A stretch of DNA of 64,000 nucleotides from positions 1,056,001 through 1,120,000 of the forward strand of contig CBDFJR010000002.1 of the NCBI GenBank assembly GCA_965248535.1, read 5' to 3'. Source of the DNA: Phormidesmis sp. Lineage in GTDB: Bacteria > Cyanobacteriota > Cyanobacteriia > Leptolyngbyales > Leptolyngbyaceae. Below the pieces are notes generated by a model. The model was not told the DNA's origin. It did not search any database and was given only the letters and a program-made list of their open reading frames with translations. How positions within the stretch are numbered: position 1 is the stretch's first letter; each line of letters begins with the position of its first letter. Below are positions 1-64,000 of the stretch, piece after piece. The position numbers and the translations under genes were made by a program.

Positions 1-102
1 GCCGCTATATCTAGCAACTGGCTTGGCAAAGCGTTCCAAATCGCTTCCTAAAGTTTCTCGATCGCCATTTCGTCAACGATTCCTCCTCACCCCAACAAAA
101 CT

Positions 103-303
103 ATGAATTACCAAGAGCAACTGACTCCCTGGGCTGTCTATCAAACTCTGCCTGATCTTCAGCGTCAATTGGTTATTCGCTTTCGCCGTCGCACCGATGC
201 TGATTGTTATATCAAGGTGTTGAAGCAAACCCGTCCTCAAACTGATTTTGTGATCGCTTTTGAGACGGTTAAGAAAGAAGTTGTTCCCGCTGCGATCGCT
301 TAA
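103..303 (+). CDS. small conserved cyanobacterial hypothetical protein (66 aa)
   Basis: ATG ORF; PW...RFRRRxDA..Y...L...P...F.I.F pattern recalled from small cyanobacterial hypotheticals. Confidence 0.7.
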   Translation: MNYQEQLTPWAVYQTLPDLQRQLVIRFRRRTDADCYIKVLKQTRPQTDFVIAFETVKKEVVPAAIA

Positions 304-377
304 CTCGACTCTAAGGATCATGAGTTGATGACTGTCGGCCATTTGCACTAAACAGGGTCAGACCAAAGCTAGCTTTT

Positions 378-1574
378 ATGGTGAACGATTTACCCGATCG
401 CACGTCTGACCTTTGCGATGTGATTACTCAACAAATTCTCCACAGTTCCGAAGGTCGAATTTCATTTTCTGAGTATATGGAGATGGCACTCTACCATCCG
501 CAGCACGGTTATTATGCTGCCAATAGCGACAAGATTGGGGCGCACGGTGATTTTGTCACCTCGCCCCATTTAGCTATGGATTTTGGTGAGCTATTGGCTC
601 AACAGTTTGCAGAAATGTGGCAGCTTTTAGGGCAACCCCAACCCTTTACAATCGTTGAAATCGGAGCCGGACAAGGACTCTTAGCCGCAGATGTTTTGCG
701 GGGTTTGCAAAGTCAGCATCCCGATTGTTTCACCGCGTTAGACTATGTGATTGTTGAAAAAGCCGCCGCTTTGATAACAGAGCAAAAGCAGCGACTAGAT
801 CCTTGGCGGGCATCAGGGTTGCAGATCGAGTGGCGATCGCTCGACAGCATTCCTGCCCAATCAATTATTGGGTGCATATTCTCTAATGAATTGGTCGATG
901 CGTTTCCGGTGCATCTAGTAACACTGAGTCAGGGCAAACTCCAAGAAATTTACGTCACTATCCAGTCCGATAGATTTGCAGAAGTGATCGACGACCCTTC
1001 AGACGATCGGTTGACTAACTATTTTGATCTCAACAGAATTAATTTATTTTCAGCCGATTATCCAGATGGTTACCGAACTGAGGTCAACTTAGCGGCCCTA
1101 GATTGGCTAAGTTTGGTCTCCGATCGCCTCCAGCGCGGCTATCTGTTGACGATCGATTATGGTTACACCGCGACTCGCTACTATAGCCCTCGGCGATCGC
1201 AGGGAACCTTGCAGTGCTACTACCAGCACAGTCACCACAACAATCCTTATATCAATGTGGGTCAGCAAGACATCACGGCTCACGTTGACTTCACCGCACT
1301 AGAGCGACAGGGCGATCGCTGTGGCTTAAAAACTTTAGGCTTGACCCAGCAAGGACTATTTTTAATGGCGTTGGGGTTGGGCGATCGGCTGATGGCACTC
1401 AGTCAAAGCGAGACTAAAAATGCTCAAGACATTCAAACCGTGATTCGTCGTCGTGACGCACTTCACCAACTCATGAACCCGATGGGACTCGGTAACTTTG
1501 GCGTTTTGCTGCAAAGCAAGGGCTTGACCGCCACAGAAACCGCGCAGCCTTTGACGGGTTTACGAACGTTTTAG
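378..1574 (+). CDS. class I SAM-dependent methyltransferase, MidA/NDUFAF7 family
   Basis: YMEMALYHPQHGYY, GDFVTSP, EIGAGQG, SNELVDAFPVH, IDYG, QDITAHVDFT motifs. Confidence 0.93.
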   Translation: MVNDLPDRTSDLCDVITQQILHSSEGRISFSEYMEMALYHPQHGYYAANSDKIGAHGDFVTSPHLAMDFGELLAQQFAEMWQLLGQPQPFTIVEIGAGQGLLAADVLRGLQSQHPDCFTALDYVIVEKAAALITEQKQRLDPWRASGLQIEWRSLDSIPAQSIIGCIFSNELVDAFPVHLVTLSQGKLQEIYVTIQSDRFAEVIDDPSDDRLTNYFDLNRINLFSADYPDGYRTEVNLAALDWLSLVSDRLQRGYLLTIDYGYTATRYYSPRRSQGTLQCYYQHSHHNNPYINVGQQDITAHVDFTALERQGDRCGLKTLGLTQQGLFLMALGLGDRLMALSQSETKNAQDIQTVIRRRDALHQLMNPMGLGNFGVLLQSKGLTATETAQPLTGLRTF

Positions 1575-1595
1575 CCTATCAAGGGCACGTCTTGC

Positions 1596-1650
1596 CCCCC
1601 AATCCCCCATTCTGGGAGACTTTGAACCTCAGCACTGAGGATCTAGGGGA
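1596..1650. repeat. dispersed palindromic (MITE/REP-like) repeat, copy A
   Basis: shares ATTCTGGGAGACTTT (1609-1623) with 7559-7573; CCCC...GGGG ends; lies between convergent genes. Confidence 0.6.
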
Positions 1651-1685
1651 CAATTCATCCCGTGATTCGCAACGCCAGAACTCGC

Positions 1686-2756
1686 TTATCGAGAACTGAT
1701 CACCTCTAGCCGCACGGGGGCAATGCCGCTTTGCATGACTCCCAAAATGCGGGCGGCTCCGGCTGACAAGTCAATCACGCGATCGCCGACATAAGGTCCA
1801 CGATCGTTGATTCGCACAATCACCGATCGTCCGTTATCCAAATTCGTCACTTGCACTTGGGTGCCAAACGGCAGAGACCGATGAGCCGCTGTCATCGCAT
1901 TTTGATTAAAGGTTTCACCACTGGCACTGGCGTTGCCATCAAACCCAGGGCCATACCAAGAGGCCCACCCATCAATGCGAAGCTTGATCGGGCCGAGAGA
2001 AATCTGCTGCCCATTATTTGGCTTGTTAGGCACCGTTCTCAGAGGGGCGGCATCTCCGATCAGACGACGAAGACGGTTGGTGACTTGCAGCGCATCTTGC
2101 TCAGGATTTTTGGTCGTGTCAGGCAAAATCGTATCGGCATCGACTGCCACGATCGTGGTTTTGTTAGCCTCAATGATGTAGCGATCGCCCGTGCCATTGG
2201 GGGCTTGCTTCCAGCTAACGGTGATGGTCTTGGCATCCACCCCTTGGCGATAGAGTTGATTGAGCTTGGCAGCGATCGTAGTGGCTCTCGTGACTGGATC
2301 AGACTGCAAAGCGGAAATAGAATTCTGACGCTGCTCTAAAGATGGGGCTGCATTGACACCAGACTTGAGCTTGGCGATTTGAGAAGATTCATCAGTCTGC
2401 GTTGCTCCCATTTTGACGCGATCAGAGGAGGCTGACTGTGAACCGACGAACGTGAGAACCGGAATGTTGCGGACATAGAGCGTTGCGGCCTTGCGTCCGG
2501 CGTGCTCATGGGTTTGAATCTTGGCGATCGAATTCTCTAAAGACGGGGTTTGGCTCTGTTGCTCACCAACTTTGACAACATCGCCTATCGGCGAAAGAGG
2601 CGGTGGCGCGTTTTGCTCGGCGTGAGAAGCGTGGCTCACGGCTGGGGCTGCCTCAGCGCTGCTGCGATGATTAAGACCCAACGAGGTGCTGATCAACAGG
2701 GTTGCCGTCAGACCGCTAATAAGTTTCTGATTCATATCTCCGTAGGTGAAGGACAT
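1686..2756 (-). CDS. rlpA: septal ring lytic transglycosylase RlpA family protein
   Basis: C-terminal DPBB domain GWASWYGPGF...TAAHRSLPFGT...VRINDRGPY...RVIDLS; N-terminal signal peptide. Confidence 0.9.
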   Translation of the reverse strand: MSFTYGDMNQKLISGLTATLLISTSLGLNHRSSAEAAPAVSHASHAEQNAPPPLSPIGDVVKVGEQQSQTPSLENSIAKIQTHEHAGRKAATLYVRNIPVLTFVGSQSASSDRVKMGATQTDESSQIAKLKSGVNAAPSLEQRQNSISALQSDPVTRATTIAAKLNQLYRQGVDAKTITVSWKQAPNGTGDRYIIEANKTTIVAVDADTILPDTTKNPEQDALQVTNRLRRLIGDAAPLRTVPNKPNNGQQISLGPIKLRIDGWASWYGPGFDGNASASGETFNQNAMTAAHRSLPFGTQVQVTNLDNGRSVIVRINDRGPYVGDRVIDLSAGAARILGVMQSGIAPVRLEVISSR

Positions 2757-2869
2757 TTGCTAATCGAGCTTGAGTTCGACAAGCAGATTGCAAAATTGCA
2801 AGGATGCTTTCGGAATAACTCGTACTCGCTCCGTTTTTTACTCCCAGTTATAGAACTGCAACAGACTAC

Positions 2870-3039
2870 CATGAAGTTTTTGCCCAGGGGATCAGGGTAG
2901 TCGCGGTATGTAAAAAAACTTTATGAAAACTTCATACTGCTTAATTGACCTCAAAGCCTTGTAGTGAAAGGGTTCTCAGAAAAAATTAAGACATGTCGCC
3001 AAAGGGAACTTCATGAAAACTTCATACCAGCTTCATAGT
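2870..3039. promoter_or_regulatory. arrays of 11-bp-period AACTTCAT direct repeats in the divergent rlpA/purM promoter region
   Basis: units at 2917, 2928, 3007, 3018, 3029 and an inverted copy at 2870-2880. Confidence 0.6.
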
Positions 3040-3152
3040 AGTTCTAGGTTATGCTGAAGTCTTGTGTTTTCACGACCCCAAAAATCAGTGATCTTGCGTT
3101 AGTCAAGATTGCAGCACTAAGCATTTGTGACCGATACAGAGGCGTTCATTTC

Positions 3153-4181
3153 ATGGATTATCGAGAGGCTGGGGTTGACGTTGAGGCAGGGCGGGCATTT
3201 GTCGATCGCATCGGCAGCATGATTAAACGCACCTATCGCCCCGAAGTGCTGGGCGGCATTGGAGGCTTTAGCGGGTTGTTTCAACTGCCTGCGGGCTATC
3301 GAGAACCTGTTTTGGTGTCGGGCACGGATGGCGTGGGCACTAAGCTCAAACTGGCTCACACCCTCGATCGTCATGACACGGTTGGCATTGATCTCGTGGC
3401 CATGTGCGTCAACGATGTGCTGACCTGCGGGGCAGAACCCCTGTTCTTCTTAGATTATTTGGCTACCGGACAGTTGCAGCCCGAACAACTCGCCGCCGTG
3501 GTGTCTGGCATTGTGCAAGGGTGTGAGTCAGCAGGCTGTGCGCTGTTGGGGGGCGAAACGGCTGAGATGCCAGGGTTTTATCAGGCAGATGAATATGATT
3601 TAGCCGGGTTTTGCGTCGGCATTGTTGAAAAAAGTTTGATTCTAGACGGCTCTCAGGTACAAGTGGGCGATGTGGCGATCGGGCTAGCTAGCAGCGGCGT
3701 TCACAGCAATGGCTTTAGTTTGGTTCGCAAAATTGTCAGCGATCGGGGGTTTAACTGGAGCGATCAGCCCGAAATTCTAGCTGGAAAAAGTCTCGGTGAA
3801 GTGTTGCTGACTCCGACTCAAATCTACGTCAAGCCGATTTTGGCAGCGCTTGAGGCTGAGATTCCCATTCACGGCATGGCGCATATCACAGGCGGCGGCT
3901 TGCCCGAAAACTTGCCCCGCTGTTTGCAAAAAAATCAAACGATCGACGTGGATTTGAACAGTTGGGACGTTTTGCCCATTTTTGATTGGTTAGCAACTCA
4001 AGGAAACGTTAGCCCAATCGATATGTTGAATACCTTTAATATGGGAATTGGGTTTGTGGTGATTGTGCCCCCCGATCGGGCCACAGAAACCTTAGAATTT
4101 TTTGCTTCTCATCAGATTAAATCATCCCCGATCGGCACCGTGATTCCGGGTGCGGGTCAGTTAGTCGGGCTACCCACTTAA
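3153..4181 (+). CDS. purM: phosphoribosylformylglycinamidine cyclo-ligase
   Basis: [47 protein letters not shown]; start moved to ATG 3153. Confidence 0.97.
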
Positions 4182-4185
4182 AATT

Positions 4186-5031
4186 GTGACCAAAACCCGC
4201 AAACAATTCGGTCAACATTGGCTCCGCAGCGAGAAGGCATTAGCTAAAATTGTCAGTTCGGCAGAGTTATCAACCTGCGATCGGGTTTTAGAAATTGGCC
4301 CAGGGACGGGTGTTTTGACCCGGCAATTATTGACCCAAGCAGAAGCCGTGGTTGCCGTTGAAATCGACCGAGATTTGTGTCAACTTCTCGCCAAAAAATT
4401 GGGTCAAGTTGAGAATTTTCTGCTGCTGCAAGGAGACTTTCTCGCGATCGACTTAGACGCACTTTTAGAACCCGCTCCAGCATTTCAGAATCCTACTAAA
4501 GTTGTCGCTAATATTCCCTACAACATTACCGGGCCGATTTTAGAAAAATTGCTGGGCACGATCGGGCATCCCAATCCCAAGCCGTTTTCCTCGATCGTGC
4601 TGCTCGTGCAAAAAGAGGTGGCCCTGCGGCTGTGTGCCAATCCCAAATCGACTCACTTTGGCGCGCTGTCGGTGCGAGTGCAATATTTAGCCGACTGTCA
4701 GTTTATCTGCGACGTTCCGGCTAAAGCTTTTCAGCCACCGCCCAAAGTAGACTCGGCCGTGATCAGGCTCCGCCCGCGTCTGGTTGAAAACCCGGCCCAC
4801 AATCCGCGATATATGGAGATATTGATCAGACTCGGTTTTTCTAGCAAACGCAAAATGCTGCGAAACAATTTGAAGAGTTTAATCGACGGCGATCGTCTGA
4901 CCCAGATTCTGGAACAATTAGAAATCAACCCTCAAGCCCGTGCTGAAGATCTCAGCGTTGCCCATTGGGTCGCTCTGAGCAACACTCTAGAAGTCGTGGA
5001 AGGGTCACTCACCCCCAACCCCGAACCCTGA
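4186..5031 (+). CDS. rsmA: 16S rRNA adenine dimethyltransferase
   Basis: KQFGQHWL, LEIGPGTG, VANIPYNIT, PPPKVDSA. Confidence 0.97.
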   Translation: MTKTRKQFGQHWLRSEKALAKIVSSAELSTCDRVLEIGPGTGVLTRQLLTQAEAVVAVEIDRDLCQLLAKKLGQVENFLLLQGDFLAIDLDALLEPAPAFQNPTKVVANIPYNITGPILEKLLGTIGHPNPKPFSSIVLLVQKEVALRLCANPKSTHFGALSVRVQYLADCQFICDVPAKAFQPPPKVDSAVIRLRPRLVENPAHNPRYMEILIRLGFSSKRKMLRNNLKSLIDGDRLTQILEQLEINPQARAEDLSVAHWVALSNTLEVVEGSLTPNPEP

Positions 5032-5049
5032 AACCTCAACGTTTTATTT

Positions 5050-5991
5050 ATGCGTTCCTATTCTCTGGTGGCTCCCGCCAAAATTAATCTCTATCTGCAA
5101 ATCGTGGGCGATCGTGCCGATGGGTTTCATGAGTTGGTGATGGTGCTGCAAAGCATTGAGCTAGCCGATTTAGTCACTGTGCGCCCGATCGGGGCCGAAA
5201 TTATTCAGATACAGTGCGATCACCCCGATGTGCCCCAAGATCAGACAAACCTGGCCTACAAAGCCGCCGATTTAATGGTGCGGCAGTTTCCAGATTATTT
5301 TGCCAAATTTGGCGGAGTCGAGATCAAGATTCAAAAGCGTATCCCCTTGGGTGCAGGCTTGGCGGGTGGCTCTAGCAATGCGGCGGCCGTGTTGGTGGGG
5401 CTAGATTTGATGTGGAATTTAGGACTCACTCACTCCGAGCTTCAAGAGTTGGGCGCAACGCTGGGATCAGACGTTCCATTTTGCATCTCAGGGGGCACCT
5501 CGCTGGCCACAGGGCGCGGAGAACAGTTGGATGGGTTGCCCGACCTGCACAATGTCAGTGTGGTGTTAGCCAAATATCGCGATTTGCCCGTCTCGACTCC
5601 GTGGGCCTATCAAACCTATCGACAGCAGTTTGGAGCCACCTATCCTCAAAGCGCCCATGACCTAGAAACCCGAAAGCAGCAGTCTAGGGGCATGATGGCA
5701 GCGATCGCCCAGCAAGATCTGGCTCAAATTGGTAAACTACTCCACAACGATCTAGAGCGCGTAGTCTTGCCCAACTATCCGCAGGTGCAGCAGCTTCGCG
5801 ATCGCTTTCAAAGTCTAGGTGTGTTGGGCACGATGATGTCAGGGTCTGGCTCTACGGTCTTTGGTCTAGTTGAGTCTCAAGCCCACGCCGAGCACGTTAG
5901 AGAGCAGATGAAAACGGCGATCGCTGATCCTCATCTCGATCTCTGGGTTACGAGATTTTGTCCTTCTGGAGTTCGGTTAGCGACTCATTAA
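5050..5991 (+). CDS. ispE: 4-diphosphocytidyl-2-C-methyl-D-erythritol kinase
   Basis: APAKINLYL, KRIPLGAGLAGGSSNAA, GSDVPF, MSGSGST. Confidence 0.97.
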   Translation: MRSYSLVAPAKINLYLQIVGDRADGFHELVMVLQSIELADLVTVRPIGAEIIQIQCDHPDVPQDQTNLAYKAADLMVRQFPDYFAKFGGVEIKIQKRIPLGAGLAGGSSNAAAVLVGLDLMWNLGLTHSELQELGATLGSDVPFCISGGTSLATGRGEQLDGLPDLHNVSVVLAKYRDLPVSTPWAYQTYRQQFGATYPQSAHDLETRKQQSRGMMAAIAQQDLAQIGKLLHNDLERVVLPNYPQVQQLRDRFQSLGVLGTMMSGSGSTVFGLVESQAHAEHVREQMKTAIADPHLDLWVTRFCPSGVRLATH

Positions 5992-5996
5992 TACCC

Positions 5997-6329
5997 ATGT
6001 CTAAATCTTTGCCTGACTCTTCGCCTCAATCTACTCTGCCAGACAAGGCAATGCCCAGTCCTTTGCAGTGCGTCTTGGGGTCGCTCGTCGCGGGGGGAAT
6101 TGCCCTTGTGATGTATGGTATGACTAGCTCGATCGCCCTCTCTTTTGCCAGCAAACCTCTGCAATATCACAATGTCACGACTGCCAATATTGCTGTTGCC
6201 GTCAGAACGTTAGTGGTCGGGATGAGTGCTTTGGGCACCGGAGTGTTTGGGTTAGCGGCCGTCGGATTGTTTGGGCTGGGCATCCAGGTTTTGATCGGGA
6301 AAGCAAAGCAGCGATCGGCCACCGACTAA
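5997..6329 (+). CDS. DUF3082-like membrane protein
   Basis: two hydrophobic helices, AVAVRTLVVG motif, follows ispE; start ATG 5997 chosen. Confidence 0.75.
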   Translation: MSKSLPDSSPQSTLPDKAMPSPLQCVLGSLVAGGIALVMYGMTSSIALSFASKPLQYHNVTTANIAVAVRTLVVGMSALGTGVFGLAAVGLFGLGIQVLIGKAKQRSATD

Positions 6330-6374
6330 TTCCCTGTTTGTAAAGTTAGAAAAATTTTAGAATTCATATCTAGC

Positions 6375-6709
6375 TTTTCCACAAGATAAGCACAGTTTTC
6401 CACAGATAGTCCGATTTTTCAGAATCGGTGCCATCAGTCTGTGGAAAACGTTTCGCTTGCTAAGGGGAATTTTTGAATTTGTAGGCTGAAACTCTGATTC
6501 TCTCGTTGTGTTGGAGACAAACCGCTCCATACTCTATCACTTTTTAGCAAAGACGGTTTAGATTCTTGTGATTAAAGAAATCTAATTTAAAAAACTGGTT
6601 GATTATGGCTGAGAACTATGTATGTACTGGTTTTTAGCTAAAAAACGACTCAGATTGCCAAGCCCATTGATGAGCCATCCATTGTCTGAATAGATCAAAG
6701 TTTTCCACA
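6375..6709. promoter_or_regulatory. DnaA-box cluster (candidate oriC element)
   Basis: TTTTCCACA at 6375-6383, 6396-6404, 6701-6709 and reverse TGTGGAAAA at 6440-6448; AT-rich stretch near 6570-6600; ~510-bp intergenic region. Confidence 0.7.
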
Positions 6710-6841
6710 GCCTACGATCGTCCTTCTAGATTTCTAAAGTCAATAGGATTTAATTCACGATTCTTGGGGCCGCAATATTAGAAAATTATAGAGGTGGAGT
6801 CTGTCTGACGTTATTGAGTCAATATCTCGAAGAGGTTTTTT

Positions 6842-7438
6842 ATGGCATATCTCTGGTTCAAAGCATTTCACCTCGTGGGTATCGTCGCCTGGTTTGCCGG
6901 ACTGTTTTATCTGCCCCGACTGTTTGTTTATCACGCAGAAGCTTATGAACACCCAGAGCCAGCGCGCACGATTCTCAAAACTCAATATCAAATCATGGAG
7001 AAGCGCCTCTATAGCATCATCATGACTCCGGCGATGCTGCTAACGATCGCGATGGCGATCGGGCTGCTCACGACTGAGCCAGACGTGCTCAAACAGCCTT
7101 GGCTGCACGCCAAACTCGCGTGTGTTGCGGGGTTGTTGGTCTATCACCACTATTGCAAAATCATCATGAAGCGGTTGGCTGCTGATGAATGCAAAATGAC
7201 GGGGCAACAGTTTCGCTGGTTTAACGAGTTACCGACCGTGTTTTTTGTGATCGTCGTGATGTTGGCCGTGTTTAAAAACACTTTGCCCACCAGCGCCACC
7301 GCCTGGGGAATCTTCGCCATGATTGTGGCGATGGCAGCGATCATTCAGCTTTATGCTAAAAAGCGCAGACTGGCAAAAGAAAAGGAGTTGACAGACGCGA
7401 TCGCTCAACCCAAATCAACGTCAGAAGTAGGCGCTTAG
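6842..7438 (+). CDS. hemJ: protoporphyrinogen oxidase HemJ
   Basis: WFKAFHLVGIVAWFAGLFYLPRLFVYH, MEKRLY, WLHAKL, RWFNE. Confidence 0.95.
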   Translation: MAYLWFKAFHLVGIVAWFAGLFYLPRLFVYHAEAYEHPEPARTILKTQYQIMEKRLYSIIMTPAMLLTIAMAIGLLTTEPDVLKQPWLHAKLACVAGLLVYHHYCKIIMKRLAADECKMTGQQFRWFNELPTVFFVIVVMLAVFKNTLPTSATAWGIFAMIVAMAAIIQLYAKKRRLAKEKELTDAIAQPKSTSEVGA

Positions 7439-7545
7439 GGGGTGACGACATAAATTTTTCGACGCGATCGAAGATTGGACGACCAAAAAAAATAGCTAAC
7501 GTCAGTTCGACGAGTTTGTTCGCTTCGTTGTCAGCGGCTTTTGCT

Positions 7546-7616
7546 CCCTAAATTCCCTATTCTGGGAGACTTTAAATCGAAATTTTGGCTTGAAGTCCCC
7601 CAATTGGGGAATTTAG
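7546..7616. repeat. dispersed palindromic (MITE/REP-like) repeat, copy B
   Basis: CTAAATTCCC (7548-7557) pairs with GGGAATTTAG (7607-7616); inner GACTT/AAGTC arms; 15-bp identity to copy A. Confidence 0.65.
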
Positions 7617-7807
7617 TGATGTGGATGTCTTGGTTGTGTTTAGTCCAGACACACGCAAGAAACTCTCCGAATGGATTGCAAAGTGATCTAGATCTTTAGA
7701 CCCTCCTCAACCCCTGCTTCTACCTTGCTCAAATTCGTGTTGGTTTCTGGCATAGACATTGAATATGGCGATTCTAGGCTGATATCCAACGATAGAGGCA
7801 TTTAAGT

Positions 7808-8470
7808 ATGGCGATTTTAATGAATGGTTTTATGATTGCTGCGATCGGGCCCTTTCACATTCAAGAATCATTGCAGAGTTTGCTGAACTGGATTCAAGAT
7901 TTTGGGGCCGCGAGTGCAATTATTTTTATCGGCATCTATTTATTGCTAACGGTGTGTTTAGTTCCAGGAACTATTTTAACGTTGGGGGCAGGCGTTGTTT
8001 TTGGGGCTATTTGGGGTTCTCTCTACACATTTATCGGCGCAACCCTTGGCGCAACTGCGGCATTTTTGATCGGACGTTATTTGGCTCGTGACTGGGTTGC
8101 TAAAAAGATTGAAGGTCATTCTAAATTCAAAGCGATCGCCACAGCCGTTGCCCAAGAAGGATTGAAAATTGTTTTTCTGACTCGTTTATCGCCAGTGTTT
8201 CCATTTACGTTGCTGAATTATGCGTTTAGCGTCACAGATGTTTCACTGCGAGATTATGTTTTGGGTTGTGTAGGCATGATTCCTGGAACCATTTTGTATG
8301 TTTATATCGGTTCTCTAGCGGGCAATTTAGCCACCCTAAACGCCGCCAACTCATCGGCTCAAGCGGCTCAATGGGCGCTGCGAGCGATCGGGCTAATTGC
8401 CACCGTTGCGGTGACGATTTATGTGACTCGCCTTGCCCAAAAAGCCTTAGCCAGCGTCGAAGAGTCATGA
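7808..8470 (+). CDS. TVP38/TMEM64 (DedA superfamily) membrane protein
   Basis: PGTILTLGAGVVFG, LTRLSPVFPFTLLNYA, GMIPGT. Confidence 0.92.
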   Translation: MAILMNGFMIAAIGPFHIQESLQSLLNWIQDFGAASAIIFIGIYLLLTVCLVPGTILTLGAGVVFGAIWGSLYTFIGATLGATAAFLIGRYLARDWVAKKIEGHSKFKAIATAVAQEGLKIVFLTRLSPVFPFTLLNYAFSVTDVSLRDYVLGCVGMIPGTILYVYIGSLAGNLATLNAANSSAQAAQWALRAIGLIATVAVTIYVTRLAQKALASVEES

Positions 8471-10219
8471 GTCCTGTCTCGATTGAGCTATGCAGTCTGC
8501 TTTTAGCAACATTAGGCTTTCGCTCTCAAAAACTGAGCATTTTTTAGCGAGTTTAGCTAAGGCTGAAACAGTTTTCTGCTCTAAGTGGGCCGAAGCCTCG
8601 TTAAACGCTGGCTGAAAGCTTTGTAGCCAATTTTTTTCGAGCAGATAGTTGGGAGTGAAGGCGGTGCGATCGAGCAACCAAAAATCAATCCCATATTGCT
8701 GAATCATCTGCTGAACGGGGGCTAACTCTGGACTGTATTGAGCCTCAATCAAGGCCAGACTTCGCTGCCGAATTTGACGATAGTAACCCAGATGAAAGGG
8801 CAGAGCATATTCTTTGCCGATTAACACCGATCGCTGGGCAAAAGTCGGAATGCTATTTGCCTCATCTGAAAGGGTTGCAATCAAGCTATCTTGGGGCTGC
8901 TTTTGCAAGAACTGATAAAGCTTACCTTCTCCAGACGTTCGATAGTTTGTAGCCGGAAAATTAGATGAGAAATTGGGAAATAGAAAGAGCAATGCTGCCA
9001 GAAATCCGATTAGGGTCAGTCTCCAAAATAAGGGCTGCCAACGGTGAGCGCTGGCGAGTTCTTGACACCTGAGCAGCACGGCATCTAGCACGGCGGTGAG
9101 GGTAATGGCAGCCGCGATCGCCATCACCATTCGCCAAGTGTGAATGGTATATCGAGTCGGAAAAAATAGCTTGAGCCACAGTGCATGAGCCGCAAAAAAA
9201 AGTCCTAAAGACACGATCGCTGTCTGAACTAAGACACTAACCGAGTTCTTGAGTTGCCGAATTAACGGGAAGCGAACCGGATTTTTAGCGACGATCGGCA
9301 GTGCCAATCCTGCCCAAATCAACGGCGGCAATAGCGGGGGCAAAATGCCGCTATGCTGCCCTGTGAGCCAAAACTGCCAGAGATTGGGATCAAAATAGGG
9401 ATGCCGTCCGCCGGGATAGAGTTCTGGCATGGCCAAGGCTTCAGCTTTGGTGACGATCGGGTTAAACTGCGCTGACGAAACTGCATAGGGCAACAGTGCC
9501 AGAAATCCCAGTCCGGCTGCTAGGGCAAAAAAAGGAAGGCGTTCTCGATGAAACTGAGTCCGTCCACGCTCCCAGTTCCACAGTCGTAGAAACAGGACTG
9601 CGATCGTGATAAAAACCAGAGGTGGATAGATTAGAGCTTGGAGCACGATCGTGGCGATTACACCCAGTCGAATATGGCGCAGCAGATAATATAAGAACGC
9701 TAAGAATAATGGATAGACAAACGCTCTAGGAGTCGCAGAACTCAAATCGTCTCTAAACCACAGACTTTGATTGAGCAACAGCATTGCAACAAAACCGCTG
9801 ATAGGAATTGGAAACAGTTGTAAACAAACCCCAAATCCATAAAAAGTCGTTACGACACCAATCACGACAGGCAAAAGCTTACTCAGCAGCAATGGCTGAA
9901 TACCAAGGTTTGCGATCAGATGATAAATCGCGGCATATCCCGGTGGTGTAATCGATTTAAAATAGTCTGCGATCAAGTCATGAGAAAACAGCGACGGATT
10001 GACGAATTGCTGCATCCAAAACACATATTCTCGCGCATCATCTTGAACAATGTATTCGGCTCTAAACGCTTTTTGCAACCCTAAACTACTGTAATAGATT
10101 GCGAATCCTAAGCTTAGACTTAACCAAAATAAGATGGATGTAGACTGGTTAGAGCGATCGTAGGATAACGTTTGATCCATTGGAGTCGTTAAAAGCTGAC
10201 GTAAGCGCGAAATCATCAT
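8465..10219 (-). CDS. polytopic membrane protein, possible GT-C-fold glycosyltransferase
   Basis: many TM helices, QDD acidic motif in first loop, soluble C-terminal domain, 7 bp downstream of a GT4 gene. Confidence 0.6.
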   Translation of the reverse strand: MMISRLRQLLTTPMDQTLSYDRSNQSTSILFWLSLSLGFAIYYSSLGLQKAFRAEYIVQDDAREYVFWMQQFVNPSLFSHDLIADYFKSITPPGYAAIYHLIANLGIQPLLLSKLLPVVIGVVTTFYGFGVCLQLFPIPISGFVAMLLLNQSLWFRDDLSSATPRAFVYPLFLAFLYYLLRHIRLGVIATIVLQALIYPPLVFITIAVLFLRLWNWERGRTQFHRERLPFFALAAGLGFLALLPYAVSSAQFNPIVTKAEALAMPELYPGGRHPYFDPNLWQFWLTGQHSGILPPLLPPLIWAGLALPIVAKNPVRFPLIRQLKNSVSVLVQTAIVSLGLFFAAHALWLKLFFPTRYTIHTWRMVMAIAAAITLTAVLDAVLLRCQELASAHRWQPLFWRLTLIGFLAALLFLFPNFSSNFPATNYRTSGEGKLYQFLQKQPQDSLIATLSDEANSIPTFAQRSVLIGKEYALPFHLGYYRQIRQRSLALIEAQYSPELAPVQQMIQQYGIDFWLLDRTAFTPNYLLEKNWLQSFQPAFNEASAHLEQKTVSALAKLAKKCSVFESESLMLLKADCIAQSRQDS

Positions 10220-10226
10220 TGCAGAG

Positions 10227-11438
10227 TTACCCTGTCAAAACTTGCTCATAACATTGTCCAGCACTTTCCCACGTATAGTCGGTTTCTACGAGCGATCGGG
10301 CCTCACGAGAAAGGCTTTCTCGCAGCGCCGCCTCTTCAAACAGTCGAGCGATCGCCCTCACATAATCTTCTACTCGATTTGCCCGCAGTGCCCGCAATGG
10401 AGTGTTAACCCCATCAACGGTTAATCCCTCTAAGCCGCGATCGCTGGCTACGATCGGTGTTCCCGCAGCCATTGCTTCTAGCGTTTTATTTTTGATTCCA
10501 AATCCGGTTCGCATTGGAATCACGCAGACCGTTGCTTGATGCAAATAGTCTGCCATTGATAGAACGCGCCCTGTCACCGTGATATTAGGACGATCGCCCA
10601 ATTTCAACACCTCTGGAGTCGGACGTGCCCCCACTAACGCAAGAGTTGTATCGGGATATTTTTTCTGCAACTCAGGCAAAATCTCTAAACATAAAAACTG
10701 GACTGCATCAATGTTGGCTAAATTGTCCATCGCACCAATAAAAATCAGTTGATGTCCGCCTGGGTCTTGAGAGCGATAAGGAAATTCAGCAAAATCTACC
10801 CCGTTGGCAATGACTTGAAACTGAGCGTTGGGATTGAAGGCGTGTAATTGTGCCCGATCATCCTCTGTGGTCACCACAATATTTGAGAATTTATTGCAGT
10901 AACGTTGCTCATAGCGTTTTAAAAGCGGCAAGTTTAAGCGATCGCGCCATTCATTTTCAGAGGTTTGAGTTTGCAATTGATTTTTACACGTTGCATACAC
11001 TGAGCTATGCACATTTGCCACTGTACGAAGTTGTTTTTTCCATTCAGGACGTACATAGATTTCATTCACGCAGTGTTCACAGGTAATGACGTGATAGCGA
11101 CTAGATTGAATAGCCCGATCGACCCAATTCTGCATTTCTGATGAGTAGGAAGACAACACGCTAGGCGGCGTTCCGTTCTGCAAAAACTGGCCAAATCGCT
11201 GAACTTTTGAGATGAACCCCGATCGAGCCAAATGAGGACGATCAAACACCACCAATTCCGCGACCCATTCTCGCAGTACTGTGATTTCGTCTGCTGTGAC
11301 TTCCGGTGATTTCAGCGTTGCCACCGTGACTTGATGATGACGACTCAAATATTTCAGCAAGTTGAATGTCCGCACCTGAGTGCCCCCCTTGCTAGGCGGG
11401 TAGGGAAAGGTAGCTGAGAGCATCAAAATGTTCATCAC
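10227..11438 (-). CDS. glycosyltransferase family 4
   Basis: FPYPPSKGG, NGVD, GFGIKNKTLEAMAAGTPIV. Confidence 0.92.
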   Translation of the reverse strand: MMNILMLSATFPYPPSKGGTQVRTFNLLKYLSRHHQVTVATLKSPEVTADEITVLREWVAELVVFDRPHLARSGFISKVQRFGQFLQNGTPPSVLSSYSSEMQNWVDRAIQSSRYHVITCEHCVNEIYVRPEWKKQLRTVANVHSSVYATCKNQLQTQTSENEWRDRLNLPLLKRYEQRYCNKFSNIVVTTEDDRAQLHAFNPNAQFQVIANGVDFAEFPYRSQDPGGHQLIFIGAMDNLANIDAVQFLCLEILPELQKKYPDTTLALVGARPTPEVLKLGDRPNITVTGRVLSMADYLHQATVCVIPMRTGFGIKNKTLEAMAAGTPIVASDRGLEGLTVDGVNTPLRALRANRVEDYVRAIARLFEEAALRESLSREARSLVETDYTWESAGQCYEQVLTG

Positions 11439-11551
11439 AGAGCGGCTAAAAGGACTGAGTTAATGTACCCGATTTGTGAGTTTAGACAATGATTTGTGCA
11501 AACTTCGCCACTTTGGTCAATATTAGAAGCAGTTCACTAAGTCAGCTTTTT

Positions 11552-12502
11552 ATGTCGATCGTTAGCGTTTGCATTTCGACTTTTAATCGTAAAGAATTAT
11601 TAGCGATCGCCATTGACAGCGTTCTCCAACAAACTCATCAGGACTTTGAACTCATTATCTGTGATGATGGCTCAACAGATGGTACAGCCGATCTGATGGC
11701 TCAGTTTAGCGATCGCCGAATTCACTACCTTCGACATCCGCAAAATATTGGCAAAAGTAACAATATGATCTCCGGCTTTCAAGCCGCCACCGGACAATAT
11801 TTTGTTAAATTTGACGACGACGATCGCTTAACTCCCAGCTTTTTAGAAAAGACAAGTCAACTGTTAGATAAAAATCCTCAAGTTGATTTTGTCGGCACCG
11901 ATCATTGGGTCATCGATTCAAACACGATTCGTCATGAGATCTTGACGCAGATAAATTCTCAAAAATGGGGCAGATCGGACTTACCTCAAGGAATCGTTGA
12001 GAATTTGATAGAAATAACTTTTATCAAACAAAGCTTTCAAATTGGGGCAACGCTCTTTCGGAGAAAGGTTCTAGACGAAATTGGATATATGCAATCGAAC
12101 ATCCAAAACTGCGAAGATAACGATCTTCTCGTTCGACTCGCCTTAGCAGGAAAACAAGCTTATTATCTGCCCGAAAGACTGATGGAATATCGGTTTCACG
12201 CCGAACAGCAAGGACTCGATCGCGCTATTCCCTATCTAAAAGATAAACTGAGCTATTTAGAAAGTTTTCACTTTGAGTCAGAAGCTATAGAAAAAGTTCG
12301 CTGCGATCGACTTCTAGAAACCAAACTTCTGCTCGGACTTCGACTCATTCAAATCGGCGAAACTCACGAAGGTAGAAATCTAATTCATCAAGGAAAATCG
12401 GCTTCACCTAACAAAGCGCGAGTCGGTCTCGCATTATCTCGACTACCGATGAGTTTGCGACAAAATGCCTTCGCGCTTCTAAAGCAAATTAAAGCTTCTT
12501 AG
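11552..12502 (+). CDS. glycosyltransferase family 2
   Basis: VSVCISTFNR, DDGSTD, FDDDD, EDNDL; start ATG 11552 chosen. Confidence 0.92.
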   Translation: MSIVSVCISTFNRKELLAIAIDSVLQQTHQDFELIICDDGSTDGTADLMAQFSDRRIHYLRHPQNIGKSNNMISGFQAATGQYFVKFDDDDRLTPSFLEKTSQLLDKNPQVDFVGTDHWVIDSNTIRHEILTQINSQKWGRSDLPQGIVENLIEITFIKQSFQIGATLFRRKVLDEIGYMQSNIQNCEDNDLLVRLALAGKQAYYLPERLMEYRFHAEQQGLDRAIPYLKDKLSYLESFHFESEAIEKVRCDRLLETKLLLGLRLIQIGETHEGRNLIHQGKSASPNKARVGLALSRLPMSLRQNAFALLKQIKAS

Positions 12503-12583
12503 AGACGTTTTTTTAGAGTTGGTGACGAGGTGATGCCCTGCGTTAAGCTACGATCGCCCTATACCTAATACAGGAATTAATCT

Positions 12584-12687
12584 ATGAGCCTCGTTTAGAG
12601 CATGAGACACTCCCTCTCTTGAAAGACGAAACTGGAGCAATTCGAGTTAGAAATTCAAGGGCTTTACTAGAAATGTTGTCCTGTTGA
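12584..12687 (+). pseudogene. DUF433-family (antitoxin-like) N-terminal remnant
   Basis: ATG AGC CTC GTT TAG; restoring one T gives MSLVLEHETLPLLKDETGAIRVRNSRALLEM, like DUF433 N-termini; then stop. Confidence 0.6.
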
Positions 12688-12751
12688 GTCAGAAAAATAG
12701 AGAATGCTATTATTTAAGCCAAATTAGGAAAACTTAGAAGAATTATTTTCA

Positions 12752-13351
12752 ATGGAGATGAATATGGATTCTAATCAAAGAATAGATTACCTATATAAAG
12801 AGTATGCTCGGCTAAGTGAGAAGCTTGAGGAGCATATAAAAAGTAGTTTTGAGGACTTTAAGCTTTTAGGAGCAGCGAGTGCATCTATAGCCTTTTGGAA
12901 GCCTATTACCGATTTAATTGTATTGGCCAATCCCAAAATTAACTATAGCGGACTTCTATTTCTAGGTTTTCTAAGTCTGCTTCTAATCTTTGTGCTGATT
13001 GGGTTCGCAACCTTGATCAGAACAGCTTATATGTTTTCTATTTCTTCTAATCTTCTCAGCTTTGAGCAAGAAATCAGAAAAGAGCTTAACGAAGCAGAGA
13101 ATTCAGAAGTCTTTGGAGTGAACCTTGTGAGAGATACCGTAAAGTTCTCTACGGCTTATCGCCTAACCTATGGAACTACCTTAATAATTCTTGCTCTCGC
13201 AATGACCATTCTACCGTTCATAATCCTTTACCATGCTAGTATTCTCTACGCTGTGGTGTATTTGCTTTTAGCATCAATAGCTTCCATAAGCTATCTCCAA
13301 GTAGTCAGAAGACTGACCAGAATTTTCTTCAAAAAATTTAGGATCTTTTAG
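12752..13351 (+). CDS. AT-rich hypothetical membrane protein (about 4 TM)
   Basis: 199-aa ORF, visibly AT-rich, no GCGATCGC seen, two pairs of hydrophobic helices. Confidence 0.75.
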   Translation: MEMNMDSNQRIDYLYKEYARLSEKLEEHIKSSFEDFKLLGAASASIAFWKPITDLIVLANPKINYSGLLFLGFLSLLLIFVLIGFATLIRTAYMFSISSNLLSFEQEIRKELNEAENSEVFGVNLVRDTVKFSTAYRLTYGTTLIILALAMTILPFIILYHASILYAVVYLLLASIASISYLQVVRRLTRIFFKKFRIF

Positions 13352-13372
13352 TTACTCGCTATATTTACTCTG

Positions 13373-13805
13373 TTAAAGACATGATTCACTCTGTAGTTTT
13401 TGCAAATCCTTAGTCAAAGCTTGCCCCCATTGTGCAGCTAAATCAGGTTGAGTAAAGGGGATCTCGATCGAGTCCTTCTGATCACAAACAAACTGCAAGC
13501 CCGATCGCTTTACCTTTAGCTGGCGGCGATCGCAAATCTACTATTTGCCCATCGACTAACAGGTGAATTTCTCGCACATCTCGCAGCGAAAACGTTCGCA
13601 AGTTCTCTGGCTCTTTGCGGGTCGGCTTGCCCCAAGTCAGCGTGTCACCCGCTTGACCCAACACTGCATAGACATCATATTTCGCCCGATCGTAGGGTTC
13701 TGCCCAAACCCGATAGGCTTCTATTTTTTGATATTCATTGCGACCTGCCCAAGCTAGACCGATAAACGCCGCTAACAGAGGCAACCAGAGAAGTCCGTGA
13801 ATCAT
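13373..13805 (-). pseudogene. conserved cyanobacterial hypothetical protein with single-base frameshift
   Basis: ORF stops at 13482 (..AIGLAVCL*); shifting frame near 13500 continues LQFVCDQKDSIEIPFTQPDLAAQWGQALTKDLQKLQSESCL* to 13373. Confidence 0.7.
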
Positions 13806-13853
13806 AAAAAGTTTGCATTGAATAACCTACCTCTATCCTATCTAGGTCTCTCG

Positions 13854-13888
13854 CTCAAAACTCAAAACTTAAAGCTCAAAGCTCAAAA
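13854..13888 (+). repeat. heptamer short tandem repeat (STRR-like)
   Basis: CTCAAAA CTCAAAA CTTAAAG CTCAAAG CTCAAAA. Confidence 0.75.
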
Positions 13889-13934
13889 CTCTGAGCTATG
13901 TTGGTAAACAAGCAAGACCTGAAATAGAGATTTT

Positions 13935-15782
13935 ATGAGAAAGCTAGTGCTGGCGGGCTTATTTGTGGTGGGGCTGATTTGGGCGATCGCTAATTTTTCG
14001 GGCTTGGCAGCGCAGGGCACCTATGACAGCATCGTCTTAGACTTTAAAGAAGACATAGATTCTGCCCAGATTGAGCGACAGGTGCAAGCGATCGCTCAAA
14101 AATATAACGTCCGTCCCCGCTTAAACAGCGAATTCTCTCAAGCCGATCACCTCTACACGGTCAAAGGCGACAAAAATCTCTTAAACGCGCTCAAACAGTC
14201 TGACCTCAAGCAATATACCGAATATATTGAGCCAGACTATATCTACAGCATTCCAGAATCTCAAGAGTCTAAAGGCCTTGTCCCAGCAGGCAAAGAAGCG
14301 CCGATTCAGGCGACAGGTCAGGCACCCAACGACCCCATGTATAGCCAGCAGTGGAATCTGCACAGCATCAATGTCGAGTCGAGTTGGCAAGACACCAAGG
14401 GCAAAGGCGCAATCGTTGCAGTGATTGACACGGGCATCTCAGAAGTGCCTGACTTGAAGGAAACGAAATTTGCTAAAGGATACGATTTTGTTAACGATCG
14501 CGAAGATGCCAGAGACGATAATGGTCACGGCACTCACGTTGCAGGCACGATCGCCCAATCTACCAACAACGGCTTTGGGGTGGCCGGAATTGCTTACGAA
14601 GCGACATTGATGCCGCTCAAAGTGCTCAGTGCTAGTGGGGGCGGCACCGTTGCCGACATTGCCGAAGCGATTCGGTTTGCGGCAGATCACAATGCCGACG
14701 TGATCAATATGAGCTTGGGCGGCGGCGGCGAGAGCTTGGCCATGGCAGAAGCGATCGACTATGCCCATAAAAAAGGCGTTCTGATTATTGCCGCGGCAGG
14801 CAATTCTAGCCAAAATTCAGCCTCCTATCCGGCTCGTTATCCCCATGTTCTAGGGGTCGGAGCGCTTGATGCTTCCGGTCAAAAAGCGGCTTATTCTAAC
14901 TTTGGGGCAGGAATAGATATCTCGGCTCCGGGCGGTTTGACATCGGGCGACAACACGGCGGGCGGAATTTTGCAGAACACGATCGACCCCTCAACGGGAG
15001 AATCGATCTTTACCGCCCTTCAAGGCACCAGCATGGCGGCTCCTCATGTGGCGGGGGTTGCGGCTCTTGTCAAGGCATCGGGCATCAAAGACCCTGATGA
15101 AGTCGCGGCAGCGTTAACGCAGTCTGCTCGCAAGGTGCAAGACGACGAACTTAACCACTACGGCGAAGGCAAACTGGATGCGGCGGCCGCCGTCAAGCTG
15201 GCACTCAAGGGCAAAATCACCTTCAACGATTTCTTTCGATGGCTGCGTGATAACGGCTATCTCAATCCGCGCTTTTGGATAGATGGCGGTGTGGTGGCGC
15301 TGGCACCCAAACTGGCGATGGTGCTAGGTTCCTATTTGCTGGCGTTCTTCTTGCGAAACTATTTCCCCTTTGCCTGGAGTTGGTCAATGGCTTCGGGTCT
15401 GGTGGCCGGAAGTTCGGGGCTTTTCTTTCTCAAGGGCATTTATATTTTTGACTTGCCGCAGGCTCCTCTGCGGGTGCTGGGTAGCTCGATTCCTGAGTTG
15501 GGTAGCTCGATTCAAGGCAGTGGCGCACTCAATCCAATATTCGCGAGTGTGCTGATTCCGGCTGCGCTGATCGTGCTGCTGTTGGGTCACGCTCAGTGGA
15601 AATGGTTTGCGATCGGGTCTACGATCGGAGTCGCGGCCTGTCTGGCGGTGAGTGCGGCGATCGATCCACAGGTGATGTGGTTGGGTGAGGGTGCCCTCGC
15701 TCGTGGCTTTCTGATGGTGAATGCGCTGTTGTGCTATGGCTTAGTTTGGCTTGCTGTTAAACCAGGAGACAAAATTGCATGA
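13935..15782 (+). CDS. S8 subtilisin-like serine peptidase with C-terminal membrane domain
   Basis: VAVIDTG, HGTHVAGTIA, GTSMAAPHVAG triad; hydrophobic C-terminus. Confidence 0.95.
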   Translation: MRKLVLAGLFVVGLIWAIANFSGLAAQGTYDSIVLDFKEDIDSAQIERQVQAIAQKYNVRPRLNSEFSQADHLYTVKGDKNLLNALKQSDLKQYTEYIEPDYIYSIPESQESKGLVPAGKEAPIQATGQAPNDPMYSQQWNLHSINVESSWQDTKGKGAIVAVIDTGISEVPDLKETKFAKGYDFVNDREDARDDNGHGTHVAGTIAQSTNNGFGVAGIAYEATLMPLKVLSASGGGTVADIAEAIRFAADHNADVINMSLGGGGESLAMAEAIDYAHKKGVLIIAAAGNSSQNSASYPARYPHVLGVGALDASGQKAAYSNFGAGIDISAPGGLTSGDNTAGGILQNTIDPSTGESIFTALQGTSMAAPHVAGVAALVKASGIKDPDEVAAALTQSARKVQDDELNHYGEGKLDAAAAVKLALKGKITFNDFFRWLRDNGYLNPRFWIDGGVVALAPKLAMVLGSYLLAFFLRNYFPFAWSWSMASGLVAGSSGLFFLKGIYIFDLPQAPLRVLGSSIPELGSSIQGSGALNPIFASVLIPAALIVLLLGHAQWKWFAIGSTIGVAACLAVSAAIDPQVMWLGEGALARGFLMVNALLCYGLVWLAVKPGDKIA

Positions 15783-16003
15783 GTAAAACTGTAAACGGAG
15801 TCATCGATCGCAAAGGCTTTGGCACCGGAACGTGGGCGATCGAGTCAGAACAAGGCGAAACCTATGAACTTCACAACCCGCCCAGTGAGATTCAAAAAAA
15901 AGGTCTCAAGGTCAAAATCGAAGGCAAAATTCGCGATGACATCATGACTTTGGCAATGATCGGCCCAGTTTTAGAAGTCAAAAAATTCGAGATTCTCAAA
16001 TAG
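15779..16003 (+). CDS. small conserved hypothetical protein (74 aa)
   Basis: ATGA overlap with the peptidase; G.GTWA...GETYEL...MIGPVLEV. Confidence 0.8.
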   Translation: MSKTVNGVIDRKGFGTGTWAIESEQGETYELHNPPSEIQKKGLKVKIEGKIRDDIMTLAMIGPVLEVKKFEILK

Positions 16004-16492
16004 ATGAAGGGTCATTATCAAGACTTTCTGATTCGCGATTGGGAAGAACGCGATCGTGCCCTAGCTGCTGAGATCATTGGTTCGGTGCTGGCAGACTATG
16101 GGCTAAGTTGGGAGCCTTTGGGAGCCGATCGGGATGTCTTAGAAGTCGAGCAGTTTTATCAAGCGACGGGTGGCGAATTTTGGGTGATTGAGCGATCGGG
16201 GCAGCTTGTCGGCACAGGAGCCTACTATCCAATATCGCGAGGCGAAAATGCGGTCGAGATTCGCAAAATGTATTTTGTGCCAGCGATTAGAGGACTAGGA
16301 CTAGGACGATTTTTGCTTAAGGAATTGGAGAGAGCGATCGGCGATCGGGGCTTCACTCAAATCTGGATCGAGACCGCCAGCGTTCTCAAAGAAGCCGTCA
16401 AACTTTATGAAACAAGCGGTTATCGATCGACAACGGGTGTCGAGACAGAGCGATGCGATCGCATTTACGTTAAACAGTTATCAAAACGATAA
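16004..16492 (+). CDS. GNAT family N-acetyltransferase
   Basis: VEIRKMY, RGLGLGR, AVKLYE. Confidence 0.92.
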   Translation: MKGHYQDFLIRDWEERDRALAAEIIGSVLADYGLSWEPLGADRDVLEVEQFYQATGGEFWVIERSGQLVGTGAYYPISRGENAVEIRKMYFVPAIRGLGLGRFLLKELERAIGDRGFTQIWIETASVLKEAVKLYETSGYRSTTGVETERCDRIYVKQLSKR

Positions 16493-16657
16493 ATCTCGAT
16501 TTAAATCTAGATAATAGGCCCCTGGAATGTGCCCAGCCTCATAGTGCTGCCGTCCTAAGGTTGGCTCTAGGAGCGAAAAACGACACTCTACGATCGCCAC
16601 CTGCAAATCGTCTAAATGGCGCTGCAACCACTCTGCCGAAACGATCGGGTCAAGCAT
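16481..16657 (-). pseudogene. truncated sulfurtransferase (rhodanese/SseA) N-terminus
   Basis: reverse strand reads MLDPIVSAEWLQRHLDDLQVAIVECRFSLLEPTLGRQHYEAGHIPGAYYLDLNRDLSF* (58 aa, below ORF-track cutoff). Confidence 0.85.
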
Positions 16658-16757
16658 TGACTGCCCTCACAATGACGCTAATCAGCATTCTAAATCTATG
16701 TCGCCTGAGACTGGTTTGACTCACTCAAGGGGGAGCGCGGATAGTTGCCCGATCGCC

Positions 16758-18059
16758 TCATAACAACCGCAGTTGCGTTTCTGCTGGCTCAACCAGTGGG
16801 GCCTCGTCTAAATCGATCGTCAGTCCTACCGACCCTATCCAAACTGTTTCGTCGGTTAACAATCGTTGAGCCGCTTCGAGAATCGGTTCTTGCAAGTCGC
16901 GTAAATCTTCTCGATTTTGCAGATAAGCTTGCAGCGCTTGCAGAGGCTCGATCGTGGTGCCAAGTCCCAACTCTGGTAGACGCGGACGAGAGAGTTGACT
17001 GATTAGCTCAGGGTGAATCGTGTAGTTATGAGCGCTGCTCAAAGCCTGGTGAACTAGAGAATCATCTAGGCGATCGACCTGTTCGGGGCGCAGTTGATAA
17101 ATGAGTCGCACGACAGCATCTTCGACCACCTCAGAGGCGATCGCAGCCAACAATGCCGCCTGGGGTTCGTCTTCTTCAGATAGGTCAAGCTCGATCGTGC
17201 GAAACGCTCGCACCGGAAGCGGGCAAAACTCCATCTGCACCTTGCCTCGCGCTAGCTCGACCAGCACAAACCCTTTTTCTTCTTTTTCTTCGCTAAAATC
17301 GACTCGTTCAATGCTGCCGGGGTAGACCACAAGCGGCTGTTGACAGAGGATCTGATGGCGATGAACATGACCCAGCGCCACATAGTCAAAACAATCTCGC
17401 GTGATCAGAGACAGCGGAATTGTAAACCCTTTGCCCACCGATAGAAACCGTTCTGCGCCATAGGTAGCGGCATCTGCCATCAAGTGAGCCAACAAAATAG
17501 TCGGAATCGAGGGGTCGAGTTTGCGAATCTCACCTTCGAGGGCCACGCGGAGCCGATCAAGCAACAAATGCCCCACCTCAGACATCGACAGCCCTTCGGT
17601 TTCGGGTCGGGTCAGCAGTGTCGATCGCGTCAGCCACGGCAGCGTAATCACCTGCACAGCCCCCTGGGAAGTTTGGATCGTGTGAGCATCGAGGCGATCG
17701 CCCACAATCACATTCGGCACGCCCAAGGTGCGATAAATGCAGAGACTTGCGCCGCCTGCGCCTTGAGAATGCTGATCGTGGTTTCCGACCAGCATCACGG
17801 TGGGAATATTGGCCTCAACCAGACGATGAAACTGACGCGCAAAAGCTTGCTGAATATAAGGTGGCGGCGTTGCATCTGGGAAGGCATCGCCGCCAAATAA
17901 GACCAGATCGACGGGTTCAGAGAGGGCGCGATCGATGCAGCGTCCTAAGGTGGCAACAAAATCTTCTAATCGTGTATTCAGCCCAGTGTCGGGGTTAATT
18001 CGTCCGTGAGAAAACCCGCTTCCTAGGTGAATGTCGGCGAGATGAAGGATTTTAATCAT
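16758..18059 (-). CDS. sbcD: exonuclease SbcCD subunit D
   Basis: LHLADIHLG, GDAF, GNHD, YVALGHVH, YPGSIERVDFSE. Confidence 0.95.
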   Translation of the reverse strand: MIKILHLADIHLGSGFSHGRINPDTGLNTRLEDFVATLGRCIDRALSEPVDLVLFGGDAFPDATPPPYIQQAFARQFHRLVEANIPTVMLVGNHDQHSQGAGGASLCIYRTLGVPNVIVGDRLDAHTIQTSQGAVQVITLPWLTRSTLLTRPETEGLSMSEVGHLLLDRLRVALEGEIRKLDPSIPTILLAHLMADAATYGAERFLSVGKGFTIPLSLITRDCFDYVALGHVHRHQILCQQPLVVYPGSIERVDFSEEKEEKGFVLVELARGKVQMEFCPLPVRAFRTIELDLSEEDEPQAALLAAIASEVVEDAVVRLIYQLRPEQVDRLDDSLVHQALSSAHNYTIHPELISQLSRPRLPELGLGTTIEPLQALQAYLQNREDLRDLQEPILEAAQRLLTDETVWIGSVGLTIDLDEAPLVEPAETQLRLL

Positions 18060-18069
18060 AAAATTGCGC

Positions 18070-18885
18070 CTAGCCGATCGTGCTGCTGCGAACTATTGTA
18101 CTAAATATCCGATCGGGCAGTAGTTTTCTCAACAGCAACAGTGCTCCAGCGTTGCCTCCGGCGGGATAGCGAAGTCGCTGAGACGCATCGGTTGCTGCTC
18201 GATAAATGACGGCTGCTGTAACCTCTGGCGGTGAGCCGTTGTCGCCTGCCTGCTTGAGTTTGGGCAACACTTTGGCAACAAAGGCATCATAGGCTGTCAA
18301 ATCAGATCGGGTGGCGAGATCTGGCGATCGCCCATAAAAATCGGTCTTAATTGGCCCTGGCTCAATAATTTTGACCCGAATGTTCAATGGTTCTAATTCA
18401 TATCGCAGCGAGTCTGAAAAGCCCTCGACTGCCCACTTTGTAGAGTGATAAAGACTGTAGAGAGGAAACGCCATTTTGCCCCCCACGGAGGCGATGTTGA
18501 TAATGGTGCCCGATCGCTGATGTCGAAACTGAGGCAATAGCGATCGGGTGACTGCCATCAACCCAAAAACATTGGTGGCAAACTGTCGCTCAATCTGCTC
18601 AGGGGTGCAGGCTTCAAACGCCCCCAGCAAGGCATATCCAGCGTTGTTAACCAGCACATCGATCGTCGAAAACTTGGCGAGCGCTGCGGTCACAGCTTGA
18701 GCGATCGAGTCAGGGTCAGTGACATCTAATGACAGGCACAGCGTGTTAGCGAGTGCCATCAAATCGGAGTTTTTTTCGAGCGATCGCATCGTCGCCACCA
18801 CGTTCCAGCCCTGCTGATGAAATAGGGTTGCAGTCGCCAGCCCGATGCCCGTCGAAGCACCCGTAATCAAGACAGTTTTTGCCAT
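18070..18885 (-). CDS. SDR family oxidoreductase
   Basis: TGASTGIG, NNAG, YHSTK. Confidence 0.95.
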   Translation of the reverse strand: MAKTVLITGASTGIGLATATLFHQQGWNVVATMRSLEKNSDLMALANTLCLSLDVTDPDSIAQAVTAALAKFSTIDVLVNNAGYALLGAFEACTPEQIERQFATNVFGLMAVTRSLLPQFRHQRSGTIINIASVGGKMAFPLYSLYHSTKWAVEGFSDSLRYELEPLNIRVKIIEPGPIKTDFYGRSPDLATRSDLTAYDAFVAKVLPKLKQAGDNGSPPEVTAAVIYRAATDASQRLRYPAGGNAGALLLLRKLLPDRIFSTIVRSSTIG

Positions 18886-18971
18886 TATTAGTTGTTAGAA
18901 AAAAGCTCAAACTTTGTGCTCTAGGCTTCCCACTGAGCGCGAGACTTATCGCCTCCCAACCCCACCTTAAG

Positions 18972-19769
18972 CTAAGACTTGCCCGCCATGCGATTAGTTC
19001 TAAAGGTCACGTTAGAGCCTTCTTGGGTTTGCTCTAGCACGAGCAACGGCGTTGGTTTTGCCTTTTGATCCCAGTGCATGTTAGCGATTCGTCCTTGAAT
19101 CGCGGGCTGCCAGGAGTCGTTTTCGTGAGTTGGGCTGAGAAACGTCTCAAAGCAATCAATAATCTGATTAATCGTGACAGAAGTCGGCTGAGTCGGCAGT
19201 TTAAGAATCTTGATTTGAACTCGGAATAACACGCGCTTTGAGCCTTTGTTCACTCCTTCTCCCGCGTCGTATTCTAAATCGAAGATCTCATCGACCTGCC
19301 GCCCCGTGCTGGCAATGCCCACTTCAGCTTGGTTGTTTGGGTTAGCGCGCAGTGCGAGCGTGATTTTGTCTTTAACTTTGAGTTTGATCTGGTTGACGAT
19401 CGCAAAGTGAAACACCTCTTCTGCCATTCGCATTCTCAGATAGTCGAGGTTAAACTCACGCGAGTGGATCAGATCGGGGTTGCGCTCCATTTTGCCGATC
19501 ATTTCAACGGCATATTTAAGCTTCTTTTGCAGTTCGCGATTTTTAAATGTCTCAAATCGCACTTGTTTTTTGAGTTTGCTGGCTTGCAGGGTTGAAAAGA
19601 TGCCCAAGAAAACGAGCAAAAAGAACAAGCCGCCTGAGCTTGCCATCCAAATCTGTTGCCCGGTGTCAGAGGTGGGAGGGGCGCTAACGGGAGCCTCTGG
19701 TTTGGTTTTGACGGTTTTGGGCGAGGCTTGAGCAAGCCAGGGTGCAACAAAAACAATTTGGAGTGACAT
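18972..19769 (-). CDS. conserved hypothetical protein (single TM + coiled coil)
   Basis: 265-aa ORF, one hydrophobic helix, NPDLIHSREFNLDYLRMRM motif. Confidence 0.8.
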   Translation of the reverse strand: MSLQIVFVAPWLAQASPKTVKTKPEAPVSAPPTSDTGQQIWMASSGGLFFLLVFLGIFSTLQASKLKKQVRFETFKNRELQKKLKYAVEMIGKMERNPDLIHSREFNLDYLRMRMAEEVFHFAIVNQIKLKVKDKITLALRANPNNQAEVGIASTGRQVDEIFDLEYDAGEGVNKGSKRVLFRVQIKILKLPTQPTSVTINQIIDCFETFLSPTHENDSWQPAIQGRIANMHWDQKAKPTPLLVLEQTQEGSNVTFRTNRMAGKS

Positions 19770-19857
19770 AGTTAGGAGTGCTGGCTAGAACTTGACTCGT
19801 TCTTCATAATGCCCTTGATTGACCTCCTCAGCACCAATCTCTTTACTTGCTTTATTC

Positions 19858-20628
19858 ATGTTTTTGATACCCCTTGCTCAAGCTGACCCGTTTCACAAAA
19901 TCCGACTGATCGCAACCGACATGGACGGAACTCTGACGATCGCCGAAAAATTTACGCCCAATCTCTTCAAAGCTTTTGAGACGCTGACCGCCCAAGGCCT
20001 TCAAATCGTGGTCACCACCGGACGATCGGCGGGTTGGGTGAATGGATTGGCGCATTATCTGCCCGTGGTGGGCGCGATCGCTGAAAATGGCGGCGTGTTT
20101 TATCGGGGTGAGTCGGAAATTTTGCTGACGGCGATCGCCGATCTCACCCAGCATCGGCAGCAGTTAGCCGACTCGTTTGCCCGCTTAAAAACTCAGTTTC
20201 CTCACCTTCGAGAGTCGAGCGATAATCGCTTTCGGCTCACCGATTGGACGTTTGATGTTGAAGGATTGAGCCTAGAAGCCTTGACGACGATCGCTCAACT
20301 CTGCGAGTCTTGGGGCTGGAGTTTTACCTACAGCACGGTGCAGTGTCACATTAAACCGCTTCAACAAAATAAAGCAACAGGATTGCTCAAAGCTTTAAAG
20401 GATTATTTTCCCGACTATTCTTCTGAGCAAGTTCTCACGGTGGGCGACAGTCCAAACGATGAGAGTTTGTTTGATGCGAGTCTATTTCCTAGCTCGGTGG
20501 GGGTGGCGAATATTTTGAATTATAGCGATCGGCTTTTGCACAAACCTGCTTATGTGACGGCTGCCTCAGAAGGCGAGGGCTTTTGTGAATTGGTGGCCGC
20601 GATCGTCCACAGCCAATCACATTCCTGA
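19858..20628 (+). CDS. HAD-IIB family hydrolase
   Basis: DMDGTL, TGRS, ENGG, GDSPND; start ATG 19858 chosen. Confidence 0.9.
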   Translation: MFLIPLAQADPFHKIRLIATDMDGTLTIAEKFTPNLFKAFETLTAQGLQIVVTTGRSAGWVNGLAHYLPVVGAIAENGGVFYRGESEILLTAIADLTQHRQQLADSFARLKTQFPHLRESSDNRFRLTDWTFDVEGLSLEALTTIAQLCESWGWSFTYSTVQCHIKPLQQNKATGLLKALKDYFPDYSSEQVLTVGDSPNDESLFDASLFPSSVGVANILNYSDRLLHKPAYVTAASEGEGFCELVAAIVHSQSHS

Positions 20629-20714
20629 AACACTTTCTCCGTTGCCTGCGTTGACGTTCTAAAATATCACTCTGGATTGACACAAACTAGCCGATTCGTC
20701 AGTGAGAACAGAGA

Positions 20715-22400
20715 ATGCCGGACAATCTTAAAAGCCAAGTTGTAACGCAGGGAGTGCAGCGATCGCCCAATCGTGCCATGCTGCGGGCCGTCGGGTTTGG
20801 AGACAGTGACTTCACTAAGCCGATCGTCGGAGTTGCCAACGGGCACAGCACGATTACGCCCTGCAATATGGGCATCGATCCCCTAGCAAAACGCGCCGAA
20901 GCGGGGATTCGAGCAGCAGGCGCAATGCCCCAAATGTTTGGCACGATCACGATCAGTGACGGCATCTCCATGGGTACCGAGGGCATGAAATATTCCCTAG
21001 TATCGCGAGAGGTGATTGCCGACTCGATCGAGACGGCCTGCATGGGTCAAAGCATGGATGGCGTGATCGCGATCGGCGGCTGCGATAAAAATATGCCCGC
21101 AGCCGTGATTGCCATGGCGCGGATCAACATTCCCGCGATTTTTGTCTATGGCGGCACGATCAAACCCGGACATCTGGATGGCAAAGATCTGACCGTGGTT
21201 AGCTCGTTTGAAGCAGTTGGCGAATATAGCGCTGGCAAGATCAGCGAAGAGCAACTGTTAGCTGTTGAGCGCAAAGCCTGCCCCGGCGCGGGTGCCTGCG
21301 GCGGAATGTATACGGCGAATACGATGTCTTCAGCGATCGAGGCGATGGGCCTGAGCTTGATGTATTCCTCCACCATGGCGGCAGAAGACGCTGAGAAAGC
21401 CGATAGCGCTGAGAAGTCGGCGGCCGTCTTAGTTGAGGCGATTCGCCACCAGATTTTGCCCCGCGACATCATCACCCGCCAGTCGATCGAGAACGCGATC
21501 GCGGTGATCATGGCGGTGGGCGGCTCGACGAATGCGGTGCTGCACTTTTTGGCGATCGCGCACACGGCTGGCGTTGAGTTGACGATCGATGATTTTGAAA
21601 CAATCCGGGCCCGCGTTCCGGTTCTGTGCGATCTCAAGCCCTCTGGTCGCTATGTGGCCACCGACTTGCACAAAGCAGGCGGCATTCCGCAAGTGATGAA
21701 AATGCTGCTGGTGCACGGATTGATCCACGGCGACGCACTGACGATTACCGGACAAACGGTTGCAGAACTGCTCCAAGACATTCCCGATCAGCCCCGCCCT
21801 GATCAAGACGTGATTCGCTCCTGGGACAACCCCATGTATGCTCAGGGGCACTTGGCCATTCTCAAAGGCAATCTCGCCACCGAGGGAGCCGTCGCCAAAA
21901 TTACGGGCATTAAAAAAGCTCAAATCACGGGTTCTGCGCGGGTGTTTGAATCTGAAGAAGCCTGCCTAGACGCAATTCTGGCTAAAAAAGTCAGCGCTGG
22001 CGATGTGCTGGTGATTCGCTATGAAGGGCCCAAAGGCGGGCCGGGAATGCGAGAAATGTTGGCTCCGACTTCGGCGATTATCGGCGCAGGGTTGGGCGAC
22101 ACCGTGGGGCTGATCACCGACGGTCGATTCTCTGGCGGCACCTATGGCATGGTGGTTGGTCACGTTGCGCCCGAAGCTTATGTCGGCGGCACGATCGCCC
22201 TAGTGCAAGAGGGCGACTCGATCACGATCGATGCCCCTGCCCGCCTGCTGCAACTCAACGTCTCTGACGACGAACTAGAGCGTCGCCGCGCCCAGTGGCA
22301 ACCTCCCGCACCTCGCTACACCAGAGGCGTATTAGCCAAATATGCCAAATTGGTGTCTTCGAGCAGTTTGGGAGCCGTCACCGACCAAGGTCTAGATTAA
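20715..22400 (+). CDS. ilvD: dihydroxy-acid dehydratase
   Basis: [39 protein letters not shown]. Confidence 0.98.
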
Positions 22401-22419
22401 TCCCAGACACGTCAACCCC

Positions 22420-22446
22420 GTGGGGCACAACACATTGTGCCCCCAC
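22420..22446. repeat. REP-like palindrome / possible terminator
   Basis: GTGGGGCACAA-CACA-TTGTGCCCCCAC just after ilvD stop. Confidence 0.7.
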
Positions 22447-22546
22447 CGCCTAACCGAGATTCAGTTAACTATCTTTAACCCGATCGAGCAGCACGTCACA
22501 ATTCCCTAATAATTGATCTAGAGACCTTAAGCAGCGATCGTGACCC

Positions 22547-23011
22547 ATGCCCAAAACTGTTGCGGATGTGATGACGCGTGACCCCTTCACAGTGCGTCCT
22601 GAAACCTCGATCACAGAAGTCATTCAAACAATCGCAGCGCATAAAGTTAGTGGGTTGCCCGTCGTCGATGAGACTGGCAAGCTAGTCGGCATTATTTCTG
22701 AGACCGATCTGATGTGGCAGGAAACAGGTGTTACGCCGCCCGCCTACATTATGATTCTCGACAGCGTGATTTATCTTGAAAACCCGACTCGCTATCAGAA
22801 AGATCTGCACAAAGCCCTAGGGCAAACCGTGGCTGAGGTCATGTCTCGCGATCCGATCACGACCACTGCCGACAAACCGCTACCCGATGCCGCCAGAGTG
22901 ATGCACGATCGCAACATTCGCCGTTTGCCTGTCTTAGACAGCACCGGGCATGTGGTCGGAATTCTCACCCGTGGCGATATTGTGAGGGCCATGGCAGCCG
23001 AGCAAGCCTGA
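22547..23011 (+). CDS. CBS domain protein
   Basis: two CBS repeats (VADVMT...GLPVVD; VAEVMS...RLPVLD). Confidence 0.93.
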   Translation: MPKTVADVMTRDPFTVRPETSITEVIQTIAAHKVSGLPVVDETGKLVGIISETDLMWQETGVTPPAYIMILDSVIYLENPTRYQKDLHKALGQTVAEVMSRDPITTTADKPLPDAARVMHDRNIRRLPVLDSTGHVVGILTRGDIVRAMAAEQA

Positions 23012-23043
23012 AATTTTAACCTCCATATTTTTCTTAATTTAAG

Positions 23044-23709
23044 ATGACTATTACTCCTGATTCAGTCAAAGCCTCTCTCGAATCCGCCGATTTTGGTGAG
23101 CGACTGCGGGCAATTAATCACTTGCGGCAACTTGATCCCGCGATCGCGTTTGATCTGATCAAAGCGCCCGTGGTCGATAGCAATGTGCGGGTGCGCTATG
23201 CGGCGGTCAGTCAACTGTCGTCTCTGGGGCGACAAAACCTAGCAGAATCTCTGAAGATATTGAGAGCCGGGTTGCTCGACCCCGAACCCGATGTGCAGGC
23301 AGCAGCAGCCGACTCGATCGGGGCATTAAAACTCACCGAAGCCTTTGATGACCTAGAAGCGCTCTATCGCCGCACCCCTGAGTGGTTGGTCAGCTTTAGC
23401 ATTGTGGCGGCGCTGGGTGAGTTGGGCAATCTGCGGGCCTTTGAGTTGTTGAAAGAAGCGTTAGCGGCCGATAACGACTTGCTAAAAACGGCAGCCATTG
23501 GCTCTCTTGGAGAACTGGGCGACGTTCGCGCTGTGGAGATCATCGTTCCCTATATCACCAACCCAGATTGGCAGATTCGCTATCGAGTCGTGCAGGCTTT
23601 GGGCGCATTGAACACACCAGAGGCGCGATCGGCCCTAGAGACTCTGACCACCGATGACACTGAGCAAGTTGCTCAACAAGCCAAAAACTGTCTAGAAGCG
23701 GCTATCTAG
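23044..23709 (+). CDS. nblB: phycobilisome degradation protein NblB (HEAT/PBS lyase repeats)
   Basis: L.S.DFGERLRAINHLRQL, RVRYAAVSQL, HEAT repeats; follows CBS gene. Confidence 0.88.
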   Translation: MTITPDSVKASLESADFGERLRAINHLRQLDPAIAFDLIKAPVVDSNVRVRYAAVSQLSSLGRQNLAESLKILRAGLLDPEPDVQAAAADSIGALKLTEAFDDLEALYRRTPEWLVSFSIVAALGELGNLRAFELLKEALAADNDLLKTAAIGSLGELGDVRAVEIIVPYITNPDWQIRYRVVQALGALNTPEARSALETLTTDDTEQVAQQAKNCLEAAI

Positions 23710-24655
23710 AGCTAGCCCGATCGTGGTGAGGCTCGGCTTTGCGATCAGCGGTTAACCCCGTCCAACCTGTGAGACTTTGCAGATAGAGACTGCCCACGGT
23801 GACTAGGAAAAGGACATAAGCGATCGCTTCTACCCAATACAGTCGATCGACATACCCAAACAAAGTGTGCAAAATAATGCCGGGAAACTGACGATCGGGC
23901 AACACTCCATGCAGATTCCAAACGAGAGAACCAAGAAAACAGGAGGCTTGAGAAACGCAGACCGACGCGTAGTGGGAATCGAGCTGTGCCAACATTGCAA
24001 ACCCTTTGTCAAAATGCGCTAGGGCTGAAACTACCAATCCAGCCACGATCAGCAACAAGAAAACGCCCATCACCTGAAAAAACACTCGCAGGTTAATCTT
24101 GACTCCCCATTTGAAGAGCAGGACTCCGATCGCCGTTGCCATGATCAAACCCGCCACTGCCCCCAACGCCGGAACCCAACCCTGCTGAAACTTGGCGGCG
24201 ATAAACACCACGGTTTCAAATCCTTCTCGCAGCACGGCAATAAAGATTAGCCAAAAAATTCCCCATCCCTCCCCAGAGTCTGCTTTGAGAGCACTGCTGA
24301 TCTCGGTTTCGACCTGAGATTTGAGCGATTTTGCCTGTCGCGTCATCCAGACGAGCATCCAACTTAATAGGGCGATCGCAACCAGCCCAAACACTCCTTC
24401 TAAAAGCGGCTTTAGAACGGGAGCATAGGGTTGATCAGACCTCTCTAATGCCTGAATTGTCCATCCGAATAGAAACCCGACTAAAACACTAGACAAAACG
24501 CCTGTTCCGATGCCGCTATAAACCCAGGGATTGAGGGAAGATTGACCTGCTTTTTTGAGATAGGCCATCACGATTCCTACGACGAGGGCGGCTTCGACCC
24601 CTTCGCGCAGGGTGATCACAAACGTTGGAATGGCAGCACTAAAATCGATGGGCAT
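23702..24655 (-). CDS. FTR1 family iron permease
   Basis: two RExxE motifs (LREGVEA, LREGFET), multiple TMs; start ATG 24655 chosen. Confidence 0.93.
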   Translation of the reverse strand: MPIDFSAAIPTFVITLREGVEAALVVGIVMAYLKKAGQSSLNPWVYSGIGTGVLSSVLVGFLFGWTIQALERSDQPYAPVLKPLLEGVFGLVAIALLSWMLVWMTRQAKSLKSQVETEISSALKADSGEGWGIFWLIFIAVLREGFETVVFIAAKFQQGWVPALGAVAGLIMATAIGVLLFKWGVKINLRVFFQVMGVFLLLIVAGLVVSALAHFDKGFAMLAQLDSHYASVCVSQASCFLGSLVWNLHGVLPDRQFPGIILHTLFGYVDRLYWVEAIAYVLFLVTVGSLYLQSLTGWTGLTADRKAEPHHDRASSR

Positions 24656-24776
24656 AGATTGGGGTTCTAACGTTGACAACCTCCTATAAAGCTAGCAACA
24701 AACTCGGTTTATAGGGTTGGGATTTGAGCTAGTGGGTTTGGTTGGCGATCGTGCTGAAAATTGCGTGGACTCTGGC

Positions 24777-24804
24777 GGAGGGCACGGCAATGCCGTGCCC
24801 CCAC
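24777..24804. repeat. REP-like palindrome
   Basis: GGAGGGCACGGCA-A-TGCCGTGCCCCCAC just downstream of the amylase stop. Confidence 0.7.
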
Positions 24805-24816
24805 GAGGGTGCTCGG

Positions 24817-26304
24817 TTAGGGTTGTGACGGTTGCGGAACCCACACCGACACCGACCCACCATTGCATCGAAACTCGCCCCACCCGTGCTCATTGGTGAC
24901 AACAGGTTCGCTAATGTGTTCAGTGAGGTCGATATAGGTGCAATTGGGGTGCCCGACTTCCATCGATTTCCACCCTTCAGAGCCATTGCTCAACACCACT
25001 GCCATGCCCCCCGGATGGTCGGCATCACCCAAGCGCGTCCACCCGATCGTGTTGGGGTGATCAAAATAATTGTATTGATCTCCATAAGCGTAGGTCTGAC
25101 GCGCAAATAAGAATTTGTCAATTAGCCAGCGATGGCTATCCATCCAAATTTCATATTCATTGCCATCATTGCCATGATCGCGATAGTGTGCGCCGTAGTA
25201 ATCGCCATAGAAAATGCAGGGATATCCTTCACGACGCAGCAAAATCAGCGCATAGGCCAACGGCTTAAACCAAGATTCCACGATCGATTCCAAAGACTGC
25301 AACGGCTGAGAATCGTGGTTTTCGACCAGCGTCACCGCCAGACACGGCTGCTGTTGAACGAGGGTGTTGTCAAAAATTTGCCGCATATCATAGCCGCTGC
25401 CGCCAACGCTAGCCGCATGAAAATTGTAGTGGAGCGGCGCATCAAATAGCGCTACTTTTCCCTGCGTTACATCAATGAAATGGTGCAAGGCTTCGACTTC
25501 ATAAGACCAATATTCACCCACGGCAAACAGGTCGCGCTGCACATAGTTGCGAACGTGCTCAAACCAATCTTGAAAGAATTCTGCCGAGACGTGTTTGACG
25601 GCATCAAATCGAAATCCATCCACCTTAGTCGTGTCTAGATACCATTCACCCCAATACTTGAGTTCTCCTCTCACTTCCGGGTGCTGAATATCGAGATCGC
25701 AGCCCATCAGATAGTCATAGCCGCCTTTCTCTTCGTCCACGTTGTCATCAAACTGCTTACCTTCGAGCAGATAAATGGCATTTTCGTCTTGGTGATAGGC
25801 GTTGTAGTCGATCGCGTCAAAGTGCCACCAATGCCACTGCATACTAGAGTATTTTTCGCCACGACCCGGAAAGGTGAAGTGCGTCCAGGATTTGATCGGC
25901 TGATAGTCACCGACGACAGCGTGGCGATTTTCAGGATCAAACGGTGTTGCGGCCACTTCTTCTTCTGCGTCTGCCCCCATTTTGTGATTGAACACGACAT
26001 CCGCATAGATTCGCAGCCCGGCACTCTGGGCGGTCTCAATGGCGTTTAGATACTCACTCTTCGTTCCATATTTGGTGCGAACTGAACCCTTTTGGTCAAA
26101 CTCGCCCAGATCAAACAGGTCATAGATGCCATAACCCACATCATATCCACCACCCGTGCCCTTGTAGGCAGGAGGCAGCCAGAGCGCTGTGATTCCAGCC
26201 TTCGATAACTCTTCAGCCTTCTCTGCAAGCTGATTCCACAAGCTACCATCACTGGGGATATACCAGTGAAAGTATTGCATCATGACACCATTCGGTTCAG
26301 ACAT
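24817..26304 (-). CDS. alpha-amylase (GH13)
   Basis: MMQYFHWY, DVVFNH, GFRFDAVKH, VGEYW, VENHD. Confidence 0.96.
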   Translation of the reverse strand: MSEPNGVMMQYFHWYIPSDGSLWNQLAEKAEELSKAGITALWLPPAYKGTGGGYDVGYGIYDLFDLGEFDQKGSVRTKYGTKSEYLNAIETAQSAGLRIYADVVFNHKMGADAEEEVAATPFDPENRHAVVGDYQPIKSWTHFTFPGRGEKYSSMQWHWWHFDAIDYNAYHQDENAIYLLEGKQFDDNVDEEKGGYDYLMGCDLDIQHPEVRGELKYWGEWYLDTTKVDGFRFDAVKHVSAEFFQDWFEHVRNYVQRDLFAVGEYWSYEVEALHHFIDVTQGKVALFDAPLHYNFHAASVGGSGYDMRQIFDNTLVQQQPCLAVTLVENHDSQPLQSLESIVESWFKPLAYALILLRREGYPCIFYGDYYGAHYRDHGNDGNEYEIWMDSHRWLIDKFLFARQTYAYGDQYNYFDHPNTIGWTRLGDADHPGGMAVVLSNGSEGWKSMEVGHPNCTYIDLTEHISEPVVTNEHGWGEFRCNGGSVSVWVPQPSQP

Positions 26305-26766
26305 AAAGCGCCCTCGGTTAGAAAGTTACAGGTATGAATTTTTCGAGCTTGAACAGTGCCGGGCGATCATCCAGCAACGTCTTACTACAAAGTGCCCTTA
26401 AAAAGATGGAAATTAGAGTGGTCTGAACATCCTGAAAGCTGCCACCCATCAGGAAATATGGATTCGTCGTTTCCCTATAGCTAAAGGATTTTAGGGGGTT
26501 GAGCTAAGTTTATCTATCTGTCTAGAGAGAAGTTTCAGCAGGGCTTTGTGGGGGCAAGTCACACACTTTTAGCATTTTCATCGATCCTTGGCTAGACTTG
26601 ATATCGTTCGTTAGACAGAGATGATTTGAGAGAGCGTTAACAGATCATCTCTCTAAAGCCGTAGATTTTTTGAGACGGGTTCACCGCGATCGCTGGTCAT
26701 CGTGACCCACGCGAAGTTTAGTGCGATCGCCTATAATTTTGGGCATCCATTGTTCCTTCGCTGCCC

Positions 26767-27588
26767 ATGACCGATGCTTATTCTCAACCTAGTCGCGAAT
26801 GGTGGGCACAGCGCTGGGTCGATGTCTTAGAGTCATTTGGCTGGACTCGACGCTTGGCCCGGGCCCGCACCTATGCCAGAGAAGGAAACGTCTTAACGAT
26901 CGATTTTCAAGGCGCTAAAGTCTCTGCCAACGTTCAAGGAACGGCTCCCGAACCCTATAAAGTGTCGTTGTCTCTCGACCCGTTTAGCGACGATCAGTGG
27001 GGCTATGTGATTGAGTCAATGGCAGAGCGAGCCATCTTTTCGGCTAAACTGCTGGCTGGAGAGATGCCCCAAACCATTGAAGAAGTGTTTACTGCCAATG
27101 GGTTGAGCCTATTTCCGTTTAATAAGTTTGACATTCACAGCCGCTGTTCTTGCCCCGACCCGGCAACCCCTTGCAAACATATTGGGGCGGTTTACTATTT
27201 GTTGGGCGATCGCTTCAGTGAAGACCCGTTTGTGTTGTTTCAACTGCGGGGGCGCACCAAAGAGCAAATTATCGAAGCGTTGCGGCAAACGCGCAGCGCG
27301 GGCGGCGACACTCCAGACGTAGGAGTCTCGATCGTGCCGGAGACTGTTCAAACAATTCGCCCTGCTACAGCCCTGAAGCTCGATCGCTTCTGGCACTATG
27401 CCGAACAACTCGAACCGACGCTGATCGTGATCGTTCCGCCGCCCAGCAGTGAGACGGTTTTAGAGGTGCTGGGCCCGATTCCGCTTAAGCCCGAAACCCC
27501 TGCTAATCAAGCCGCGATGGAGTATCTCGACGCGATCTATCAAGAAGTCAGTCAGCAAGCCGTTCAGAGGGCGATGACCACTGAATAG
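26767..27588 (+). CDS. SWIM zinc finger family protein
   Basis: CSCPD...PCKH; DPFVLFQLRG. Confidence 0.93.
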   Translation: MTDAYSQPSREWWAQRWVDVLESFGWTRRLARARTYAREGNVLTIDFQGAKVSANVQGTAPEPYKVSLSLDPFSDDQWGYVIESMAERAIFSAKLLAGEMPQTIEEVFTANGLSLFPFNKFDIHSRCSCPDPATPCKHIGAVYYLLGDRFSEDPFVLFQLRGRTKEQIIEALRQTRSAGGDTPDVGVSIVPETVQTIRPATALKLDRFWHYAEQLEPTLIVIVPPPSSETVLEVLGPIPLKPETPANQAAMEYLDAIYQEVSQQAVQRAMTTE

Positions 27589-27667
27589 TGGGGTTGATTT
27601 TTTTCAATTGATCCCTCAAAGCCGTAGACTAAAGGATGCAATTCATCCTGTTTGAAGCTGAATACCC

Positions 27668-28393
27668 GTGCGAAAAATTGTTATTGCTGGCAACTGGAAG
27701 ATGTATAAAACCCAGGCAGAAGCCATGGAGTTTTTGCAAGGCTTTAAGTCTGAGCTAGACAACACCCCCGACGATCGAGAGATTATTCTGTGTGTTCCGT
27801 TTACTGATTTAGATCTTTTGTCTAAAACTCTGCACGGCAGCCGCATTCAAATTGGCGCTCAAAATGTCCACTGGGAGACATCAGGGGCCTACACGGGCGA
27901 AATCGCTGCCCCAATGCTGATGGAAGCAGGGGTGCGCTATGTGGTCATTGGTCACAGTGAGCGCAGACAATATTTTGGCGAAACGGATGAAACGGTGAAT
28001 TTGAGGCTGAAAGCGGCTCAAAAAGCAGGGCTGACTCCGATTTTGTGCGTTGGCGAAACCAAACAACAGCGCGACGCTGGAGAAATCGAGTCTCATATCT
28101 TTAGTCAGCTTGCAAAGGGTTTGGTAGACATCGATCAAGCCAGGTTGGTGATTGCCTATGAGCCAATTTGGGCGATCGGGACGGGCGACACCTGTGCGTC
28201 AACCGAGGCGAATCGGGTGATCGGCTTGATTCGCAGCAAACTCAGCAATTCTAATGTCCCGATTCAGTATGGCGGGTCAGTCAAGCCAGACAACATTGAT
28301 GAGATTATGGCTCAACCTGAGATTGATGGGGCCTTGGTCGGCGGTGCCAGTTTAGAGGCAACCAGCTTTGCGCGGATCGTCAATTTTCAGTAG
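27668..28393 (+). CDS. tpiA: triose-phosphate isomerase
   Basis: [29 protein letters not shown]. Confidence 0.98.
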
Positions 28394-29472
28394 GACGCTA
28401 GGGCTGGGTCGTCTCCGATCTTTTTGCCCTTGAGCCAATAAGTCACCATCTTGCCTTTGCCTTTAACGTCGATCGGGCCGCGTTCTTCAAACCAGTAGCG
28501 ATCGCGCAGTCGCTCATAGGTTGAAGCGGTGACTTGAATGCAGCCTGCAATGCCGTGAGACTCCATGCGGCTAGCCATATTCACTGTGTCGCCCCACAGG
28601 TCGTAAGTAAATTTGTGGGTGCCAATCACCCCTGCCACCACTGGGCCTGTGCTGACCCCGATTCGCATGATGAAGGCTTCACCCGTCTCTTGGTTGAACT
28701 GGCTGATCGCTGTCTGCATGTTTAGCGCCATCGCCGCGATCGCGTTGGCATGATCAGGGTTGGGCATCGGCAGCCCCCCCACCACCATATAGGCATCTCC
28801 AATCGTCTTAATCTTTTCTAAACCGTGCTGGTAGGTAAGCCGATCAAAGGCCGAAAAGATTTTGTTGAGCAGCGTCACAATCTCGATCGGGGATTTTTGA
28901 GTCGATAAGTGAGTAAACCCCACAATGTCGGCAAACAAAACCGTGGCTTCAGGAAAGCTCTCGGCGATCGTGCTGGAATTTTGCTTAAGCTGATCAGCCA
29001 CGGGCTTCGGTAAAATATTGAGCAAAAGCCGCTCTGACTTTTCTTGCTCTATCTGAAGCTCTTTTAAGAAGGCTTGCTCACGATCGCGCAATCGCTTTTT
29101 TTCAAGACTGGCCTCGGTGCGGGCTTTGAGAAGGGTGGGGTTAAAGGGCTTGAAAAGATAGTCTTCGGCCCCAAGCTCAATGCAGCGCACAACGCTGTCG
29201 ATGTCATTTAACGCCGAAATCATGATCACCGGAATGTGGCGCAAAGCCGGATCTGCCTTGAGATGCTCTAACACCTCATAGCCCGTCATAAAAGGCATCA
29301 TGATGTCAAGCAACACTAAATCTACAGGCTGCTCTCCGAGCAATTCCAGCGCTTGTCGCCCATTTTCCGCCATGACGATGCGGTGTCCTTGACGCTGAAG
29401 ACGACGAGCGAGCAGGTCGCGGTTAGTTTCAATATCATCCACAATCAGCACAATTCCCGGTTCGTCGCTCAT
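28387..29472 (-). CDS. response-regulator adenylate cyclase (REC + class III cyclase)
   Basis: [47 protein letters not shown]. Confidence 0.95.
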
Positions 29473-29571
29473 CTAATCGCCTCGTTTAGCCAGAGTTGCC
29501 TAGAGATTGCCAATAAAAGTTGTCGTTTAAATAACAGGTCACTTAGCAGTATTCTAGAAGTTATTTCCCAG

Positions 29572-31497
29572 TCAGTATAAATTGGGGCTAATTTTTTGCA
29601 CCGATGGCTTCGATCGAGCCGTTGTCTGATCGATCACCTGCACTGGGATTTGCATCGTGAAGGTGGTGCCGTGACCTAATTCACTCTCGACGCTGATGAT
29701 GCCGCCCATCATCTGACAAAACTTTTGCGCGATCGCTAGACCTAGCCCCGTGCCGCCATATTTGCGCGTGATCGACGCATCTGCCTGCACAAACGCCTGA
29801 AACAATTTGTCGATCTGGTCTTGCGTCATGCCAATTCCCGTGTCAGACACTTTAAAGAGAGTGACGGCTAAAAGCGGGTCAGAATGCTGCTCTTCCTGCT
29901 TTTCTACCGCCAGGGTGATCGTCCCCCGATCGGTGAATTTAATGGCATTGCTGAGTAGGTTATAGAGATTTTGCCGAGTCTTAGCGAGGTCAGCATAAAT
30001 GCTGCCAATCTGATCATCGCACTCTACCGTTAGGGTGTTGCCCGTTTTTTGCACCAGAGGTTTGAGAGTGCTCACCACTTCTTGAACTAAACTCGACAGG
30101 TCAAAAGATTCTAGATAAAGATTCATCCTCCCAGCTTCGAGTTTAGAAAAGTCGAGAATGTCGTTAATCAACGCTAAAAGCTGTCTGCCTGCGTCGCTGA
30201 TCTTTTGCAAATCGGGCACAAAGTTAGTGTGCTGAGACTCGATGCTTGCACCGCGCTGCGCGTTCGCATCTTCTTGCAGCATCTCACTGTAGCCAATAAT
30301 GGCATTCATCGGAGTCCGCAATTCATGACTCATGTTGGCCAAAAACTGACTTTTGGACCAGTTTGCTTCTTCTGCGGCTTCTTTGGCGTTCTTTAAATCA
30401 CGAGTCGATTGTTGAAGGTCAATCTCATATTGCTCTAAAGCAGTCAGCATCGTGTTGATGGTAAAGCCCAAATTTGCAAGCTCGTCATTGCTCTGCACTG
30501 AGACCCTTAGCGATAAATCGTTGCTTTCGCTCACTTGGCTGACTTCTTGGTTAAGCTGGGTAAGCCGAGACAGCACCAGCCTTTCTAGCAGCAGCAGGGT
30601 CACACCCCCAAAGATTAAGCCAACTAATAGAATCAACACGCTAAGAAACCAGATCGCTCGTTTGCCCTGACGATAGATGTCTCTGGGGCTGCTGACCTGC
30701 AAGATCAGGGCGGGTTTGCCATAGAGGTCTCTCAAAAGCGCAGCCCCGATGATGGTCTTCTCATCAATGTCGCTGACGGTGATGTCTGCTTTGTTTAAAT
30801 CTAGAGAAGCGTTTGCCCCAAAGCCTGAAGGTAGTTTGCCATCGTTTAAGACCTGAAGGGTCAGCGGCGTTTGGATTAGTTTGGCGAGTCGTCTGAGTTC
30901 GTCAGCATTTAAGTAGCGACCGACGATCAACGTCCCGCGAGTCGGGCCTTTTCCTTCGCTGGTTCTGATCGGGCGCGATGCAATCATCAGTGCGCCTTCT
31001 GAAGTGGCTATGATTCCGGCAAAGTTGCCCCCGCGACTGGTCACTCGCAACAGCCGATCGCCCACATTCAACCGCTTTAGCAAGGGGGCTGGAATCGGGG
31101 CTTTTTGTCTGGTTTGCAAATCAAATCCAGTGCCAAACACGATTTTGCCAGATGGATTGACGAAGACGATCGCGTTGACTCTAAGAGCCGCCAATTGCAC
31201 GTCAACCAAATTAGACCGAATGAATTCTGAGTTGCCATCTTGCACAAACTGATAGGCATCATCCCAGTCTGACCAGTCTGAAAATCGCTCGTTAAACTGA
31301 TCAAGGTTCTGCGTAAAAACACCCAGCGCTCCTTGGGTGATCTGGCGCGTATTGCGCTCTTCTGCTTGACGAGAGCTACCGAGCAATAGCGTTGAGGAGA
31401 CTGCATAAAGTGCCCCGTTTAGGCTCACAAGGGTGACTCCAATTACGAGCAGCGTCCTTCGTCTTAGAGTGAGAAAACTGCTCTTTTCAAACCTCAT
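29572..31497 (-). CDS. CHASE4-HAMP sensor histidine kinase
   Basis: DWSDWDDAY (CHASE4), HAMP DEL..L, MSHELRTP, NLLSNAIKFT, DTGIG, GGTGLGL; start ATG 31497 chosen. Confidence 0.93.
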   Translation of the reverse strand: MRFEKSSFLTLRRRTLLVIGVTLVSLNGALYAVSSTLLLGSSRQAEERNTRQITQGALGVFTQNLDQFNERFSDWSDWDDAYQFVQDGNSEFIRSNLVDVQLAALRVNAIVFVNPSGKIVFGTGFDLQTRQKAPIPAPLLKRLNVGDRLLRVTSRGGNFAGIIATSEGALMIASRPIRTSEGKGPTRGTLIVGRYLNADELRRLAKLIQTPLTLQVLNDGKLPSGFGANASLDLNKADITVSDIDEKTIIGAALLRDLYGKPALILQVSSPRDIYRQGKRAIWFLSVLILLVGLIFGGVTLLLLERLVLSRLTQLNQEVSQVSESNDLSLRVSVQSNDELANLGFTINTMLTALEQYEIDLQQSTRDLKNAKEAAEEANWSKSQFLANMSHELRTPMNAIIGYSEMLQEDANAQRGASIESQHTNFVPDLQKISDAGRQLLALINDILDFSKLEAGRMNLYLESFDLSSLVQEVVSTLKPLVQKTGNTLTVECDDQIGSIYADLAKTRQNLYNLLSNAIKFTDRGTITLAVEKQEEQHSDPLLAVTLFKVSDTGIGMTQDQIDKLFQAFVQADASITRKYGGTGLGLAIAQKFCQMMGGIISVESELGHGTTFTMQIPVQVIDQTTARSKPSVQKISPNLY

Positions 31498-31593
31498 GAT
31501 GGTGCCGTTTTTCAACAAGGATTTAGACTCAACCCTTACAAGGATGCCCAAAAAATTTTAACCCTGCCAGCCAGAAAGACTTATTAACATAGA

Positions 31594-32373
31594 CTACACA
31601 AACCGAGTTAGCTCAACTCGATAGCGATCTTTTTTAGTCACCATCATGTCGCCCACTTCGACTCGCCCTTTGCCGCGAATGGCGATCAAGTCACCGGGCT
31701 TGACCGTGTAGCTGGTGGAGTTGATGTCTTTCCAGTTGACTCGCACATCACCTGCCGAGATCAAGTCTGCCATCTTGCTGCGCGACATGCCAAACCCGGC
31801 CGAGGCGATCGCGTCTAATCGCATTGACGCTTCGACGGTGGTCAGTTCTTTTTTCTTGGGTTCTCGAATTTTAAGCTCGCTGAGGGGGATGGGCTGCACC
31901 TTGACAGGCACCGATCGCACTTGGGTCAAACTAGCCTGAAAGAACTCAACTAAGTCAGCAACGACAATCGCTTGGGCACCGCGTTCACCCAGCACGATGA
32001 TGTCACCCACTTTCTCGCGCACAATGCCTGTCCCCAAAATGGCCCCTAAAAAATCCCGGTGACTGGCGGGGTCAAAGAGAAAGTTTCCGGCAATATTCAG
32101 CACCACGATCTCGACTTGCTCGATCGAGAGGGGCAACTCTGATCGGGCGATCGCCAGTCGCTGCCGCTCGGCTTGGGGGTAGCCACCCCAGGCTACCATC
32201 TGCACATCGGTCAAGCGCTCAAACGATCGCTGAATCTCAGCAATTTCGGGCGGCGAATAAAAGTCAGTCATGACCACATTCCAGGTTTTGATCGCCTGCT
32301 CTGCCTGGTCAATGACTCTGACGACACTCTCTCGATTTTCGACACCTTTTAACAGGTCTTCCTTTGGCAACAT
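31594..32373 (-). CDS. photosystem II S4 domain protein (YlmH/Sll1252 family)
   Basis: GGYPQAERQR, HRDFLGA, S4 domain RLDAIASAGFGMSRSK. Confidence 0.93.
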   Translation of the reverse strand: MLPKEDLLKGVENRESVVRVIDQAEQAIKTWNVVMTDFYSPPEIAEIQRSFERLTDVQMVAWGGYPQAERQRLAIARSELPLSIEQVEIVVLNIAGNFLFDPASHRDFLGAILGTGIVREKVGDIIVLGERGAQAIVVADLVEFFQASLTQVRSVPVKVQPIPLSELKIREPKKKELTTVEASMRLDAIASAGFGMSRSKMADLISAGDVRVNWKDINSTSYTVKPGDLIAIRGKGRVEVGDMMVTKKDRYRVELTRFV

Positions 32374-32457
32374 GAAAACTAATCGTTCTTAGAAACCTTC
32401 ATTCTAGCGACTAACGGCAAATCACTCGCCCCCTGCTAATCTAAAACTGGGAAGCCC

Positions 32458-32988
32458 ATGTCGAGAGTTTTTATGAATTATCTGGTGGCCGTGCTCAACG
32501 ATCGCATTCAGGCAGAAGCCGCTTATTCGGCGCTAGAAACAGACGGATTGCCGATGGACAAGGTATCTATTTTGGGCAGAGGCTATAAAAGTGCTGATGA
32601 ATATGGCTTGATTGACCCCAATGAGCAAGCCGGAAAACAAGCTAAGGGAATGGCCGTTTGGCTGGTGCCGTTTGGGTTTGCGGCGGGCTTATCGTTTAAC
32701 TACATCACCAAGCTGGATACGTTCCCGTGGGCGGGTGAGATTGGCAATCAGCTAATTGGGGGGGTGCTGGGCGCGATCGGGGGCGCAATGGGCAGCTTTT
32801 TTATTGGCGGCGGTGTGGGGCTGGTGGTCGGGGGTGGCGATGCGTTGCCCTACCGCAATCGCCTCAGCGCTGGCAAATATCTGGTGGTAGTCAAAGGGTC
32901 AGATGCTCTGACTCGCAAAGCCACCAACATTTTGCGCCAATTTGAGCCAGAAAACCTGCAAGGCTATTTCGATGCCAGCGATGTTTAG
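32458..32988 (+). CDS. conserved hypothetical membrane protein
   Basis: YLVAVL.DRIQAEAAY, Gly-rich TM pair, YRNRL.AGKYLVVV. Confidence 0.85.
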   Translation: MSRVFMNYLVAVLNDRIQAEAAYSALETDGLPMDKVSILGRGYKSADEYGLIDPNEQAGKQAKGMAVWLVPFGFAAGLSFNYITKLDTFPWAGEIGNQLIGGVLGAIGGAMGSFFIGGGVGLVVGGGDALPYRNRLSAGKYLVVVKGSDALTRKATNILRQFEPENLQGYFDASDV

Positions 32989-33107
32989 AATCGGCTGGAA
33001 TCACAGGCTGCGGCGATGGGGAGACTGCGATGCAATGCCCCGACCAGAGCGGACTTTTCGGAGTGATTTAATCTACGTCCTGCCCATCTATCCTATCTAG
33101 AAGCGCG

Positions 33108-34121
33108 ATGAAAGCTTGGGAAGTTCATGCCAACCAAGGGCTAGAGGCATTGGTGCTGGTTGATCGATCAGAGCCTCAACTCAAAGCCGGACAGGTGCTG
33201 ATCAAGATGCGTGCTTGGTCACTCAACTATCGAGACTTGCTGACGGTCAAAGGAGCCTATGGCTCTCGACAAAAACTTCCGTTCATTCCCCTGTCGGATG
33301 GGGTGGGTGAGGTGGTCGCGATCGCCGCAGGTGTGACGCGGGTCAGCGTTGGCGATCGGGTTGCCGGAATTTTTATGCAAACCTGGCGATCGGGGGAGTT
33401 GTCGGCCGAAAAATCAAAATCAGCCCTGGGCGGCGCGATCGACGGGGTGCTAGCTGAATATGTGGCCCTGCACGAAAATGGCGTTGTCCACGTTCCTGCT
33501 TATCTAACCGATGAGGAGGCGGCAACGCTTCCCTGCGCGGCTGTCACAGCCTGGCACGCGCTGATCGTGTCGGGTCAGCTAAAGCCAGGTGACACGGTTT
33601 TAACCTTGGGCACTGGGGGAGCTTCTATCTTTGCCCTTCAGTTTGCCAAACTCGTCGGCGCACGGGTGATCATTACGTCTAGCAGTGACGAAAAATTAGC
33701 GCGATCGCGCCTGCTGGGTGCCTCTGACGGCATCAACTATCTCACCACTCCTGACTGGGATCAAGCTGTTTGGAACATTACCCATAAAGTTGGCGTTGAC
33801 CATGTGGTTGAAGTGGGCGGAGCGGGCACCTTAAATCGATCTTTACGCGCTGTCAGAATGGGAGGGCAAGTGAGTTTGTTTGGGGTGTTGTCTGGCTCAC
33901 AAGGCGATATTAGCACCGTGACTATTTTGCAAAAAAATATTCGACTCCAAGGGATCTATGTGGGCAGTCGCGATATGTTTGAAGCGATGAATCGAGCGAT
34001 CGCGCTTCATCAATTGAAACCTGTGGTCGATCGGGTCTTTTTGTTTACGGAAACCCGCGAAGCTCTGCGTTATTTAGAGAGTGGTGCTCACTTTGGCAAG
34101 GTTTGTTTAAAGCTTTCATAA
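33108..34121 (+). CDS. zinc-binding-type NAD(P)-dependent alcohol dehydrogenase family (MDR)
   Basis: SLNYRD, PLSDGVG, LPCAAVTAW, GTGG, HFGKV. Confidence 0.93.
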   Translation: MKAWEVHANQGLEALVLVDRSEPQLKAGQVLIKMRAWSLNYRDLLTVKGAYGSRQKLPFIPLSDGVGEVVAIAAGVTRVSVGDRVAGIFMQTWRSGELSAEKSKSALGGAIDGVLAEYVALHENGVVHVPAYLTDEEAATLPCAAVTAWHALIVSGQLKPGDTVLTLGTGGASIFALQFAKLVGARVIITSSSDEKLARSRLLGASDGINYLTTPDWDQAVWNITHKVGVDHVVEVGGAGTLNRSLRAVRMGGQVSLFGVLSGSQGDISTVTILQKNIRLQGIYVGSRDMFEAMNRAIALHQLKPVVDRVFLFTETREALRYLESGAHFGKVCLKLS

Positions 34122-34578
34122 AGATAGAGAGCAAATCTTTGGGTCAGGGTTTACGACTTTAATTAAGACGGATAAAGTCTTGATATAGAGAGTGTAATTG
34201 GTAGAATAATGCGCTAACTTACTAGAGACCGAGAGTTTGACCTGCCTTCAAAGACTCTCATAGGCCCTACCAACTTCTACCAATCTTTCACGTTTAAACA
34301 AAGCTTTTGCAAGCGCGAAAAGGGTGCATTGACTATAACTCTCAGGGTGTAAATGTTCTCTTGGTGGATACCCCGATCGACAAGCGTTTGTTGATCCCAA
34401 GGTTTTTACACTGATCGCCATCAAAGTAGTGTGAAGCTCCTTTGTACAGTCTTATGTAGCGTTGATATAGTTAACCCGCAGTGCATCGTTGATCGGGTAT
34501 AAGGCGCTACATTGTCGTCCTGTAGATGTTTTCTCTAATCTTTTGGTTTTCGTCGTGTTGAAAAATAGCCCTATCGCA

Positions 34579-35658
34579 ATGACTTTAAGAGTGCAGTTTT
34601 TAAGCGCCCCCCGATCTGACCGCCGTCTTTCTGGTGTTTCTGTGATGAGTGATCAAACTCGAAAATCGTCTCAAAGATCTGATCTTCAGTCCAAAATTGC
34701 GGTAGGAGTGCTGGCTGGCTGGCTGATGAGCAACGTCTCAGCCCAAGCGATCGCGGCAGATCTCTCGATCGGCAATGGTGGCATCAAATTCAATCGTGAC
34801 ACCACCCTTGAGCCAAGCTTTTTAGAGTCTCATGGAGCCTACCAGTCTACGTTTGGGGTGATTAACCGTGACACCAACGAAAAGACCCCCCTACTGGTAG
34901 AAGTTAAGCCTGCTGATAGCGTTACTCCGGTGGGTCGCCCCTCGACTCGATCGAACGATCGCAGCACCCGGTTAGATTTTCTTGGCACTCCTGGAAACGC
35001 CGTCCCGCAACCGATCTCAAAATTCAAGTTTCGGGCTAACAACAACTATGTTTTCTATTTAGAATCGACCCTCAACGGTCGCCCTTCGGGAATTGTCTAC
35101 TCCACCGACACCCTCAACCCCAACAAAGAACGGCAAGTTGTTTTTGCGGGTCAACCAGCCGACCTGTGCAACCCCGGCGGGATGATGTTGGCGTGGGACG
35201 ACACTGGCTCAAAGCTGGTCAGATCTCGCCAGCAGCAAGATCGCGATTTTGATGACTTCATTGTTCGACTTCGTGATAGTGCCTGTGCACCGGGAGCAAG
35301 TGAGCCTCCGGGTGTGATAGGCAGTGGCACCTCTGGCGGCTCACTCCCCGGTGGGGCTGGTGGAGGCACTCCGGGCGGAGGGGGCGGACTGATTGGTCTA
35401 GGGTTACTAGGGGGCGCGATCGCGCTTATAGCTTCTGGTGACCATCACCACGATTCCTCTAAATCGACCTCTCCACCAGGAACCCTTCCTCCGGTGACCT
35501 CTCCACCAGGGACAACCCCTCCGGTGAAGCCGCCTGGCGGTGCTCCTCCTCCTGGAGAGCCAATTCCCACTCCCTCAACGTTTTTGGGGTCTACGATGGC
35601 GCTGGGTTTCGTTGCGTTGATGAGACGACGACAAGGCAAACGCCCGCGGAAACAATAG
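34579..35658 (+). CDS. secreted DUF4114-like protein with PEP-CTERM-type (IPTP) sorting tail; start uncertain (34579 or 34645)
   Basis: signal-like segment ending AQAIA, DRDFDDFIVR motif, Gly/Pro linker, C-terminal PIPTPSTFLG-TM-RRRQGKR. Confidence 0.8.
   Translation: MTLRVQFLSAPRSDRRLSGVSVMSDQTRKSSQRSDLQSKIAVGVLAGWLMSNVSAQAIAADLSIGNGGIKFNRDTTLEPSFLESHGAYQSTFGVINRDTNEKTPLLVEVKPADSVTPVGRPSTRSNDRSTRLDFLGTPGNAVPQPISKFKFRANNNYVFYLESTLNGRPSGIVYSTDTLNPNKERQVVFAGQPADLCNPGGMMLAWDDTGSKLVRSRQQQDRDFDDFIVRLRDSACAPGASEPPGVIGSGTSGGSLPGGAGGGTPGGGGGLIGLGLLGGAIALIASGDHHHDSSKSTSPPGTLPPVTSPPGTTPPVKPPGGAPPPGEPIPTPSTFLGSTMALGFVALMRRRQGKRPRKQ
35466..35525 (+). repeat. 30-bp tandem duplication in Pro-rich linker
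   Basis: GACCTCTCCACCAGG...CCTCCGGT twice (TSPPGTLPPV / TSPPGTTPPV). Confidence 0.85.
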
Positions 35659-35661
35659 GCG

Positions 35662-35696
35662 CAGCAGGGGTGATCGGGGCGATCAGTCCCCTGCTG
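35662..35696 (+). terminator. stem-loop after the PEP-CTERM gene
   Basis: CAGCAGGGG-TGATCG...CGATCA-GT-CCCCTGCTG; no strong U tail. Confidence 0.5.
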
Positions 35697-36089
35697 TTAG
35701 AGATTTTGTCCTATGAGCAGCAGCTTCAATTTACGATCGATTACCCGATCAACCCCAATGACCCCAGAGAGTTGTCAGAGATTCCAGAAGTGCGCTTGTG
35801 GTTTATTCGCTGTGATGCGCTCTATCCCTGGTTGCCTTTCTTAATCGACTGGAAGGCTGGAGAGTTGGGTCGCTATACGGCGATGCTCGTGCCCCATCAG
35901 TTTCACCCCAAAGAGGGCATTCAATACAACCCAGAAGCCCTAGAGATTTTTGTGATGAGCAAGACGTTTGTGCTGATGAATTGGCTCAGGCACCAAGGCA
36001 TTGAGAGCCGATCGCGCCTCAAATCTATGACCCAGATGTTGGGCTATGAGCTAGATGACGCATTTTTTGACCTGCTAATCGAGACTTAA
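35670..36089 (+). CDS. CRR6 family NdhI maturation factor (DUF1817), possibly 5'-truncated
   Basis: DPRELSEIPEVRLWFIR, YPW, AMLVPHQF, NPEALEIF. Confidence 0.85.
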   Translation: MIGAISPLLLEILSYEQQLQFTIDYPINPNDPRELSEIPEVRLWFIRCDALYPWLPFLIDWKAGELGRYTAMLVPHQFHPKEGIQYNPEALEIFVMSKTFVLMNWLRHQGIESRSRLKSMTQMLGYELDDAFFDLLIET

Positions 36090-36215
36090 TATTGGCGTGG
36101 GGAGTTTTAGAAGGCCTTCTCTAGGCTGAGTTTTAACGACTCTGGCGACGTGACGCTGAGGATTAGGCAGTGCTGGCAGGTTTCCTCATCATCGACCAAT
36201 CAACTCCGAGCTTCC

Positions 36216-38156
36216 TCACCGAGTGGTTTGCATCAGATTGAAAGCTGTATCCAGCAACGGCAACGCCCGCTCTGGCTTTTGGTTGCGGATAAAGTATTGG
36301 GCGATGTCGGTGAGTGCAGTGGCTTGAATCTCAGGTTGCTGAATTGATCGAGACATCTCAAGCGCCTTGTTAAGGCTTCTCGCATTAAGATATCCGTTGA
36401 CAACTTCTAGCCTTGCCCGTTCTTTCACTCTCAAATCACGAATAGTAGGTACGATCTCCAGAGATTTTGCAGGATTACCCACCTGAGCGTAAGCGGTTAC
36501 AACTCTGTAGAGCGCTGCGGATTGTAAATCAGTATCCCAAGATTTATCAGGAGGGGCTTCAGAGGCTTGATTCGCGAGGCTATGAATACGATCGATCAAC
36601 TGTTCAGCGCCGTTTAAATCTTTTAGTTCGCGATAGATCTCTACCGTCTCCAACATGACTCGCAATGAGTCCTCCTGAGCGTACTGGTTGCGATCGAGCT
36701 TCTCAGGAAACAGAGCAACCGCCTTGTTGAGAAACGCTAGGGCTTGGGTGCGGTTCCGCCTGCCTTGATAGAACTTTGATAACTGCATCAGTGCCCACTG
36801 TTTATCATTAGGGTCTTGAATCTGCTGGACAAGTTGAATCGCCTGCTGGTCTTTGTCGATCGATAGGTAGCTGGTTAAAACTGCTCCCATCGCTCCTTTA
36901 CTCCCTTCTCGCATCACTCGGCTATATAGCTCTGCGGAGCGTTTTTGGTTGCCCTGACGAGCATAAAGATTGGCGATGCCCAACAGCAACGCCTGCTGAT
37001 TGCTATCTCCATTTGCGAGTTGGTTTGTGAGCTTGAGCGCCTGGGTTAGATTACTAGCTCCTGCCTGATAGCTGGCAATCTCCGCGATCGCCTGGGACTG
37101 AATGCCCGCCACATTTGCAGCATATCGTGACGTGATTTTTGGGACTAGCTGAAGCGACTGAGCAAATACCTGATCCGATTTGGCTTTTTGTCCAGCTTTT
37201 TGATATCCCATCGCGACAGCAGCCAGGTATCTCACTCGATCGTCCACATCCTCAAACTTATTTGCCAATAACTCAACCCGCTTCAATGCTTGATTACGAA
37301 TCTGACGACCTTCATAACTACAAGGATCAGAACAGGTTGCAGCAATTTTGAGCAGCGCGCTGATTTGATGAGTGGACGGCTTAAGATCTTCACTGTCTCG
37401 GAGAATATCGGAGCCTTGCAAACGTTGCGCCACCTCAAAGGCATTCTGGTACTGTTGCTTCGCTAGGTAATAGCCGATTAAACTCTGGTAATTTTCATCA
37501 AGCCACCTATCGTTTCTCCTCACAAGCTGTTTGGTTGCCAGCCATCGGTCTTGCAGGGTGTTGAATTGGTCAATCATCTTCAACGCCTCGCGCAGGCGAT
37601 TTTGTTTGAGATAGGCATTGACTAGACTCTTAAACGCATCTGCCGAAAAAGAGATGTCGGTATGAGCCATTTTCGTGATGACTAGGCTTGCGGCTTCATC
37701 GACTCGATTTTGCTCCAGCAGACTTTGCACAATCCGATAGTAAGTGCTGTCTAACAAAAAGCTCTTATATTTCTGTGGAAAGGATTGAGCAATCAAGGCT
37801 TCTGCGGCTTGAGGGTTATCTTGCCAATTTGATGTTCCTGCAATCTTCGACAACAGCCGATCTTGGGCATATTGATCGAGTTTTGCTAGAGCTATCTCAA
37901 ACTTCTCCAGTTGATTAACCTGGTAGTATCCATAGGCGATGCCAACAAATGGGGAGTCTATGGATTCTATGCTCGTGAAAATGCCTCGCGCTCCAATAGC
38001 ATCTTTAGGCAGGTCAATTTGTGCCAGTTGATCCGGTGCGATAGGATAGCGTGACTGAATAAGGTCAGCCGTAGCGGCTAGCGATGTCTGATAAAACAGG
38101 GCAATATTAGGAAGACTGGCAAGCAGGACTCCGAGAAGCAGGCGACGCAACAGCAT
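36216..38156 (-). CDS. secreted TPR-like helical repeat protein
   Basis: signal peptide MLLRRLLLGVLLA..., repeated A..Y...G...A/L helical motifs; start ATG 38156 chosen. Confidence 0.8.
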   Translation of the reverse strand: MLLRRLLLGVLLASLPNIALFYQTSLAATADLIQSRYPIAPDQLAQIDLPKDAIGARGIFTSIESIDSPFVGIAYGYYQVNQLEKFEIALAKLDQYAQDRLLSKIAGTSNWQDNPQAAEALIAQSFPQKYKSFLLDSTYYRIVQSLLEQNRVDEAASLVITKMAHTDISFSADAFKSLVNAYLKQNRLREALKMIDQFNTLQDRWLATKQLVRRNDRWLDENYQSLIGYYLAKQQYQNAFEVAQRLQGSDILRDSEDLKPSTHQISALLKIAATCSDPCSYEGRQIRNQALKRVELLANKFEDVDDRVRYLAAVAMGYQKAGQKAKSDQVFAQSLQLVPKITSRYAANVAGIQSQAIAEIASYQAGASNLTQALKLTNQLANGDSNQQALLLGIANLYARQGNQKRSAELYSRVMREGSKGAMGAVLTSYLSIDKDQQAIQLVQQIQDPNDKQWALMQLSKFYQGRRNRTQALAFLNKAVALFPEKLDRNQYAQEDSLRVMLETVEIYRELKDLNGAEQLIDRIHSLANQASEAPPDKSWDTDLQSAALYRVVTAYAQVGNPAKSLEIVPTIRDLRVKERARLEVVNGYLNARSLNKALEMSRSIQQPEIQATALTDIAQYFIRNQKPERALPLLDTAFNLMQTTR

Positions 38157-38245
38157 AATAATGGGAAATTGAGCCGAGATAGAGAGCGGTTGAAAATACG
38201 GGTGAAACAGTGCCAAACTCTAGAGCTAAGACAATCCTCTTCCTT

Positions 38246-38737
38246 CTAGCGATAGTTGTTAAACTGCAACGCCATGGGATAGTCTTCTTGCCTTAGTCGC
38301 TGCATGACAGCTTGCAGGTCGTCCTTATCCTTGGCAGACACGCGCACCGCGTCGCCCTGAATCGAGCCTTGCACCTTTTTAAACTCGTCTCGAATCAGCT
38401 TTGTGATCTGCTTGGCGACTTCTTGGCTGATGCCTTTTTTGAGCTTGATTTCTTGCCGAACTCGATTGCCGCTGGCTGACTCGACTTTGCCATAGTCAAA
38501 AATCTTTAGCGACAAATTACGCTTGGCAGATTTGATCTGCAAAATCGTCTGAATGGCATCTAGAGTAAATTCGCTGTCGGTGCTGACGACGATCGCATCT
38601 TCACCCAACTCCAGCGTCGTTTTAGTGTCTTTGAGATCATAGCGAGCGATGATTTCGCGATTGGTTTGGTCAACCGCGTTGACGAGTTCTTGGCGATCGA
38701 AGTCACTAACCACATCAAAAGAAAAATTAGAAGCCAT
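38246..38737 (-). CDS. yajQ: YajQ family nucleotide/c-di-GMP-binding protein
   Basis: [30 protein letters not shown]. Confidence 0.95.
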
Positions 38738-38773
38738 AGGAAAATAAGGGACAGGGGACAGGGCAACAAACCA

Positions 38774-39205
38774 CTATCCTTTAATGGTGCTGGCAATGCT
38801 CGCGGCAATCAAGGTAAAAATGCACGTTGAGCCAAGGGCAAACATTAAAGAACGGACAATAGGCACGTTAAAGATGTAGGCGACTGAGTAGATCAGGCGA
38901 ATGGGGAGATAAGCAACGGCTGCCCAAGTGACCGACTCAGAGGTTTGACCCGTCACATAAGCCATCAGCGCCGCGACGCTAAACAGCATAAACGACTCCC
39001 ACGAGTTTTGATGGGCCCAGGTTGCCCGTTGACCAAAGGCTGGCAGTTTATCAAACGCAGCGCGGGGGGCTGCCATCATTTCTTGGTTATAGCCGATCGT
39101 GACGCGGGCATAGCCCACCACCACAAAAGGCAGATAGACCAAAACGGCAGCGATCGCGATCGCCCCTAACAAGATCGTCGGGGTAGACAGTCCAAACACG
39201 CTCAT
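38774..39205 (-). CDS. MAPEG family protein
   Basis: RATWAHQNSWESF; four TMs. Confidence 0.9.
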   Translation of the reverse strand: MSVFGLSTPTILLGAIAIAAVLVYLPFVVVGYARVTIGYNQEMMAAPRAAFDKLPAFGQRATWAHQNSWESFMLFSVAALMAYVTGQTSESVTWAAVAYLPIRLIYSVAYIFNVPIVRSLMFALGSTCIFTLIAASIASTIKG

Positions 39206-39215
39206 GTCTAATGTC

Positions 39216-39719
39216 CTAATCGAAATAAAATAAGGTCACAATTTTGCGCTGATCTTCTGCATCTTGGCAAGTTTGCAGCAGCGTTCGGCTGTCGTGAAAC
39301 GCAAAACCGATCAACTGCTGACATCGAGAAATGATTTCCTGGTTGCACAGAGCACTGGCTTCGGCAAGAGAAAGGGTGTTGTTCTCAGGGTTTTCGACCA
39401 GGTGCATAACGTTTTCAAGCTGCTCGCGAGATTCGCGAGGCTGGCGATCCATCGTTTGGGGCAAAATCACCGTCAGCAGGCTAGGATCGGCCCGCAGCGC
39501 ACCCCTAATTGCAGCAAAATTGGTTCCGGTAGAGCCGGAGGTTATCAGACGATTTCCTTCTAAAACCAGGGCGTAGCTCATCATCTCAATCAGGTTTTGA
39601 TGAGTGATGGGCACGTGCCGAGAACCCAGCAGGGCGATTCGCTTAGAACCTGTCTGCTGAATGGTGGCTAGCTCTTGTAAAAAATCATCGACTTTGGGTA
39701 GATCGATCGACTGGCTCAA
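39216..39719 (-). CDS. cyanobacterial DprA/Smf-like (DNA recombination-mediator A family) protein
   Basis: IALLGSRH, TSG.TGTN.A.IRGA, FAFHDS, VTLFYFD. Confidence 0.82.
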   Translation of the reverse strand: MSQSIDLPKVDDFLQELATIQQTGSKRIALLGSRHVPITHQNLIEMMSYALVLEGNRLITSGSTGTNFAAIRGALRADPSLLTVILPQTMDRQPRESREQLENVMHLVENPENNTLSLAEASALCNQEIISRCQQLIGFAFHDSRTLLQTCQDAEDQRKIVTLFYFD

Positions 39720-39818
39720 AGACGTATTTAGGGTAACAACGCCGCTATTTTATCAGACACGCTCGTCATCCGAACGTTTTGCCTGTGCGTTGATCGATCC
39801 AAAAGCCGCAAATCCAGA

Positions 39819-40472
39819 TTATTTGGGCTGAATCAAATAGCCGCAGCGATGTTCGCCTTTGACGAGCCAGTGAGTGCGATCGACGCGACAATCTGGCAGC
39901 GCTAGCTCAAACATCTCCAACTCGTGACCGCAAACGCTGGGAAACGACTCGGCGATTTGAGAAATGGCACAGTTATATTCCGTCAGCACAAATTTAGGAT
40001 CGGCATCGAGGTCAATAGTGTGGCATTCTGCCATATAGCCTTCCGATCGCCGCAATTCTACGAGTTTATTGACCCGATCGGGCAAGTCACTCGCCCCTAA
40101 ATTCTCTCGATATTCGATGCCCTTGCGCTCCCACTGTTTGCGGAGAATCAAACTCACCTGATCGCGCCCGACCGTTTCTGCCAGCGTATCGAGGAGCGAA
40201 ACCGCAAACTCATTGTAGCGATCGGGAAACTGCGATCGCCCCTCTCGACTCAGCGTGTAAACATGGTTGGGGCGACCCATGCCCGTCTGCATCGCCTGAT
40301 GCAAGATTAACCCTTCTGTCTCTAGATCTTTGAGGTGACGGCGAATGCCCTGCGGACTCACCTGCAACTGTTCCGCCAAGTCTTGGGCGGTCGATTGACC
40401 CTGCTTTAAAAGGTGATGCAAGATATCTTGTTTTGTCGAGGGCTGTTGAGTCGGGGTCATCTTAAAGCTCAC
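39819..40472 (-). CDS. sufR: Fe-S cluster biogenesis transcriptional repressor SufR
   Basis: N-terminal wHTH (IRRHLKDLE, GRP); EYNCAI...VCGHEL...HRCGY; divergent from suf operon. Confidence 0.95.
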   Translation of the reverse strand: MSFKMTPTQQPSTKQDILHHLLKQGQSTAQDLAEQLQVSPQGIRRHLKDLETEGLILHQAMQTGMGRPNHVYTLSREGRSQFPDRYNEFAVSLLDTLAETVGRDQVSLILRKQWERKGIEYRENLGASDLPDRVNKLVELRRSEGYMAECHTIDLDADPKFVLTEYNCAISQIAESFPSVCGHELEMFELALPDCRVDRTHWLVKGEHRCGYLIQPK

Positions 40473-40501
40473 AGAAATCTAAGACAAAAACTTGACTTAA
40501 A

Positions 40502-40556
40502 CAACGTTATTGTTGCTAAAGTACCCTAGAATGGAAGTTGAGCAACAAAGATGTTG
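40502..40556. promoter_or_regulatory. two SufR operators (CAAC-N6-GTTG)
   Basis: CAACGTTATTGTTG 40502-40515 and CAACAAAGATGTTG 40543-40556. Confidence 0.88.
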
Positions 40557-40597
40557 TTTTAATTATAAGATCTATCGGATGTAGTGTCGTTCTGGTT

Positions 40598-40960
40598 ATG
40601 AATACAGAAACCCCAACCACCCAAGCATCAGATAAAAGCCTCGAAGCGATGAGGCACTTTTCGGAAACCTATGCCAAGCGCACAGGCACTTACTTCTGCG
40701 TCGATCCCGGCGTGACGGCTGTGGTGATCGAAGGGCTTGCCAAGCATAAAGATGACTTGGGCGCGCCCCTTTGCCCCTGTCGTCACTATGAAGACAAAGA
40801 AGCCGAAGTCTCAGCCGCTTATTGGAATTGCCCCTGTGTGCCCATGCGTGAGCGCAAAGAGTGCCACTGTATGCTGTTTCTGACCCCAGACAACGATTTT
40901 GCAGGCGAGATGCAAACCATCACCTTTGACGAAATTCGGACAACGACCAATCACGGCTAA
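40598..40960 (+). CDS. ftrC: ferredoxin-thioredoxin reductase catalytic subunit
   Basis: CPCRHY, WNCPCVPM, ECHCMLF; start ATG 40598. Confidence 0.96.
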   Translation: MNTETPTTQASDKSLEAMRHFSETYAKRTGTYFCVDPGVTAVVIEGLAKHKDDLGAPLCPCRHYEDKEAEVSAAYWNCPCVPMRERKECHCMLFLTPDNDFAGEMQTITFDEIRTTTNHG

Positions 40961-41053
40961 TCGGAGTCAGGAGTCAAGCTATAAGCACTTTTGACTCCTG
41001 ACCTTTAATTCCCAAACCGCTTCCTCACCCTTTGAGAAAAGAGAACACGATCG

Positions 41054-42490
41054 ATGAGTGCAACTGTTCAAAATCTGGTTAACCAACCTTACAAATACGG
41101 GTTCGTCACGGATATCGAATCCGACACCATTCCTCGTGGGTTGAGCGAAGAGATGGTGCGGCTCATTTCTGCCAAAAAAGAAGAGCCGGAATTTATGCTG
41201 GAGTTTCGGCTCAAGGCCTATCGGCAATGGCTCAAAATGACCGAGCCAGAATGGGCCCACGTCGGATATCCAGCGATCGACTATCAAGACATCATTTATT
41301 ACTCTGCGCCTAAGTTCAAAGAAAAGAAAAAGAGCCTAGATGAAGTCGATCCAGAGATGCTGGAAGCCTTTGAAAAGCTGGGCATTTCTCTATCTGAGCA
41401 AAAGCGTCTTAGCAATGTGGCAGTCGATGCAATTTTTGATAGCGTCTCAGTCGCGACGACTTTTAAAGAGAAGCTCGCTAAAGATGGCGTGATCTTCTGC
41501 TCGATTTCTGAAGCCGTGCGGGAATATCCTGAATTGGTCAAGAAATATTTAGGTAGCGTCGTTCCCGTTGGCGATAATTACTTTGCAGCGTTAAATTCTG
41601 CTGTGTTTAGTGATGGCTCGTTTGTGTTCATTCCCAAAGGCGTGAAATGCCCGATGGAGTTGTCTACTTACTTCCGCATCAACAATGGCGACTCCGGTCA
41701 GTTTGAACGGACGCTGATTATTGCAGAAGAAGGCAGTCAGGTCAGCTATCTCGAAGGCTGCACGGCTCCGATGTTTGACACCAATCAGCTTCACGCAGCA
41801 GTGGTGGAATTAGTCGCTTTAGATAATGCCGACATCAAATATTCCACGGTGCAAAACTGGTATGCGGGCGATGCCAATGGCAAAGGCGGCATCTACAATT
41901 TCGTCACCAAGCGCGGCTTGTGTCAGGGCGTGAACTCCAAGATTTCTTGGACGCAAGTTGAGACAGGTTCTGCCATCACCTGGAAATATCCAAGCTGTGT
42001 ATTAGTCGGCGATAACTCCGTCGGTGAGTTTTACTCAGTGGCGTTGACCAATCACCACCAGCAAGCCGACACCGGAACCAAGATGATTCACGTTGGCAAA
42101 AACACCCGCAGCACGATTATCTCAAAAGGGATCTCGGCGGGTCAGTCACACAATAGCTATCGCGGTTTGGTGAAAATTGGGCCCAAAGCTACGGGCGCAC
42201 GTAACTATTCTCAGTGTGACTCAATGCTGATCGGCGATCGGGCCCAAGCAAATACGTTCCCCTACATCCAGGTGCAAAACAACCAGGGCAAAGTCGAGCA
42301 TGAAGCGTCTACTTCCAAGATTGGGGAAGACCAGTTGTTCTATTTTAGTCAGCGCGGCATCTCGCCTGAAGACGCGATCTCAATGATGATTAGCGGCTTT
42401 TGCAAAGACGTGTTTAACCAACTGCCAATGGAGTTTGCGGTAGAAGCCGATCGGCTCCTCAGCCTCAAGCTTGAAGGCAGCGTTGGATAG
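41054..42490 (+). CDS. sufB: Fe-S cluster assembly protein SufB
   Basis: [31 protein letters not shown]. Confidence 0.98.
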
Positions 42491-42495
42491 GAAGA

Positions 42496-43113
42496 ATGGC
42501 ACAAACTCTGCAAGCAAAAGATGTCACCCTGCGTGACTTGATGGACAACTTTAAGCTGCAACTCGTTAGAGATGAGCAGTTCTTTTTAGAGTGGCAAGAA
42601 GACCTACCGAGTCTTACCCAATTCGAGAAAGACTCTTTAGACAGAGTGAGAGAAGGCTACTTCAATCTCATTACTGATCCGCCTCTAATCGAGAAAACGA
42701 TTCAGCTTGCCGTGTTAAGTCCACTCTTTTTTCTTGCGGGGTTTTATCTTCCTCCCTTCCAAATCAAGGCAGAAAAATCAATTGAAATCACTGCCGAAGA
42801 TGAAGGAACCATCATTCGAGGACAGATTGATATTCTGTTGATCAAAGAGCAATTTTGGGTGATGGCGATTGAGTCAAAGAGAGCATCGTTCTCGATCGAA
42901 GCCGGACTCGCTCAACTGCTGTCTTATATGTTGGCAAATCCGCACCCTGATCGACCTGGCTTTGGCATGATCGCATCAGGAAGTGATTATATTTTTGTCA
43001 AATTGGTCAGAGGCGAGACAGCCAAATATTCAACATCAGAACAGTTCGCGATGCGCAATCGCAACGACTTGTACGAGGTGTTTAAGATTCTGAAACGAAT
43101 CAGTCAACTGTAG
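42496..43113 (+). CDS. restriction endonuclease-like (HsdR N-terminal / PD-(D/E)xK) protein
   Basis: E...IRGQIDILL...AIESKR...GLAQLLSYM pattern. Confidence 0.8.
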
Positions 43114-43136
43114 AGAATTCATCGAGAGGTCGGCGT

Positions 43137-43925
43137 GTGATTAACGAAAACAGCGAAGTCATTTTATCAGTTAAAGATCTGACGGCAGATGTCGGCGATA
43201 CTCAGATTCTTAAAGGGTTAAATCTGGAAATTAAAGCGGGTGAAATCCATGCCATCATGGGCCCTAATGGATCGGGAAAGAGCACCTTTTCTAAGCTTTT
43301 AGCAGGGCATCCGGCTTACAAAGTGACGGGGGGCGAAGTCACCTTTAGAGGACAAAATTTGTTGGAAATGGAGCCGGACGATCGGGCAAAATCCGGTGTG
43401 TTTCTCGCCTTTCAATATCCGTTAGAAATTCCGGGTGTTAGCAATCTGGACTTTTTGCGCGTCTCCTACAACGCCAAGCGCAAACAAGAAGGTTTAGAAG
43501 AACTCGATTCGTTTGACTTTGATGAGCTAGTTCGCACCAAGTTAGATTTGCTGAAAATGGATGCTGCTTTCCTCAGTCGCAGTGTGAATGAAGGCTTTTC
43601 TGGCGGTGAGAAGAAGCGCAACGAAATTCTGCAAATGGCGCTTTTAGAACCCAAGCTTGGCATTCTCGACGAGATCGATTCGGGTTTAGATATCGACGCG
43701 CTGAAGGTCGTCGCGAATGGAGTTAATCAGCTTAGAAAACCTGACAACGCGATTTTGATGATCACTCACTATCAGCGCTTGCTCGATTACATCGTCCCTG
43801 ATTTTGTGCACGTCATGGAAGGCGGACGCATTCTCACCACGGGCGGCAAAGAACTGGCGTTTGAGCTAGAGGCACGCGGCTATGAATGGGTGCGCGAAGA
43901 AGAAGCGGCGGAGGTGGCGCGATGA
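43137..43925 (+). CDS. sufC: Fe-S cluster assembly ATPase SufC
   Basis: [36 protein letters not shown]. Confidence 0.98.
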
Positions 43926-45256
43926 GTATTGAAGTTTCTGCCCCGATCGAGCCAACCCTAAAAACAAGAGTCGATCGAGCCGCCTATCTCGCTGGCTTGC
44001 TAAAATTACGTCCTGAATTGTCAGAGGACTTGACTGATTTGCGGGGAGTGCGCGATCGGGCCCTCGCGATCGCTCAAGAGTTAGCAATTCCTACAAATCG
44101 CGATGAAGAATGGCGATTTACAGATTTGTCTTCGCTGGTGCAAATCAATTTTCAGTCGCCCGATCGGGCATCAATAAGTTTTGCTCAAATCGAGTCGTTC
44201 ATTTTGCCCGAAGCGGTTAATAGTCGCCTCGTGTTTGTAAATGGCGCTTACGCCCCTGACTTATCGGCTACAGATGATTTGCCCGAAGGCGTTTTAGTCA
44301 CTAACTTAAGCGTTGCAGTCCAGTTTTTGCCGTCCTTGCAGAATTATCTAGCAAAGCAGCAGGGCGCAGAAGAAGTGTTTACAGCATTGAATACGGCAAG
44401 CCTGATTGATGGCGCGATCGTCCACGTCCCCAAAAATCAAGTGGTCGAAACGCCGATTCAAATTCTTTTTGTATCCACGGTTGGAGATGATGCCACGATC
44501 GCCCATCCGCGCTGTCTCGTGATTGCAGAATCGGGCAGCAGCCTGACGTTGGTTGAAGAATATGTCTCGATCGGGGATGGTGGATATTTCACCAATGCCG
44601 TGACGGAGATCGCGATCGCCGAAAACGCGCAGGTGAGTCACACTAGAGTTCAGAGAGAAAGTGAGAGTGCGTTTCACATCGGCAAAACTGCCGTGTCTCA
44701 GGCTCGTGATTCTCGCTATGTCTGCAATGCGGTTAGTCTAGGCGCTAAGATTTCTCGCCACAATCCAGAAGTTTATCAAACAGGTGAGCAGACGCAAACT
44801 ACGCTCAACGGATTGATCATGATCAACGGTGAGCAAGTCGGCGACACTCACAGTAAGATTGCCTTCACCAAACCTCACGGAACGAGCAATCAGGTGCAGA
44901 AATGTATTGTCGGCGATCGGGCCCACGCCATTTTTAACGGCAAAGTCTCCGTCCCGCAAGCTGCACAATTGACGAATGCCGCTCAACTTAGCCGAAATTT
45001 GTTGCTCTCACCCAGAGCCAGAGTTGACACCAAACCTCAGCTAGAAATCACGGCGGATAATGTCAAATGTGCCCACGGTGCGACGGTTAGCCAACTCGAA
45101 GACGACGAAGTGTTTTATCTGCAAAGCCGAGGCTTAAATCAAGAAGAAGCCCGTAAATTGTTGACCTATGCGTTTGCGATCGAGATCATCAATCAAATTC
45201 CCGTTACGTCTCTCAAAAATAATCTGACGACCCTCATCCGAACTCAGCAACTCTAA
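43922..45256 (+). CDS. sufD: Fe-S cluster assembly protein SufD
   Basis: [37 protein letters not shown] overlap with sufC. Confidence 0.96.
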
Positions 45257-45281
45257 ATCCCTCATTCCCCATCGATCTAAG

Positions 45282-46541
45282 ATGACTATTATTCAAGAAA
45301 AGACCATTGCCGCCAAAGTGCGATCGGACTTCCCGATCTTGCATCAGCAGATTCACGGCAAGCCACTGGTTTATCTCGATAATGCGGCAACTTCTCAGAA
45401 GCCGATCGCCGTTCTCGACGCGCTACGTCACTATTACGAACACGACAATGCTAATGTGCATCGCGGCGTTCATACCCTCAGTTCCCGCGCAACAGATGGC
45501 TATGAAGGCGCACGCGATAAAGTGGCTGCCTTTGTGAACGCGGCTTCTCGCCAAGAGATTGTCTACACGCGCAACGCCACCGAAGCGATTAACCTCGTCG
45601 CCTATTCCCAGGGAAGCACCTTAAAGTCGGGTGACGAAATCATTCTCTCGGTGATGGAGCATCACAGTAATCTGATTCCGTGGCAGATGTTGGCTCAAAG
45701 AACGGGAGCCGTGCTGAAGTTTGTCGGACTGACTGAAACCGAAGAATTTGACTTTGAGCAATTCAAGTCTTTGCTGTCAGATAAAACGAAGATTGTCTCG
45801 ATCGTCCACGTCTCTAATACATTAGGCTGCATTAATCCCGTTAAAGAAATTTGTGCAGAAGCGCATCGCTATGGCGCAAACGTCTTAGTGGATGCGTGTC
45901 AGAGTTTGCCGCACATGGCGATCGACGTGCAAGCGATCGACTGTGATTGGCTCGTCGGTTCGGGTCATAAAATGTGTGCCCCAACGGGAATCGGATTTCT
46001 CTACGGCAAACTGGATCTGCTGCGATCGATGCCTCCTTTTCTTGGCGGCGGCGAGATGATCGCCGATGTCTTTTTAGATCACGCCACCTATGCCGATCTG
46101 CCCCACAAATTTGAAGCCGGAACGCCAGCCATTGCCGAAGCGATCGGGCTAGGCGCAGCTGTCGATTATTTGACCCACATCGGCATGAATCAGATTCACG
46201 CCTACGAAGAAGAACTCACGGCTTATTTATTTCACAAGCTAAAAGAAATCCCTGAACTTCGCATTTATGGCCCAAAACCAAACGAGGACGGCAGCGGACG
46301 AGCGGCAATAGCAGCATTTACGGCAGGCGAGGTGCATCCTCACGATTTGTCTACGATCTTAGATCAGTCAGGTGTTGCGATTCGGGCAGGACATCACTGC
46401 ACCCAGCCGCTTCACCGCCATCTCAAAGCTCAATCAACCGCACGAGCTAGCTTATATTTCTATAACACTCGCGAAGAGATTGATGTCTTTGTTGCGTCGC
46501 TTAAAGAAGCCGTTGCCTTTTTTGGTGACATTTTTGGATAA
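45282..46541 (+). CDS. sufS: cysteine desulfurase SufS
   Basis: [28 protein letters not shown]. Confidence 0.97.
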
Positions 46542-46663
46542 GTTCGCTCTTTTGGAGGGTGGCGATCGTGCCTAAAGATTGATGGTGACTTGAGGAAATC
46601 TCTGACACAATAACGCTTGATAGCCAGAAAAGTTGTCAAGCGTTTTTAGTGGGATTCAGAGAG

Positions 46664-47125
46664 ATGCTCAAATCGTGGATGGTAATCGGAGCCGTTACAT
46701 TTCTCGTTGCGTTTGGAAGCGGGATTATCAAACCCAAAGATGTGAAGTGGTTTGCTCGGTTGCGTCGCCCCAATTGGCTAACCTTTGAATTCTTAATTCC
46801 GATTATCTGGACGATTGTGTTTATCTGCGGTGCGTGGTCAGCCTACATCGTGTGGGAGCGCACTCAAAGCTGGGCATTAATGGCGTTTTATCTACTGGTA
46901 GAAGTGACGATCGTGCTCTATTCTCCCGTCATGCTATGGACTCGCAGACTCAACATCGGCACCGTGATCGGCGGAGTAGGATTCATTTTAGGGTTGATCT
47001 TGACGTTTTTTGTAATGCCAGTGTCTGGCACAGCAGCGCTTTTGTTGTTGCCCTATTTGATCTGGAGTCCGATCGGCACCTACACCACCTGGGAAATGAG
47101 CAAACTTAATCCTGAATCTGCATAA
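46664..47125 (+). CDS. TspO/MBR family tryptophan-rich sensory protein
   Basis: WF..LRRP.W, IW, LLLPYL.W; about 5 TMs. Confidence 0.9.
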   Translation: MLKSWMVIGAVTFLVAFGSGIIKPKDVKWFARLRRPNWLTFEFLIPIIWTIVFICGAWSAYIVWERTQSWALMAFYLLVEVTIVLYSPVMLWTRRLNIGTVIGGVGFILGLILTFFVMPVSGTAALLLLPYLIWSPIGTYTTWEMSKLNPESA

Positions 47126-47180
47126 CCCTATCGCTCAATAGAGTTGTAGGATCGTAAGGGTGAAAATAAGGAGCAACTCT

Positions 47181-47603
47181 ATGACTCGCATCATCATGGA
47201 AACAGACAAGGGCACGATTCATCTTGATATGTTTGATCAAGATGCGCCCAAAACGATCAAGAACTTTGTAGAACTGGCCAACAAAGGCTTCTACGATGGA
47301 CTCAAGTTTCATCGGGTGATTCCCAACTTCATGGTTCAAGGCGGCTGCCCGTTAGGGACTGGCACAGGCGGCCCCGGCTACAAAATCAACTGCGAAATCA
47401 ACAAAAATAAGCACCTAGCAGGAACCCTATCAATGGCTCACGCAGGTCGCAACACAGGCGGAAGCCAGTTTTTCATCTGTCATTCGCCCCAACCTCACCT
47501 TGATGGACAACACACGACCTTTGGGCAAACCCAAGATATGGATGTCGTTAACGCGATCCGTCAGGGTGACAAAATCATCTCGGTGAAGGTCGAAGCGCCG
47601 TAA
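47181..47603 (+). CDS. cyclophilin-type peptidyl-prolyl isomerase
   Basis: [43 protein letters not shown] before ATG 47181. Confidence 0.96.
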
Positions 47604-47675
47604 TTCTTGGAGCTTTAAACGGCGATCGCTGATGGTCGCTGACAGCTTGTATCTTTCTCAACAAGCCTAGGTTTT

Positions 47676-47710
47676 GCCCCCTGATCCTCTAATTTTTTAG
47701 GGGGCTTTTT
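47676..47710 (+). terminator. hairpin with T tract (also resembles a decayed copy of the 1596/7546 repeat)
   Basis: GCCCCCT...AGGGGGC followed by TTTTT. Confidence 0.5.
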
Positions 47711-47872
47711 AAGAATATTCTACGGTTGCTTGTTTGCAAAAACGCTTCACCTATCGGTCGATTGGTGAATCAGAGCGCAGCGATCGCGCCACTGTCCATC
47801 AACTATCAAGCCCCTGTATTATCTATTTGGCGAGCTACATAATTAGTGGGACGGGGTTTTTTAAAAGACACG

Positions 47873-50623
47873 ATGAAGATCCTTTTAGTAGACGATGACC
47901 AGCAGTTTTCTGATCAACTCAAAGCTTCACTAACCGCTTGCTACTATACCGTAGACACCGCGATCGATGGGCAAGAAGGCTGGAATCTCGTCGAAACCTT
48001 TGACTATGACTTGATTTTGCTAGACATCTTGTTGCCAAAACTGGATGGAATTAGTTTTTGCCGACGGCTGCGAGCCAAGGGCAGCCAAACGTTAGTTCTA
48101 CTTCTAACAGCTAGAAGCACCAGTCATGACAAGATTCTGGGGCTTGATGCCGGAGCCGACGACTATGTGGTTAAACCGATAGGGTTTCAAGAACTAGAAG
48201 CTCGCATTCGCGCCCTGCTGCGTCGAAAGACTACCGCAACCGCTCCCAGACTAGAATGGGGCAATTTAAGACTTGATTCTAAAAGTGGTGAGGTCACCTA
48301 TAATCATGCGTCTTTGAGTCTAACTCGCAAAGAGTATGGGCTATTAGAGTTATTTTTGCGAAACCCCGATCGCATCTTTAGCCACAGTGCGATTCTGACC
48401 CAGCTATGGTCGTTTGAGAGTGACATCCCTGGAGAAGAGACGGTCAGAGCACACATCAAACGGCTCAGGCAGAAACTCAAAGGACTAGGAGCCTCTGATT
48501 TGATCGAAACGGTCTATGGGCTGGGCTATCGGTTGAATTCCGATTCCCACAAAAATCCGACTGCTAGCGAGTCTCAACCTAAAAGCAGCCAAAACACCCG
48601 CCCGATCGTCAAACCTGACCTAGCCGTGTCTCAACCGCTAGCGGTGAATGACTGGGAAACCACTAAGCGCAACCTGATTGAACGAACGGCAATTTTAGAG
48701 CAGGCGACCCGATCGCTGTCTCAAAATTTGCTAACAGATGATGTGCGACAGAGAGCACAACAAGAATGCCACAAGCTGATTGGCTCTTTAGGGCTGTTAG
48801 GTTTGCCAGCAGGCTCAGAACTTGTTCAACAAATTCAGCCGCAGCTACAGCGACAACTGTTGCTTAAACCAAAACAATTACAGTGGCTCTGCGAACAGGT
48901 AGCTACGTTACAAAACCTGATTAAAAACGCTGCTGACCCCAAAGATTCTAACGTTAATCAACATGAACTAGAGACACAACCACGATCGCTTCTCATCAGT
49001 GATGATCAAGAATTTGGAAGTCTTCTGGTTGCAGAAGCAACAACACGGGGACTACACCTCTTAGTAATGGCTAATATGCAGTTAGCAAAAGATGCCATTC
49101 AGCGAGTTTGCCCTGATGTGTTGCTGTTAGATTTGTCTACACCTGAGCGCTATAGAGCAGGATTGCTCCTATTAGAAGGCCTCTCTCAAGAAACGCCTTC
49201 GCTGCCCGTGATTGTCTTGATGGACAGTGCTCAGGTAACTGACCGCTTGACGATCGCTCGTCATAACGGCCGGGGAATTTTTCCAAAATCGATCGCCCCT
49301 GCTCGGATTTTAGAGGTTTTGGCTCAAACTCTAGAGCCACCTAAAAACAGCGAAGCCAAAATTCTAATCGTGGATGACGATCCAATTTTTCTACGATTGC
49401 TAAAAGCCATATTAAAGCCTTGGGGCTTACAAGTCACCACGCTCAAAAATCCCTTAGAGTTTTGGGACGAGTTGCAATCTATTAGACCCGACTTGTTAAT
49501 ATTAGACGTGCAAATGCCAGATGTAGACGGCATTGAGTTGTGTCGAATGCTTCGCAACGATTCTGACTGGGCGTGGCTCCCGGTTTTGTTTCTCACAGGG
49601 CACAAAGATACCGACACCATTCAACAGCTTTTTGCAGCGGGCGCAGATGACTATATTAGCAAACCTGTTGTTCCACCAGAGATCATCACCCGCATTCTAA
49701 ACCGTTTAGAACGGACGCGATTGCTTCGTAATCAAGCCGAAGTAGATGGGCTGACTCGCCTGTCAAATCGATCGCGGGCCACCCAAGACATCATCAATTT
49801 CCTGCACTTATCAAAGCAATATCAACAGCCTTTTTGTCTGGCAGTTTTAGAACTAGATAATCTAAAGCAGGTCAATCATCAATATGACCATAGGCTGGGT
49901 GATCAAATTCTATATCAAACGGCTCGTCTCTTGCGGCAAGCCTTCCGCAGTCAAGATGTGGTGTCGCGCTGGGATGGAGCAGAGTTTGTCATTGGCATGT
50001 ATGGCATCACTCGCCGAGACGGGGTGGAGTGGCTATCTGAGGTGCTAGAGTCTCTGCGTCAAGTAGAATTTTTAAGCTCTGATGGGGGGGTGACGCAGGC
50101 AAGTTTTAGCGTCGGAGTGTCTCAATATCCAGAAGATGGAACAGGATTGCAGACGCTCTATCAAACCACCAGAGTTGCTTTAGAGCAGGCAAAAGGTGTG
50201 GGCGGCGATCGGGTGTTGCCCGTTACCTGGCAGTCGTCGCCTACTCAACTTGATGTGATCTTGCTGCATCAAGATACGCCCTTTGCTCAGTCTCTCTTGA
50301 AGGCGCTAACAACGCGGGGCTACCATAGCCACTGGCTGCAAGGTGGAATGGCGGTAGACGCAATCTTAAAAGATGGTCAGAACAGTCTCTTTTCCCAGAG
50401 TCGTGCGATTCTAATTGAGGCAAACTTGCCGGGCTTAAGCGGACTGGAACTGATCAAACGGTTGAGAAAGCGTAACATCAATCAGCGATCGCGGTTAATC
50501 CTGCTGTCTACTCAACCGAGCGAAGCCGAAGCAGCAATGAATTTAGGATGTTTTGATTACGTCAATCTACCCTGTAGCTTAACCACCCTCATTGCTCACT
50601 TGCGTCGAGCTATAGAGGCATAA
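47873..50623 (+). CDS. multidomain response regulator REC-wHTH-HPt-REC-REC-degenerate GGDEF-pseudoREC (RcaC-like)
   Basis: LLDILLP, IETVYGLGY, CHKLIGSLG, ILDVQMP, RSQD..SRWDGAEF, LIEANLP. Confidence 0.9.
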   Translation: MKILLVDDDQQFSDQLKASLTACYYTVDTAIDGQEGWNLVETFDYDLILLDILLPKLDGISFCRRLRAKGSQTLVLLLTARSTSHDKILGLDAGADDYVVKPIGFQELEARIRALLRRKTTATAPRLEWGNLRLDSKSGEVTYNHASLSLTRKEYGLLELFLRNPDRIFSHSAILTQLWSFESDIPGEETVRAHIKRLRQKLKGLGASDLIETVYGLGYRLNSDSHKNPTASESQPKSSQNTRPIVKPDLAVSQPLAVNDWETTKRNLIERTAILEQATRSLSQNLLTDDVRQRAQQECHKLIGSLGLLGLPAGSELVQQIQPQLQRQLLLKPKQLQWLCEQVATLQNLIKNAADPKDSNVNQHELETQPRSLLISDDQEFGSLLVAEATTRGLHLLVMANMQLAKDAIQRVCPDVLLLDLSTPERYRAGLLLLEGLSQETPSLPVIVLMDSAQVTDRLTIARHNGRGIFPKSIAPARILEVLAQTLEPPKNSEAKILIVDDDPIFLRLLKAILKPWGLQVTTLKNPLEFWDELQSIRPDLLILDVQMPDVDGIELCRMLRNDSDWAWLPVLFLTGHKDTDTIQQLFAAGADDYISKPVVPPEIITRILNRLERTRLLRNQAEVDGLTRLSNRSRATQDIINFLHLSKQYQQPFCLAVLELDNLKQVNHQYDHRLGDQILYQTARLLRQAFRSQDVVSRWDGAEFVIGMYGITRRDGVEWLSEVLESLRQVEFLSSDGGVTQASFSVGVSQYPEDGTGLQTLYQTTRVALEQAKGVGGDRVLPVTWQSSPTQLDVILLHQDTPFAQSLLKALTTRGYHSHWLQGGMAVDAILKDGQNSLFSQSRAILIEANLPGLSGLELIKRLRKRNINQRSRLILLSTQPSEAEAAMNLGCFDYVNLPCSLTTLIAHLRRAIEA

Positions 50624-50644
50624 AATTTTGGCTTCAGTCTCAGA

Positions 50645-51760
50645 TCAGGATTTCTGCTTTCGAGCCGTGATATCTCTAACAACTCCTTCATAAAACAGCA
50701 AGTCTCCCCGCGCATCATGCACCTTGCGGACTGTCTCAGCGATCCAGATAACGCTGCCATCTTTGCGATAGACCTGCGAATCAAAATCAGAGACGGTTTC
50801 CTGCTGTTCTAAACAGGCAACAAACTCCTCTCGTCGCTGCGGTTGCACATAAAGCTGTTGAGCAATGTTATTAATCGTTTGGATCAAATCGTCAGGAGAC
50901 GCATATCCATAAATTCGAGCTAAGGCTGGGTTTGCATTCAAATACATGCCATCACGAGTGGTTTGAAAGATGCCGTCGATAGCGTTCTCAAAGATGCTGT
51001 GATAGTTTGCTTCTGCGTTTCTACAGTCCTGAATACTTTGCTCTAACCTAATATTTTGCTCTTCTAATCTTTTTTGCAGCATCCGAATATTTAGCTGATG
51101 CTCAACTCGTGCTAGCACCTCTTCCATTTGAAACGGTTTAGGAATGTAGTCCGTTCCCCCCACTTCAAAAGCTTTTACTTTGTCGAGCGAGTTATTGAGG
51201 GTGCTGATAAAAATGACTGGAATCTCACGTGTTAAAGTGTTGGCTTTAAGACGACCACAGACTTGATAGCCATCTAGACCTGGCATCATGATGTCGAGCA
51301 AAATCAGGTCGGGTTTTAGTTCGATCGCGGTAGGCAAGGCCGCGATGCTACTGGTTGCATGACCCACTTCATAGCCGTGCTTAGACAATGCAGCCGAAAG
51401 AAGACGCACATTTAGGCAAGCATCATCCACAATCAAGATCGTGCCACGATGAGTAGATTCGCGCAGCTTAAACCCTAATAGCCAAAAGATAGTTTGTTCG
51501 GCATTTCTCAGTTCTTGACGATGTTTAGCTCCCTGGGTGGTTAAAGCTTGATGAAGAACTGCCAAATGCTCTAGCCGCTCGATCGCTGCATTCACTTTCT
51601 GGTCTTCTAAATACAAGCTTTCGATCACTGCATTTAAATCGCTCAAAGAATCTGCCTTGAGTCCAGCTCCTGTGGCAATTACAGAGCTTATTTGATCAAG
51701 GTTTTGGTGCAACAGTTTTCGGATTTGATAGCTTGTAGCCAGCGAAAGTTGTTTCCGCAT
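50645..51760 (-). CDS. REC-PAS/PAC protein without output domain
   Basis: LLDIMMPGLDG, DYIPKPF, IFENAIDGIFQ, RKDGSVIWI, RDIT then stop. Confidence 0.88.
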   Translation of the reverse strand: MRKQLSLATSYQIRKLLHQNLDQISSVIATGAGLKADSLSDLNAVIESLYLEDQKVNAAIERLEHLAVLHQALTTQGAKHRQELRNAEQTIFWLLGFKLRESTHRGTILIVDDACLNVRLLSAALSKHGYEVGHATSSIAALPTAIELKPDLILLDIMMPGLDGYQVCGRLKANTLTREIPVIFISTLNNSLDKVKAFEVGGTDYIPKPFQMEEVLARVEHQLNIRMLQKRLEEQNIRLEQSIQDCRNAEANYHSIFENAIDGIFQTTRDGMYLNANPALARIYGYASPDDLIQTINNIAQQLYVQPQRREEFVACLEQQETVSDFDSQVYRKDGSVIWIAETVRKVHDARGDLLFYEGVVRDITARKQKS

Positions 51761-51821
51761 AAGCTGAATAAGTATTAATTTAAAGTCTCAATTGAGTGTT
51801 CCCGTGAGCAAAATAAACGCA

Positions 51822-52238
51822 TTAAATTCTGTCAGAGCTTAAGATTTGCTGAACCGCGGACTTCAGGTGGTCATATTCCAATTTGAGCAATAAAAACTTC
51901 TCGTTACAGGTTTCGGTAGATTCTAGCTGCACACTGATTTCTAGATCTTGACAAGCGCGAGAAAATCGAATCGCACCAAAAGCAGAACTACTGAACTTTA
52001 AACTGCTTGCAAGTTTCCGAGCTTCATCCACTTCACCAAGGTCGATCGCGTGCCCAATAGCCTGTAAAAGACTAGAAAATTCGGCAAGATAATGATCTGT
52101 AAATTCAGACAAAACTTTTGTCGAGTTTTCACCGCTAACGTGTTTCAAAAACCTCAAGACATTGGGAACCAAGATGAGTAAATCTAAGTGCGGAGGGCTG
52201 ACTACAGGTTTAGAATTGCCGTCTAAAGAATCCAACAT
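51822..52238 (-). CDS. Hpt-like protein lacking the phospho-His
   Basis: ARKLASSLKFSSSAFGA..FS..C..LE versus canonical AHxLKGSS. Confidence 0.75.
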   Translation of the reverse strand: MLDSLDGNSKPVVSPPHLDLLILVPNVLRFLKHVSGENSTKVLSEFTDHYLAEFSSLLQAIGHAIDLGEVDEARKLASSLKFSSSAFGAIRFSRACQDLEISVQLESTETCNEKFLLLKLEYDHLKSAVQQILSSDRI

Positions 52239-52286
52239 CTAATCGATCGCCTTTGTACTGTAGAAATCGCGGGTTATAAGAGTCGA

Positions 52287-55200
52287 TTAATCAACTTTTG
52301 CACGGAATCGGAAGAAGCCGTAAGAGGATGCCGGGACGCTATTCACCGACTGGACGGCTCCAACTTGCAGATGCACTGCACCACGACTGTTGTTAGTGCC
52401 AGTGCAACTGCTGGGAAACGTCGTTGGGAAAAAGCCGCTTCCTGCACCAGAACCTGGGCCATCAGTGATCGGAGTTGTTGTGCCATTAAAGTTAAGCTGA
52501 ATTGAGCCACTCACAAAGGTTTGCTTGTTAGGCACAAAGTCACAAAGGTCAACCCCGCCTGCCGTCATTGCACCATCTGACAGAAAGTAAATCGTGTATT
52601 CAACTTCATCACTAGGAGCAGGTGCACCGGGAGTCGGGGTGGGCACTTGAGCCGTATTGATTGCGCCTAAAAGATAGCTGCTGCTGCCACCAGGCCAATT
52701 TACCCCTGGGTTGTCGTTGTTGTCGGTGGCTAAATTGTTATACCCGGCGATCGCTGTGACTGTTCCGCTACCATTCTTTTTGATGCCAGTAATCCGTTTA
52801 ACTAACCGTAATCGTGGGCCGATGTTAGTCAGGGTGGGATCACCCACAGCAGGGGTGCCGGGATCGTTACTGAGCAGATTGGCGAAGCCTGCACTAGTAA
52901 TCATTGCTTGGTTGGAAAGCTGTGTCGTGCCGCTAGGAGTCACAGGATCTTTAATGGTAACCCGGAACTTAACCGTGGTCGTGTTGTTCGCGGCAGCAGT
53001 TCCTAGAGTCCCTCCGGCTGTGCCGTTGGCACCTGTTCCTAGCCGGAACACAACCTGCGAAGCGCTCGCCTCAGCCTGATCGTCTGCACTCGCATCTGTT
53101 TTGGTACCAGCATTGGCTCCGGCGGAGATCTGCAATGAGCCTGGAAGATAAATAGTGTTGGTAGGAATAGGATCGGTCAGTACCACGCTATTAACTGAAG
53201 TCGTAGTGCTCGTGTTTTTAACAACTAGGGTGTACTCTAGAATATCTCCAGGGGTTGCCACCTGACTAGCAAGCGGAGTGGCTCCACCCGATCCGTCACT
53301 ATCCACCGCGACCACTGCTGTTTTATCGACTTGCAGAGGGCTAGCGGGCGCGATCGTCACGTCTTCTGCCTTGTTAGCTGCCACGGTGCCATCGTAGCTG
53401 GAGGTCAATGCGGCAGCGTTCACATTGACCGTTGTCACATTTGCGCTAGCATTGGTATATTTGGCATCGGCTGTCGCACTGTTGTTATAGGTTGCAGAAG
53501 CGGTGCCGCTCGCGATTGTGACCGTAAAGGTAACAGAAACACTTCCGCCAGGTGGAATCGTAAACCCTGACCAAGAGGGCTTAGAAGTAGTTCCTGCGGT
53601 TGTCACAGAAGCGGGCCCTGTGGCCCCCCCTGAATAGACTGGGGTGACTGTACCTGAACTATTGGTGAACCCAGTGGGCAATCCTGCGTCAGCAATGACG
53701 ACATTCTGAGCGGTGGGCCGTTTTGCCCCGATCGGGTTACTAGCGGTAATCGTGTAAGTCGCTGTCCCTGGGGCAGCCATTGGGCCGGGAGTTGACGTTG
53801 ATTTAGTTGCAGCGATCGTGCATCCTGCTCCTGAAATGCTAGTCACTGCGTCTGTAGCTGTCGAGTTAACCGGGCCCGCTACTCCATTGCCTGCGGTCGC
53901 ACCACCAAAATTCGTCGAGTCATTCAGCGTCGTCCCTGATTGCCCCCCATTCAGAACAGTTGTTGCACCGGGACTGTAGTAAACTACCCCCCCAGCACCG
54001 CCGCCGCCGGGACCGTGGGGAGCGCCACCGCCAGTGTTCGTCCCCCCCTTGCCGCCATTGGCACTAACGGTAAGTCCGGCAGTGCTACCCGTTTGTGAAA
54101 TAACCAGAACACTTCCGCCCGCGCCGCCGCCGCCACTGCCATCGTTATCAGGAATCAACGCTGGGGTGGCACCATTGGCACTAATAGTCCCTGCGGTCGC
54201 GATCGTGCCTGTCCGCAGCAAGACGATACCACCCCCAGGCGCACCGCTACTGGCTAACCCGTTACCTGGGGTGCCAGTTCCGTTATTCGTATTACCTGCG
54301 CCTCCACCACCCCCCAGAACTAGGCGGCTAGCAGACGCTGGAAAAGGGGCACCACCATCGCCACCGAGTGGTAGCGCACTATTCCAGGTTCTACCACCTT
54401 TACCGCCCAGTCCTCCATTACCGCCGCCCGCGCCGCCCGCGTTTTCGTCGTTAGCAGAGGGATTTCCATCCACAGCCCCGCCCCCTGCGTTTCCAGGTGC
54501 GCCGCGGCCATAGCTGCCGTTTGGGTAACCTTCTGTTGCATTGGTGATTAATGTGTTTGCGGTAGGATCGAACAAATATTTGGGCGTACCTGCCGTTCCT
54601 TCACCCTTGGAACCGTTGTTGGCACGAGTAGAAACAGAAACGACATCTGCATTACTTCCAGCACCCCCTCCTAACTGAACACCACCACCGCCTCGAAAGC
54701 CTTGACCATTGACGTTGATTTGTCCCCCGCTGAAGGAGATCGCACCTGCAACGTCCATTGCGACTACCCCTCCCGTGGTTCCATCCCAGGGGATCGCTGA
54801 TATGGTGCCGCTAACCGTCAAATTGCCATACTGCGGCACCCGAATCACCTGAAACCGCCTTTGTCCTTGACTACTGCCCCCTGTATTGTTAGCAGTAACG
54901 TAGCTGTTAACCAGAGGTGAACTAATATTGATAGTACCACCACTGGCTGCAACAGCGTTAGTAGCCACCACATACTCAAAGTTCCCAGCAGTAAAATTAG
55001 AGGCGAGGTTGCCATTGACGGTGCCGTTAGCAGCGTAGGGAGCCGCAGTTGATCCATTGTTAGTAGAACTGCCATCCCCGTAGGCGGCAGTGTTCGTCGC
55101 GTCAATGTCTGCTCCCTGCATTTGGATAACTAGCAGCAAGTCGCCGGGTTTGATTGAGGTTGAAAATCCTTTTGCAGTGCCTACAGCAATGCTGGTCGTC

Positions 55201-55466
55201 CCGGCAGCAGCACTGGTTCCGGTTGCACTGGGAAAATAGGTATTGACCTGCCCTGTAGGTGCTGTATAGTTGCCGTCTTGACCTGGGACGGCACAAATTG
55301 CATTGCCACTGCCATCTACTTTATCGGCGCTAGCAGGCGAAGTAAAAAGCCAGAGATTTTGAGACGACAGTAACACAGTAGCAGCCAACAGTGGACTGAT
55401 TCTGCGAATTGACCGCGACCAGAATCGTGAATGTTTAAGGTGAAGAGCAGTTAAATTACGTTTCAT
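52287..55466 (-). CDS. large secreted Gly-rich adhesin-like protein with three DUF11-type domains (putative tip subunit)
   Basis: signal peptide ending SPASA; Gly-rich N-region; ATKS..IADAGLP..YNNSA, VDKT..LTDPIP..LSNQA, LVKR..LCDFVP..FRAKVD*. Confidence 0.85.
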   Translation of the reverse strand: MKRNLTALHLKHSRFWSRSIRRISPLLAATVLLSSQNLWLFTSPASADKVDGSGNAICAVPGQDGNYTAPTGQVNTYFPSATGTSAAAGTTSIAVGTAKGFSTSIKPGDLLLVIQMQGADIDATNTAAYGDGSSTNNGSTAAPYAANGTVNGNLASNFTAGNFEYVVATNAVAASGGTINISSPLVNSYVTANNTGGSSQGQRRFQVIRVPQYGNLTVSGTISAIPWDGTTGGVVAMDVAGAISFSGGQINVNGQGFRGGGGVQLGGGAGSNADVVSVSTRANNGSKGEGTAGTPKYLFDPTANTLITNATEGYPNGSYGRGAPGNAGGGAVDGNPSANDENAGGAGGGNGGLGGKGGRTWNSALPLGGDGGAPFPASASRLVLGGGGGAGNTNNGTGTPGNGLASSGAPGGGIVLLRTGTIATAGTISANGATPALIPDNDGSGGGGAGGSVLVISQTGSTAGLTVSANGGKGGTNTGGGAPHGPGGGGAGGVVYYSPGATTVLNGGQSGTTLNDSTNFGGATAGNGVAGPVNSTATDAVTSISGAGCTIAATKSTSTPGPMAAPGTATYTITASNPIGAKRPTAQNVVIADAGLPTGFTNSSGTVTPVYSGGATGPASVTTAGTTSKPSWSGFTIPPGGSVSVTFTVTIASGTASATYNNSATADAKYTNASANVTTVNVNAAALTSSYDGTVAANKAEDVTIAPASPLQVDKTAVVAVDSDGSGGATPLASQVATPGDILEYTLVVKNTSTTTSVNSVVLTDPIPTNTIYLPGSLQISAGANAGTKTDASADDQAEASASQVVFRLGTGANGTAGGTLGTAAANNTTTVKFRVTIKDPVTPSGTTQLSNQAMITSAGFANLLSNDPGTPAVGDPTLTNIGPRLRLVKRITGIKKNGSGTVTAIAGYNNLATDNNDNPGVNWPGGSSSYLLGAINTAQVPTPTPGAPAPSDEVEYTIYFLSDGAMTAGGVDLCDFVPNKQTFVSGSIQLNFNGTTTPITDGPGSGAGSGFFPTTFPSSCTGTNNSRGAVHLQVGAVQSVNSVPASSYGFFRFRAKVD

Positions 55467-58400
55467 GGAGTTACACCTTCAGCAACGGGGGAACTTGAGG
55501 GGGCGATCGTGACAGCAGCAGATTCTGGTTTAGATTTGCGATCGGAGGAGGTCGGTTTTTGTAGCCCAAACCCGCTGAATAGCTCATTGAGTTTGATGGT
55601 TAGACCTAAGTAAGGCCCGCCTGCCGATCGAGAGCCGTCGAAGTCACGATCGTTGGCTCGACCAAAGCTATAACCTGCTGCTAGTCGAAGATTGGGGGTG
55701 AGATAATAGCCCGCTTCGACCACAAATCCGGTTTCGCGATATCCAGCACTGGGTTGAGCAATCCACCGAGCTTCTCCGACAATATCCCAGCTATAGCCAA
55801 AGCGATAAGTGGCGCGGAGTTGGGCTAAAGACACCGTGCTGGTGCCGACTAAATCACTAGAGAGCGTCGTCGAGCTGTGGCGCAGCGCATATTTGCCGTA
55901 AAATTCCCAGCGCCAATTAGGAGCATAGATGCCTTCGATCGCTAGCGTGTGGTCTTCTGAACCTGTGCCACTGCCGAACAGAATCGTATCAGGAATCGTT
56001 GAGGGGTTCTTGCGATATTCATAGCGAAACAGGGCATTGAAGCGATCGTCGTTGGGATCTCGGTAGGCAAGTCCGACTTTGAGACTGGAGGTATCACCCA
56101 ACCCTGTCAGTGTTTGGTTAGCAGCGTTAGCCTGCTGATAGCGCACCAGCGCTGTGAGCGAGGGTGAAATTTTGCCCGTTGCGGCAGCCGAAATTACCGT
56201 GTTGCTGCCGCTTGATGAACTGCGGTGTTCATATCGGGCGCTTGCTTGGAAGTCTTTGCTTCCCGTATATTCCAGCCCAACACTGTAGCTATCGCCGCCC
56301 TGCAAACCGAGAGAAGAAGCACTCTGTCCGACTGCAAAGGGTTGAGCAAATTGAACCCCCGCCCCGGTGCGGCCAAAGAACCCGCCGAACAGATGTTCAT
56401 AAGCTAGATCCATTCTCAGTCCGGGGGAGATTGTCCAACCCTGGTTAACCCCAATCGCGCCTTGAGTTGTCCAGCTATCGGCTCCACCCACGATGCCATA
56501 ACGGGCGTGTAGAGTCGTGTCTGTCCCAAATTTGTATTCTCCGCGCAGATCTAAATTGGTAATAGACTGTCCAGCTAGCTGCCCACGCGTATAAAACTGT
56601 TGACTCAAACCGAGGTTGACTCCAGGCATAATTGCCCAATCTAGTCCTAGCCCGGTGCGATCGCTATAGACAGAATCAACACTTGAAGAAAGCGTCGTTT
56701 CATTCTGCGCTAGAAAGGTGAGGCTATTGCTCAGAGGCACCGTGAAGCGCGATCTCAATTGATTGGAGGAACCGCTTGAATCGGGTGATAGTCGATCTTG
56801 ACGATCGCGATGGAGTAAATCGACGTTCAGGTCAGCCTTTCCAATTCGCTGCTGCACCCCGACCGCGATCGTGGTCAGCGAGTTATCGACCCGACTACCC
56901 GGAATGGCTTCAGTCCGAGGAGCAAAGAGGTCTCGTAACGTGTCAATCTGTCGAGGTGCCGTGCCGACGTTCTTTTCGCGGTCATATTGCACTCTCAGTT
57001 TGGTGCTGTCGGAAAGGATGCCTACGACCTCTGCCCCATAGCGCGTTTGTCCAGGCACAAAACTAACGGTGGCATCATTAGCAAATCCTGTATCGGTCTT
57101 GCGATAATAGCCTCGTGCCAGAATACCTGTTGTGATCTCGGCGTTGGCTTCTAACCGATAGGCAGAGCCGCTTACCGAGCCGAGAATATCCGATCGATTG
57201 TTAGAACGAGCATATTCAGCAACAATGCTGCCTTTGCCAAACGAGTAGAGAGCATCCGCACCGTACAGTTCAAAGTTTCGCGTTCCCTGATTTTCTTTGA
57301 GATAGGTGGCACCAATCCAGCTTTCTGTGCCTGGGGTGTCAGACAGATGATAGAGCGCTCGACCTGCATAGATATTGCTCTTGCTTCCCTGCTGAGTCTC
57401 GTATTGATAGGTCGTAACAATTCGACGAACTAACACCTGCCCAGTGAAATCGACATCCGTTCGCAAAATCGGTTGCCGGAAAAGGATTGTGCCCCGATCG
57501 TAATCAATCTCATAATCAGTACCGCGATTTAACTGCTTGCGCTCCAAAACAGTTCCAGGGCGGTTTAATTCCTCAACTTCTAAGAAGACATTTTCACTGC
57601 CGCCAATCACTAACCGTCGCGAGAGGAAGTAATAGCCGCTCGTGCCATCTGGCGCTAGCGTATCGCGCTGAAACCCCTGCACATTGTTGCCATAAAAGCC
57701 ACTGAGTTGGAGATTACCAACATTGTAGTTAGCCTTGAACCCATGAAGTTGCCGAGTCGTTGCCGTAAACTGCTGAGATCGGGTGGCAAATTCTTTAGTG
57801 TCATAGTCACCCCACATGAAATAGTCGATGCCATTCGAGCTAGGCGATGTGCGCTCTAGTTTGAGGAAAACGCTATCCGTCGAGGGAGTCAGAACCTCTG
57901 TTTTAGAACTATCGCCATAGACTGGATAGTTTTGATCGCAGAATTGCTGTTCACGAAACAGTCGCGAGGTGCCATCACAGGTTTGATTGAGAGCATGATC
58001 ACTGTTGTAGGCACCTGTTACAAGCCAATCGCCCACTTTTCCCGTGGCAAACACTGCGCCGTGCGTCGCTAGCCCGTAATTATTTTTGCCATTAGGCGGC
58101 AAAAAGTCTCGAAAGCTGCGATAGAAGTCTGTGCCACCCTTACCCAGGCGAAAATCGATCGAACCTGTCACCAGCGAAGAACGCAAATCGGTTTCAAACT
58201 GGACTTGAGTAAACGCATCTAAATCCTCAGCCTTTGCCTGAATTCGCACTGTTTGAGCTTGGATGCCAGATCGTAGCGTTGCCTTAAATTCGCCCTGGCT
58301 AGCTTTGACTTGATAGCCTGGCTGATCAGGGTTGAAGTCCGGTTCGACAAATTCGCCCGCCGTGGGCTTGAGGGTCACGATCGTATCGCGATTTGAGCGG

Positions 58401-59017
58401 TTGCCGTTAGCATCCAACAACTCACCCAAAACCGTCACTGTCGATCGACCATCAGCCCGAACTCGCGTTTCAGCCGTGCGAAGGGTGATTTGCTTTGCCG
58501 TTCCGCGGACTTGTACCTGCACCGATGCCGTTTGGGTCACTTGACCGTTGACGACGATTTGAGCCACGATCGTGTTGTCGCCATCCTGAAGCGGAACACC
58601 ATACCAGGTCTGAGTCGTTTGCTTCTTAGTTTTATCTTTTTCAGTCCGTCCGACGAGAGAAACACTCACCGATTTACCGTTTACCTGTAGCTCCACCTGA
58701 CTATCTAGAGGAAACCGAAGCACCACCGTTGCCGCCGGGACATCAACCACCGCTTTAGGCGTGGGTGAGACGATCGTGATACCTGCCGATGGATTTGTTG
58801 GTAAAGGTGTTACTGCCGGTTGGGAGACAGGTTTTGATTCTGGTTTAACAGTCGGTTGCCTTGGTGAAACTGATTGCACGATCGGAGTTGTTTCCGTTTC
58901 TGTGATCGCTGCCATCACGCCTCTGATCGGCATCAGCAATGCAAAACTGATACTTTCAGCAATCAGTCCTAAACCCAGTAGACAAGCAGCTATGGAATTT
59001 CGAGATTTCATGTTCAT
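55463..59017 (-). CDS. large outer-membrane beta-barrel protein with N-terminal Ig-like domains (putative usher/anchor)
   Basis: signal peptide; Ig-like ADGRSTV region; YPVYGDSS, DYEIDYDRG; long run of amphipathic beta strands ending YLGLTIKL. Confidence 0.85.
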   Translation of the reverse strand: MNMKSRNSIAACLLGLGLIAESISFALLMPIRGVMAAITETETTPIVQSVSPRQPTVKPESKPVSQPAVTPLPTNPSAGITIVSPTPKAVVDVPAATVVLRFPLDSQVELQVNGKSVSVSLVGRTEKDKTKKQTTQTWYGVPLQDGDNTIVAQIVVNGQVTQTASVQVQVRGTAKQITLRTAETRVRADGRSTVTVLGELLDANGNRSNRDTIVTLKPTAGEFVEPDFNPDQPGYQVKASQGEFKATLRSGIQAQTVRIQAKAEDLDAFTQVQFETDLRSSLVTGSIDFRLGKGGTDFYRSFRDFLPPNGKNNYGLATHGAVFATGKVGDWLVTGAYNSDHALNQTCDGTSRLFREQQFCDQNYPVYGDSSKTEVLTPSTDSVFLKLERTSPSSNGIDYFMWGDYDTKEFATRSQQFTATTRQLHGFKANYNVGNLQLSGFYGNNVQGFQRDTLAPDGTSGYYFLSRRLVIGGSENVFLEVEELNRPGTVLERKQLNRGTDYEIDYDRGTILFRQPILRTDVDFTGQVLVRRIVTTYQYETQQGSKSNIYAGRALYHLSDTPGTESWIGATYLKENQGTRNFELYGADALYSFGKGSIVAEYARSNNRSDILGSVSGSAYRLEANAEITTGILARGYYRKTDTGFANDATVSFVPGQTRYGAEVVGILSDSTKLRVQYDREKNVGTAPRQIDTLRDLFAPRTEAIPGSRVDNSLTTIAVGVQQRIGKADLNVDLLHRDRQDRLSPDSSGSSNQLRSRFTVPLSNSLTFLAQNETTLSSSVDSVYSDRTGLGLDWAIMPGVNLGLSQQFYTRGQLAGQSITNLDLRGEYKFGTDTTLHARYGIVGGADSWTTQGAIGVNQGWTISPGLRMDLAYEHLFGGFFGRTGAGVQFAQPFAVGQSASSLGLQGGDSYSVGLEYTGSKDFQASARYEHRSSSSGSNTVISAAATGKISPSLTALVRYQQANAANQTLTGLGDTSSLKVGLAYRDPNDDRFNALFRYEYRKNPSTIPDTILFGSGTGSEDHTLAIEGIYAPNWRWEFYGKYALRHSSTTLSSDLVGTSTVSLAQLRATYRFGYSWDIVGEARWIAQPSAGYRETGFVVEAGYYLTPNLRLAAGYSFGRANDRDFDGSRSAGGPYLGLTIKLNELFSGFGLQKPTSSDRKSKPESAAVTIAPSSSPVAEGVTP

Positions 59018-60465
59018 GGTTTGCCTGCTTCTGAAACGGCGGGCGTGACAGCAAAATTCATTCGCACCAGTCCATTGGGTTCGAGGTGCACCAGTCGAGA
59101 TTGGCTATTGCGTTCTTTGAAATAGAGATTGGGGGCAAAGGTGTAGCCGGGAACACTGCTGAGATCGAGGACTCCAGTTCGACTGCCTGGCAGGACATTG
59201 GCGATCGAGAACAGCCCATTTGGATCGGTGGTGATGCGAGTGCCATCATCTAAAAGCACGACTGCATTTGGAATTCCAGGTTCTCCAGGCTGCTGTTCCC
59301 CATCGAAATTTTTGTCGTCAAATACGCGACCGATGATGGTTCCACAATCCGATACAATGCCGGGACGAATCCGTAGCCGATATTTAGACGGCCCATCTCG
59401 AAGAATGGCGTTAGTATCGATGCGATGAACGCTAACGCTAGCCAGATTTTCACCCGTGCCCCTCACCGAATCAGGACTGAGTTGTACAGCATAAGCAACG
59501 TTTAAGACTCCATCAGGAGGAATGCTGCCGTCAAACCTAAACGTGATGGCAGAACCACTATGAGTGGTTGCGATCGCGACCACATTTCCTCCTAACTCAC
59601 CACGCACGCTCTTAGGCAAAAAGCTGAACCCTAAAGGCATTACATCCGCAATCTCAATCTGATTAGCCGCAACCGAGTTGAGATTTCGCACTGAGAGCCG
59701 ATAAATCACTGTATCGCCAGGCTCGGCAGAAGCCCGATCGGCCGTTTTGGTAATTTGAACAGGTTGAGCCGGGCCTACACAAATCGGCTGATCGAGCAAA
59801 CTCAGTGCAGAGAGCACTAATCCACTTCCGGCAGCATCATTAATAGCAACCGTTGTTGTGAAGGAAGCTGGGTCGGCATCTAAACCGATTCCTCGCCCGT
59901 CTAACGCAGTTGCAGTGTAGGAAATTGTTTTAGCAACATCATCGCGTGCAGTAATGACAAGCCGAATTTGTCGTTGGCTATAGCGTCTGGCACTCGCGGG
60001 CGGGTTCACAATGAGAATGTATCGCCTGCCAACGTCAATCTGCCCTGCGCTACGGTTCAAGAAAAAGTTATAGCCACCCTTAGGTTCGTCATTTGCCAAA
60101 AAGAAGGGATTGCTGTTTTGCACATTGGGAGACACACCCGTAAAACTGGTGCCAGCCCCAGTTCTTGGCAGAGGAAGCAGAGCCAGTGGTGTATCATCTT
60201 GGCTAGCTTGATAGAGAGCGACGCTGAATCCTGCATAGTCAGGCAAGACTTCTCCACCGCAGCCACGAATGCGCCCAAACGGGTCAACGATCTCTTGCTT
60301 CAGTGCATTTGTAATGCTGTCAAACGTATTTTTCTCAGCATCTTCAAATGTGTAGGAAGCCGTGTTAAGAATCGCGCTTTTTGCTGTAGCGGCTGAAGGC
60401 TGAAATGAAATGCTGGCAAGAAGCAACGCCGCCAACAAGCGACATCGTTTGCGGTGAGAAATCAT
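59014..60465 (-). CDS. secreted DUF11 + SdrD-B-like protein (putative base adaptor)
   Basis: signal peptide, ILNTASYTF, VQITKTADR..PGDTVIY..IADVMPLG..ENLA, GRVFDDKNFDGEQQPGEPGIP. Confidence 0.88.
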   Translation of the reverse strand: MISHRKRCRLLAALLLASISFQPSAATAKSAILNTASYTFEDAEKNTFDSITNALKQEIVDPFGRIRGCGGEVLPDYAGFSVALYQASQDDTPLALLPLPRTGAGTSFTGVSPNVQNSNPFFLANDEPKGGYNFFLNRSAGQIDVGRRYILIVNPPASARRYSQRQIRLVITARDDVAKTISYTATALDGRGIGLDADPASFTTTVAINDAAGSGLVLSALSLLDQPICVGPAQPVQITKTADRASAEPGDTVIYRLSVRNLNSVAANQIEIADVMPLGFSFLPKSVRGELGGNVVAIATTHSGSAITFRFDGSIPPDGVLNVAYAVQLSPDSVRGTGENLASVSVHRIDTNAILRDGPSKYRLRIRPGIVSDCGTIIGRVFDDKNFDGEQQPGEPGIPNAVVLLDDGTRITTDPNGLFSIANVLPGSRTGVLDLSSVPGYTFAPNLYFKERNSQSRLVHLEPNGLVRMNFAVTPAVSEAGKP

Positions 60466-60564
60466 GGAAGCTAACTCAGGTAGAAAACTAGTGACAGGCT
60501 TAAAGTTGTGGGATTGTCAACTCCACCCAGGAGATTGAGAAGTCATCAGAAAGTTTGAAGGTTT

Positions 60565-60599
60565 GTCTGTAGGAACGGTCTATGACTGTCCCTACAGAC
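60565..60599. repeat. GTAG-type REP-like palindrome inside the operon
   Basis: GTCTGTAGGAACGGTC-TAT-GACTGTCCCTACAGAC. Confidence 0.75.
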
Positions 60600-60616
60600 T
60601 TGGCTGTTTTGAGACG

Positions 60617-61180
60617 TTAACGGATTTTGACTTGGTAAGCAGCACTCACACTTGCTTCAGGTTGCAGCGCTTGGCTGGTTTCCCACCGCACATGAGTGTA
60701 AGCCGCCGCCGGAGCGGGACGTTCTTCAACTTTGCCGTCTGGAAGCGTCACTTTCACGGTCGGGTGCGCCACAAACGTTTTGCCTTGGTCAAGACTGTAG
60801 GTGACAGTGATTCCCTGAGCGATCGTGGCAGAATCCAGTTGATAGCTCGTTCCTTGAGGAATGGGTTGAGTAATCGCAACGTTTTTCGCGTCACGACTGC
60901 CTTCGTTTTTACCCGTCACCGTGAACCGAATCACATCCCCTTGTTTTGCCTTGACTTTGCCGTCGATCGCTTGCCAGTTAGTTACCTCTTTACCCTGCTG
61001 GTTTTTTGTTACCACCTGCTGATCTGCCACCAGGTAGAGATTGACTTTGGGCTGACGCAGAACATTTTGAGCAATCGAAGACCCCGCGTTGAAAATCTGA
61101 GCGATCGCAGGTGAACCGTTGATCGGCAACGCTGAAACAACTAGTGCTGCGCTGACACTTAATAACCAATGTTTTTTCAT
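60617..61180 (-). CDS. small secreted single DUF11-like domain protein (putative chaperone/cap)
   Basis: MKKHWLL signal; QGDVIRFTV..KN.G..A.NVAITQPIPQGT.Y; YTHVRW; ends YQVKIR. Confidence 0.88.
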   Translation of the reverse strand: MKKHWLLSVSAALVVSALPINGSPAIAQIFNAGSSIAQNVLRQPKVNLYLVADQQVVTKNQQGKEVTNWQAIDGKVKAKQGDVIRFTVTGKNEGSRDAKNVAITQPIPQGTSYQLDSATIAQGITVTYSLDQGKTFVAHPTVKVTLPDGKVEERPAPAAAYTHVRWETSQALQPEASVSAAYQVKIR

Positions 61181-61267
61181 GATCGATGTTTGTTGTGAAT
61201 GCGGTGGAAACAAAATGTGTGGGGTGATTGCTGCTCCCAATGATTAGAAACAGCAATCGTTGAACCA

Positions 61268-63811
61268 TTACTTGATCTTTCGCTGGAAGATGAACGTGCC
61301 ACCCGCAGAGCCAGGAGCAACCGATGTGACGGTGTCTTTATACTCCTGGATGTCAGTTGGAGTGCCGCTGGTTGTCACCGTGATAGCTCCACCCGCGTCA
61401 GTTGCAGAACCTGTCGCTGTGCCAGGGAACTTCGGATCAAGCGTTGGGCCAAACCAAGTGTTAGTACCCGTGCTGCCGTTCTCAGTAATCACCAAGCTGT
61501 TAGCAGGCAAGGTGACATTGTTAGTTCCACCGCTGGTTGAGATGTTTTTGTAGGTGATGCGATACTCAATCACCCTGCCAGGCGAGGCAGCCGCGCTCAG
61601 ATCAGCTTGTACCTTGGTGAAGGTGCCAGCAGCCCCTGTGACTGGCGTGACCCCATCGACTTCCAGGATTCGGGCTTCTTTATCCAACGTCAGATAGTTG
61701 GTGTAGAGGCGATCGATCGTAGTGTTGCTCGGATCACCCGTTGGGCTGCCATCCCCATTGACATCAACAAACGCGGTTACGGGAACTGGGAACCCTTGGA
61801 ACTGAGGTGCCGCAGGAAGATCAACTGTCACCTGATAATCTGCTGTCGCTCCGGCTGCGATCGTCAGTTTGACCGGGCTGGTGGCAGTTGGCGTAACTCC
61901 ACCCGTTCCAGCAGTGCCTGAGACGAAAGCAAAGCCGCCTGCTGAGGTGTAGTTATAAGTTGCACTGCCCGACACTGGGTTAGTGATCGTCACTTTTGTG
62001 TTGTCTAGCAGGGCAGTTGTCGTTGTTGGAGGAGTGGGTAATAGCGAGATGACCTGAGACCCACCGCTGGTGTTTTGAGCAGTGTTGTTAAAGGTGAACG
62101 GAGGTGTCTGAGCATCGGTCAACGGGGTTGTAGGCGATAGACCCACAGGAGTCACGATCGACTTGTTGGTGTAGTCATCATTGGTATCAGTTGGGCCCAC
62201 GGCAGCAGGCTTTGTCTGTGGCCCGTTTAGAGGAGTCGCCGCGATCGTATACACGGTGTCTTCACCACCTGCGGTCTTAGTACCTCCACCATCTACACCT
62301 GTGTTGGTGTTGGTAGTGTTCGTCGGATCAGTTCCCGTTCCTGGGTCAGTTCCATCATTTCCAGGGTTAGCCACCCCGTCGCTGATGCCACCAGCGTTTG
62401 TAGCTGTGCCGCCTGATCCTGGATCGGGGTTGTTTCCAGCTAAACCGTCGTTGGCGGTTTGGTCACCCGATTCATCATAGACAATCTGGGTTGAGGTTCC
62501 TGGTGTAATCGTGCCGGGTTGAGACTGACCAAAGACTTGAGCCAAGTTTGCAACTTGTCCGCCTCCAAACCCACTAACGGGGGTGAGGTCGAATTGGAAG
62601 CCAGAAACCGTTGTGCCAGTGCCCGCTGAACCTTTAGAAATTCCAGCAGAAGTGGTGTCTTTGATAAAACCAATTCGAGTGATTGCCGGGCCTGAGGTAG
62701 GACGAGTGGTGCTCCACGCTGCGCCCAAAGCACTGGTGGTCAGAGGTGTTTGAGAATAAACTACTTGCCAGCCAGCAGGAGCGGTGATGGTGTTGGTCGC
62801 GCCAAACTGTAAGCCAACCGGAACCGCGTCACTGACTAAGACATAAGGGGTAGCGGTGCTGCTGTTGACGTTCAGGCTGGTGCCATAGAGATCCGATGTG
62901 ACAAACCCAGCAGGAGGGCTTGAGGGATTTTCAACTCGCAGCGCTAGCTTATAGGTCAGAATGTCATCCGTTAAGATGTTGGGTGTAGAGTTGTTGCTAT
63001 AGCTGCTCACCGCTTTGAGCACGGCTGCAAACGATTGCAGTCTAGCAGCAACCACGATCGGGGTGCTGGTTGCCATTGCTTCTCGTACACCGTTGCTGGG
63101 CGCGGTTGCATTGGTTTCGCCACCGACTCCGTTTCCGTTGTCCACTGTGTAGACATCATTTGCATTGCTGCCACTTACCGCCCGATCGAGGTTTTGTCCA
63201 TCAACAGGGGTAGTGTTTCCTAGCGACACTTTTAGGGTGCTGGTTGCGGTTGCACTGGCTAAGACTTTAATAGGCACCCGAATGGTAACTGTTCCGGTGG
63301 TGCCTGTGCCTGGATTGGCAACCAATGACCCTGAGTTTGCGCCTGTTGTCCCTAGCAAGTTGCCAGTGGTGTCTCCAGCGTTGGGCACGTTGACCGCCGT
63401 TCCTAGGGTCGTGCCATTGACTGCGACAATTTGAATCTGCCCATTTTGCGAGAAGGCAGTTGTGTTAGAAAGAGTAGCCGTGCCTGGGATAAAGAATTGA
63501 GTCGGATCGTTGCCCGTGTTGGTGATAACGAAGTCTACAAATAAGGTGTCGCCTGCGTTGGGGTTGGAAACACTAGGAGTTTGAGCGGTCAGCGCTACGC
63601 CTGCCACTTCTAAAACGTCGATCGTGACTTCATTAGAGGTAGTGGTGTAGTTAGTGGTGCCATCGGTAAAGGTGCCAGTCGCCGTGTTTTTAATCGAGGT
63701 TCCGGCAGCAGTGCCGTTTGCCCAGACAGGAGAGACGAGTTGGAAAGCGCTTCCGATCGCAAGGGTCGCTGCTAGCAGGTGTCGCAAATGAGAGTGTGAA
63801 CAAGTTTTCAT
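61268..63811 (-). CDS. secreted Thr/Gly-rich beta-repeat protein with DUF11-type domains (putative major fibre subunit)
   Basis: signal ending SPVWA; GTAAGTSIKNTATGTF; ITNTGND; C-terminal LTLDKEA..PGRVIEYRITYKN..LVITENG..FIFQRKIK*. Confidence 0.88.
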   Translation of the reverse strand: MKTCSHSHLRHLLAATLAIGSAFQLVSPVWANGTAAGTSIKNTATGTFTDGTTNYTTTSNEVTIDVLEVAGVALTAQTPSVSNPNAGDTLFVDFVITNTGNDPTQFFIPGTATLSNTTAFSQNGQIQIVAVNGTTLGTAVNVPNAGDTTGNLLGTTGANSGSLVANPGTGTTGTVTIRVPIKVLASATATSTLKVSLGNTTPVDGQNLDRAVSGSNANDVYTVDNGNGVGGETNATAPSNGVREAMATSTPIVVAARLQSFAAVLKAVSSYSNNSTPNILTDDILTYKLALRVENPSSPPAGFVTSDLYGTSLNVNSSTATPYVLVSDAVPVGLQFGATNTITAPAGWQVVYSQTPLTTSALGAAWSTTRPTSGPAITRIGFIKDTTSAGISKGSAGTGTTVSGFQFDLTPVSGFGGGQVANLAQVFGQSQPGTITPGTSTQIVYDESGDQTANDGLAGNNPDPGSGGTATNAGGISDGVANPGNDGTDPGTGTDPTNTTNTNTGVDGGGTKTAGGEDTVYTIAATPLNGPQTKPAAVGPTDTNDDYTNKSIVTPVGLSPTTPLTDAQTPPFTFNNTAQNTSGGSQVISLLPTPPTTTTALLDNTKVTITNPVSGSATYNYTSAGGFAFVSGTAGTGGVTPTATSPVKLTIAAGATADYQVTVDLPAAPQFQGFPVPVTAFVDVNGDGSPTGDPSNTTIDRLYTNYLTLDKEARILEVDGVTPVTGAAGTFTKVQADLSAAASPGRVIEYRITYKNISTSGGTNNVTLPANSLVITENGSTGTNTWFGPTLDPKFPGTATGSATDAGGAITVTTSGTPTDIQEYKDTVTSVAPGSAGGTFIFQRKIK

Positions 63812-64000
63812 GTCGGGTAGCAAGAGTATTGACAATCAAAAGAGTGAATTTGTAATCAGTGATGAGATTGCTGCTTTAGTCGTCGTGCAATGAGAGTTAA
63901 GAATCTAATGGAAGATAGAGCGCTTCGAGAGAACAGATCCAGACGCAATAAAGGAGGGTCAATAGAACAAGCTAGTCTTGTTAAAATCACAGGCTCCTAA

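Follow-up and report, generated by a model that had tools for sequence, protein, structure and literature searches.

In chaperone-usher pili (e.g., Fim, Pap, and Csu), an incomplete Ig-like subunit is filled in by an N-terminal extension from the next subunit. SpyTag/SpyCatcher is an engineered split CnaB2 domain, in which a strand carrying one of the bond partners completes the cut isopeptide domain and reacts spontaneously. BsaA of Clostridium perfringens, a member of the TasA family, uses a "donor-strand exchange and lock": in the accessible part of the report, its N-terminal segment enters the sheet of the next monomer, where donor N35 bonds acceptor K74 with E56 as the catalyst, a bond backed by mutants (bioRxiv 10.1101/2024.11.04.621531). 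The thread of Sulfolobus acidocaldarius, formed by Saci_0406, combines donor-strand complementation with an inter-subunit isopeptide bond, in which Asn57 of subunit n is linked to the N-terminal amino group of subunit n+2, and a putative cap is encoded adjacent to it, as described in the available text of that study (PMC9715654). Isopeptide bonds within one domain of one chain are described for CLIPPER (DUF11, PF01345) and for DUF7925, a CnaA-like family whose intramolecular bond is predicted; the bond of a CnaA-like domain runs between its two sheets, from the first strand to the penultimate one (accessible part of PMC12617251).

A five-gene operon of putatively exported proteins in Phormidesmis

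We analysed a window of 64,000 nt from Phormidesmis sp. (the whole stretch of DNA under study; GCA_965248535.1, contig CBDFJR010000002.1, positions 1,056,001 to 1,120,000 of the forward strand). Five co-oriented minus-strand ORFs of 847, 187, 483, 1184, and 1059 aa (genes 1 to 5) lie at 52287-63811, exactly as given in the initial annotation, and the two ATGA overlaps it had claimed are present as stop/start overlaps at 59014-59017 and 55463-55466. Signal peptides had been assigned to all five proteins, and each, read by eye, opens with a basic n-region that is followed by a hydrophobic stretch and then an A-x-A-like site. DUF11-type domains were likewise recovered in four of them (PF01345 in the 187-aa and 483-aa proteins, TIGR01451 in the 1059-aa protein, and the CnaA-like PF25546 in the 847-aa protein), and the one large beta-barrel of the initial annotation is gene 4, a predicted outer-membrane barrel in its AlphaFold2 model. 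The families listed in a Pfam scan of the five proteins are DUF11-type, DUF7925, SdrD_B, and Ig-like only. We consider it probable that the operon encodes a surface fibre or a long adhesin stalk made from split DUF11/CnaA-type domains. As a whole, the donor/acceptor interpretation of the locus is supported, in that nothing we ran contradicts it and its testable parts came out as predicted.

The likeness to chaperone-usher pili, whose logic has a one-to-one counterpart here, lies in a candidate acceptor-only tip, a candidate donor-only terminator, an outer-membrane barrel as the platform, and the grouping of all these genes, with that of a small exported helper, into a single operon. This is a similarity of working, not of membership. 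Unlike organisms with such pili, Phormidesmis has no usher (PF00577 is without a match in the five proteins and in the whole genome, which is 99.76% complete, with an E. coli control matched) and no PapD-like chaperone (PF00345, PapD_N, without a match genome-wide, with controls from E. coli and D. radiodurans matched). The subunits here are multi-domain CnaA/DUF11 proteins of ~850 aa rather than pilins of ~150 aa, two strands rather than one would be donated, and a Lys/acid/Asn triad suggests a covalent lock. In addition, the barrel is far larger than an usher and unrelated to it by sequence, and the candidate helper is acceptor-like instead of strand-donating. A sortase (PF04203) is also without a match across the whole genome, and the search did recover it from the controls B. 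subtilis, C. glutamicum, and L. lactis. The initial annotation had seen neither a sortase nor a PapD-like gene in the window. None of the five proteins has a C-terminal LPxTG (the sole LPRTG is internal, at residue 99 of the 483-aa protein) or a convincing lipobox.

Donor strands and acceptor domains

Gene 1 (61268..63811, minus strand), the candidate polymerising subunit, is 847 aa long when read from its ATG; a TTG at 63835 would give 855 aa. Its leader is followed by the donor strands and then by CnaA-like Ig domains, DUF7925 among them, and the acceptor domain lies at the C-terminus. The DUF7925 domain (62450..63031, minus strand) covers profile positions 1-183 of 185 of PF25546 in Pfam (190.5 bits, 3.3e-56), no DUF11 proper was matched in this protein, and, with 470 homologues found, PF25546 occurs in 120/120 among the matches listed. 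In the AlphaFold2 model of the protein (mean pLDDT 82.5), the domains at residues 67-256 and 260-525 resemble the Gram-positive pilins BcpA, SpaD, EbpB, and PitA (Z 8.5-9.9) and also TTHA1873 (Z 10.2). Pilins are the best fold matches of the 847-aa model, and strings of CnaA/CnaB-type domains in covalent fibres are what it would share with the sortase pili (SpaA, BcpA, and RrgB). However, with neither a sortase nor a C-terminal LPxTG here, the joint would be autocatalytic via a split domain. The TasA-type fold of BsaA differs from these CnaA-type pilin matches, and a TasA/camelysin-type family is absent from the Pfam matches of all five proteins.

The initial annotation had placed donors on the adaptor and the polymerising subunit, and conserved N-terminal segments of this kind were indeed found in the 483-aa and 847-aa proteins only. 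In gene 1, the donor segment (residues 38-69; 63605..63700, minus strand) comprises two strands with the invariant Asn42 and Asn60 and follows the leader directly in 13/13 full-length relatives. Across 28 sequences down to 36% identity, I40, N42, A44, S59, and N60 are invariant, as are K711 and E777; one distant subunit (locus L030) is without the Lys. Gene 3 (59014..60465, minus strand) encodes the 483-aa candidate anchor or terminator. Donor strands directly after the leader (residues 28-62; 60280-60384, minus strand) give way to a beta-sandwich region, beyond which lie a complete DUF11 (~236-365) and, at 380-446, an SdrD_B-like domain; no acceptor domain is present. Its PF01345 match reaches 37.6 bits (cut-off 24.6), and that of SdrD_B, at 26.9 bits, stays under the cut-off of 29.7. 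Among the 483-like donors, the first Asn is kept in 14/15 and the second in only about half. The donor profiles of genes 1 and 3 are homologous (hhalign probability 93.6), and when 328 ORFs from the loci were searched with a donor HMM, it matched only at the N-termini of the 847-like and 483-like families, mostly in its own training sequences, with three matches outside them (the 847-like fragments of loci L020 and L027 and a short anchor of L022).

Acceptors had been claimed for the subunit and the tip, and both the 847-aa and the 1059-aa protein do terminate in a DUF11-like domain that ends before the Asn strands; the 187-aa protein is likewise an acceptor-type domain ending before them. In gene 1, this domain (residues 705-847; 61271..61699, minus strand) carries the invariant Lys711 and Glu777, has no Pfam match even at E<=10, and compares weakly with DUF11 (hhalign probability 25). 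Gene 5 (52287..55466, minus strand), the candidate tip adhesin, has no donor segment. Its leader precedes a region that is Gly-rich and AgmC_N-like (62-498), DUF11-type repeats come next, and the acceptor occupies the C-terminus (residues 885-1059; 52290-52814, minus strand, from the alignment and hhalign). TIGR01451 matches it in two stretches (54.3 bits, cut-off 24), no Pfam family does, and NCBIfam NF047640 appears at 3.9e-29, below its cut-off. In a 15-sequence alignment, the C-terminal domain of such tip-type proteins is conserved, including invariant LVKRIT and CD motifs, and the remainder is variable; the domain aligns with positions 8-54 of the DUF11 profile (E 0.0027) and with the complete DUF11 of the 483-aa family (hhalign probability 89).

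Gene 2 (60617..61180, minus strand) encodes the small exported DUF11-like protein, counted as 187 aa from its ATG in an ORF that extends to 61240. Its PF01345 match (32.5 bits, cut-off 24.6, 1.2e-07) covers profile positions 12-84 of 114. Against the complete DUF11 of the 483-aa family (hhalign probability 97.2), its last residues align at 98/121, and the complete domain continues past this end with a strand whose Asn is kept in 19/19. The protein has a Gln at the catalytic-acid position, and the Lys is also missing in this genus. In the internal DUF11 of the 483-aa family, the Lys, Asp, and Asn are all kept on one chain in 19/19 sequences, which fits the single-chain triad described for CLIPPER in the accessible text (PMC12617251), and the domain superfamily and triad logic are the same throughout. 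The terminal domains of the 847-, 1059-, and 187-aa proteins differ from that description in being cut, with the Lys and acid on one polypeptide and the Asn on another. Because of the motif reading and the complex model described below, the donor strands would correspond to the end of a DUF11 domain; in direct comparison with the end of the complete DUF11, the donor profiles gave hhalign E-values of 0.14 and 0.6, which are not significant.

Complex prediction, which the initial annotation had suggested for the donor/acceptor pairs, was run on the 847-aa self pair alone. Residues 690-847 with residues 31-72 gave a median ipSAE of 0.86 (0.84, 0.87, and 0.86 in the single runs), compared with 0.00 for the highest-scoring of 3 controls. 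Together with the domain truncation seen in alignments, this result is an in silico likeness to the strand complementation of chaperone-usher pili. The runs share at least 94% of their contacts, and the pLDDT of the partner is 78-81. The ipSAE mark used, which is reached by 116/157 solved complexes and 2/215 mismatched pairs, is rough here because of the custom alignment. A high score may also reflect the model's familiarity with the intact fold, since the pair looks like an isopeptide domain cut in two. In the modelled pairing, donor residues 38-51 lie with strand 768-777 and donor residues 55-69 with the first strand, 705-713; the contacts of Lys711 are Ser59, Asn60, and Val62, with the prediction giving contacts without side-chain geometry. 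Since the CnaA-like bond joins the first and penultimate strands, the partner of Lys711 by topology would be Asn42. Asn42 or Asn60, Lys711, and Glu777 are proposed in the roles that N35, K74, and E56 have in BsaA, with the bond being a predicted one here.

The 847-aa N-terminus could also fill its own last domain in cis. The operon might encode independent secreted adhesins whose folds are complete in cis or unaided, with the barrel acting as a translocon or porin and the C-terminal domain as an export or retention signal, similar to type 9 secretion. A conserved C-terminal domain on otherwise variable proteins does resemble the logic of a secretion tag, and in the 847-aa monomer model this domain is confident on its own (pLDDT 84-94, with the N-terminal strands at 60-65). 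However, donor-only proteins (the 483-aa protein and the fused giants described below) and acceptor-only proteins (1059 aa and 187 aa) cannot be completed in cis, no T9SS C-terminal-domain model is among the NCBIfam matches, and the modelled donor strands fill an open edge beside the invariant Lys711 and Glu777, all of which makes independent adhesins an improbable explanation.

The barrel, its partners, and their distribution

Gene 4 (55463..59017, minus strand) encodes a protein of 1184 aa with a leader, two Ig-like domains, and the barrel. The Ig-like domains (residues ~79-276; 58193-58780, minus strand, from the AlphaFold2 model and fold matches) match the Ig domains of intimin/invasin and of GH2 enzymes (Z 12-15), and in a profile search against PDB sequences only this Ig part was matched (GH2 enzymes, E 0.0084). 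One of them is Big_1/Invasin_D3-like (31 bits, under the cut-off of 33) and lies N-terminal to the barrel, in contrast to the C-terminal passenger of inverse autotransporters, and no intimin-barrel family is listed in Pfam for the protein. The predicted outer-membrane barrel (residues ~280-1142; 55592-58180, minus strand) has ~30 long strands over residues 282-1142 in an AlphaFold2 model with a mean pLDDT of only 59.2 and a pTM of 0.37. In Foldseek and VIA-align, this model (pLDDT 59) matches generic outer-membrane barrels, i.e., SlpA, MtrB, LptD, SprA, and BtuB (Z 14.6), with no usher among the fold matches listed. Residues 280-1184 have no Pfam family at E<=5. The relatives of the barrel number 2124 cluster representatives at E<=1e-3, and its neighbours in a protein atlas are clusters that are either unnamed or named "TonB-dependent receptor" only.

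Many of the barrel homologues carry that name at NCBI, and part of the barrel matches BtuB (Z 14.6) and Cir (Z 14.2) in VIA-align, so a role in nutrient uptake, with the barrel as a TonB-dependent receptor and the other surface proteins as its accessories, has to be weighed. Against it, Plug (PF07715) and TonB_dep_Rec (PF00593) are absent from residues 280-1184 at E<=5 and from the whole protein at E<=0.01, porins, LptD, MtrB, and SprA match about equally well, and the barrel spans ~860 residues compared with ~550-650 in the matched receptors. We regard nutrient uptake as a very remote prospect for this operon.

Conservation of the gene order had been named as a test of the operon, and the order of 847-like, 187-like, 483-like, and barrel genes recurs in cyanobacteria, in 14/18 loci around barrel homologues in other genomes; the operon arrangement is therefore not due to chance. 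In 2 of those 14 loci, several ORFs together make up the 847-like gene. The 483-like gene lies directly upstream of the barrel gene in 18/18 loci. The remaining 4/18 loci, and a second locus in the Phormidesmis genome, consist of a short donor-bearing anchor, a barrel, and an adhesin with an acceptor domain.

Other lineages and phyla have the donor-bearing anchor and the barrel as one fused protein. A further class of the cyanobacterial phylum has an ORF of 2744 aa that joins a donor, DUF11, an SdrD_B-like domain, three SLH domains, and a barrel, and a second genome has such a donor-to-barrel fusion ORF of at least 2438 aa. Beyond these, the barrel forms the C-terminal part of many long homologues (1600-4000 aa, 27-34% identity), among them those from Smithella and Candidatus Wallbacteria; of 19 long homologues examined, 10 have the strict donor motif in their first 120 residues and 5 more have a variant of it (by eye). 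These fusions tie the adaptor and the barrel together in the pairing that the initial annotation had proposed, and the split-domain system extends beyond cyanobacteria. Given the SLH or OmpA-like modules of some anchors or loci, the base of the fibre, or even the whole structure, might be periplasmic.

The loci without an 847-like gene (4/18 and the second locus here) pair one donor anchor with one acceptor adhesin, which makes the minimal form of the system a joint without a polymer. The operon could accordingly specify a multi-piece adhesin without a polymer, in which one anchor, one 847-aa stalk, and one tip are joined at the barrel by strand insertion. Several observations argue against such a limit on the chain. 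The modelled pair was that of the 847-aa protein with itself (0.86 vs 0.00), and the 187-like gene occurs strictly with the 847-like gene (in 14/14 loci with it and 0/4 without it), a co-occurrence consistent with a subunit that polymerises with itself and has to be kept in check. In addition, a 15-bp hairpin just after the gene 1 stop (61226..61258, minus strand, from RNA folding; -20.7 kcal/mol, z -3.11, with 0/200 shuffles as stable) could raise the dosage of the subunit; as a partial terminator or by stabilising the mRNA, it may set the excess of subunit. On balance, we find a joint of single copies unlikely, although less so than independent adhesins.

Proposed assembly and relation to other fibres

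As a plausible mechanism for a fibre of split domains, the 847-aa subunit, the 1059-aa tip, and the 187-aa protein would each end in an Ig-like domain lacking its last two strands, and the 847-aa subunit and the 483-aa anchor would carry exactly those two strands at their mature N-termini. Insertion of a donor would complete the acceptor fold and bring Lys711 and Glu777 (Asp in tip-type domains) beside a donor Asn, with Asn42 being the candidate by CnaA topology and Asn60 also invariant, whereupon the joint could be locked by an isopeptide bond that Lys and Asn form autocatalytically. The chain would thereby run from the tip (acceptor only) through n copies of the 847-aa subunit (both) to the 483-aa anchor (donor only). 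We infer that this anchor remains at the barrel of 1184 aa and that the fibre would use the barrel as its exit from the cell to reach the surface. The 187-aa protein, a candidate reversible cap or chaperone for donor strands, would most likely grip them reversibly in the periplasm until they are handed over.

We tentatively entertain a broader reading, which we hold with slightly less than even confidence, that the operon represents an undescribed class of pilus in two-membrane bacteria. It would be a covalent, self-polymerising fibre of split CnaA/DUF11 domains, made with no sortase or ATP, put together and retained by a giant outer-membrane barrel with no relation to ushers, and spread over several phyla, some lineages having barrel and anchor in one protein that SLH domains attach to the cell wall. 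At the molecular level, such a fibre could account for surface fibrils of gliding filamentous cyanobacteria such as Phormidesmis. If this is true, a new assembly pathway for pili or adhesins joins a short known list for two-membrane bacteria, natural split isopeptide domains build extracellular covalent polymers without an enzyme, which is of interest to protein engineering, and the widespread annotation of the barrel as a "TonB-dependent receptor" is corrected. For cyanobacteria, the proteins would be candidates for adhesion, for mat or biofilm formation, or for gliding-associated surface fibrils.

What our computational analysis points to as new is the machinery, the subunit family, and their combination; for the principle itself, chaperone-usher pili, BsaA, and the archaeal threads are precedents. 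The giant outer-membrane barrel appears unlike any described pilus machinery, and the full-text literature searched, mostly outside subscription journals, held no description of the operon, the barrel, or split DUF11 fibres. Compared with SpyTag/SpyCatcher, a man-made CnaB system, the Phormidesmis operon would be natural, CnaA-type, and polymerising. BsaA differs in having a TasA-type fold and in being a SipW-processed homopolymer of a Gram-positive bacterium, with no outer membrane or barrel, as far as the accessible part of its report goes (bioRxiv 10.1101/2024.11.04.621531). The archaeal thread, in the available text, likewise involves no outer membrane, belongs to an unrelated subunit family, and uses an N-terminal amino-Asn bond instead of the proposed Lys-Asn bond (PMC9715654). 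Two further fibres were considered and set aside on the accessible parts of their reports: the CT pilus of Microcystis was rejected as a relative, its pilin being small and unrelated (PMC12397347), and the haloarchaeal tafi are an analogue at most, the match having been to DUF1102 and not to DUF11 (PMC11821415).

A scan of the operon for promoters and terminators returned fewer sites than in shuffled sequences. The Hpt and response-regulator genes downstream were considered as further members of the operon and excluded, because in locus L011 of the same genus the regulator sits on the opposite strand.

Operon layout and domain content

The minus strand of this 5.03-Mb genome, which by the names of its nearest homologues belongs to a Phormidesmis-like filamentous cyanobacterium, carries five open reading frames (ORFs) in tandem within the window (C2:1056001-1120000): g855, the candidate polymerising subunit (61268-63811; 847 aa counted from the ATG), g187 (60617-61180; 187 aa), g483, the candidate anchor (59014-60465; 483 aa), g1184, which carries Ig domains and a predicted outer-membrane barrel (55463-59017; 1184 aa), and g1059, the candidate tip adhesin (52287-55466; 1059 aa). 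By-eye inspection of the translations finds a leader-like start in all five, and ATGA overlaps join g483, g1184 and g1059, bearing out the initial annotation of five co-oriented genes with signal peptides and two such overlaps. Because the ~1.4 kb upstream of g855 contains no ORF of at least 90 aa, g855 is taken as the first gene. Directly 3' of its stop codon lies a 15-bp hairpin (61226-61258, minus strand; z -3.11), and a second stable stem-loop directly follows the g187 stop codon (60565-60599, minus strand); both may act as attenuators or stabilisers setting the subunit:machinery ratio. Starting 48 bases past the operon end, two further genes on the minus strand (50645-52238) encode a 138-aa Hpt-domain protein and a 371-aa response regulator that contains a PAS domain. 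In a same-genus locus (L011) the regulator is on the opposite strand, and its link to the operon is therefore not conserved.

g855 matches DUF7925 (3.3e-56), g187 contains a DUF11 domain, and g483 combines DUF11 with an SdrD_B-like domain. According to PMC12617251, DUF7925 and DUF11 ('CLIPPER') are CnaA-like, with intramolecular Lys-Asn isopeptide bonds predicted or shown. AlphaFold2 gives a good model for g855 (pLDDT 82.5), with domains that resemble Gram-positive pilins (Z 8.5-9.9). For g1184 the model is of poor quality (pLDDT 59.2) and comprises two Ig domains followed by ~30 long strands (residues 282-1142); the sole domain match of this protein is a weak Big_1/Invasin_D3-like Ig (residues 175-273). 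Since no Pfam family matches the barrel part at E<=5 and Foldseek and VIA-align relate g1184 only to generic outer-membrane barrels (SlpA, MtrB, LptD, SprA, BtuB, porins), its public label, 'TonB-dependent receptor', is not supported. No Pfam family matches g1059; NCBIfam models pick out two DUF11-type repeats in it and, with a score under the cut-off, an AgmC_N-like Gly-rich region. G+C rises to 0.55-0.57 across its Gly-rich part (53000-55000), and a 159-aa Pro-rich ORF on the plus strand (54034-54513) is most likely a mirror of the g1059 Gly codons rather than a gene.

Split domains and the predicted joint

Alignments of relatives reveal a split-domain pattern. Directly after the leader, g855 and g483 carry a conserved two-strand donor segment of the type x-I-x-N-T-A-T-x-x-Y/F-x-D ... 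S-N-x-V-x-V; the donors of the two families are homologous (hhalign probability 93.6), and short g483 paralogues start in the same way. Proteins of the g483 family have a complete internal DUF11, comprising a first-strand Lys, an x-D-x-L-P acid, a G-x-N-x-A strand and then the last strand; all 19 of 19 sequences keep its Lys, its Asp and its Asn. The three acceptors, which are the C-terminal domain of g855 (705-847), that of g1059 (885-1059) and the entire g187 protein, hold the first-strand and acid motifs and stop short of the Asn strand; the last residues of g187 align with position 98 of 121 in the complete domain (probability 97.2). The g855 acceptor retains Lys711 and Glu777, and the LVKRIT and CD motifs are invariant in g1059-type acceptors. 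In g187 the acid is replaced by Gln, and there is no Lys in this genus. g1059 lacks the donor segment and g483 lacks an acceptor domain. Among 15 g483-like donors, the first donor Asn (equivalent to Asn42) is kept in 14, the second in only about half.

In keeping with the donor/acceptor pairing initially proposed, complex prediction of g855 690-847 with g855 31-72, each a slice of one 28-row alignment, gave ipSAE values of 0.84, 0.87 and 0.86 versus 0.00 for the best of three controls. This ipSAE mark is reached by 116 of 157 complexes of known structure and by 2 of 215 mismatched pairs, counts that apply only approximately here as a custom alignment was used; a high score may also arise because the model is familiar with the intact fold of an isopeptide domain that has been cut. 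At least 94% of contacts are common to the runs (partner pLDDT 78-81). In the predicted complex, the donor pairs through residues 38-51 with strand 768-777, bearing Glu777, and through residues 55-69 with the first strand (705-713), bearing Lys711, which contacts Ser59, Asn60 and Val62 (residue contacts rather than side-chain geometry). N42, N60, K711 and E777 are invariant across the 28 sequences. In CnaA-like domains, as described in PMC12617251, the bond links the first and penultimate strands, in opposing sheets; by analogy, this topology points to Asn42 as the partner of Lys711.

Distribution and variant loci

Of 41 relatives searched, 31 have the barrel, among them all 24 of 24 genomes from the same family; across 301 genomes sampled evenly from the phylum, it occurs in 44 at E<=1e-10 and DUF7925 in 32. 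Eighteen loci were fetched around barrel homologues and are thus selected by barrel. Fourteen of these share the order g855-like, g187-like, g483-like, barrel; in the other four the set consists only of a short anchor with a donor segment, the barrel and an adhesin with an acceptor domain. A downstream gene matches the g1059 C-terminal domain in 17/18 (the exception is L021). g187 accompanies g855 in 14/14 loci and occurs in 0/4 loci without it. In locus L014, two 187-like genes flank the 847-like gene, one per side (L014:1694-2347 and L014:5081-5668). Some relatives have a g855-like gene broken into two or three ORFs (as in L020 and L027, both among the 14 loci) or stop codons within the barrel match (cases of either kind: L020, L027, G074, G135, G323), so the system seems to be decaying in some genomes.

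Outside the window, ~95 kb away (C2:1204066-1214571), the genome has another, shorter locus of this system. It encodes an anchor of 335 aa that bears a donor segment, a barrel of 1220 aa (55% identical), a 707-aa protein that by eye looks like a beta-helix ending in an OmpA-type peptidoglycan-binding module, and an adhesin of 1238 aa that combines SdrD_B-like repeats with an acceptor C-terminal domain; no 847-like or 187-like gene is present there.

The same gene set recurs in another class of the phylum (25-32% identity), where anchor and barrel are fused in two genomes. One fusion ORF (2744 aa), matched by both g483 (E 4e-19) and g1184 (E 1e-40), contains the donor, DUF11, CarboxypepD_reg/SdrD_B, three SLH domains, FlgD_ig and the barrel; the second fusion ORF has a length of at least 2438 aa. 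An exhaustive barrel search returned 2124 cluster representatives at E<=1e-3, 1566 at E<=1e-10 and 290 at E<=1e-30, and extended the system's barrel beyond cyanobacteria, with named homologues from Smithella and Candidatus Wallbacteria annotated as DUF11 proteins. Among the matches listed at 27-34% identity, many are 1600-4000-aa proteins with a C-terminal barrel. Of 19 examined, 10 have the strict donor motif in their first 120 residues, and 5 others show a variant, judged by eye.

Known fibre systems and a proposed chain

The whole genome contains no sortase, usher or PapD_N, extending the absence of sortase and PapD-like genes first stated for the window, and none of the five proteins has a C-terminal LPxTG. 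An internal LPRTG at residues 100-104 of g483 (60154-60168) is probably due to chance, given its position and the lack of a sortase in the genome. The donor/acceptor logic resembles that of chaperone-usher pili. BsaA combines exchange with a lock by an Asn/Lys/Glu triad, as predicted here (bioRxiv 10.1101/2024.11.04.621531), and archaeal threads are also similar (PMC9715654). The system is nevertheless a member of none of the chaperone-usher, BsaA, archaeal thread or sortase pilus families. A full-text literature search, with most subscription journals outside its coverage, yielded no description of it, in line with the initial statement that no characterised cyanobacterial system of this kind was known.

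The evidence is most economically modelled as a chain in which an acceptor-only tip would be followed by n g855 subunits, each with donor and acceptor, and by the donor-only g483 anchor, held at the barrel. Every joint would be a completed CnaA-type domain and may lock through a Lys-Asn bond. For this chain we infer polymer length, the bond, assembly order, export via the barrel and surface location. As it is acceptor-like, lacks the reactive residues and occurs together with the self-complementary g855, g187 is best read, from sequence, as a candidate reversible cap for donor strands. The SLH or OmpA-like modules recognised in some loci suggest that the fibre base is tied to the cell wall.

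Follow-up and report, generated by a model that had tools for sequence, protein, structure and literature searches.

A conserved small DUF11 protein of cyanobacteria is a candidate dead catcher for the shaft subunit of a putative split-domain surface fibre

We found that P0001, a 187-aa protein encoded in the window (the whole 64,000-nucleotide stretch of Phormidesmis sp. DNA analysed here), is by its sequence a genuine, conserved, signal-peptide-bearing DUF11/CLIPPER protein, and that its family occurs widely among cyanobacteria of filamentous and colonial form. The operon that encodes P0001 would specify a surface fibre made from a DUF11/CLIPPER domain cut in two. A two-strand tag, composed of the Asn strand and the last strand of the domain, would form the mature N-terminus of an 855-aa shaft subunit and of a 483-aa base subunit, and the remaining domain with its Lys and Asp/Glu, the catcher, would form the C-terminus of the shaft and of a 1059-aa tip. 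We propose, with a probability of roughly 40%, that P0001 is a dead catcher that would bind the tag of the shaft non-covalently, and that it would act as a chaperone or regulator rather than as a cap.

Results

P0001 is a conserved DUF11 protein with a predicted signal peptide

The open reading frame of P0001 lies on the minus strand, starts with an ATG at position 61180 and ends with a stop codon at 60617-60619. It contains the following features.

60617..61180, minus strand: coding sequence of P0001, the small DUF11 protein of 187 aa, with its stop codon
61100..61180, minus strand: predicted Sec signal peptide, residues 1-27 (MKKH..., hydrophobic core, AIA before Q at the end), as read from the sequence
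61046..61087, minus strand: conserved peptide AGSSIAQNVLRQPK near the N-terminus (residues 32-45), which the AF2 model shows as disordered
60620..61045, minus strand: predicted beta-sandwich body of the DUF11/CLIPPER type (residues 46-187) with ten strands (AF2, VIA-align, hhalign)
60866..60868, minus strand: codon of Gln105, at the place of the catalytic Asp/Glu
61031..61033, minus strand: codon of Leu50, the candidate for the Lys position in the preliminary description (alternatives Ala52 and Trp69, the latter at 60974-60976)

P0001 contains no Cys and is therefore not a lipoprotein. The Pfam profile DUF11 (PF01345) matched residues 76-144 with an E-value of 9.8e-08 and 32.8 bits against a cut-off of 24.6, and TIGR01451 matched with an E-value of 5.4e-10 and 39.1 bits against a cut-off of 24. 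Comparison of the P0001 family with 150 canonical DUF11 repeat units using hhalign returned a probability of 98.5%, higher than the probabilities obtained for the catcher of the tip (89%) and for that of the shaft (11-23%), a ranking that speaks against P0001 being a catcher. Pairwise BLASTP against the products of the neighbouring genes gave weak scores, with E-values of 0.015 for the 483-aa protein, 0.33 for the 1059-aa protein and 8 for the 855-aa protein. The term DUF11 paralogue used in the preliminary description is thus justified by the profiles, which place P0001 in the family, and not by pairwise similarity to its neighbours.

At E<=1e-3, a word-indexed search revealed 159 homologues whose length is similar to that of P0001; among the 120 matches listed, lengths range from 159 to 220 aa and all organisms named are cyanobacteria. 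An exhaustive search returned many further small full-length relatives together with giant DUF11 repeat proteins that match the core only. Furthermore, a scan of species genomes yielded 262 relatives, the nearest of which is encoded by a Phormidesmis (89% identity), and the sole non-cyanobacterial title among the best 80 of these 262 is a Tatlockia MAG, represented by one short contig. Conservation was counted in 181 full-length members out of 185 matches. In the N-terminal peptide, Ile36 is found in 105, Ala37 in 143, Gln38 in 141 and Asn39 in 120 of these 181 members, gap rows included.

We also considered this peptide, AG(S/T)xIAQNV, as a 'dead donor', that is, a tag in which Asn has been replaced by Gln. 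This candidate was rejected, as only 5 columns are alike and column shuffles reach the same likeness in 8% of cases. It is also disfavoured by the loop to the next strand, which is far shorter than in genuine tags.

A DUF11 domain appears to be split between proteins of the operon

P0001 belongs to a set of five co-oriented, partly overlapping genes that encode, in this order, the 855-aa protein, P0001, and the 483-aa, 1184-aa and 1059-aa proteins. No strong terminator-like site was found between the five genes. The neighbours of P0001 and the tags and catchers that they encode are as follows.

61268..63835, minus strand: 855-aa shaft subunit (DUF7925, Pfam E-value 3.3e-56), whose database version P0270 starts at Met9
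63611..63718, minus strand: tag of the shaft subunit (NGTAAGTSIKNTATGTF...SNEVTIDV), which follows the signal peptide immediately and comprises an orphan Asn strand and a last strand
61271..61705, minus strand: live catcher of the shaft, formed by a half-domain of DUF11 at the C-terminus; it has Lys and Glu, and an 'F.F.R.I' strand is its last
59014..60465, minus strand: 483-aa protein with a tag, a complete internal DUF11 domain (Lys240/Asp274/Asn340) and an SdrD_B-like C-terminus (Pfam)
60334-60384, minus strand: tag of the 483-aa protein, with Asn34
55463..59017, minus strand: 1184-aa predicted outer-membrane barrel protein with an Ig-like N-terminal domain
52287..55466, minus strand: 1059-aa tip-type adhesin with an AgmC_N-like region, DUF11 repeats and a C-terminal live catcher
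52290-52817, minus strand: live catcher of the 1059-aa tip, the C-terminal 176 residues, with Lys and Asp

The start of the 1184-aa gene overlaps the stop of the 483-aa gene, and the nearest atlas clusters of the 1184-aa protein bear the automatic names 'TonB-dependent receptor' and 'outer membrane protein'. The 483-aa protein is likely the base or terminator subunit. The 855-aa protein has 343 homologues at E<=1e-20. Its Pfam family, DUF7925, was seeded on a protein of Nostoc PCC 7120 and has been interpreted as an intramolecular isopeptide domain (PMC12617251). The same report describes the recent renaming of DUF11 as CLIPPER, and the intramolecular Lys-Asn isopeptide bond with a catalytic Asp found in 9IFR (PMC12617251).

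All 36 aligned shaft orthologues begin, past the leader, with 'AGT.I.N.A.ATY.D ... TSN.V.V', which corresponds to the canonical Asn strand and last strand of a DUF11 domain. Within this tag, Ile40, Asn42, Ala44, Ser59 and Asn60 are invariant, and the tag motif was recovered in 80 of the 81 complete N-termini of the 855-aa family. The tag of the 483-aa family retains its Asn in 81 and its Ala in 77 of 86 members, and the Lys, Asp and Asn of its internal DUF11 domain are each present in 86/86. Only three proteins with a tag behind the leader are encoded in the genome from which the window was taken. At the other end of the shaft subunit, Lys711 and Glu777 are invariant in the 36 orthologues and the module halts ahead of the Asn strand. 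When the 1059-aa tip was compared with its counterparts in 9 other loci, only the last ~180 residues matched. These modules carry the Lys in 9/9 cases and the Asp motif in the 8 that are not cut off earlier, and all 6 with a stop codon end directly after the same strand as the catcher of the shaft.

Three genomes (G010, G117 and G153) encode the catcher and the tag as one continuous chain, in open frames of 2110, 2345 and 2711 aa. In these fusions the catcher is followed by about nine residues without a stop, then by the tag and the next domain, an arrangement identical to that of canonical repeats. Of 301 genomes searched, 77 matched, and in the other 75 of them the catcher does not run on into a tag and mostly ends at a stop codon; where the tag part also matched, it was located ~2 kb upstream of the catcher in the same gene. 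One fusion kept the Lys, Glu and Asn of the triad, one carries Lys to Thr, and one carries both Lys to Thr and Glu to Gln ('VVITQDG'). The latter has undergone the same acid-to-Gln substitution as P0001 with its tag still attached, and a catcher bearing Gln is therefore compatible with an occupied groove. These altered triads suggest that the chemistry can decay where the backbone joins the two halves, down to the same 'ITQ' as in P0001. A search among proteins of 329-2000 aa for fusions of a P0001-type module to a tag-bearing protein gave none at E<=1e-8, a result of little evidential weight.

A DUF11 domain thus appears to be split between proteins in this operon. The donor/acceptor frame adopted in the preliminary description is well supported by the sequences, namely by the frequency of the tags in both families, the invariant Lys711 and Glu777, and the three unsplit fusions.

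The small gene is tied to the shaft gene

In 78 of 80 loci the small gene immediately follows the shaft gene, and the 483-aa gene comes next in 70 of those. It also lies directly behind the shaft gene in 14/14 loci taken from relatives. Thirteen of these have the full gene order and the remaining one consists of the shaft gene, the small gene and a tip-like gene only; in one relative locus, two copies of the small gene flank the shaft gene. Among 41 related genomes, the small gene is present in 19, the shaft gene in 20 and the 1184-aa barrel family in 31. The sets of genomes with the small gene and with the shaft gene are identical except for one genome in which the shaft gene is cut at a contig end.

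A shorter paralogous barrel system encodes a 335-aa tag-bearing base, a barrel, a beta-helix/OmpA protein and an SdrD_B-rich adhesin that ends in a live catcher; a copy of this system also lies elsewhere in the genome from which the window was taken. Both the shaft gene and the small gene are absent from 3/3 of these paralogous barrel loci. Gene linkage, co-occurrence and the loci devoid of a shaft therefore tie the small protein to the sole subunit that bears both a tag and a catcher, and hence could polymerise with itself. Such a tie fits the role of preventing premature polymerisation put forward in the preliminary description.

The Lys-Asp-Asn triad is not conserved in the small family

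A profile of the small family, built from 23 diverse members, matched 867 repeats when 85 giant DUF11 proteins were searched with it. In the column of Gln105, these ordinary repeats carry Asp in 768 cases, Glu in 43, a gap in 28, Asn in 12, Ser in 6, Ala in 4, Gln in 2 and Thr in 2. Conversely, position 105 of the 181 small-family members is occupied by Gln in 174, Glu in 2, Val in 2, and Asp, Pro and Gly in 1 each. With 174/181 Gln against 768/867 Asp, the Asp-to-Gln change at ITQPIPQG, which the preliminary description had reported, is genuine, specific and conserved in the P0001 family. The motif LTDPIPTN with which it had been aligned is located in the 1059-aa protein and not, as stated there, in the 483-aa protein, which reads IEIADVMPLG.

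The position equivalent to the Lys is less certain. In the register of the preliminary description, which had proposed a Lys-to-Leu change, the residue is Leu50, and 179 of the 181 members have Leu and 2 have Met at this position. One hhalign run sets the Lys column near Trp69 (Trp in 179/181), and a global alignment to the C-terminal module of the 855-aa protein sets it at Ala52. The register is uncertain because a hairpin of ~20 residues is inserted after the first strand. Throughout residues 42-82, no position bears Lys in more than 132 of the 181 members. As proposed earlier, P0001 has no Lys there, and the exact equivalent may be Leu50, Ala52 or Trp69.

Furthermore, no conserved Asn was found in residues 158-187 of the 181 members, and the candidate triad positions of the small family are devoid of any conserved Lys, acid or Asn. 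The preliminary description had regarded retention of Lys or Asp by homologues as contrary to its proposal; their loss is shared by 96-99% of the 181 members. In addition to Gln105, the nearly invariant residues of the small family include Thr162 (171/181), His163 (165/181) and Asp131 (171/181).

Alignment register, predicted fold and the possibility of a complete domain

The preliminary description held that P0001 ends without the Asn strand. Two global profile-profile alignments are in agreement with this claim, as they end at template columns 102/135 and 87/138, ahead of 'pi.NtA.v', and place the P0001 segment 'VRWE...SVSAAYQVKIR' onto the canonical 'gw.ig.l..G.t.tvtf.V.V'. Residues past the end of the profile number zero in 181/181 small-family members. 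P0001 and the C-terminal module of the 855-aa protein are collinear over 126 columns in a global alignment that pairs Glu777 with Gln105 and Tyr824 with Tyr161 and in which the two ends coincide. In both, the first strand is followed by a long insertion, and an additional hairpin precedes the final two strands. The statistics of this alignment are weak, with a probability of 11% and local alignments that span the B-C strands only.

A competing register comes from 19 of the 867 HMMER local matches and from the Pfam match, which set the canonical W..G..V.V motif at residues 124-146. Under this register Thr162 takes the position of the Asn, 57 residues after Gln105, which is the canonical Asp-to-Asn spacing. 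Such a placement would leave room for two more strands, so that the domain would be complete and have no groove to fill. Because the local alignment gives this other register, the open groove of P0001 is something that we infer. That P0001 stops before the Asn strand is supported, but not proven: two global alignments, the collinear end and the lack of a conserved Asn speak for it, and the local register speaks against it.

The AF2 model of the P0001 monomer has a mean pLDDT of 75.8, with values below 50 for residues 1-41 and, from residue 41 onwards, means of 75-94 over blocks of 10 residues. It comprises ten strands, at least as many as a whole DUF11 domain, and its first strand is 14 residues long. 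VIA-align superposed residues 41-187 of the model on residues 18-109 of the 9IFR chain (9ifr_A) with a Z of 7.9 and an rmsd of 2.2 over 91 aligned residues, a score to be set beside the Z of 9.0 reached by the AP mu subunit, an unrelated sandwich; these ranges do not tell which strand the C-terminus of P0001 replaces. Foldseek of the model against the PDB gave nothing at E<=0.001, and a profile search of PDB sequences with the P0001 family gave chance-level matches only. Mean-field DCA (261 sequences, Neff 155) was too noisy to define how the strands pair, with 51-83, 52-84, 104-164 and 164-180 as no more than suggestive pairs. A distant 319-aa relative consists of two P0001-type modules in tandem, joined by a 5-residue linker.

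Several of these observations bear on the possibility, which we consider serious but doubtful, that P0001 is a self-contained, isopeptide-free DUF11 sandwich that is accessory to the shaft in a way other than strand complementation, for example by docking to the periplasmic Ig-like domain of the barrel, by binding polysaccharide or as a spacer. A complete domain with canonical spacing in the alternative register, the confident ten-strand monomer, and the absence of a tag between the modules of the tandem relative are all consistent with such a protein. Domains lacking the triad are also common, as many of the DUF11 domains covered by a published survey are without it (PMC12617251). However, the opposite is indicated by the global alignments of profiles and by the way in which P0001 runs collinear with the catcher of the shaft down to the same end point, and the zero-length C-terminal tail would be unusual for a plain domain. 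Moreover, the residues in and near the triad site are polar and invariant (Gln105, Arg85, Asp131, Tyr161, Thr162 and Arg165) instead of a mere hydrophobic fill, and a self-contained domain leaves the strict coupling to the one subunit that could polymerise with itself unexplained.

Discussion

P0001 may hold the shaft tag before export

The role that we favour for P0001, that of a dead catcher, belongs to a proposed scheme of how the fibre would be built. Insertion of the tag of one subunit into the catcher of another would join the tip, the copies of the shaft and the base head to tail, a Lys-Asn isopeptide bond probably sealing each joint, and this joining would take place at or through the 1184-aa outer-membrane barrel. 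P0001 would be a free-standing, secreted module of the catcher type with Gln in place of the acid and Leu, Ala or Trp in place of the Lys. It could hold the tag of the shaft, and perhaps that of the base too, and would not cross-link to it. In the periplasm, P0001 would thereby stop the sole subunit with both tag and catcher from polymerising with itself. At the barrel the tag would leave P0001 for a live catcher, where formation of the isopeptide bond would provide the irreversible step. The features of the sequences with their conservation, the linkage of the genes and the occurrence of fusions are observed, and from them we infer the open groove, the binding of the tag by P0001, its periplasmic location and the handover.

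Taken further, this mechanism would make P0001 a natural dead-catcher chaperone of a covalent split-domain pilus of diderm bacteria, with the polarity of PapD inverted and release brought about by irreversible isopeptide capture. Assembly would then be ordered and energy-free, perhaps with control of length. We put forward this fuller proposal tentatively, and consider it rather less probable than tag binding itself.

The same catcher-like features of P0001 would also suit a non-covalent structural cap or minor fibre subunit that sits on the free distal tag of fibres lacking an adhesin, or an adaptor, and a load-free terminal position would tolerate a non-covalent joint. We consider this role unlikely. 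Most loci with the small gene encode a tip with a live catcher, whose C-terminal module was matched in 9 loci, so the distal tag already has a covalent partner and a mature chain of tip, shaft and base has no free tag left. A cap therefore seems less necessary than a chaperone or regulator.

It is far more improbable still that P0001 relies on another chemistry, such as an intramolecular ester-type link between Thr162 and Gln105 aided by His163 and Asp131, or forms a non-covalent polymer with itself by way of its long first strand and the conserved peptide near its N-terminus: the four residues are nearly invariant and Thr-Gln ester cross-links with a His base and buried acids are known in Ig-like adhesin domains (bioRxiv 10.1101/2025.03.26.645365), but Thr162 and His163 are adjacent on one strand and hence have side chains on opposite faces, the two buried acids of that machinery have no obvious counterpart, no family profile of the Thr-Gln ester-bond adhesin domain (Cpe0147 type) matched P0001, and for the self-polymer, despite the 14-residue first strand and the conserved peptide, the likeness of this peptide to a tag is not significant (p=0.08).

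Significance and comparison with known systems

If P0001 is a dead catcher, the operon would add to the chaperone-usher and type V pili of diderm bacteria a third way of assembling a pilus, in which a split domain capable of cross-linking itself lets the subunits snap together. The catcher copy without catalytic activity would address the pre-export problem common to every self-polymerising subunit, in bacteria whose surface fibres, those of filamentous and colonial cyanobacteria, are poorly known. The engineered SpyTag/SpyCatcher(EQ) pair would then have a counterpart in nature, with a possible use in reversible versus irreversible protein coupling.

Literature searches found no paper describing the operon or a dead catcher, and the only published link in the accessible parts of the sources is the Pfam family DUF7925 (PMC12617251). 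The CLIPPER domain of 9IFR belongs to the same sequence family as P0001 and may have a similar fold, with a Z of 7.9 for the P0001 model where the unrelated AP mu subunit reaches 9.0. According to the accessible part of its description, 9IFR has an intramolecular Lys715-Asn806 bond with Asp748 (PMC12617251), whereas P0001 has Gln for the acid and no conserved Lys or Asn. The 9IFR domain is a repeat of a stalk, whereas P0001 is a free-standing protein of 187 aa that probably stops before the Asn strand.

The thread filaments of archaea (PMC9715654) and BsaA of C. perfringens (bioRxiv 10.1101/2024.11.04.621531) form fibres by donor-strand complementation combined with intermolecular isopeptide bonds. 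Their subunits have other folds and use other export routes than those of the operon described here, and a dead paralogue is not mentioned in the accessible parts of either report. The operon logic of the WxL (Elr) pilus of Enterococcus faecalis, with ElrE (bioRxiv 10.64898/2026.10.17.759780), is the same as the one proposed here as far as the available part of that report goes: the core consists of chaperone and pilin, the tip combines an invariant module for attachment with a payload that varies, and a terminator forms the base. The Elr system differs in its WxL, DUF916/DUF3324 fold, in its membrane-anchored chaperone, in its monoderm sortase anchoring and in having no isopeptide lock.

The job proposed for P0001 resembles that of PapD and FimC, which is to block polymerisation in the periplasm and hand subunits over, free of ATP, at an outer-membrane assembly protein. 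Among the Pfam and NCBIfam matches of P0001 there was no PapD-type family at E<=0.1, and P0001 is a single domain of ~145 residues, unlike the two-domain Ig fold of the PapD type; these differences concern family membership and not a chaperone-like way of working. PapD gives a strand to the groove of the subunit, whereas P0001 would take the strand of the subunit, which is the inverse polarity, and its handover would be driven by covalent capture.

The behaviour proposed for P0001, a predicted binding of the tag in which no bond is formed, is that of SpyCatcher E77Q, an engineered half-domain of split CnaB2 in which the catalytic acid is changed to Gln and which binds SpyTag without an isopeptide bond. 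SpyCatcher E77Q is engineered, of the CnaB type and of Gram-positive origin, whereas P0001 is natural, belongs to the CnaA-like/DUF11 type, and has lost the Lys as well as the acid.

Copies and relatives of the small gene

The small DUF11 gene, proposed to encode a dead catcher with Gln105 at the catalytic Asp place, varies in number between genomes. At one locus (L020, G011:C113), a single shaft gene is flanked by two diverged copies that are 41% and 45% identical to the query, and other genomes carry two to four copies, each in a separate operon. A distant metagenomic relative of 319 aa (P0176) consists of two modules of the small-protein type arranged in tandem and joined by a 5-residue linker, with the Gln105 position occupied by Val in the first module and by Asp in the second. 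Among the best 80 loci, the only one bearing a non-cyanobacterial organism name was L068, a 6.4-kb contig titled as a Tatlockia sp. MAG. Because this contig is short and has the same gene order as the operon, its label probably results from a binning error.

Termini of the small and shaft proteins

Window 61046-61087, minus strand: conserved N-terminal peptide of the small protein, AG(S/T)xIAQNV..QP, predicted to be disordered
Window 61271-61276, minus strand: C-terminal end of the shaft protein, compared with orthologues

The resemblance of the small protein's N-terminal peptide to the tag was not significant (p=0.08). Of 88 complete C-termini of the shaft protein, 59 have Asn as the final residue, located directly after the last strand, and 16 have Lys there; this conserved Asn/Lys adjoins the predicted isopeptide site.

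Flanking signalling genes

Window 47846-52238: signalling genes flanking the fibre operon

Two same-strand genes lie downstream of the operon, one for a 138-aa Hpt protein, the other for a REC-PAS protein of 371 aa. Both genes are met convergently by an opposite-strand gene whose 925-aa product matches four receiver domains, Trans_reg_C, Hpt and GGDEF. These flanking genes may regulate the fibre.

Shaft-less and fused systems

G000:C2:1203000-1222900 (L107), same genome, outside the window: shorter paralogous system; further loci L108 and L109
L110 3657-9989, minus strand: giant open frame with a catcher-tag fusion; likewise in L111 and L112

Both the shaft gene and the small dead-catcher-type gene are absent from the shorter system (L107, L108 and L109). 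In L107, a 335-aa DUF11/SdrD_B protein with a tag is encoded together with a 1220-aa barrel and a 707-aa beta-helix/Big_6/OmpA protein. The same locus also encodes a 1238-aa adhesin, which has SdrD_B repeats and ends in a Lys+Asp catcher.

In the giant frames of L110, L111 and L112 (2110, 2345 and 2711 aa), a shaft-type catcher is joined in frame to a tag and more shaft domains, and beta-helix-like repeat regions flank the fused part. Decay of the triad differs among the three fusions: one carries Lys->Thr, another both Lys->Thr and Glu->Gln, and the third is intact.

Follow-up and report, generated by a model that had tools for sequence, protein, structure and literature searches.

Here we describe a conserved operon in a 64,000-nucleotide window of the cyanobacterium Phormidesmis sp. 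and read its product A, with somewhat better than even confidence, as the repeat unit in the shaft of a surface fibre; on this reading the fibre resembles a long adhesin of Ig domains divided into separate proteins, with the cut falling within a CnaA/CLIPPER-like domain. Copies of A would probably plug together head-to-tail, the two N-terminal strands of one copy filling a gap in the last domain of its neighbour, and the joint between copies is perhaps covalent. A preliminary description had read the gene as an 855-aa open reading frame (ORF) on the minus strand at 61268..63835, beginning with a TTG at 63835; the true start is likely the ATG at 63811, which gives an 847-aa protein, and residue numbers of A are those of the ORF minus 8. 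Gene A is organized as follows:

61268..63811, minus strand: gene A, secreted putative shaft subunit of 847 aa; the coordinates include the stop codon
63719..63811, minus strand: signal peptide, residues 1–31, MKTCSHSHLRHLLAATLAIGSAFQLVSPVWA, with cleavage between VWA and NG predicted from the sequence
63614..63718, minus strand: donor hairpin, residues 32–66, NGTAAGTSIKNTATGTFTDG...TSNEVTIDV, an Asn strand followed by a final strand
63686..63688, minus strand: codon of Asn42 (ORF Asn50), the proposed isopeptide Asn
63044..63613, minus strand: domain 1, residues 67–256, a CnaA-like Ig domain without the Lys or acid
62450..63031, minus strand: DUF7925 domain, residues 261–454 (ORF residues 269–462), with a complete triad of its own, K266/D328/N422
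61694..62242, minus strand: middle Ig-like domain, residues 524–706, covered by VIA-align rows over 524..707
61271..61693, minus strand: acceptor domain, residues 707–847, with Lys711, Glu777 and Glu749, ending FIFQRKIK without an Asn strand
61679..61681, minus strand: codon of Lys711 (ORF Lys719), the proposed isopeptide Lys
61481..61483, minus strand: codon of Glu777 in LVITENG, the proposed catalytic acid

A script check recovered every element from which the preliminary description had argued for head-to-tail polymerisation, namely the Asn, the Lys, the acid of LVITENG, PGRVIEYRITYKN and the FIFQRKIK end, with coordinates unchanged. The internal domain in which it had seen all three isopeptide elements is a DUF7925 domain (PF25546; Pfam score 190.5 bits with a gathering cut-off of 26.5, E 3.3e-56, profile positions 1–183 of 185), and the K266/D328/N422 triad agrees with that predicted for the DUF7925 type protein in the available text of PMC12617251. 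Across a conservation sample of 77 A family members at 37–82% identity, K266 is kept in 74 sequences and both D328 and N422 in all 77. Relatives of A number 470 at E<=0.001, and the gene is present as a single copy in its own genome. In the AlphaFold2 model, residues 1–32 fall below pLDDT 50, domain 1 aligns with BcpA 3kpt_A (VIA-align Z 9.5, rmsd 3.3, 131 aligned, model range 71..255), model range 257..524 aligns with 123/123 residues of CLIPPER 9ifr (Z 9.0, rmsd 2.8), and the middle Ig-like domain gives middling VIA-align scores (Z 7.8–8.7). No Rfam match at E<=0.1 was found in the 2 kb upstream of A, and a promoter and terminator scan returned counts no higher than in shuffles.

A CLIPPER/DUF11 domain is a nine-strand CnaA-like sandwich; for the A acceptor, the model predicts six strands and one helix within residues 707–847 (pLDDT 87–95 except one block at 68), with two hairpin strands at the N-terminus of the protein. 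K711 is present in 77/77 family members and is the sole Lys kept at >=95% within residues 690–847, position 777 is acidic in 77/77 (E in 73, D in 4), E749 is kept in 74/77, and 67/77 proteins end exactly three residues after R844. The same N42, K711 and acid at 777 are kept in 7/7 further variants, five of which are without DUF7925. The preliminary description had likened both termini of A to DUF11, a likeness weaker than its wording suggests. The Pfam DUF11 model (PF01345) does not see the N-terminal segment and gives no match to the acceptor at E<=10 or to any of 23 family members at E<=1; profile–profile comparison with hhalign aligns the acceptor to the complete DUF11 domain of gene C at 69% probability (E 4.3e-5, 30 columns), setting ITE on IAD and Glu777 on the catalytic-position Asp. 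The putative CnaA/CLIPPER nature of the acceptor is read from its motifs and this 69%, 30-column match. Against PDB sequences, a profile of 33 acceptor domains found at best an unrelated entry at E 0.17 and a full-length A profile found no match; in the structure search with the A model, rows span residues 67–706 and barely cover the acceptor, and no row unites hairpin and acceptor in one compact domain.

At the opposite end of A, residues I40, N42, S59 and N60 of the donor hairpin are each conserved in 77/77 sequences. The preliminary description had proposed an orphan Asn strand; the Asn strand is present, but as one half of a two-strand hairpin, modelled as segments 39–42, 45–49, 54–58 and 62–65 (pLDDT 62–79). 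N42 stands ~24 residues ahead of the hairpin end, resembling CLIPPER domain 9IFR, where the available text of PMC12617251 places N806 22 residues ahead of the domain end. The hairpin is a module: the hairpins of A and C are homologous (hhalign 93%, E 2.8e-7), the hairpin motif stands ahead of three different domain types, and BcpA-type matches to A domain 1 gain only three aligned residues when their range is widened over the hairpin. The isolated A hairpin has no Pfam match, and hhalign comparisons with the DUF11 domain of C (E 0.12) and with DUF7925 (E 0.064, though Asn falls on Asn) are not significant.

Gene A is encoded with four partners, B, C, D and E:

60617..61180, minus strand: gene B, 187-aa secreted DUF11-like, acceptor-like protein, ending YQVKIR-stop
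59014..60465, minus strand: gene C, 483-aa donor-only protein and putative base or anchor, with hairpin, CnaB-like region, complete DUF11/CLIPPER domain and SdrD_B-like domain
60277..60384, minus strand: donor hairpin of C, residues 28–63, AKSAILNTASYTFED..., with the Asn34 codon at 60364–60366
55463..59017, minus strand: gene D, protein of 1184 aa with one or more Ig-like domains at its N-terminus and a putative beta-barrel of giant size in the outer membrane
52287..55466, minus strand: gene E, 1059-aa acceptor-only protein and putative tip adhesin, with AgmC_N-like region, two complete DUF11 repeats and C-terminal acceptor
52290..52811, minus strand: acceptor domain of E, residues 886–1059, with LRLVK890RIT, DEVEYTIYF and LCD976FVP, ending FFRFRAKVD-stop

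Of 65 loci having enough flank, 62 keep genes A–D in colinear order, and D overlaps both C and E by 4 bases. Membership of A in a putative tip–shaft–anchor–barrel system is a point that the preliminary description did not contain. When the first 110 residues are considered, a strict hairpin motif is present in 72/79 homologues of A and 58/75 of C and absent from all 75 B, 68 D and 39 E homologues. In C, N34 is kept in 63/68 sequences, the remaining five being longer proteins, and the triad of the complete DUF11 domain (K240/D274/N340) is kept in 68/68 at each position. The AlphaFold2 model of C leaves the hairpin undocked at pLDDT 33–50 beside a DUF11 domain at 85–94, and C residues 229–367 align with 121/123 residues of 9ifr (Z 14.6, rmsd 2.6). 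C also carries an internal LPRTG at residue 99.

The E protein varies in length from 669 to 1228 aa across loci, and only its last ~175 residues are conserved. Within this acceptor the Lys and Asp are each kept in 36/36 sequences and the Glu of EY in 35/36, and all 36 end four residues after the Arg of the F.F.R motif. The E acceptor aligns with a complete DUF11 domain in hhalign (87%, E 4.1e-6); its Pfam DUF11 match, at E 0.0027, lies under the cut-off. Gene D has weak Pfam matches to Big_1 and Invasin_D3, ESM Atlas leads that are generic and point toward outer-membrane families, relatives named 'TonB-dependent receptor' by NCBI, some with PF10677, and no match to PDB sequences. B matches Pfam DUF11 (E 1.2e-7) and has the acid replaced by Gln and the Lys by Leu in 61/61 sequences, by which it appears to be an acceptor-like but catalytically dead protein; ESM Atlas gave only generic leads for B.

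A second locus in the same genome encodes a donor resembling C, an acceptor resembling E and a paralogue of D, without A or B; its single donor and single acceptor thus belong to different polypeptides. From an E acceptor that has no hairpin, a C hairpin that has no incomplete domain, and a locus consisting of just such a pair, we infer that docking in trans must exist in the system. The claim of the preliminary description that another chain's N-terminal strands complete the C-terminal domain is favoured by several independent comparative lines, and for A itself trans rather than cis docking is what we infer from them.

Natural circularly permuted forms place donor and acceptor on one chain. 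In five such cis forms (P0309, P0311, P0313 and ORFs in genomes G230 and G023), the acceptor's last strand is followed by 6–8 residues and then by the hairpin. In BLASTP, A residue 32 pairs with P0313 residue 343, directly behind an F.F.R.IV strand, in two HSPs (E 3e-44 and 4e-42). Four cis-form segments compared with the DUF11 domain of C gave a nonsignificant hhalign probability of 1%. The hairpin also precedes domain 1 in the cis forms, so adjacency by itself cannot tell which domain is its parent. In a covariation analysis of 1021 possible strand registers, the antiparallel register with N42 opposite K711 ranks first, F48–N705 is the strongest covarying pair between the donor and the rest of A, and the equivalent donor residue of C follows A residue 705 in 58/66 loci. 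This covariation comes mostly from one lineage: two same-branch co-changes occur over 594 branches, of which one represents a clade of 98 sequences. The acceptor as a region is not enriched among the top-50 pairs (12 against 10.1 expected).

The cis forms bear on whether the terminal motifs complete a domain at all. The C-terminal domain of A could be complete as it stands, with the N-terminal and F.F.R.IK motifs acting as export or targeting signals for D or another factor and A serving as a monomeric fibrillar adhesin. A, B and E share a similar aromatic-x-aromatic-x-basic end strand reminiscent of a common sorting signal, Pfam sees no truncated DUF11 in the C-terminal domain of A, and the modelled acceptor folds by itself with high confidence. 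We nonetheless consider this reading very unlikely: the cis forms carry the same motifs inside giant proteins where a role as terminal signal is impossible, the donor motif is common to proteins with differing neighbour domains, the residues that never vary correspond to an isopeptide triad, and the covariation register sets N42 opposite K711.

If the hairpin does complete the acceptor, it could do so within its own molecule, with or without an intramolecular isopeptide, making A a closed monomeric adhesin. Conservation of the triad, the existence of cis forms and the covariation signal fit this arrangement as well as they fit trans docking, and the hairpin of A reaches pLDDT 62–79 in the monomer model (pTM 0.60) compared with 33–50 in acceptor-less C, as expected from cis docking in the model. 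Such a closed form is unlikely, however, given that E is an acceptor without hairpin, C is a hairpin without incomplete domain and the second locus holds only such a pair; moreover, with four or five Ig-like domains in a row, the rod would need to fold back on itself. The distribution of the partners speaks to the same question. A was found in 33/301 cyanobacterial genomes sampled, with the match in G023 and G230 lying solely inside a giant ORF of the cis form. The other A genomes contain both B and D in 31/31 cases, these cis-form-only genomes in 0/2, and B and D therefore accompany the split form.

Joining of A copies by strand complementation could also proceed head-to-tail as in chaperone-usher pili without a covalent lock, leaving Lys, Asn and Glu to serve only packing or hydrogen bonding. 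Thr replaces Lys in 2/5 cis forms, so the acceptor domain can exist without a bond; B is of the same general build without Lys and acid in 61/61 sequences, and the fold thus has no need of them; and BsaA oligomers are reported in the available text to be SDS-stable even without their bond (bioRxiv 10.1101/2024.11.04.621531). We regard a purely non-covalent joint as very unlikely, because the full Lys/acid/Asn set is retained in 77/77 split A proteins and the Lys and Asp in 36/36 E acceptors, matching the pattern of autocatalytic isopeptide domains in the available text of PMC12617251, and complete domains of the same proteins retain their own triads.

Our preferred reading, trans docking with a covalent lock, suggests the following assembly pathway. 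Sec export and signal-peptide cleavage would free the hairpin (residues 32–66), which would give the preceding subunit's C-terminal domain (707–847) its penultimate strand, bearing Asn42, and its last strand. Docked Asn42 would then lie beside Lys711, and with Glu777 and perhaps also Glu749 as catalyst an autocatalytic Lys–Asn isopeptide bond would lock the joint. The chain would run from tip E (acceptor only) through n copies of A (donor and acceptor) to C (donor only), which would stop growth and tether the fibre to D, the putative giant barrel of the outer membrane. B might reversibly hold the A hairpin in the periplasm and so prevent premature polymerisation of A. As a whole, the operon may encode an undescribed class of diderm pilus in which tip, shaft and anchor snap together at a giant barrel, with a hairpin completing a CnaA/CLIPPER-like domain, an autocatalytic Lys–Asn lock, no use of sortase, usher or ATP, and decoy B as periplasmic chaperone of A; we offer this full scheme tentatively, with somewhat less than even confidence.

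Searches of the 99.76% complete genome for sortase (PF04203) and for usher (PF00577) and PapD_N (PF00345) found no match while controls were detected, no C-terminal LPXTG was found in A, B, C or E, and no TasA-family domain was found in A–E (Pfam, E<=0.01). A search of mostly non-subscription literature returned no published description of the operon or of intermolecular use of DUF11 or DUF7925. If the scheme is correct, diderms can make covalent fibres out of pilin domains of the Gram-positive type by halving a self-crosslinking domain, with no sortase involved. It would amount to an additional route of pilus assembly served by a dedicated outer-membrane machine, and would account for the conserved operon in 31/301 sampled cyanobacterial genomes. 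It would also supply natural tag/catcher pairs with which proteins could be ligated, A inserting into A or E and C inserting into A, and B might add a decoy that acts reversibly. For cyanobacteria, the operon points to an unstudied surface structure with possible bearing on adhesion, mats or gliding.

Comparison with known systems sets the operon among several distinct strategies for joining subunits. The tubular pilus of the cyanobacterium Microcystis (PMC12397347) and the DUF11 grappling-hook protein of Litorilinea (bioRxiv 10.1101/2025.08.19.671072) are, from their available texts, different systems. BsaA of Clostridium perfringens, a TasA-family protein, is described in the available text as using 'donor-strand exchange and lock', in which an N-terminal segment enters the next subunit's sheet and a Lys–Asn isopeptide with a nearby Glu locks heat-resistant oligomers (bioRxiv 10.1101/2024.11.04.621531). 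Strand donation and a Lys–Asn lock are likewise proposed for A. BsaA is TasA-like, depends on the signal peptidase SipW and donates one strand in a monoderm host, whereas A has an Ig/CnaA-like fold, a two-strand hairpin donor, a diderm host and a putative dedicated giant barrel, and its Asn strand would supply the piece absent from a known isopeptide-type domain. The archaeal thread Saci_0406 combines donor-strand complementation by an N-terminal tail with a proposed intersubunit isopeptide; according to the available text its bond joins the N-terminal amino group of Asp24 to Asn57 of subunit n+2, in another fold and in an archaeon without an outer membrane (Nat Commun 2022, PMC9715654). CLIPPER (DUF11, PDB 9IFR) and DUF7925 are intramolecular isopeptide domains in which the first strand bears the Lys and the penultimate strand the Asn, together with an acid; they are treated in the available text solely as intramolecular cross-links of single-chain adhesins (Protein Sci 2025, PMC12617251). 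A contains a full DUF7925, and C and E contain full DUF11/CLIPPER domains. The same Lys/acid/Asn layout is spread over the two termini of A, where one domain per protein is apparently cut between the Asn strand and the strand before it, and the A acceptor is too diverged for the Pfam model.

Sortase pilins of Gram-positive bacteria (BcpA, SpaA/SpaD, RrgB, EbpB) are the best structural matches of the A and C models, with the C483 model matching BcpA 3rkp (Foldseek E 4.7e-12), PilA 8wxd (Z 15.9) and SpaD 4hss (Z 15.4). Both systems have CnaA/CnaB domains with internal isopeptide triads and covalently joined subunits, the latter only proposed for A. A differs in its diderm host, in a genome where no sortase was found, in having no C-terminal LPXTG, and in a proposed bond that would form autocatalytically in a domain rebuilt from two chains rather than as a sortase-made Thr–Lys link. 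Chaperone-usher pili (Fim, Pap) combine a groove-only tip, shaft subunits with both N-terminal extension and groove, and a final subunit at which growth stops, and their operon also encodes a platform in the outer membrane. In their putative roles, E, A, C and D would follow the same logic of parts. The A system departs from it in a genome where no usher or PapD_N was found, in a two-strand donor whose Asn would face a Lys, in large multi-domain subunits, and in a joint that, unlike the chaperone-usher joint, is probably covalent. In SpyTag/SpyCatcher-type pairs, engineered by laboratory splitting of a CnaB-type domain, a peptide bearing a reactive residue docks as a strand and an isopeptide bond forms spontaneously. 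In A the cut would be natural, would lie in a CnaA/CLIPPER-like domain, and would yield a two-strand tag used for polymerisation.

The five-gene cluster on the minus strand opens with A, a secreted putative shaft subunit of 847 residues. Its ATG at 63811 lies eight codons inside the TTG-initiated ORF of the preliminary description, and we number residues from the ATG, eight below the ORF numbering. The cluster and the signalling genes beside it are arranged in the window as follows:

61268-63811, minus strand: gene A, 847 aa, ATG at 63811, first of the cluster
60617-61180, minus strand: gene B, 187 aa
59014-60465, minus strand: gene C, 483 aa
55463-59017, minus strand: gene D, 1184 aa
52287-55466, minus strand: gene E, 1059 aa
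within 47846-52238, minus strand: 138-aa Hpt protein, directly downstream of E
within 47846-52238, minus strand: 371-aa receiver-PAS protein, downstream of E
within 47846-52238, plus strand: 925-aa protein with several receiver domains, Hpt and GGDEF, adjoining the operon

C and D overlap by four bases, as do D and E, and about 1.4 kb upstream of A contains no long ORF before unrelated genes begin on the opposite strand. The order A, B, C, D is colinear in 62 of the 65 loci whose downstream sequence reaches at least 6 kb. Two Nostoc MAG loci (L072 and L080) hold orphan shaft genes, A homologues that have 10 kb of downstream sequence and lie near no match to B, C or D. The signalling genes at 47846-52238 might regulate the fibre genes.

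After its signal peptide, A begins with a two-strand hairpin (residues 32-66), the proposed strand donor, and it ends in an acceptor domain (residues 707-847), with these residues of interest:

63686-63688, minus strand: codon of Asn42 (ORF Asn50), proposed isopeptide Asn in the hairpin
61679-61681, minus strand: codon of Lys711 (ORF Lys719), proposed isopeptide Lys in the acceptor
61565-61567, minus strand: codon of Glu749, an extra acceptor Glu
61481-61483, minus strand: codon of Glu777, in LVITENG, proposed catalytic acid

The preliminary description had read the two ends of A as a split isopeptide pair, and a sequence check located every element it named: the Asn, the Lys and the acidic residue at these codons, and FIFQRKIK as the C-terminal end. 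The internal domain to which it had ascribed all three elements scores 190.5 bits with the Pfam model DUF7925, whose cut-off is 26.5. The family was established by a 2025 survey of intramolecular isopeptide domains, which in the passages available predicts a Lys/Asp/Asn triad for the type protein (PMC12617251); the triad is retained among 77 relatives of A (K266 in 74, D328 and N422 in all 77).

The A family is large and cyanobacterial. Of 8000 candidates scored, 470 proteins reach E≤0.001; at the level of cluster representatives, 1208 reach that threshold and 391 reach E≤1e-30. Of the 297 pattern matches found in species genomes, 285 encode a relative. Across a set of 77 sequences with 37-82% identity, I40, N42, S59, N60 and K711 are each invariant, position 777 is Glu in 73 and Asp in four, and the stop falls exactly three residues past R844 in 67. 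Seven further variants all keep both ends, and five of them (550-613 aa) lack DUF7925, indicating that the internal cross-linked domain is an optional insert. These short variants (P0321, P0330, P0337, P0349 and P0369) retain hairpin, domain 1, middle domain and acceptor. The acceptors of covalent type, in A and in E, carry an extra Glu in their (I/V)EY strand (Glu749 in 74/77 A sequences; DEVEYTIYF in 35/36 E sequences), where Ile stands in the complete DUF11 domain of C and Arg-Phe in B; this Glu may serve as a second residue for catalysis or docking.

The conserved motifs might be sorting signals, with no strand complementation involved, a reading to which we assign a slim chance; acceptor and hairpin also occur joined within single chains. 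Five natural proteins of 991-2711 aa (P0309, P0311, P0313 and giant ORFs in genomes G230, at L088, and G023, at L089) contain the parts of A circularly permuted, the acceptor running directly into the hairpin. BLASTP aligned residues 529-786 of the window protein with 9-266 of P0313 and residues 32-450 with 343-734, so that the first mature residue of A aligns right behind the F.F.R.IV strand of P0313, and the loop from the F.F.R strand to the Asn strand in these cis forms spans 6-8 residues, the length of the free N-terminal overhang of A. The acid and the Asn are present in all five and the Lys in three; the other two have Thr in its place. Complementation with no covalent bond, set between these Thr-bearing chains and the invariant K711 of the 77-sequence set, appears distinctly improbable. 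Because the hairpin also precedes domain 1 in the cis forms, adjacency alone leaves its partner domain unsettled.

The hairpin acts as a module: C starts with a homologue of it (hhalign probability 93%, E 2.8e-7), followed by a CnaB-like region, and so does a 335-aa paralogue elsewhere in the genome, with a complete DUF11 domain right after it. AlphaFold2 modelled the hairpin of C at pLDDT 33-50 and its DUF11 domain at 85-94; for A, modelled at mean pLDDT 82.1 and pTM 0.60, the hairpin is built as strands 39-42/45-49 and 54-58/62-65, with pLDDT 62-79. In a structure search, domain 1 of A (range 71..255) matched the CnaA-type domain of BcpA at 131 aligned residues, and a match row reaching back to residue 32 aligned only 134.

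For the proposed resemblance of the split domain to DUF11, profile comparison gave one possible match, in the acceptor core, and Pfam gave none. hhalign placed this core (PGRVIEYRITYKN...LVITE) on the DUF11 domain of C, which is complete, at probability 69% and E 4.3e-5, with Glu777 falling on that domain's catalytic-position Asp. Pfam returned no match for the isolated hairpin or C-terminal domain of A, nor for the C-terminal domain in any of 23 family members, and a profile of 33 A-type acceptor domains found no match among PDB sequences. The modelled acceptor contains six strands and one helix, to which the hairpin would add two strands. The bond of CnaA-like domains links the first strand to the penultimate one. 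According to the passages available on CLIPPER, structure 9IFR has its Asn 22 residues ahead of where the domain ends (PMC12617251); from Asn42 to the end of the hairpin is about 24 residues.

Covariation was examined in 298 members of the A family, for an effective number of 208. Between hairpin and remainder, F48-N705 is the strongest pair, and a scan of 1021 parallel and antiparallel registers for strand 38-50 ranked antiparallel i+j=753 first, placing N42 opposite K711. The signal for an N42-K711 register is thin: when the other columns are used to build a tree, the two columns of the pair show 11 and 8 changes along it, with co-change on 2 of 594 branches, one of which leads to a 98-sequence clade. 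The top 50 pairs by region showed no enrichment for the acceptor. Between proteins, the residue of C six past its Asn (F/Y) follows the residue of A six before the Lys (N/G) in 58 of 66 loci.

The triad, cis forms, hairpin module and covariation within A fit equally a clasp in which the hairpin of A closes the acceptor of the same molecule and docking between molecules; the operon, including the tracking between C and A just described, separates the two in favour of docking between molecules, leaving the clasp unlikely. The C-terminus of E is a second acceptor (LRLVK890RIT, DEVEYTIYF, LCD976FVP and FFRFRAKVD-stop), with Lys, Asp and an end four residues past the Arg each found in 36 of 36 homologues, and the first 110 residues of 39 E homologues contain no hairpin motif. 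Conservation of E between loci is limited to the last ~175 residues while total length ranges from 669 to 1228 aa, as expected for a tip adhesin. C carries the hairpin Asn (N34 in 63/68; the other five are longer proteins, one with a donor-like motif near its start) and its own domains are all complete, K240, D274 and N340 being present in 68/68 and model residues 229-367 superposing on 9ifr (Z 14.6, rmsd 2.6, 121/123 residues aligned). A second locus of the same genome lies about 90 kb from the window operon at G000:C2:~1204067-1214572 (L087 3567-14072, minus strand) and encodes:

335-aa donor-only C-like protein (hairpin, complete DUF11, SdrD_B)
1220-aa D paralogue, 59% identity
707-aa beta-helix/OmpA protein
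1238-aa protein with SdrD_B repeats and an E-type acceptor at its end

No A or B homologue was found at this locus, which has one donor and one acceptor protein; the sole partner there for either reactive half is the other protein.

B is DUF11-like (Pfam E 1.2e-7; hhalign 96% to the domain of C) and ends like the acceptors, but in 61/61 sequences Gln replaces the acid and Leu replaces the Lys; no hairpin motif was found in its homologues. Among 301 cyanobacterial genomes of 134 genera, A occurs in 33 (23 genera), in two of them (G023 and G230) only as the giant cis-form ORF; B and D were found in all 31 others and in neither of these two, and D also in 13 sampled genomes without A. Since B travels with A, the only subunit that could self-polymerise, we propose as a guess that B is a decoy acceptor or chaperone. 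D may be a giant outer-membrane barrel: its C-terminus has an outer-membrane-protein-like strand followed by a tail, and Pfam gave weak N-terminal Ig-like matches only, with no plug or receptor family. Relatives of D, some carrying PF10677, bear the NCBI name TonB-dependent receptor, probably a generic barrel call. Sortase, usher and PapD_N profiles found nothing in the genome (99.76% complete; controls positive), and A, B, C and E have no C-terminal LPXTG. An internal LPRTG at residue 99 of C (window 60169-60171 region), far from the C-terminus and not followed by a membrane anchor, probably resembles the sortase motif by chance.

Sequence comparisons support the proposed head-to-tail, isopeptide-locked reading of A. 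With moderate confidence, we favour a fibre composed of E, then n copies of A, then C, in which the hairpin of each protein would complete the last domain of the preceding one, a Lys711-Asn42 isopeptide catalysed by Glu777 would lock the joint, and D would hold the fibre; in this scheme we infer the bond, which way the fibre grows and what B, C and D do.

Chaperone-usher pili consist of tip, shaft and terminator subunits with an outer-membrane platform, a division that the operon resembles, and sortase pilins share the domain types of its proteins in structure matches. Closest in working is BsaA of Clostridium perfringens, whose 'donor-strand exchange and lock' is supported, in the portions of the preprint consulted, by modelling and Ala substitutions (bioRxiv 10.1101/2024.11.04.621531), and the archaeal thread is also similar as far as the sections seen describe it (PMC9715654). 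The available passages of the paper defining DUF7925 and CLIPPER treat these domains only as intramolecular cross-links (PMC12617251). In a literature search conducted mostly outside subscription journals, neither the operon nor a naturally split isopeptide domain of this type was described. Tested for membership of the BsaA, archaeal thread, chaperone-usher and sortase-pilin groups, the operon system falls in none of them. Strand-exchange fibres with an isopeptide lock are an already known kind, to which we assign the operon system; there is a fair chance that it forms a pilus class of its own.
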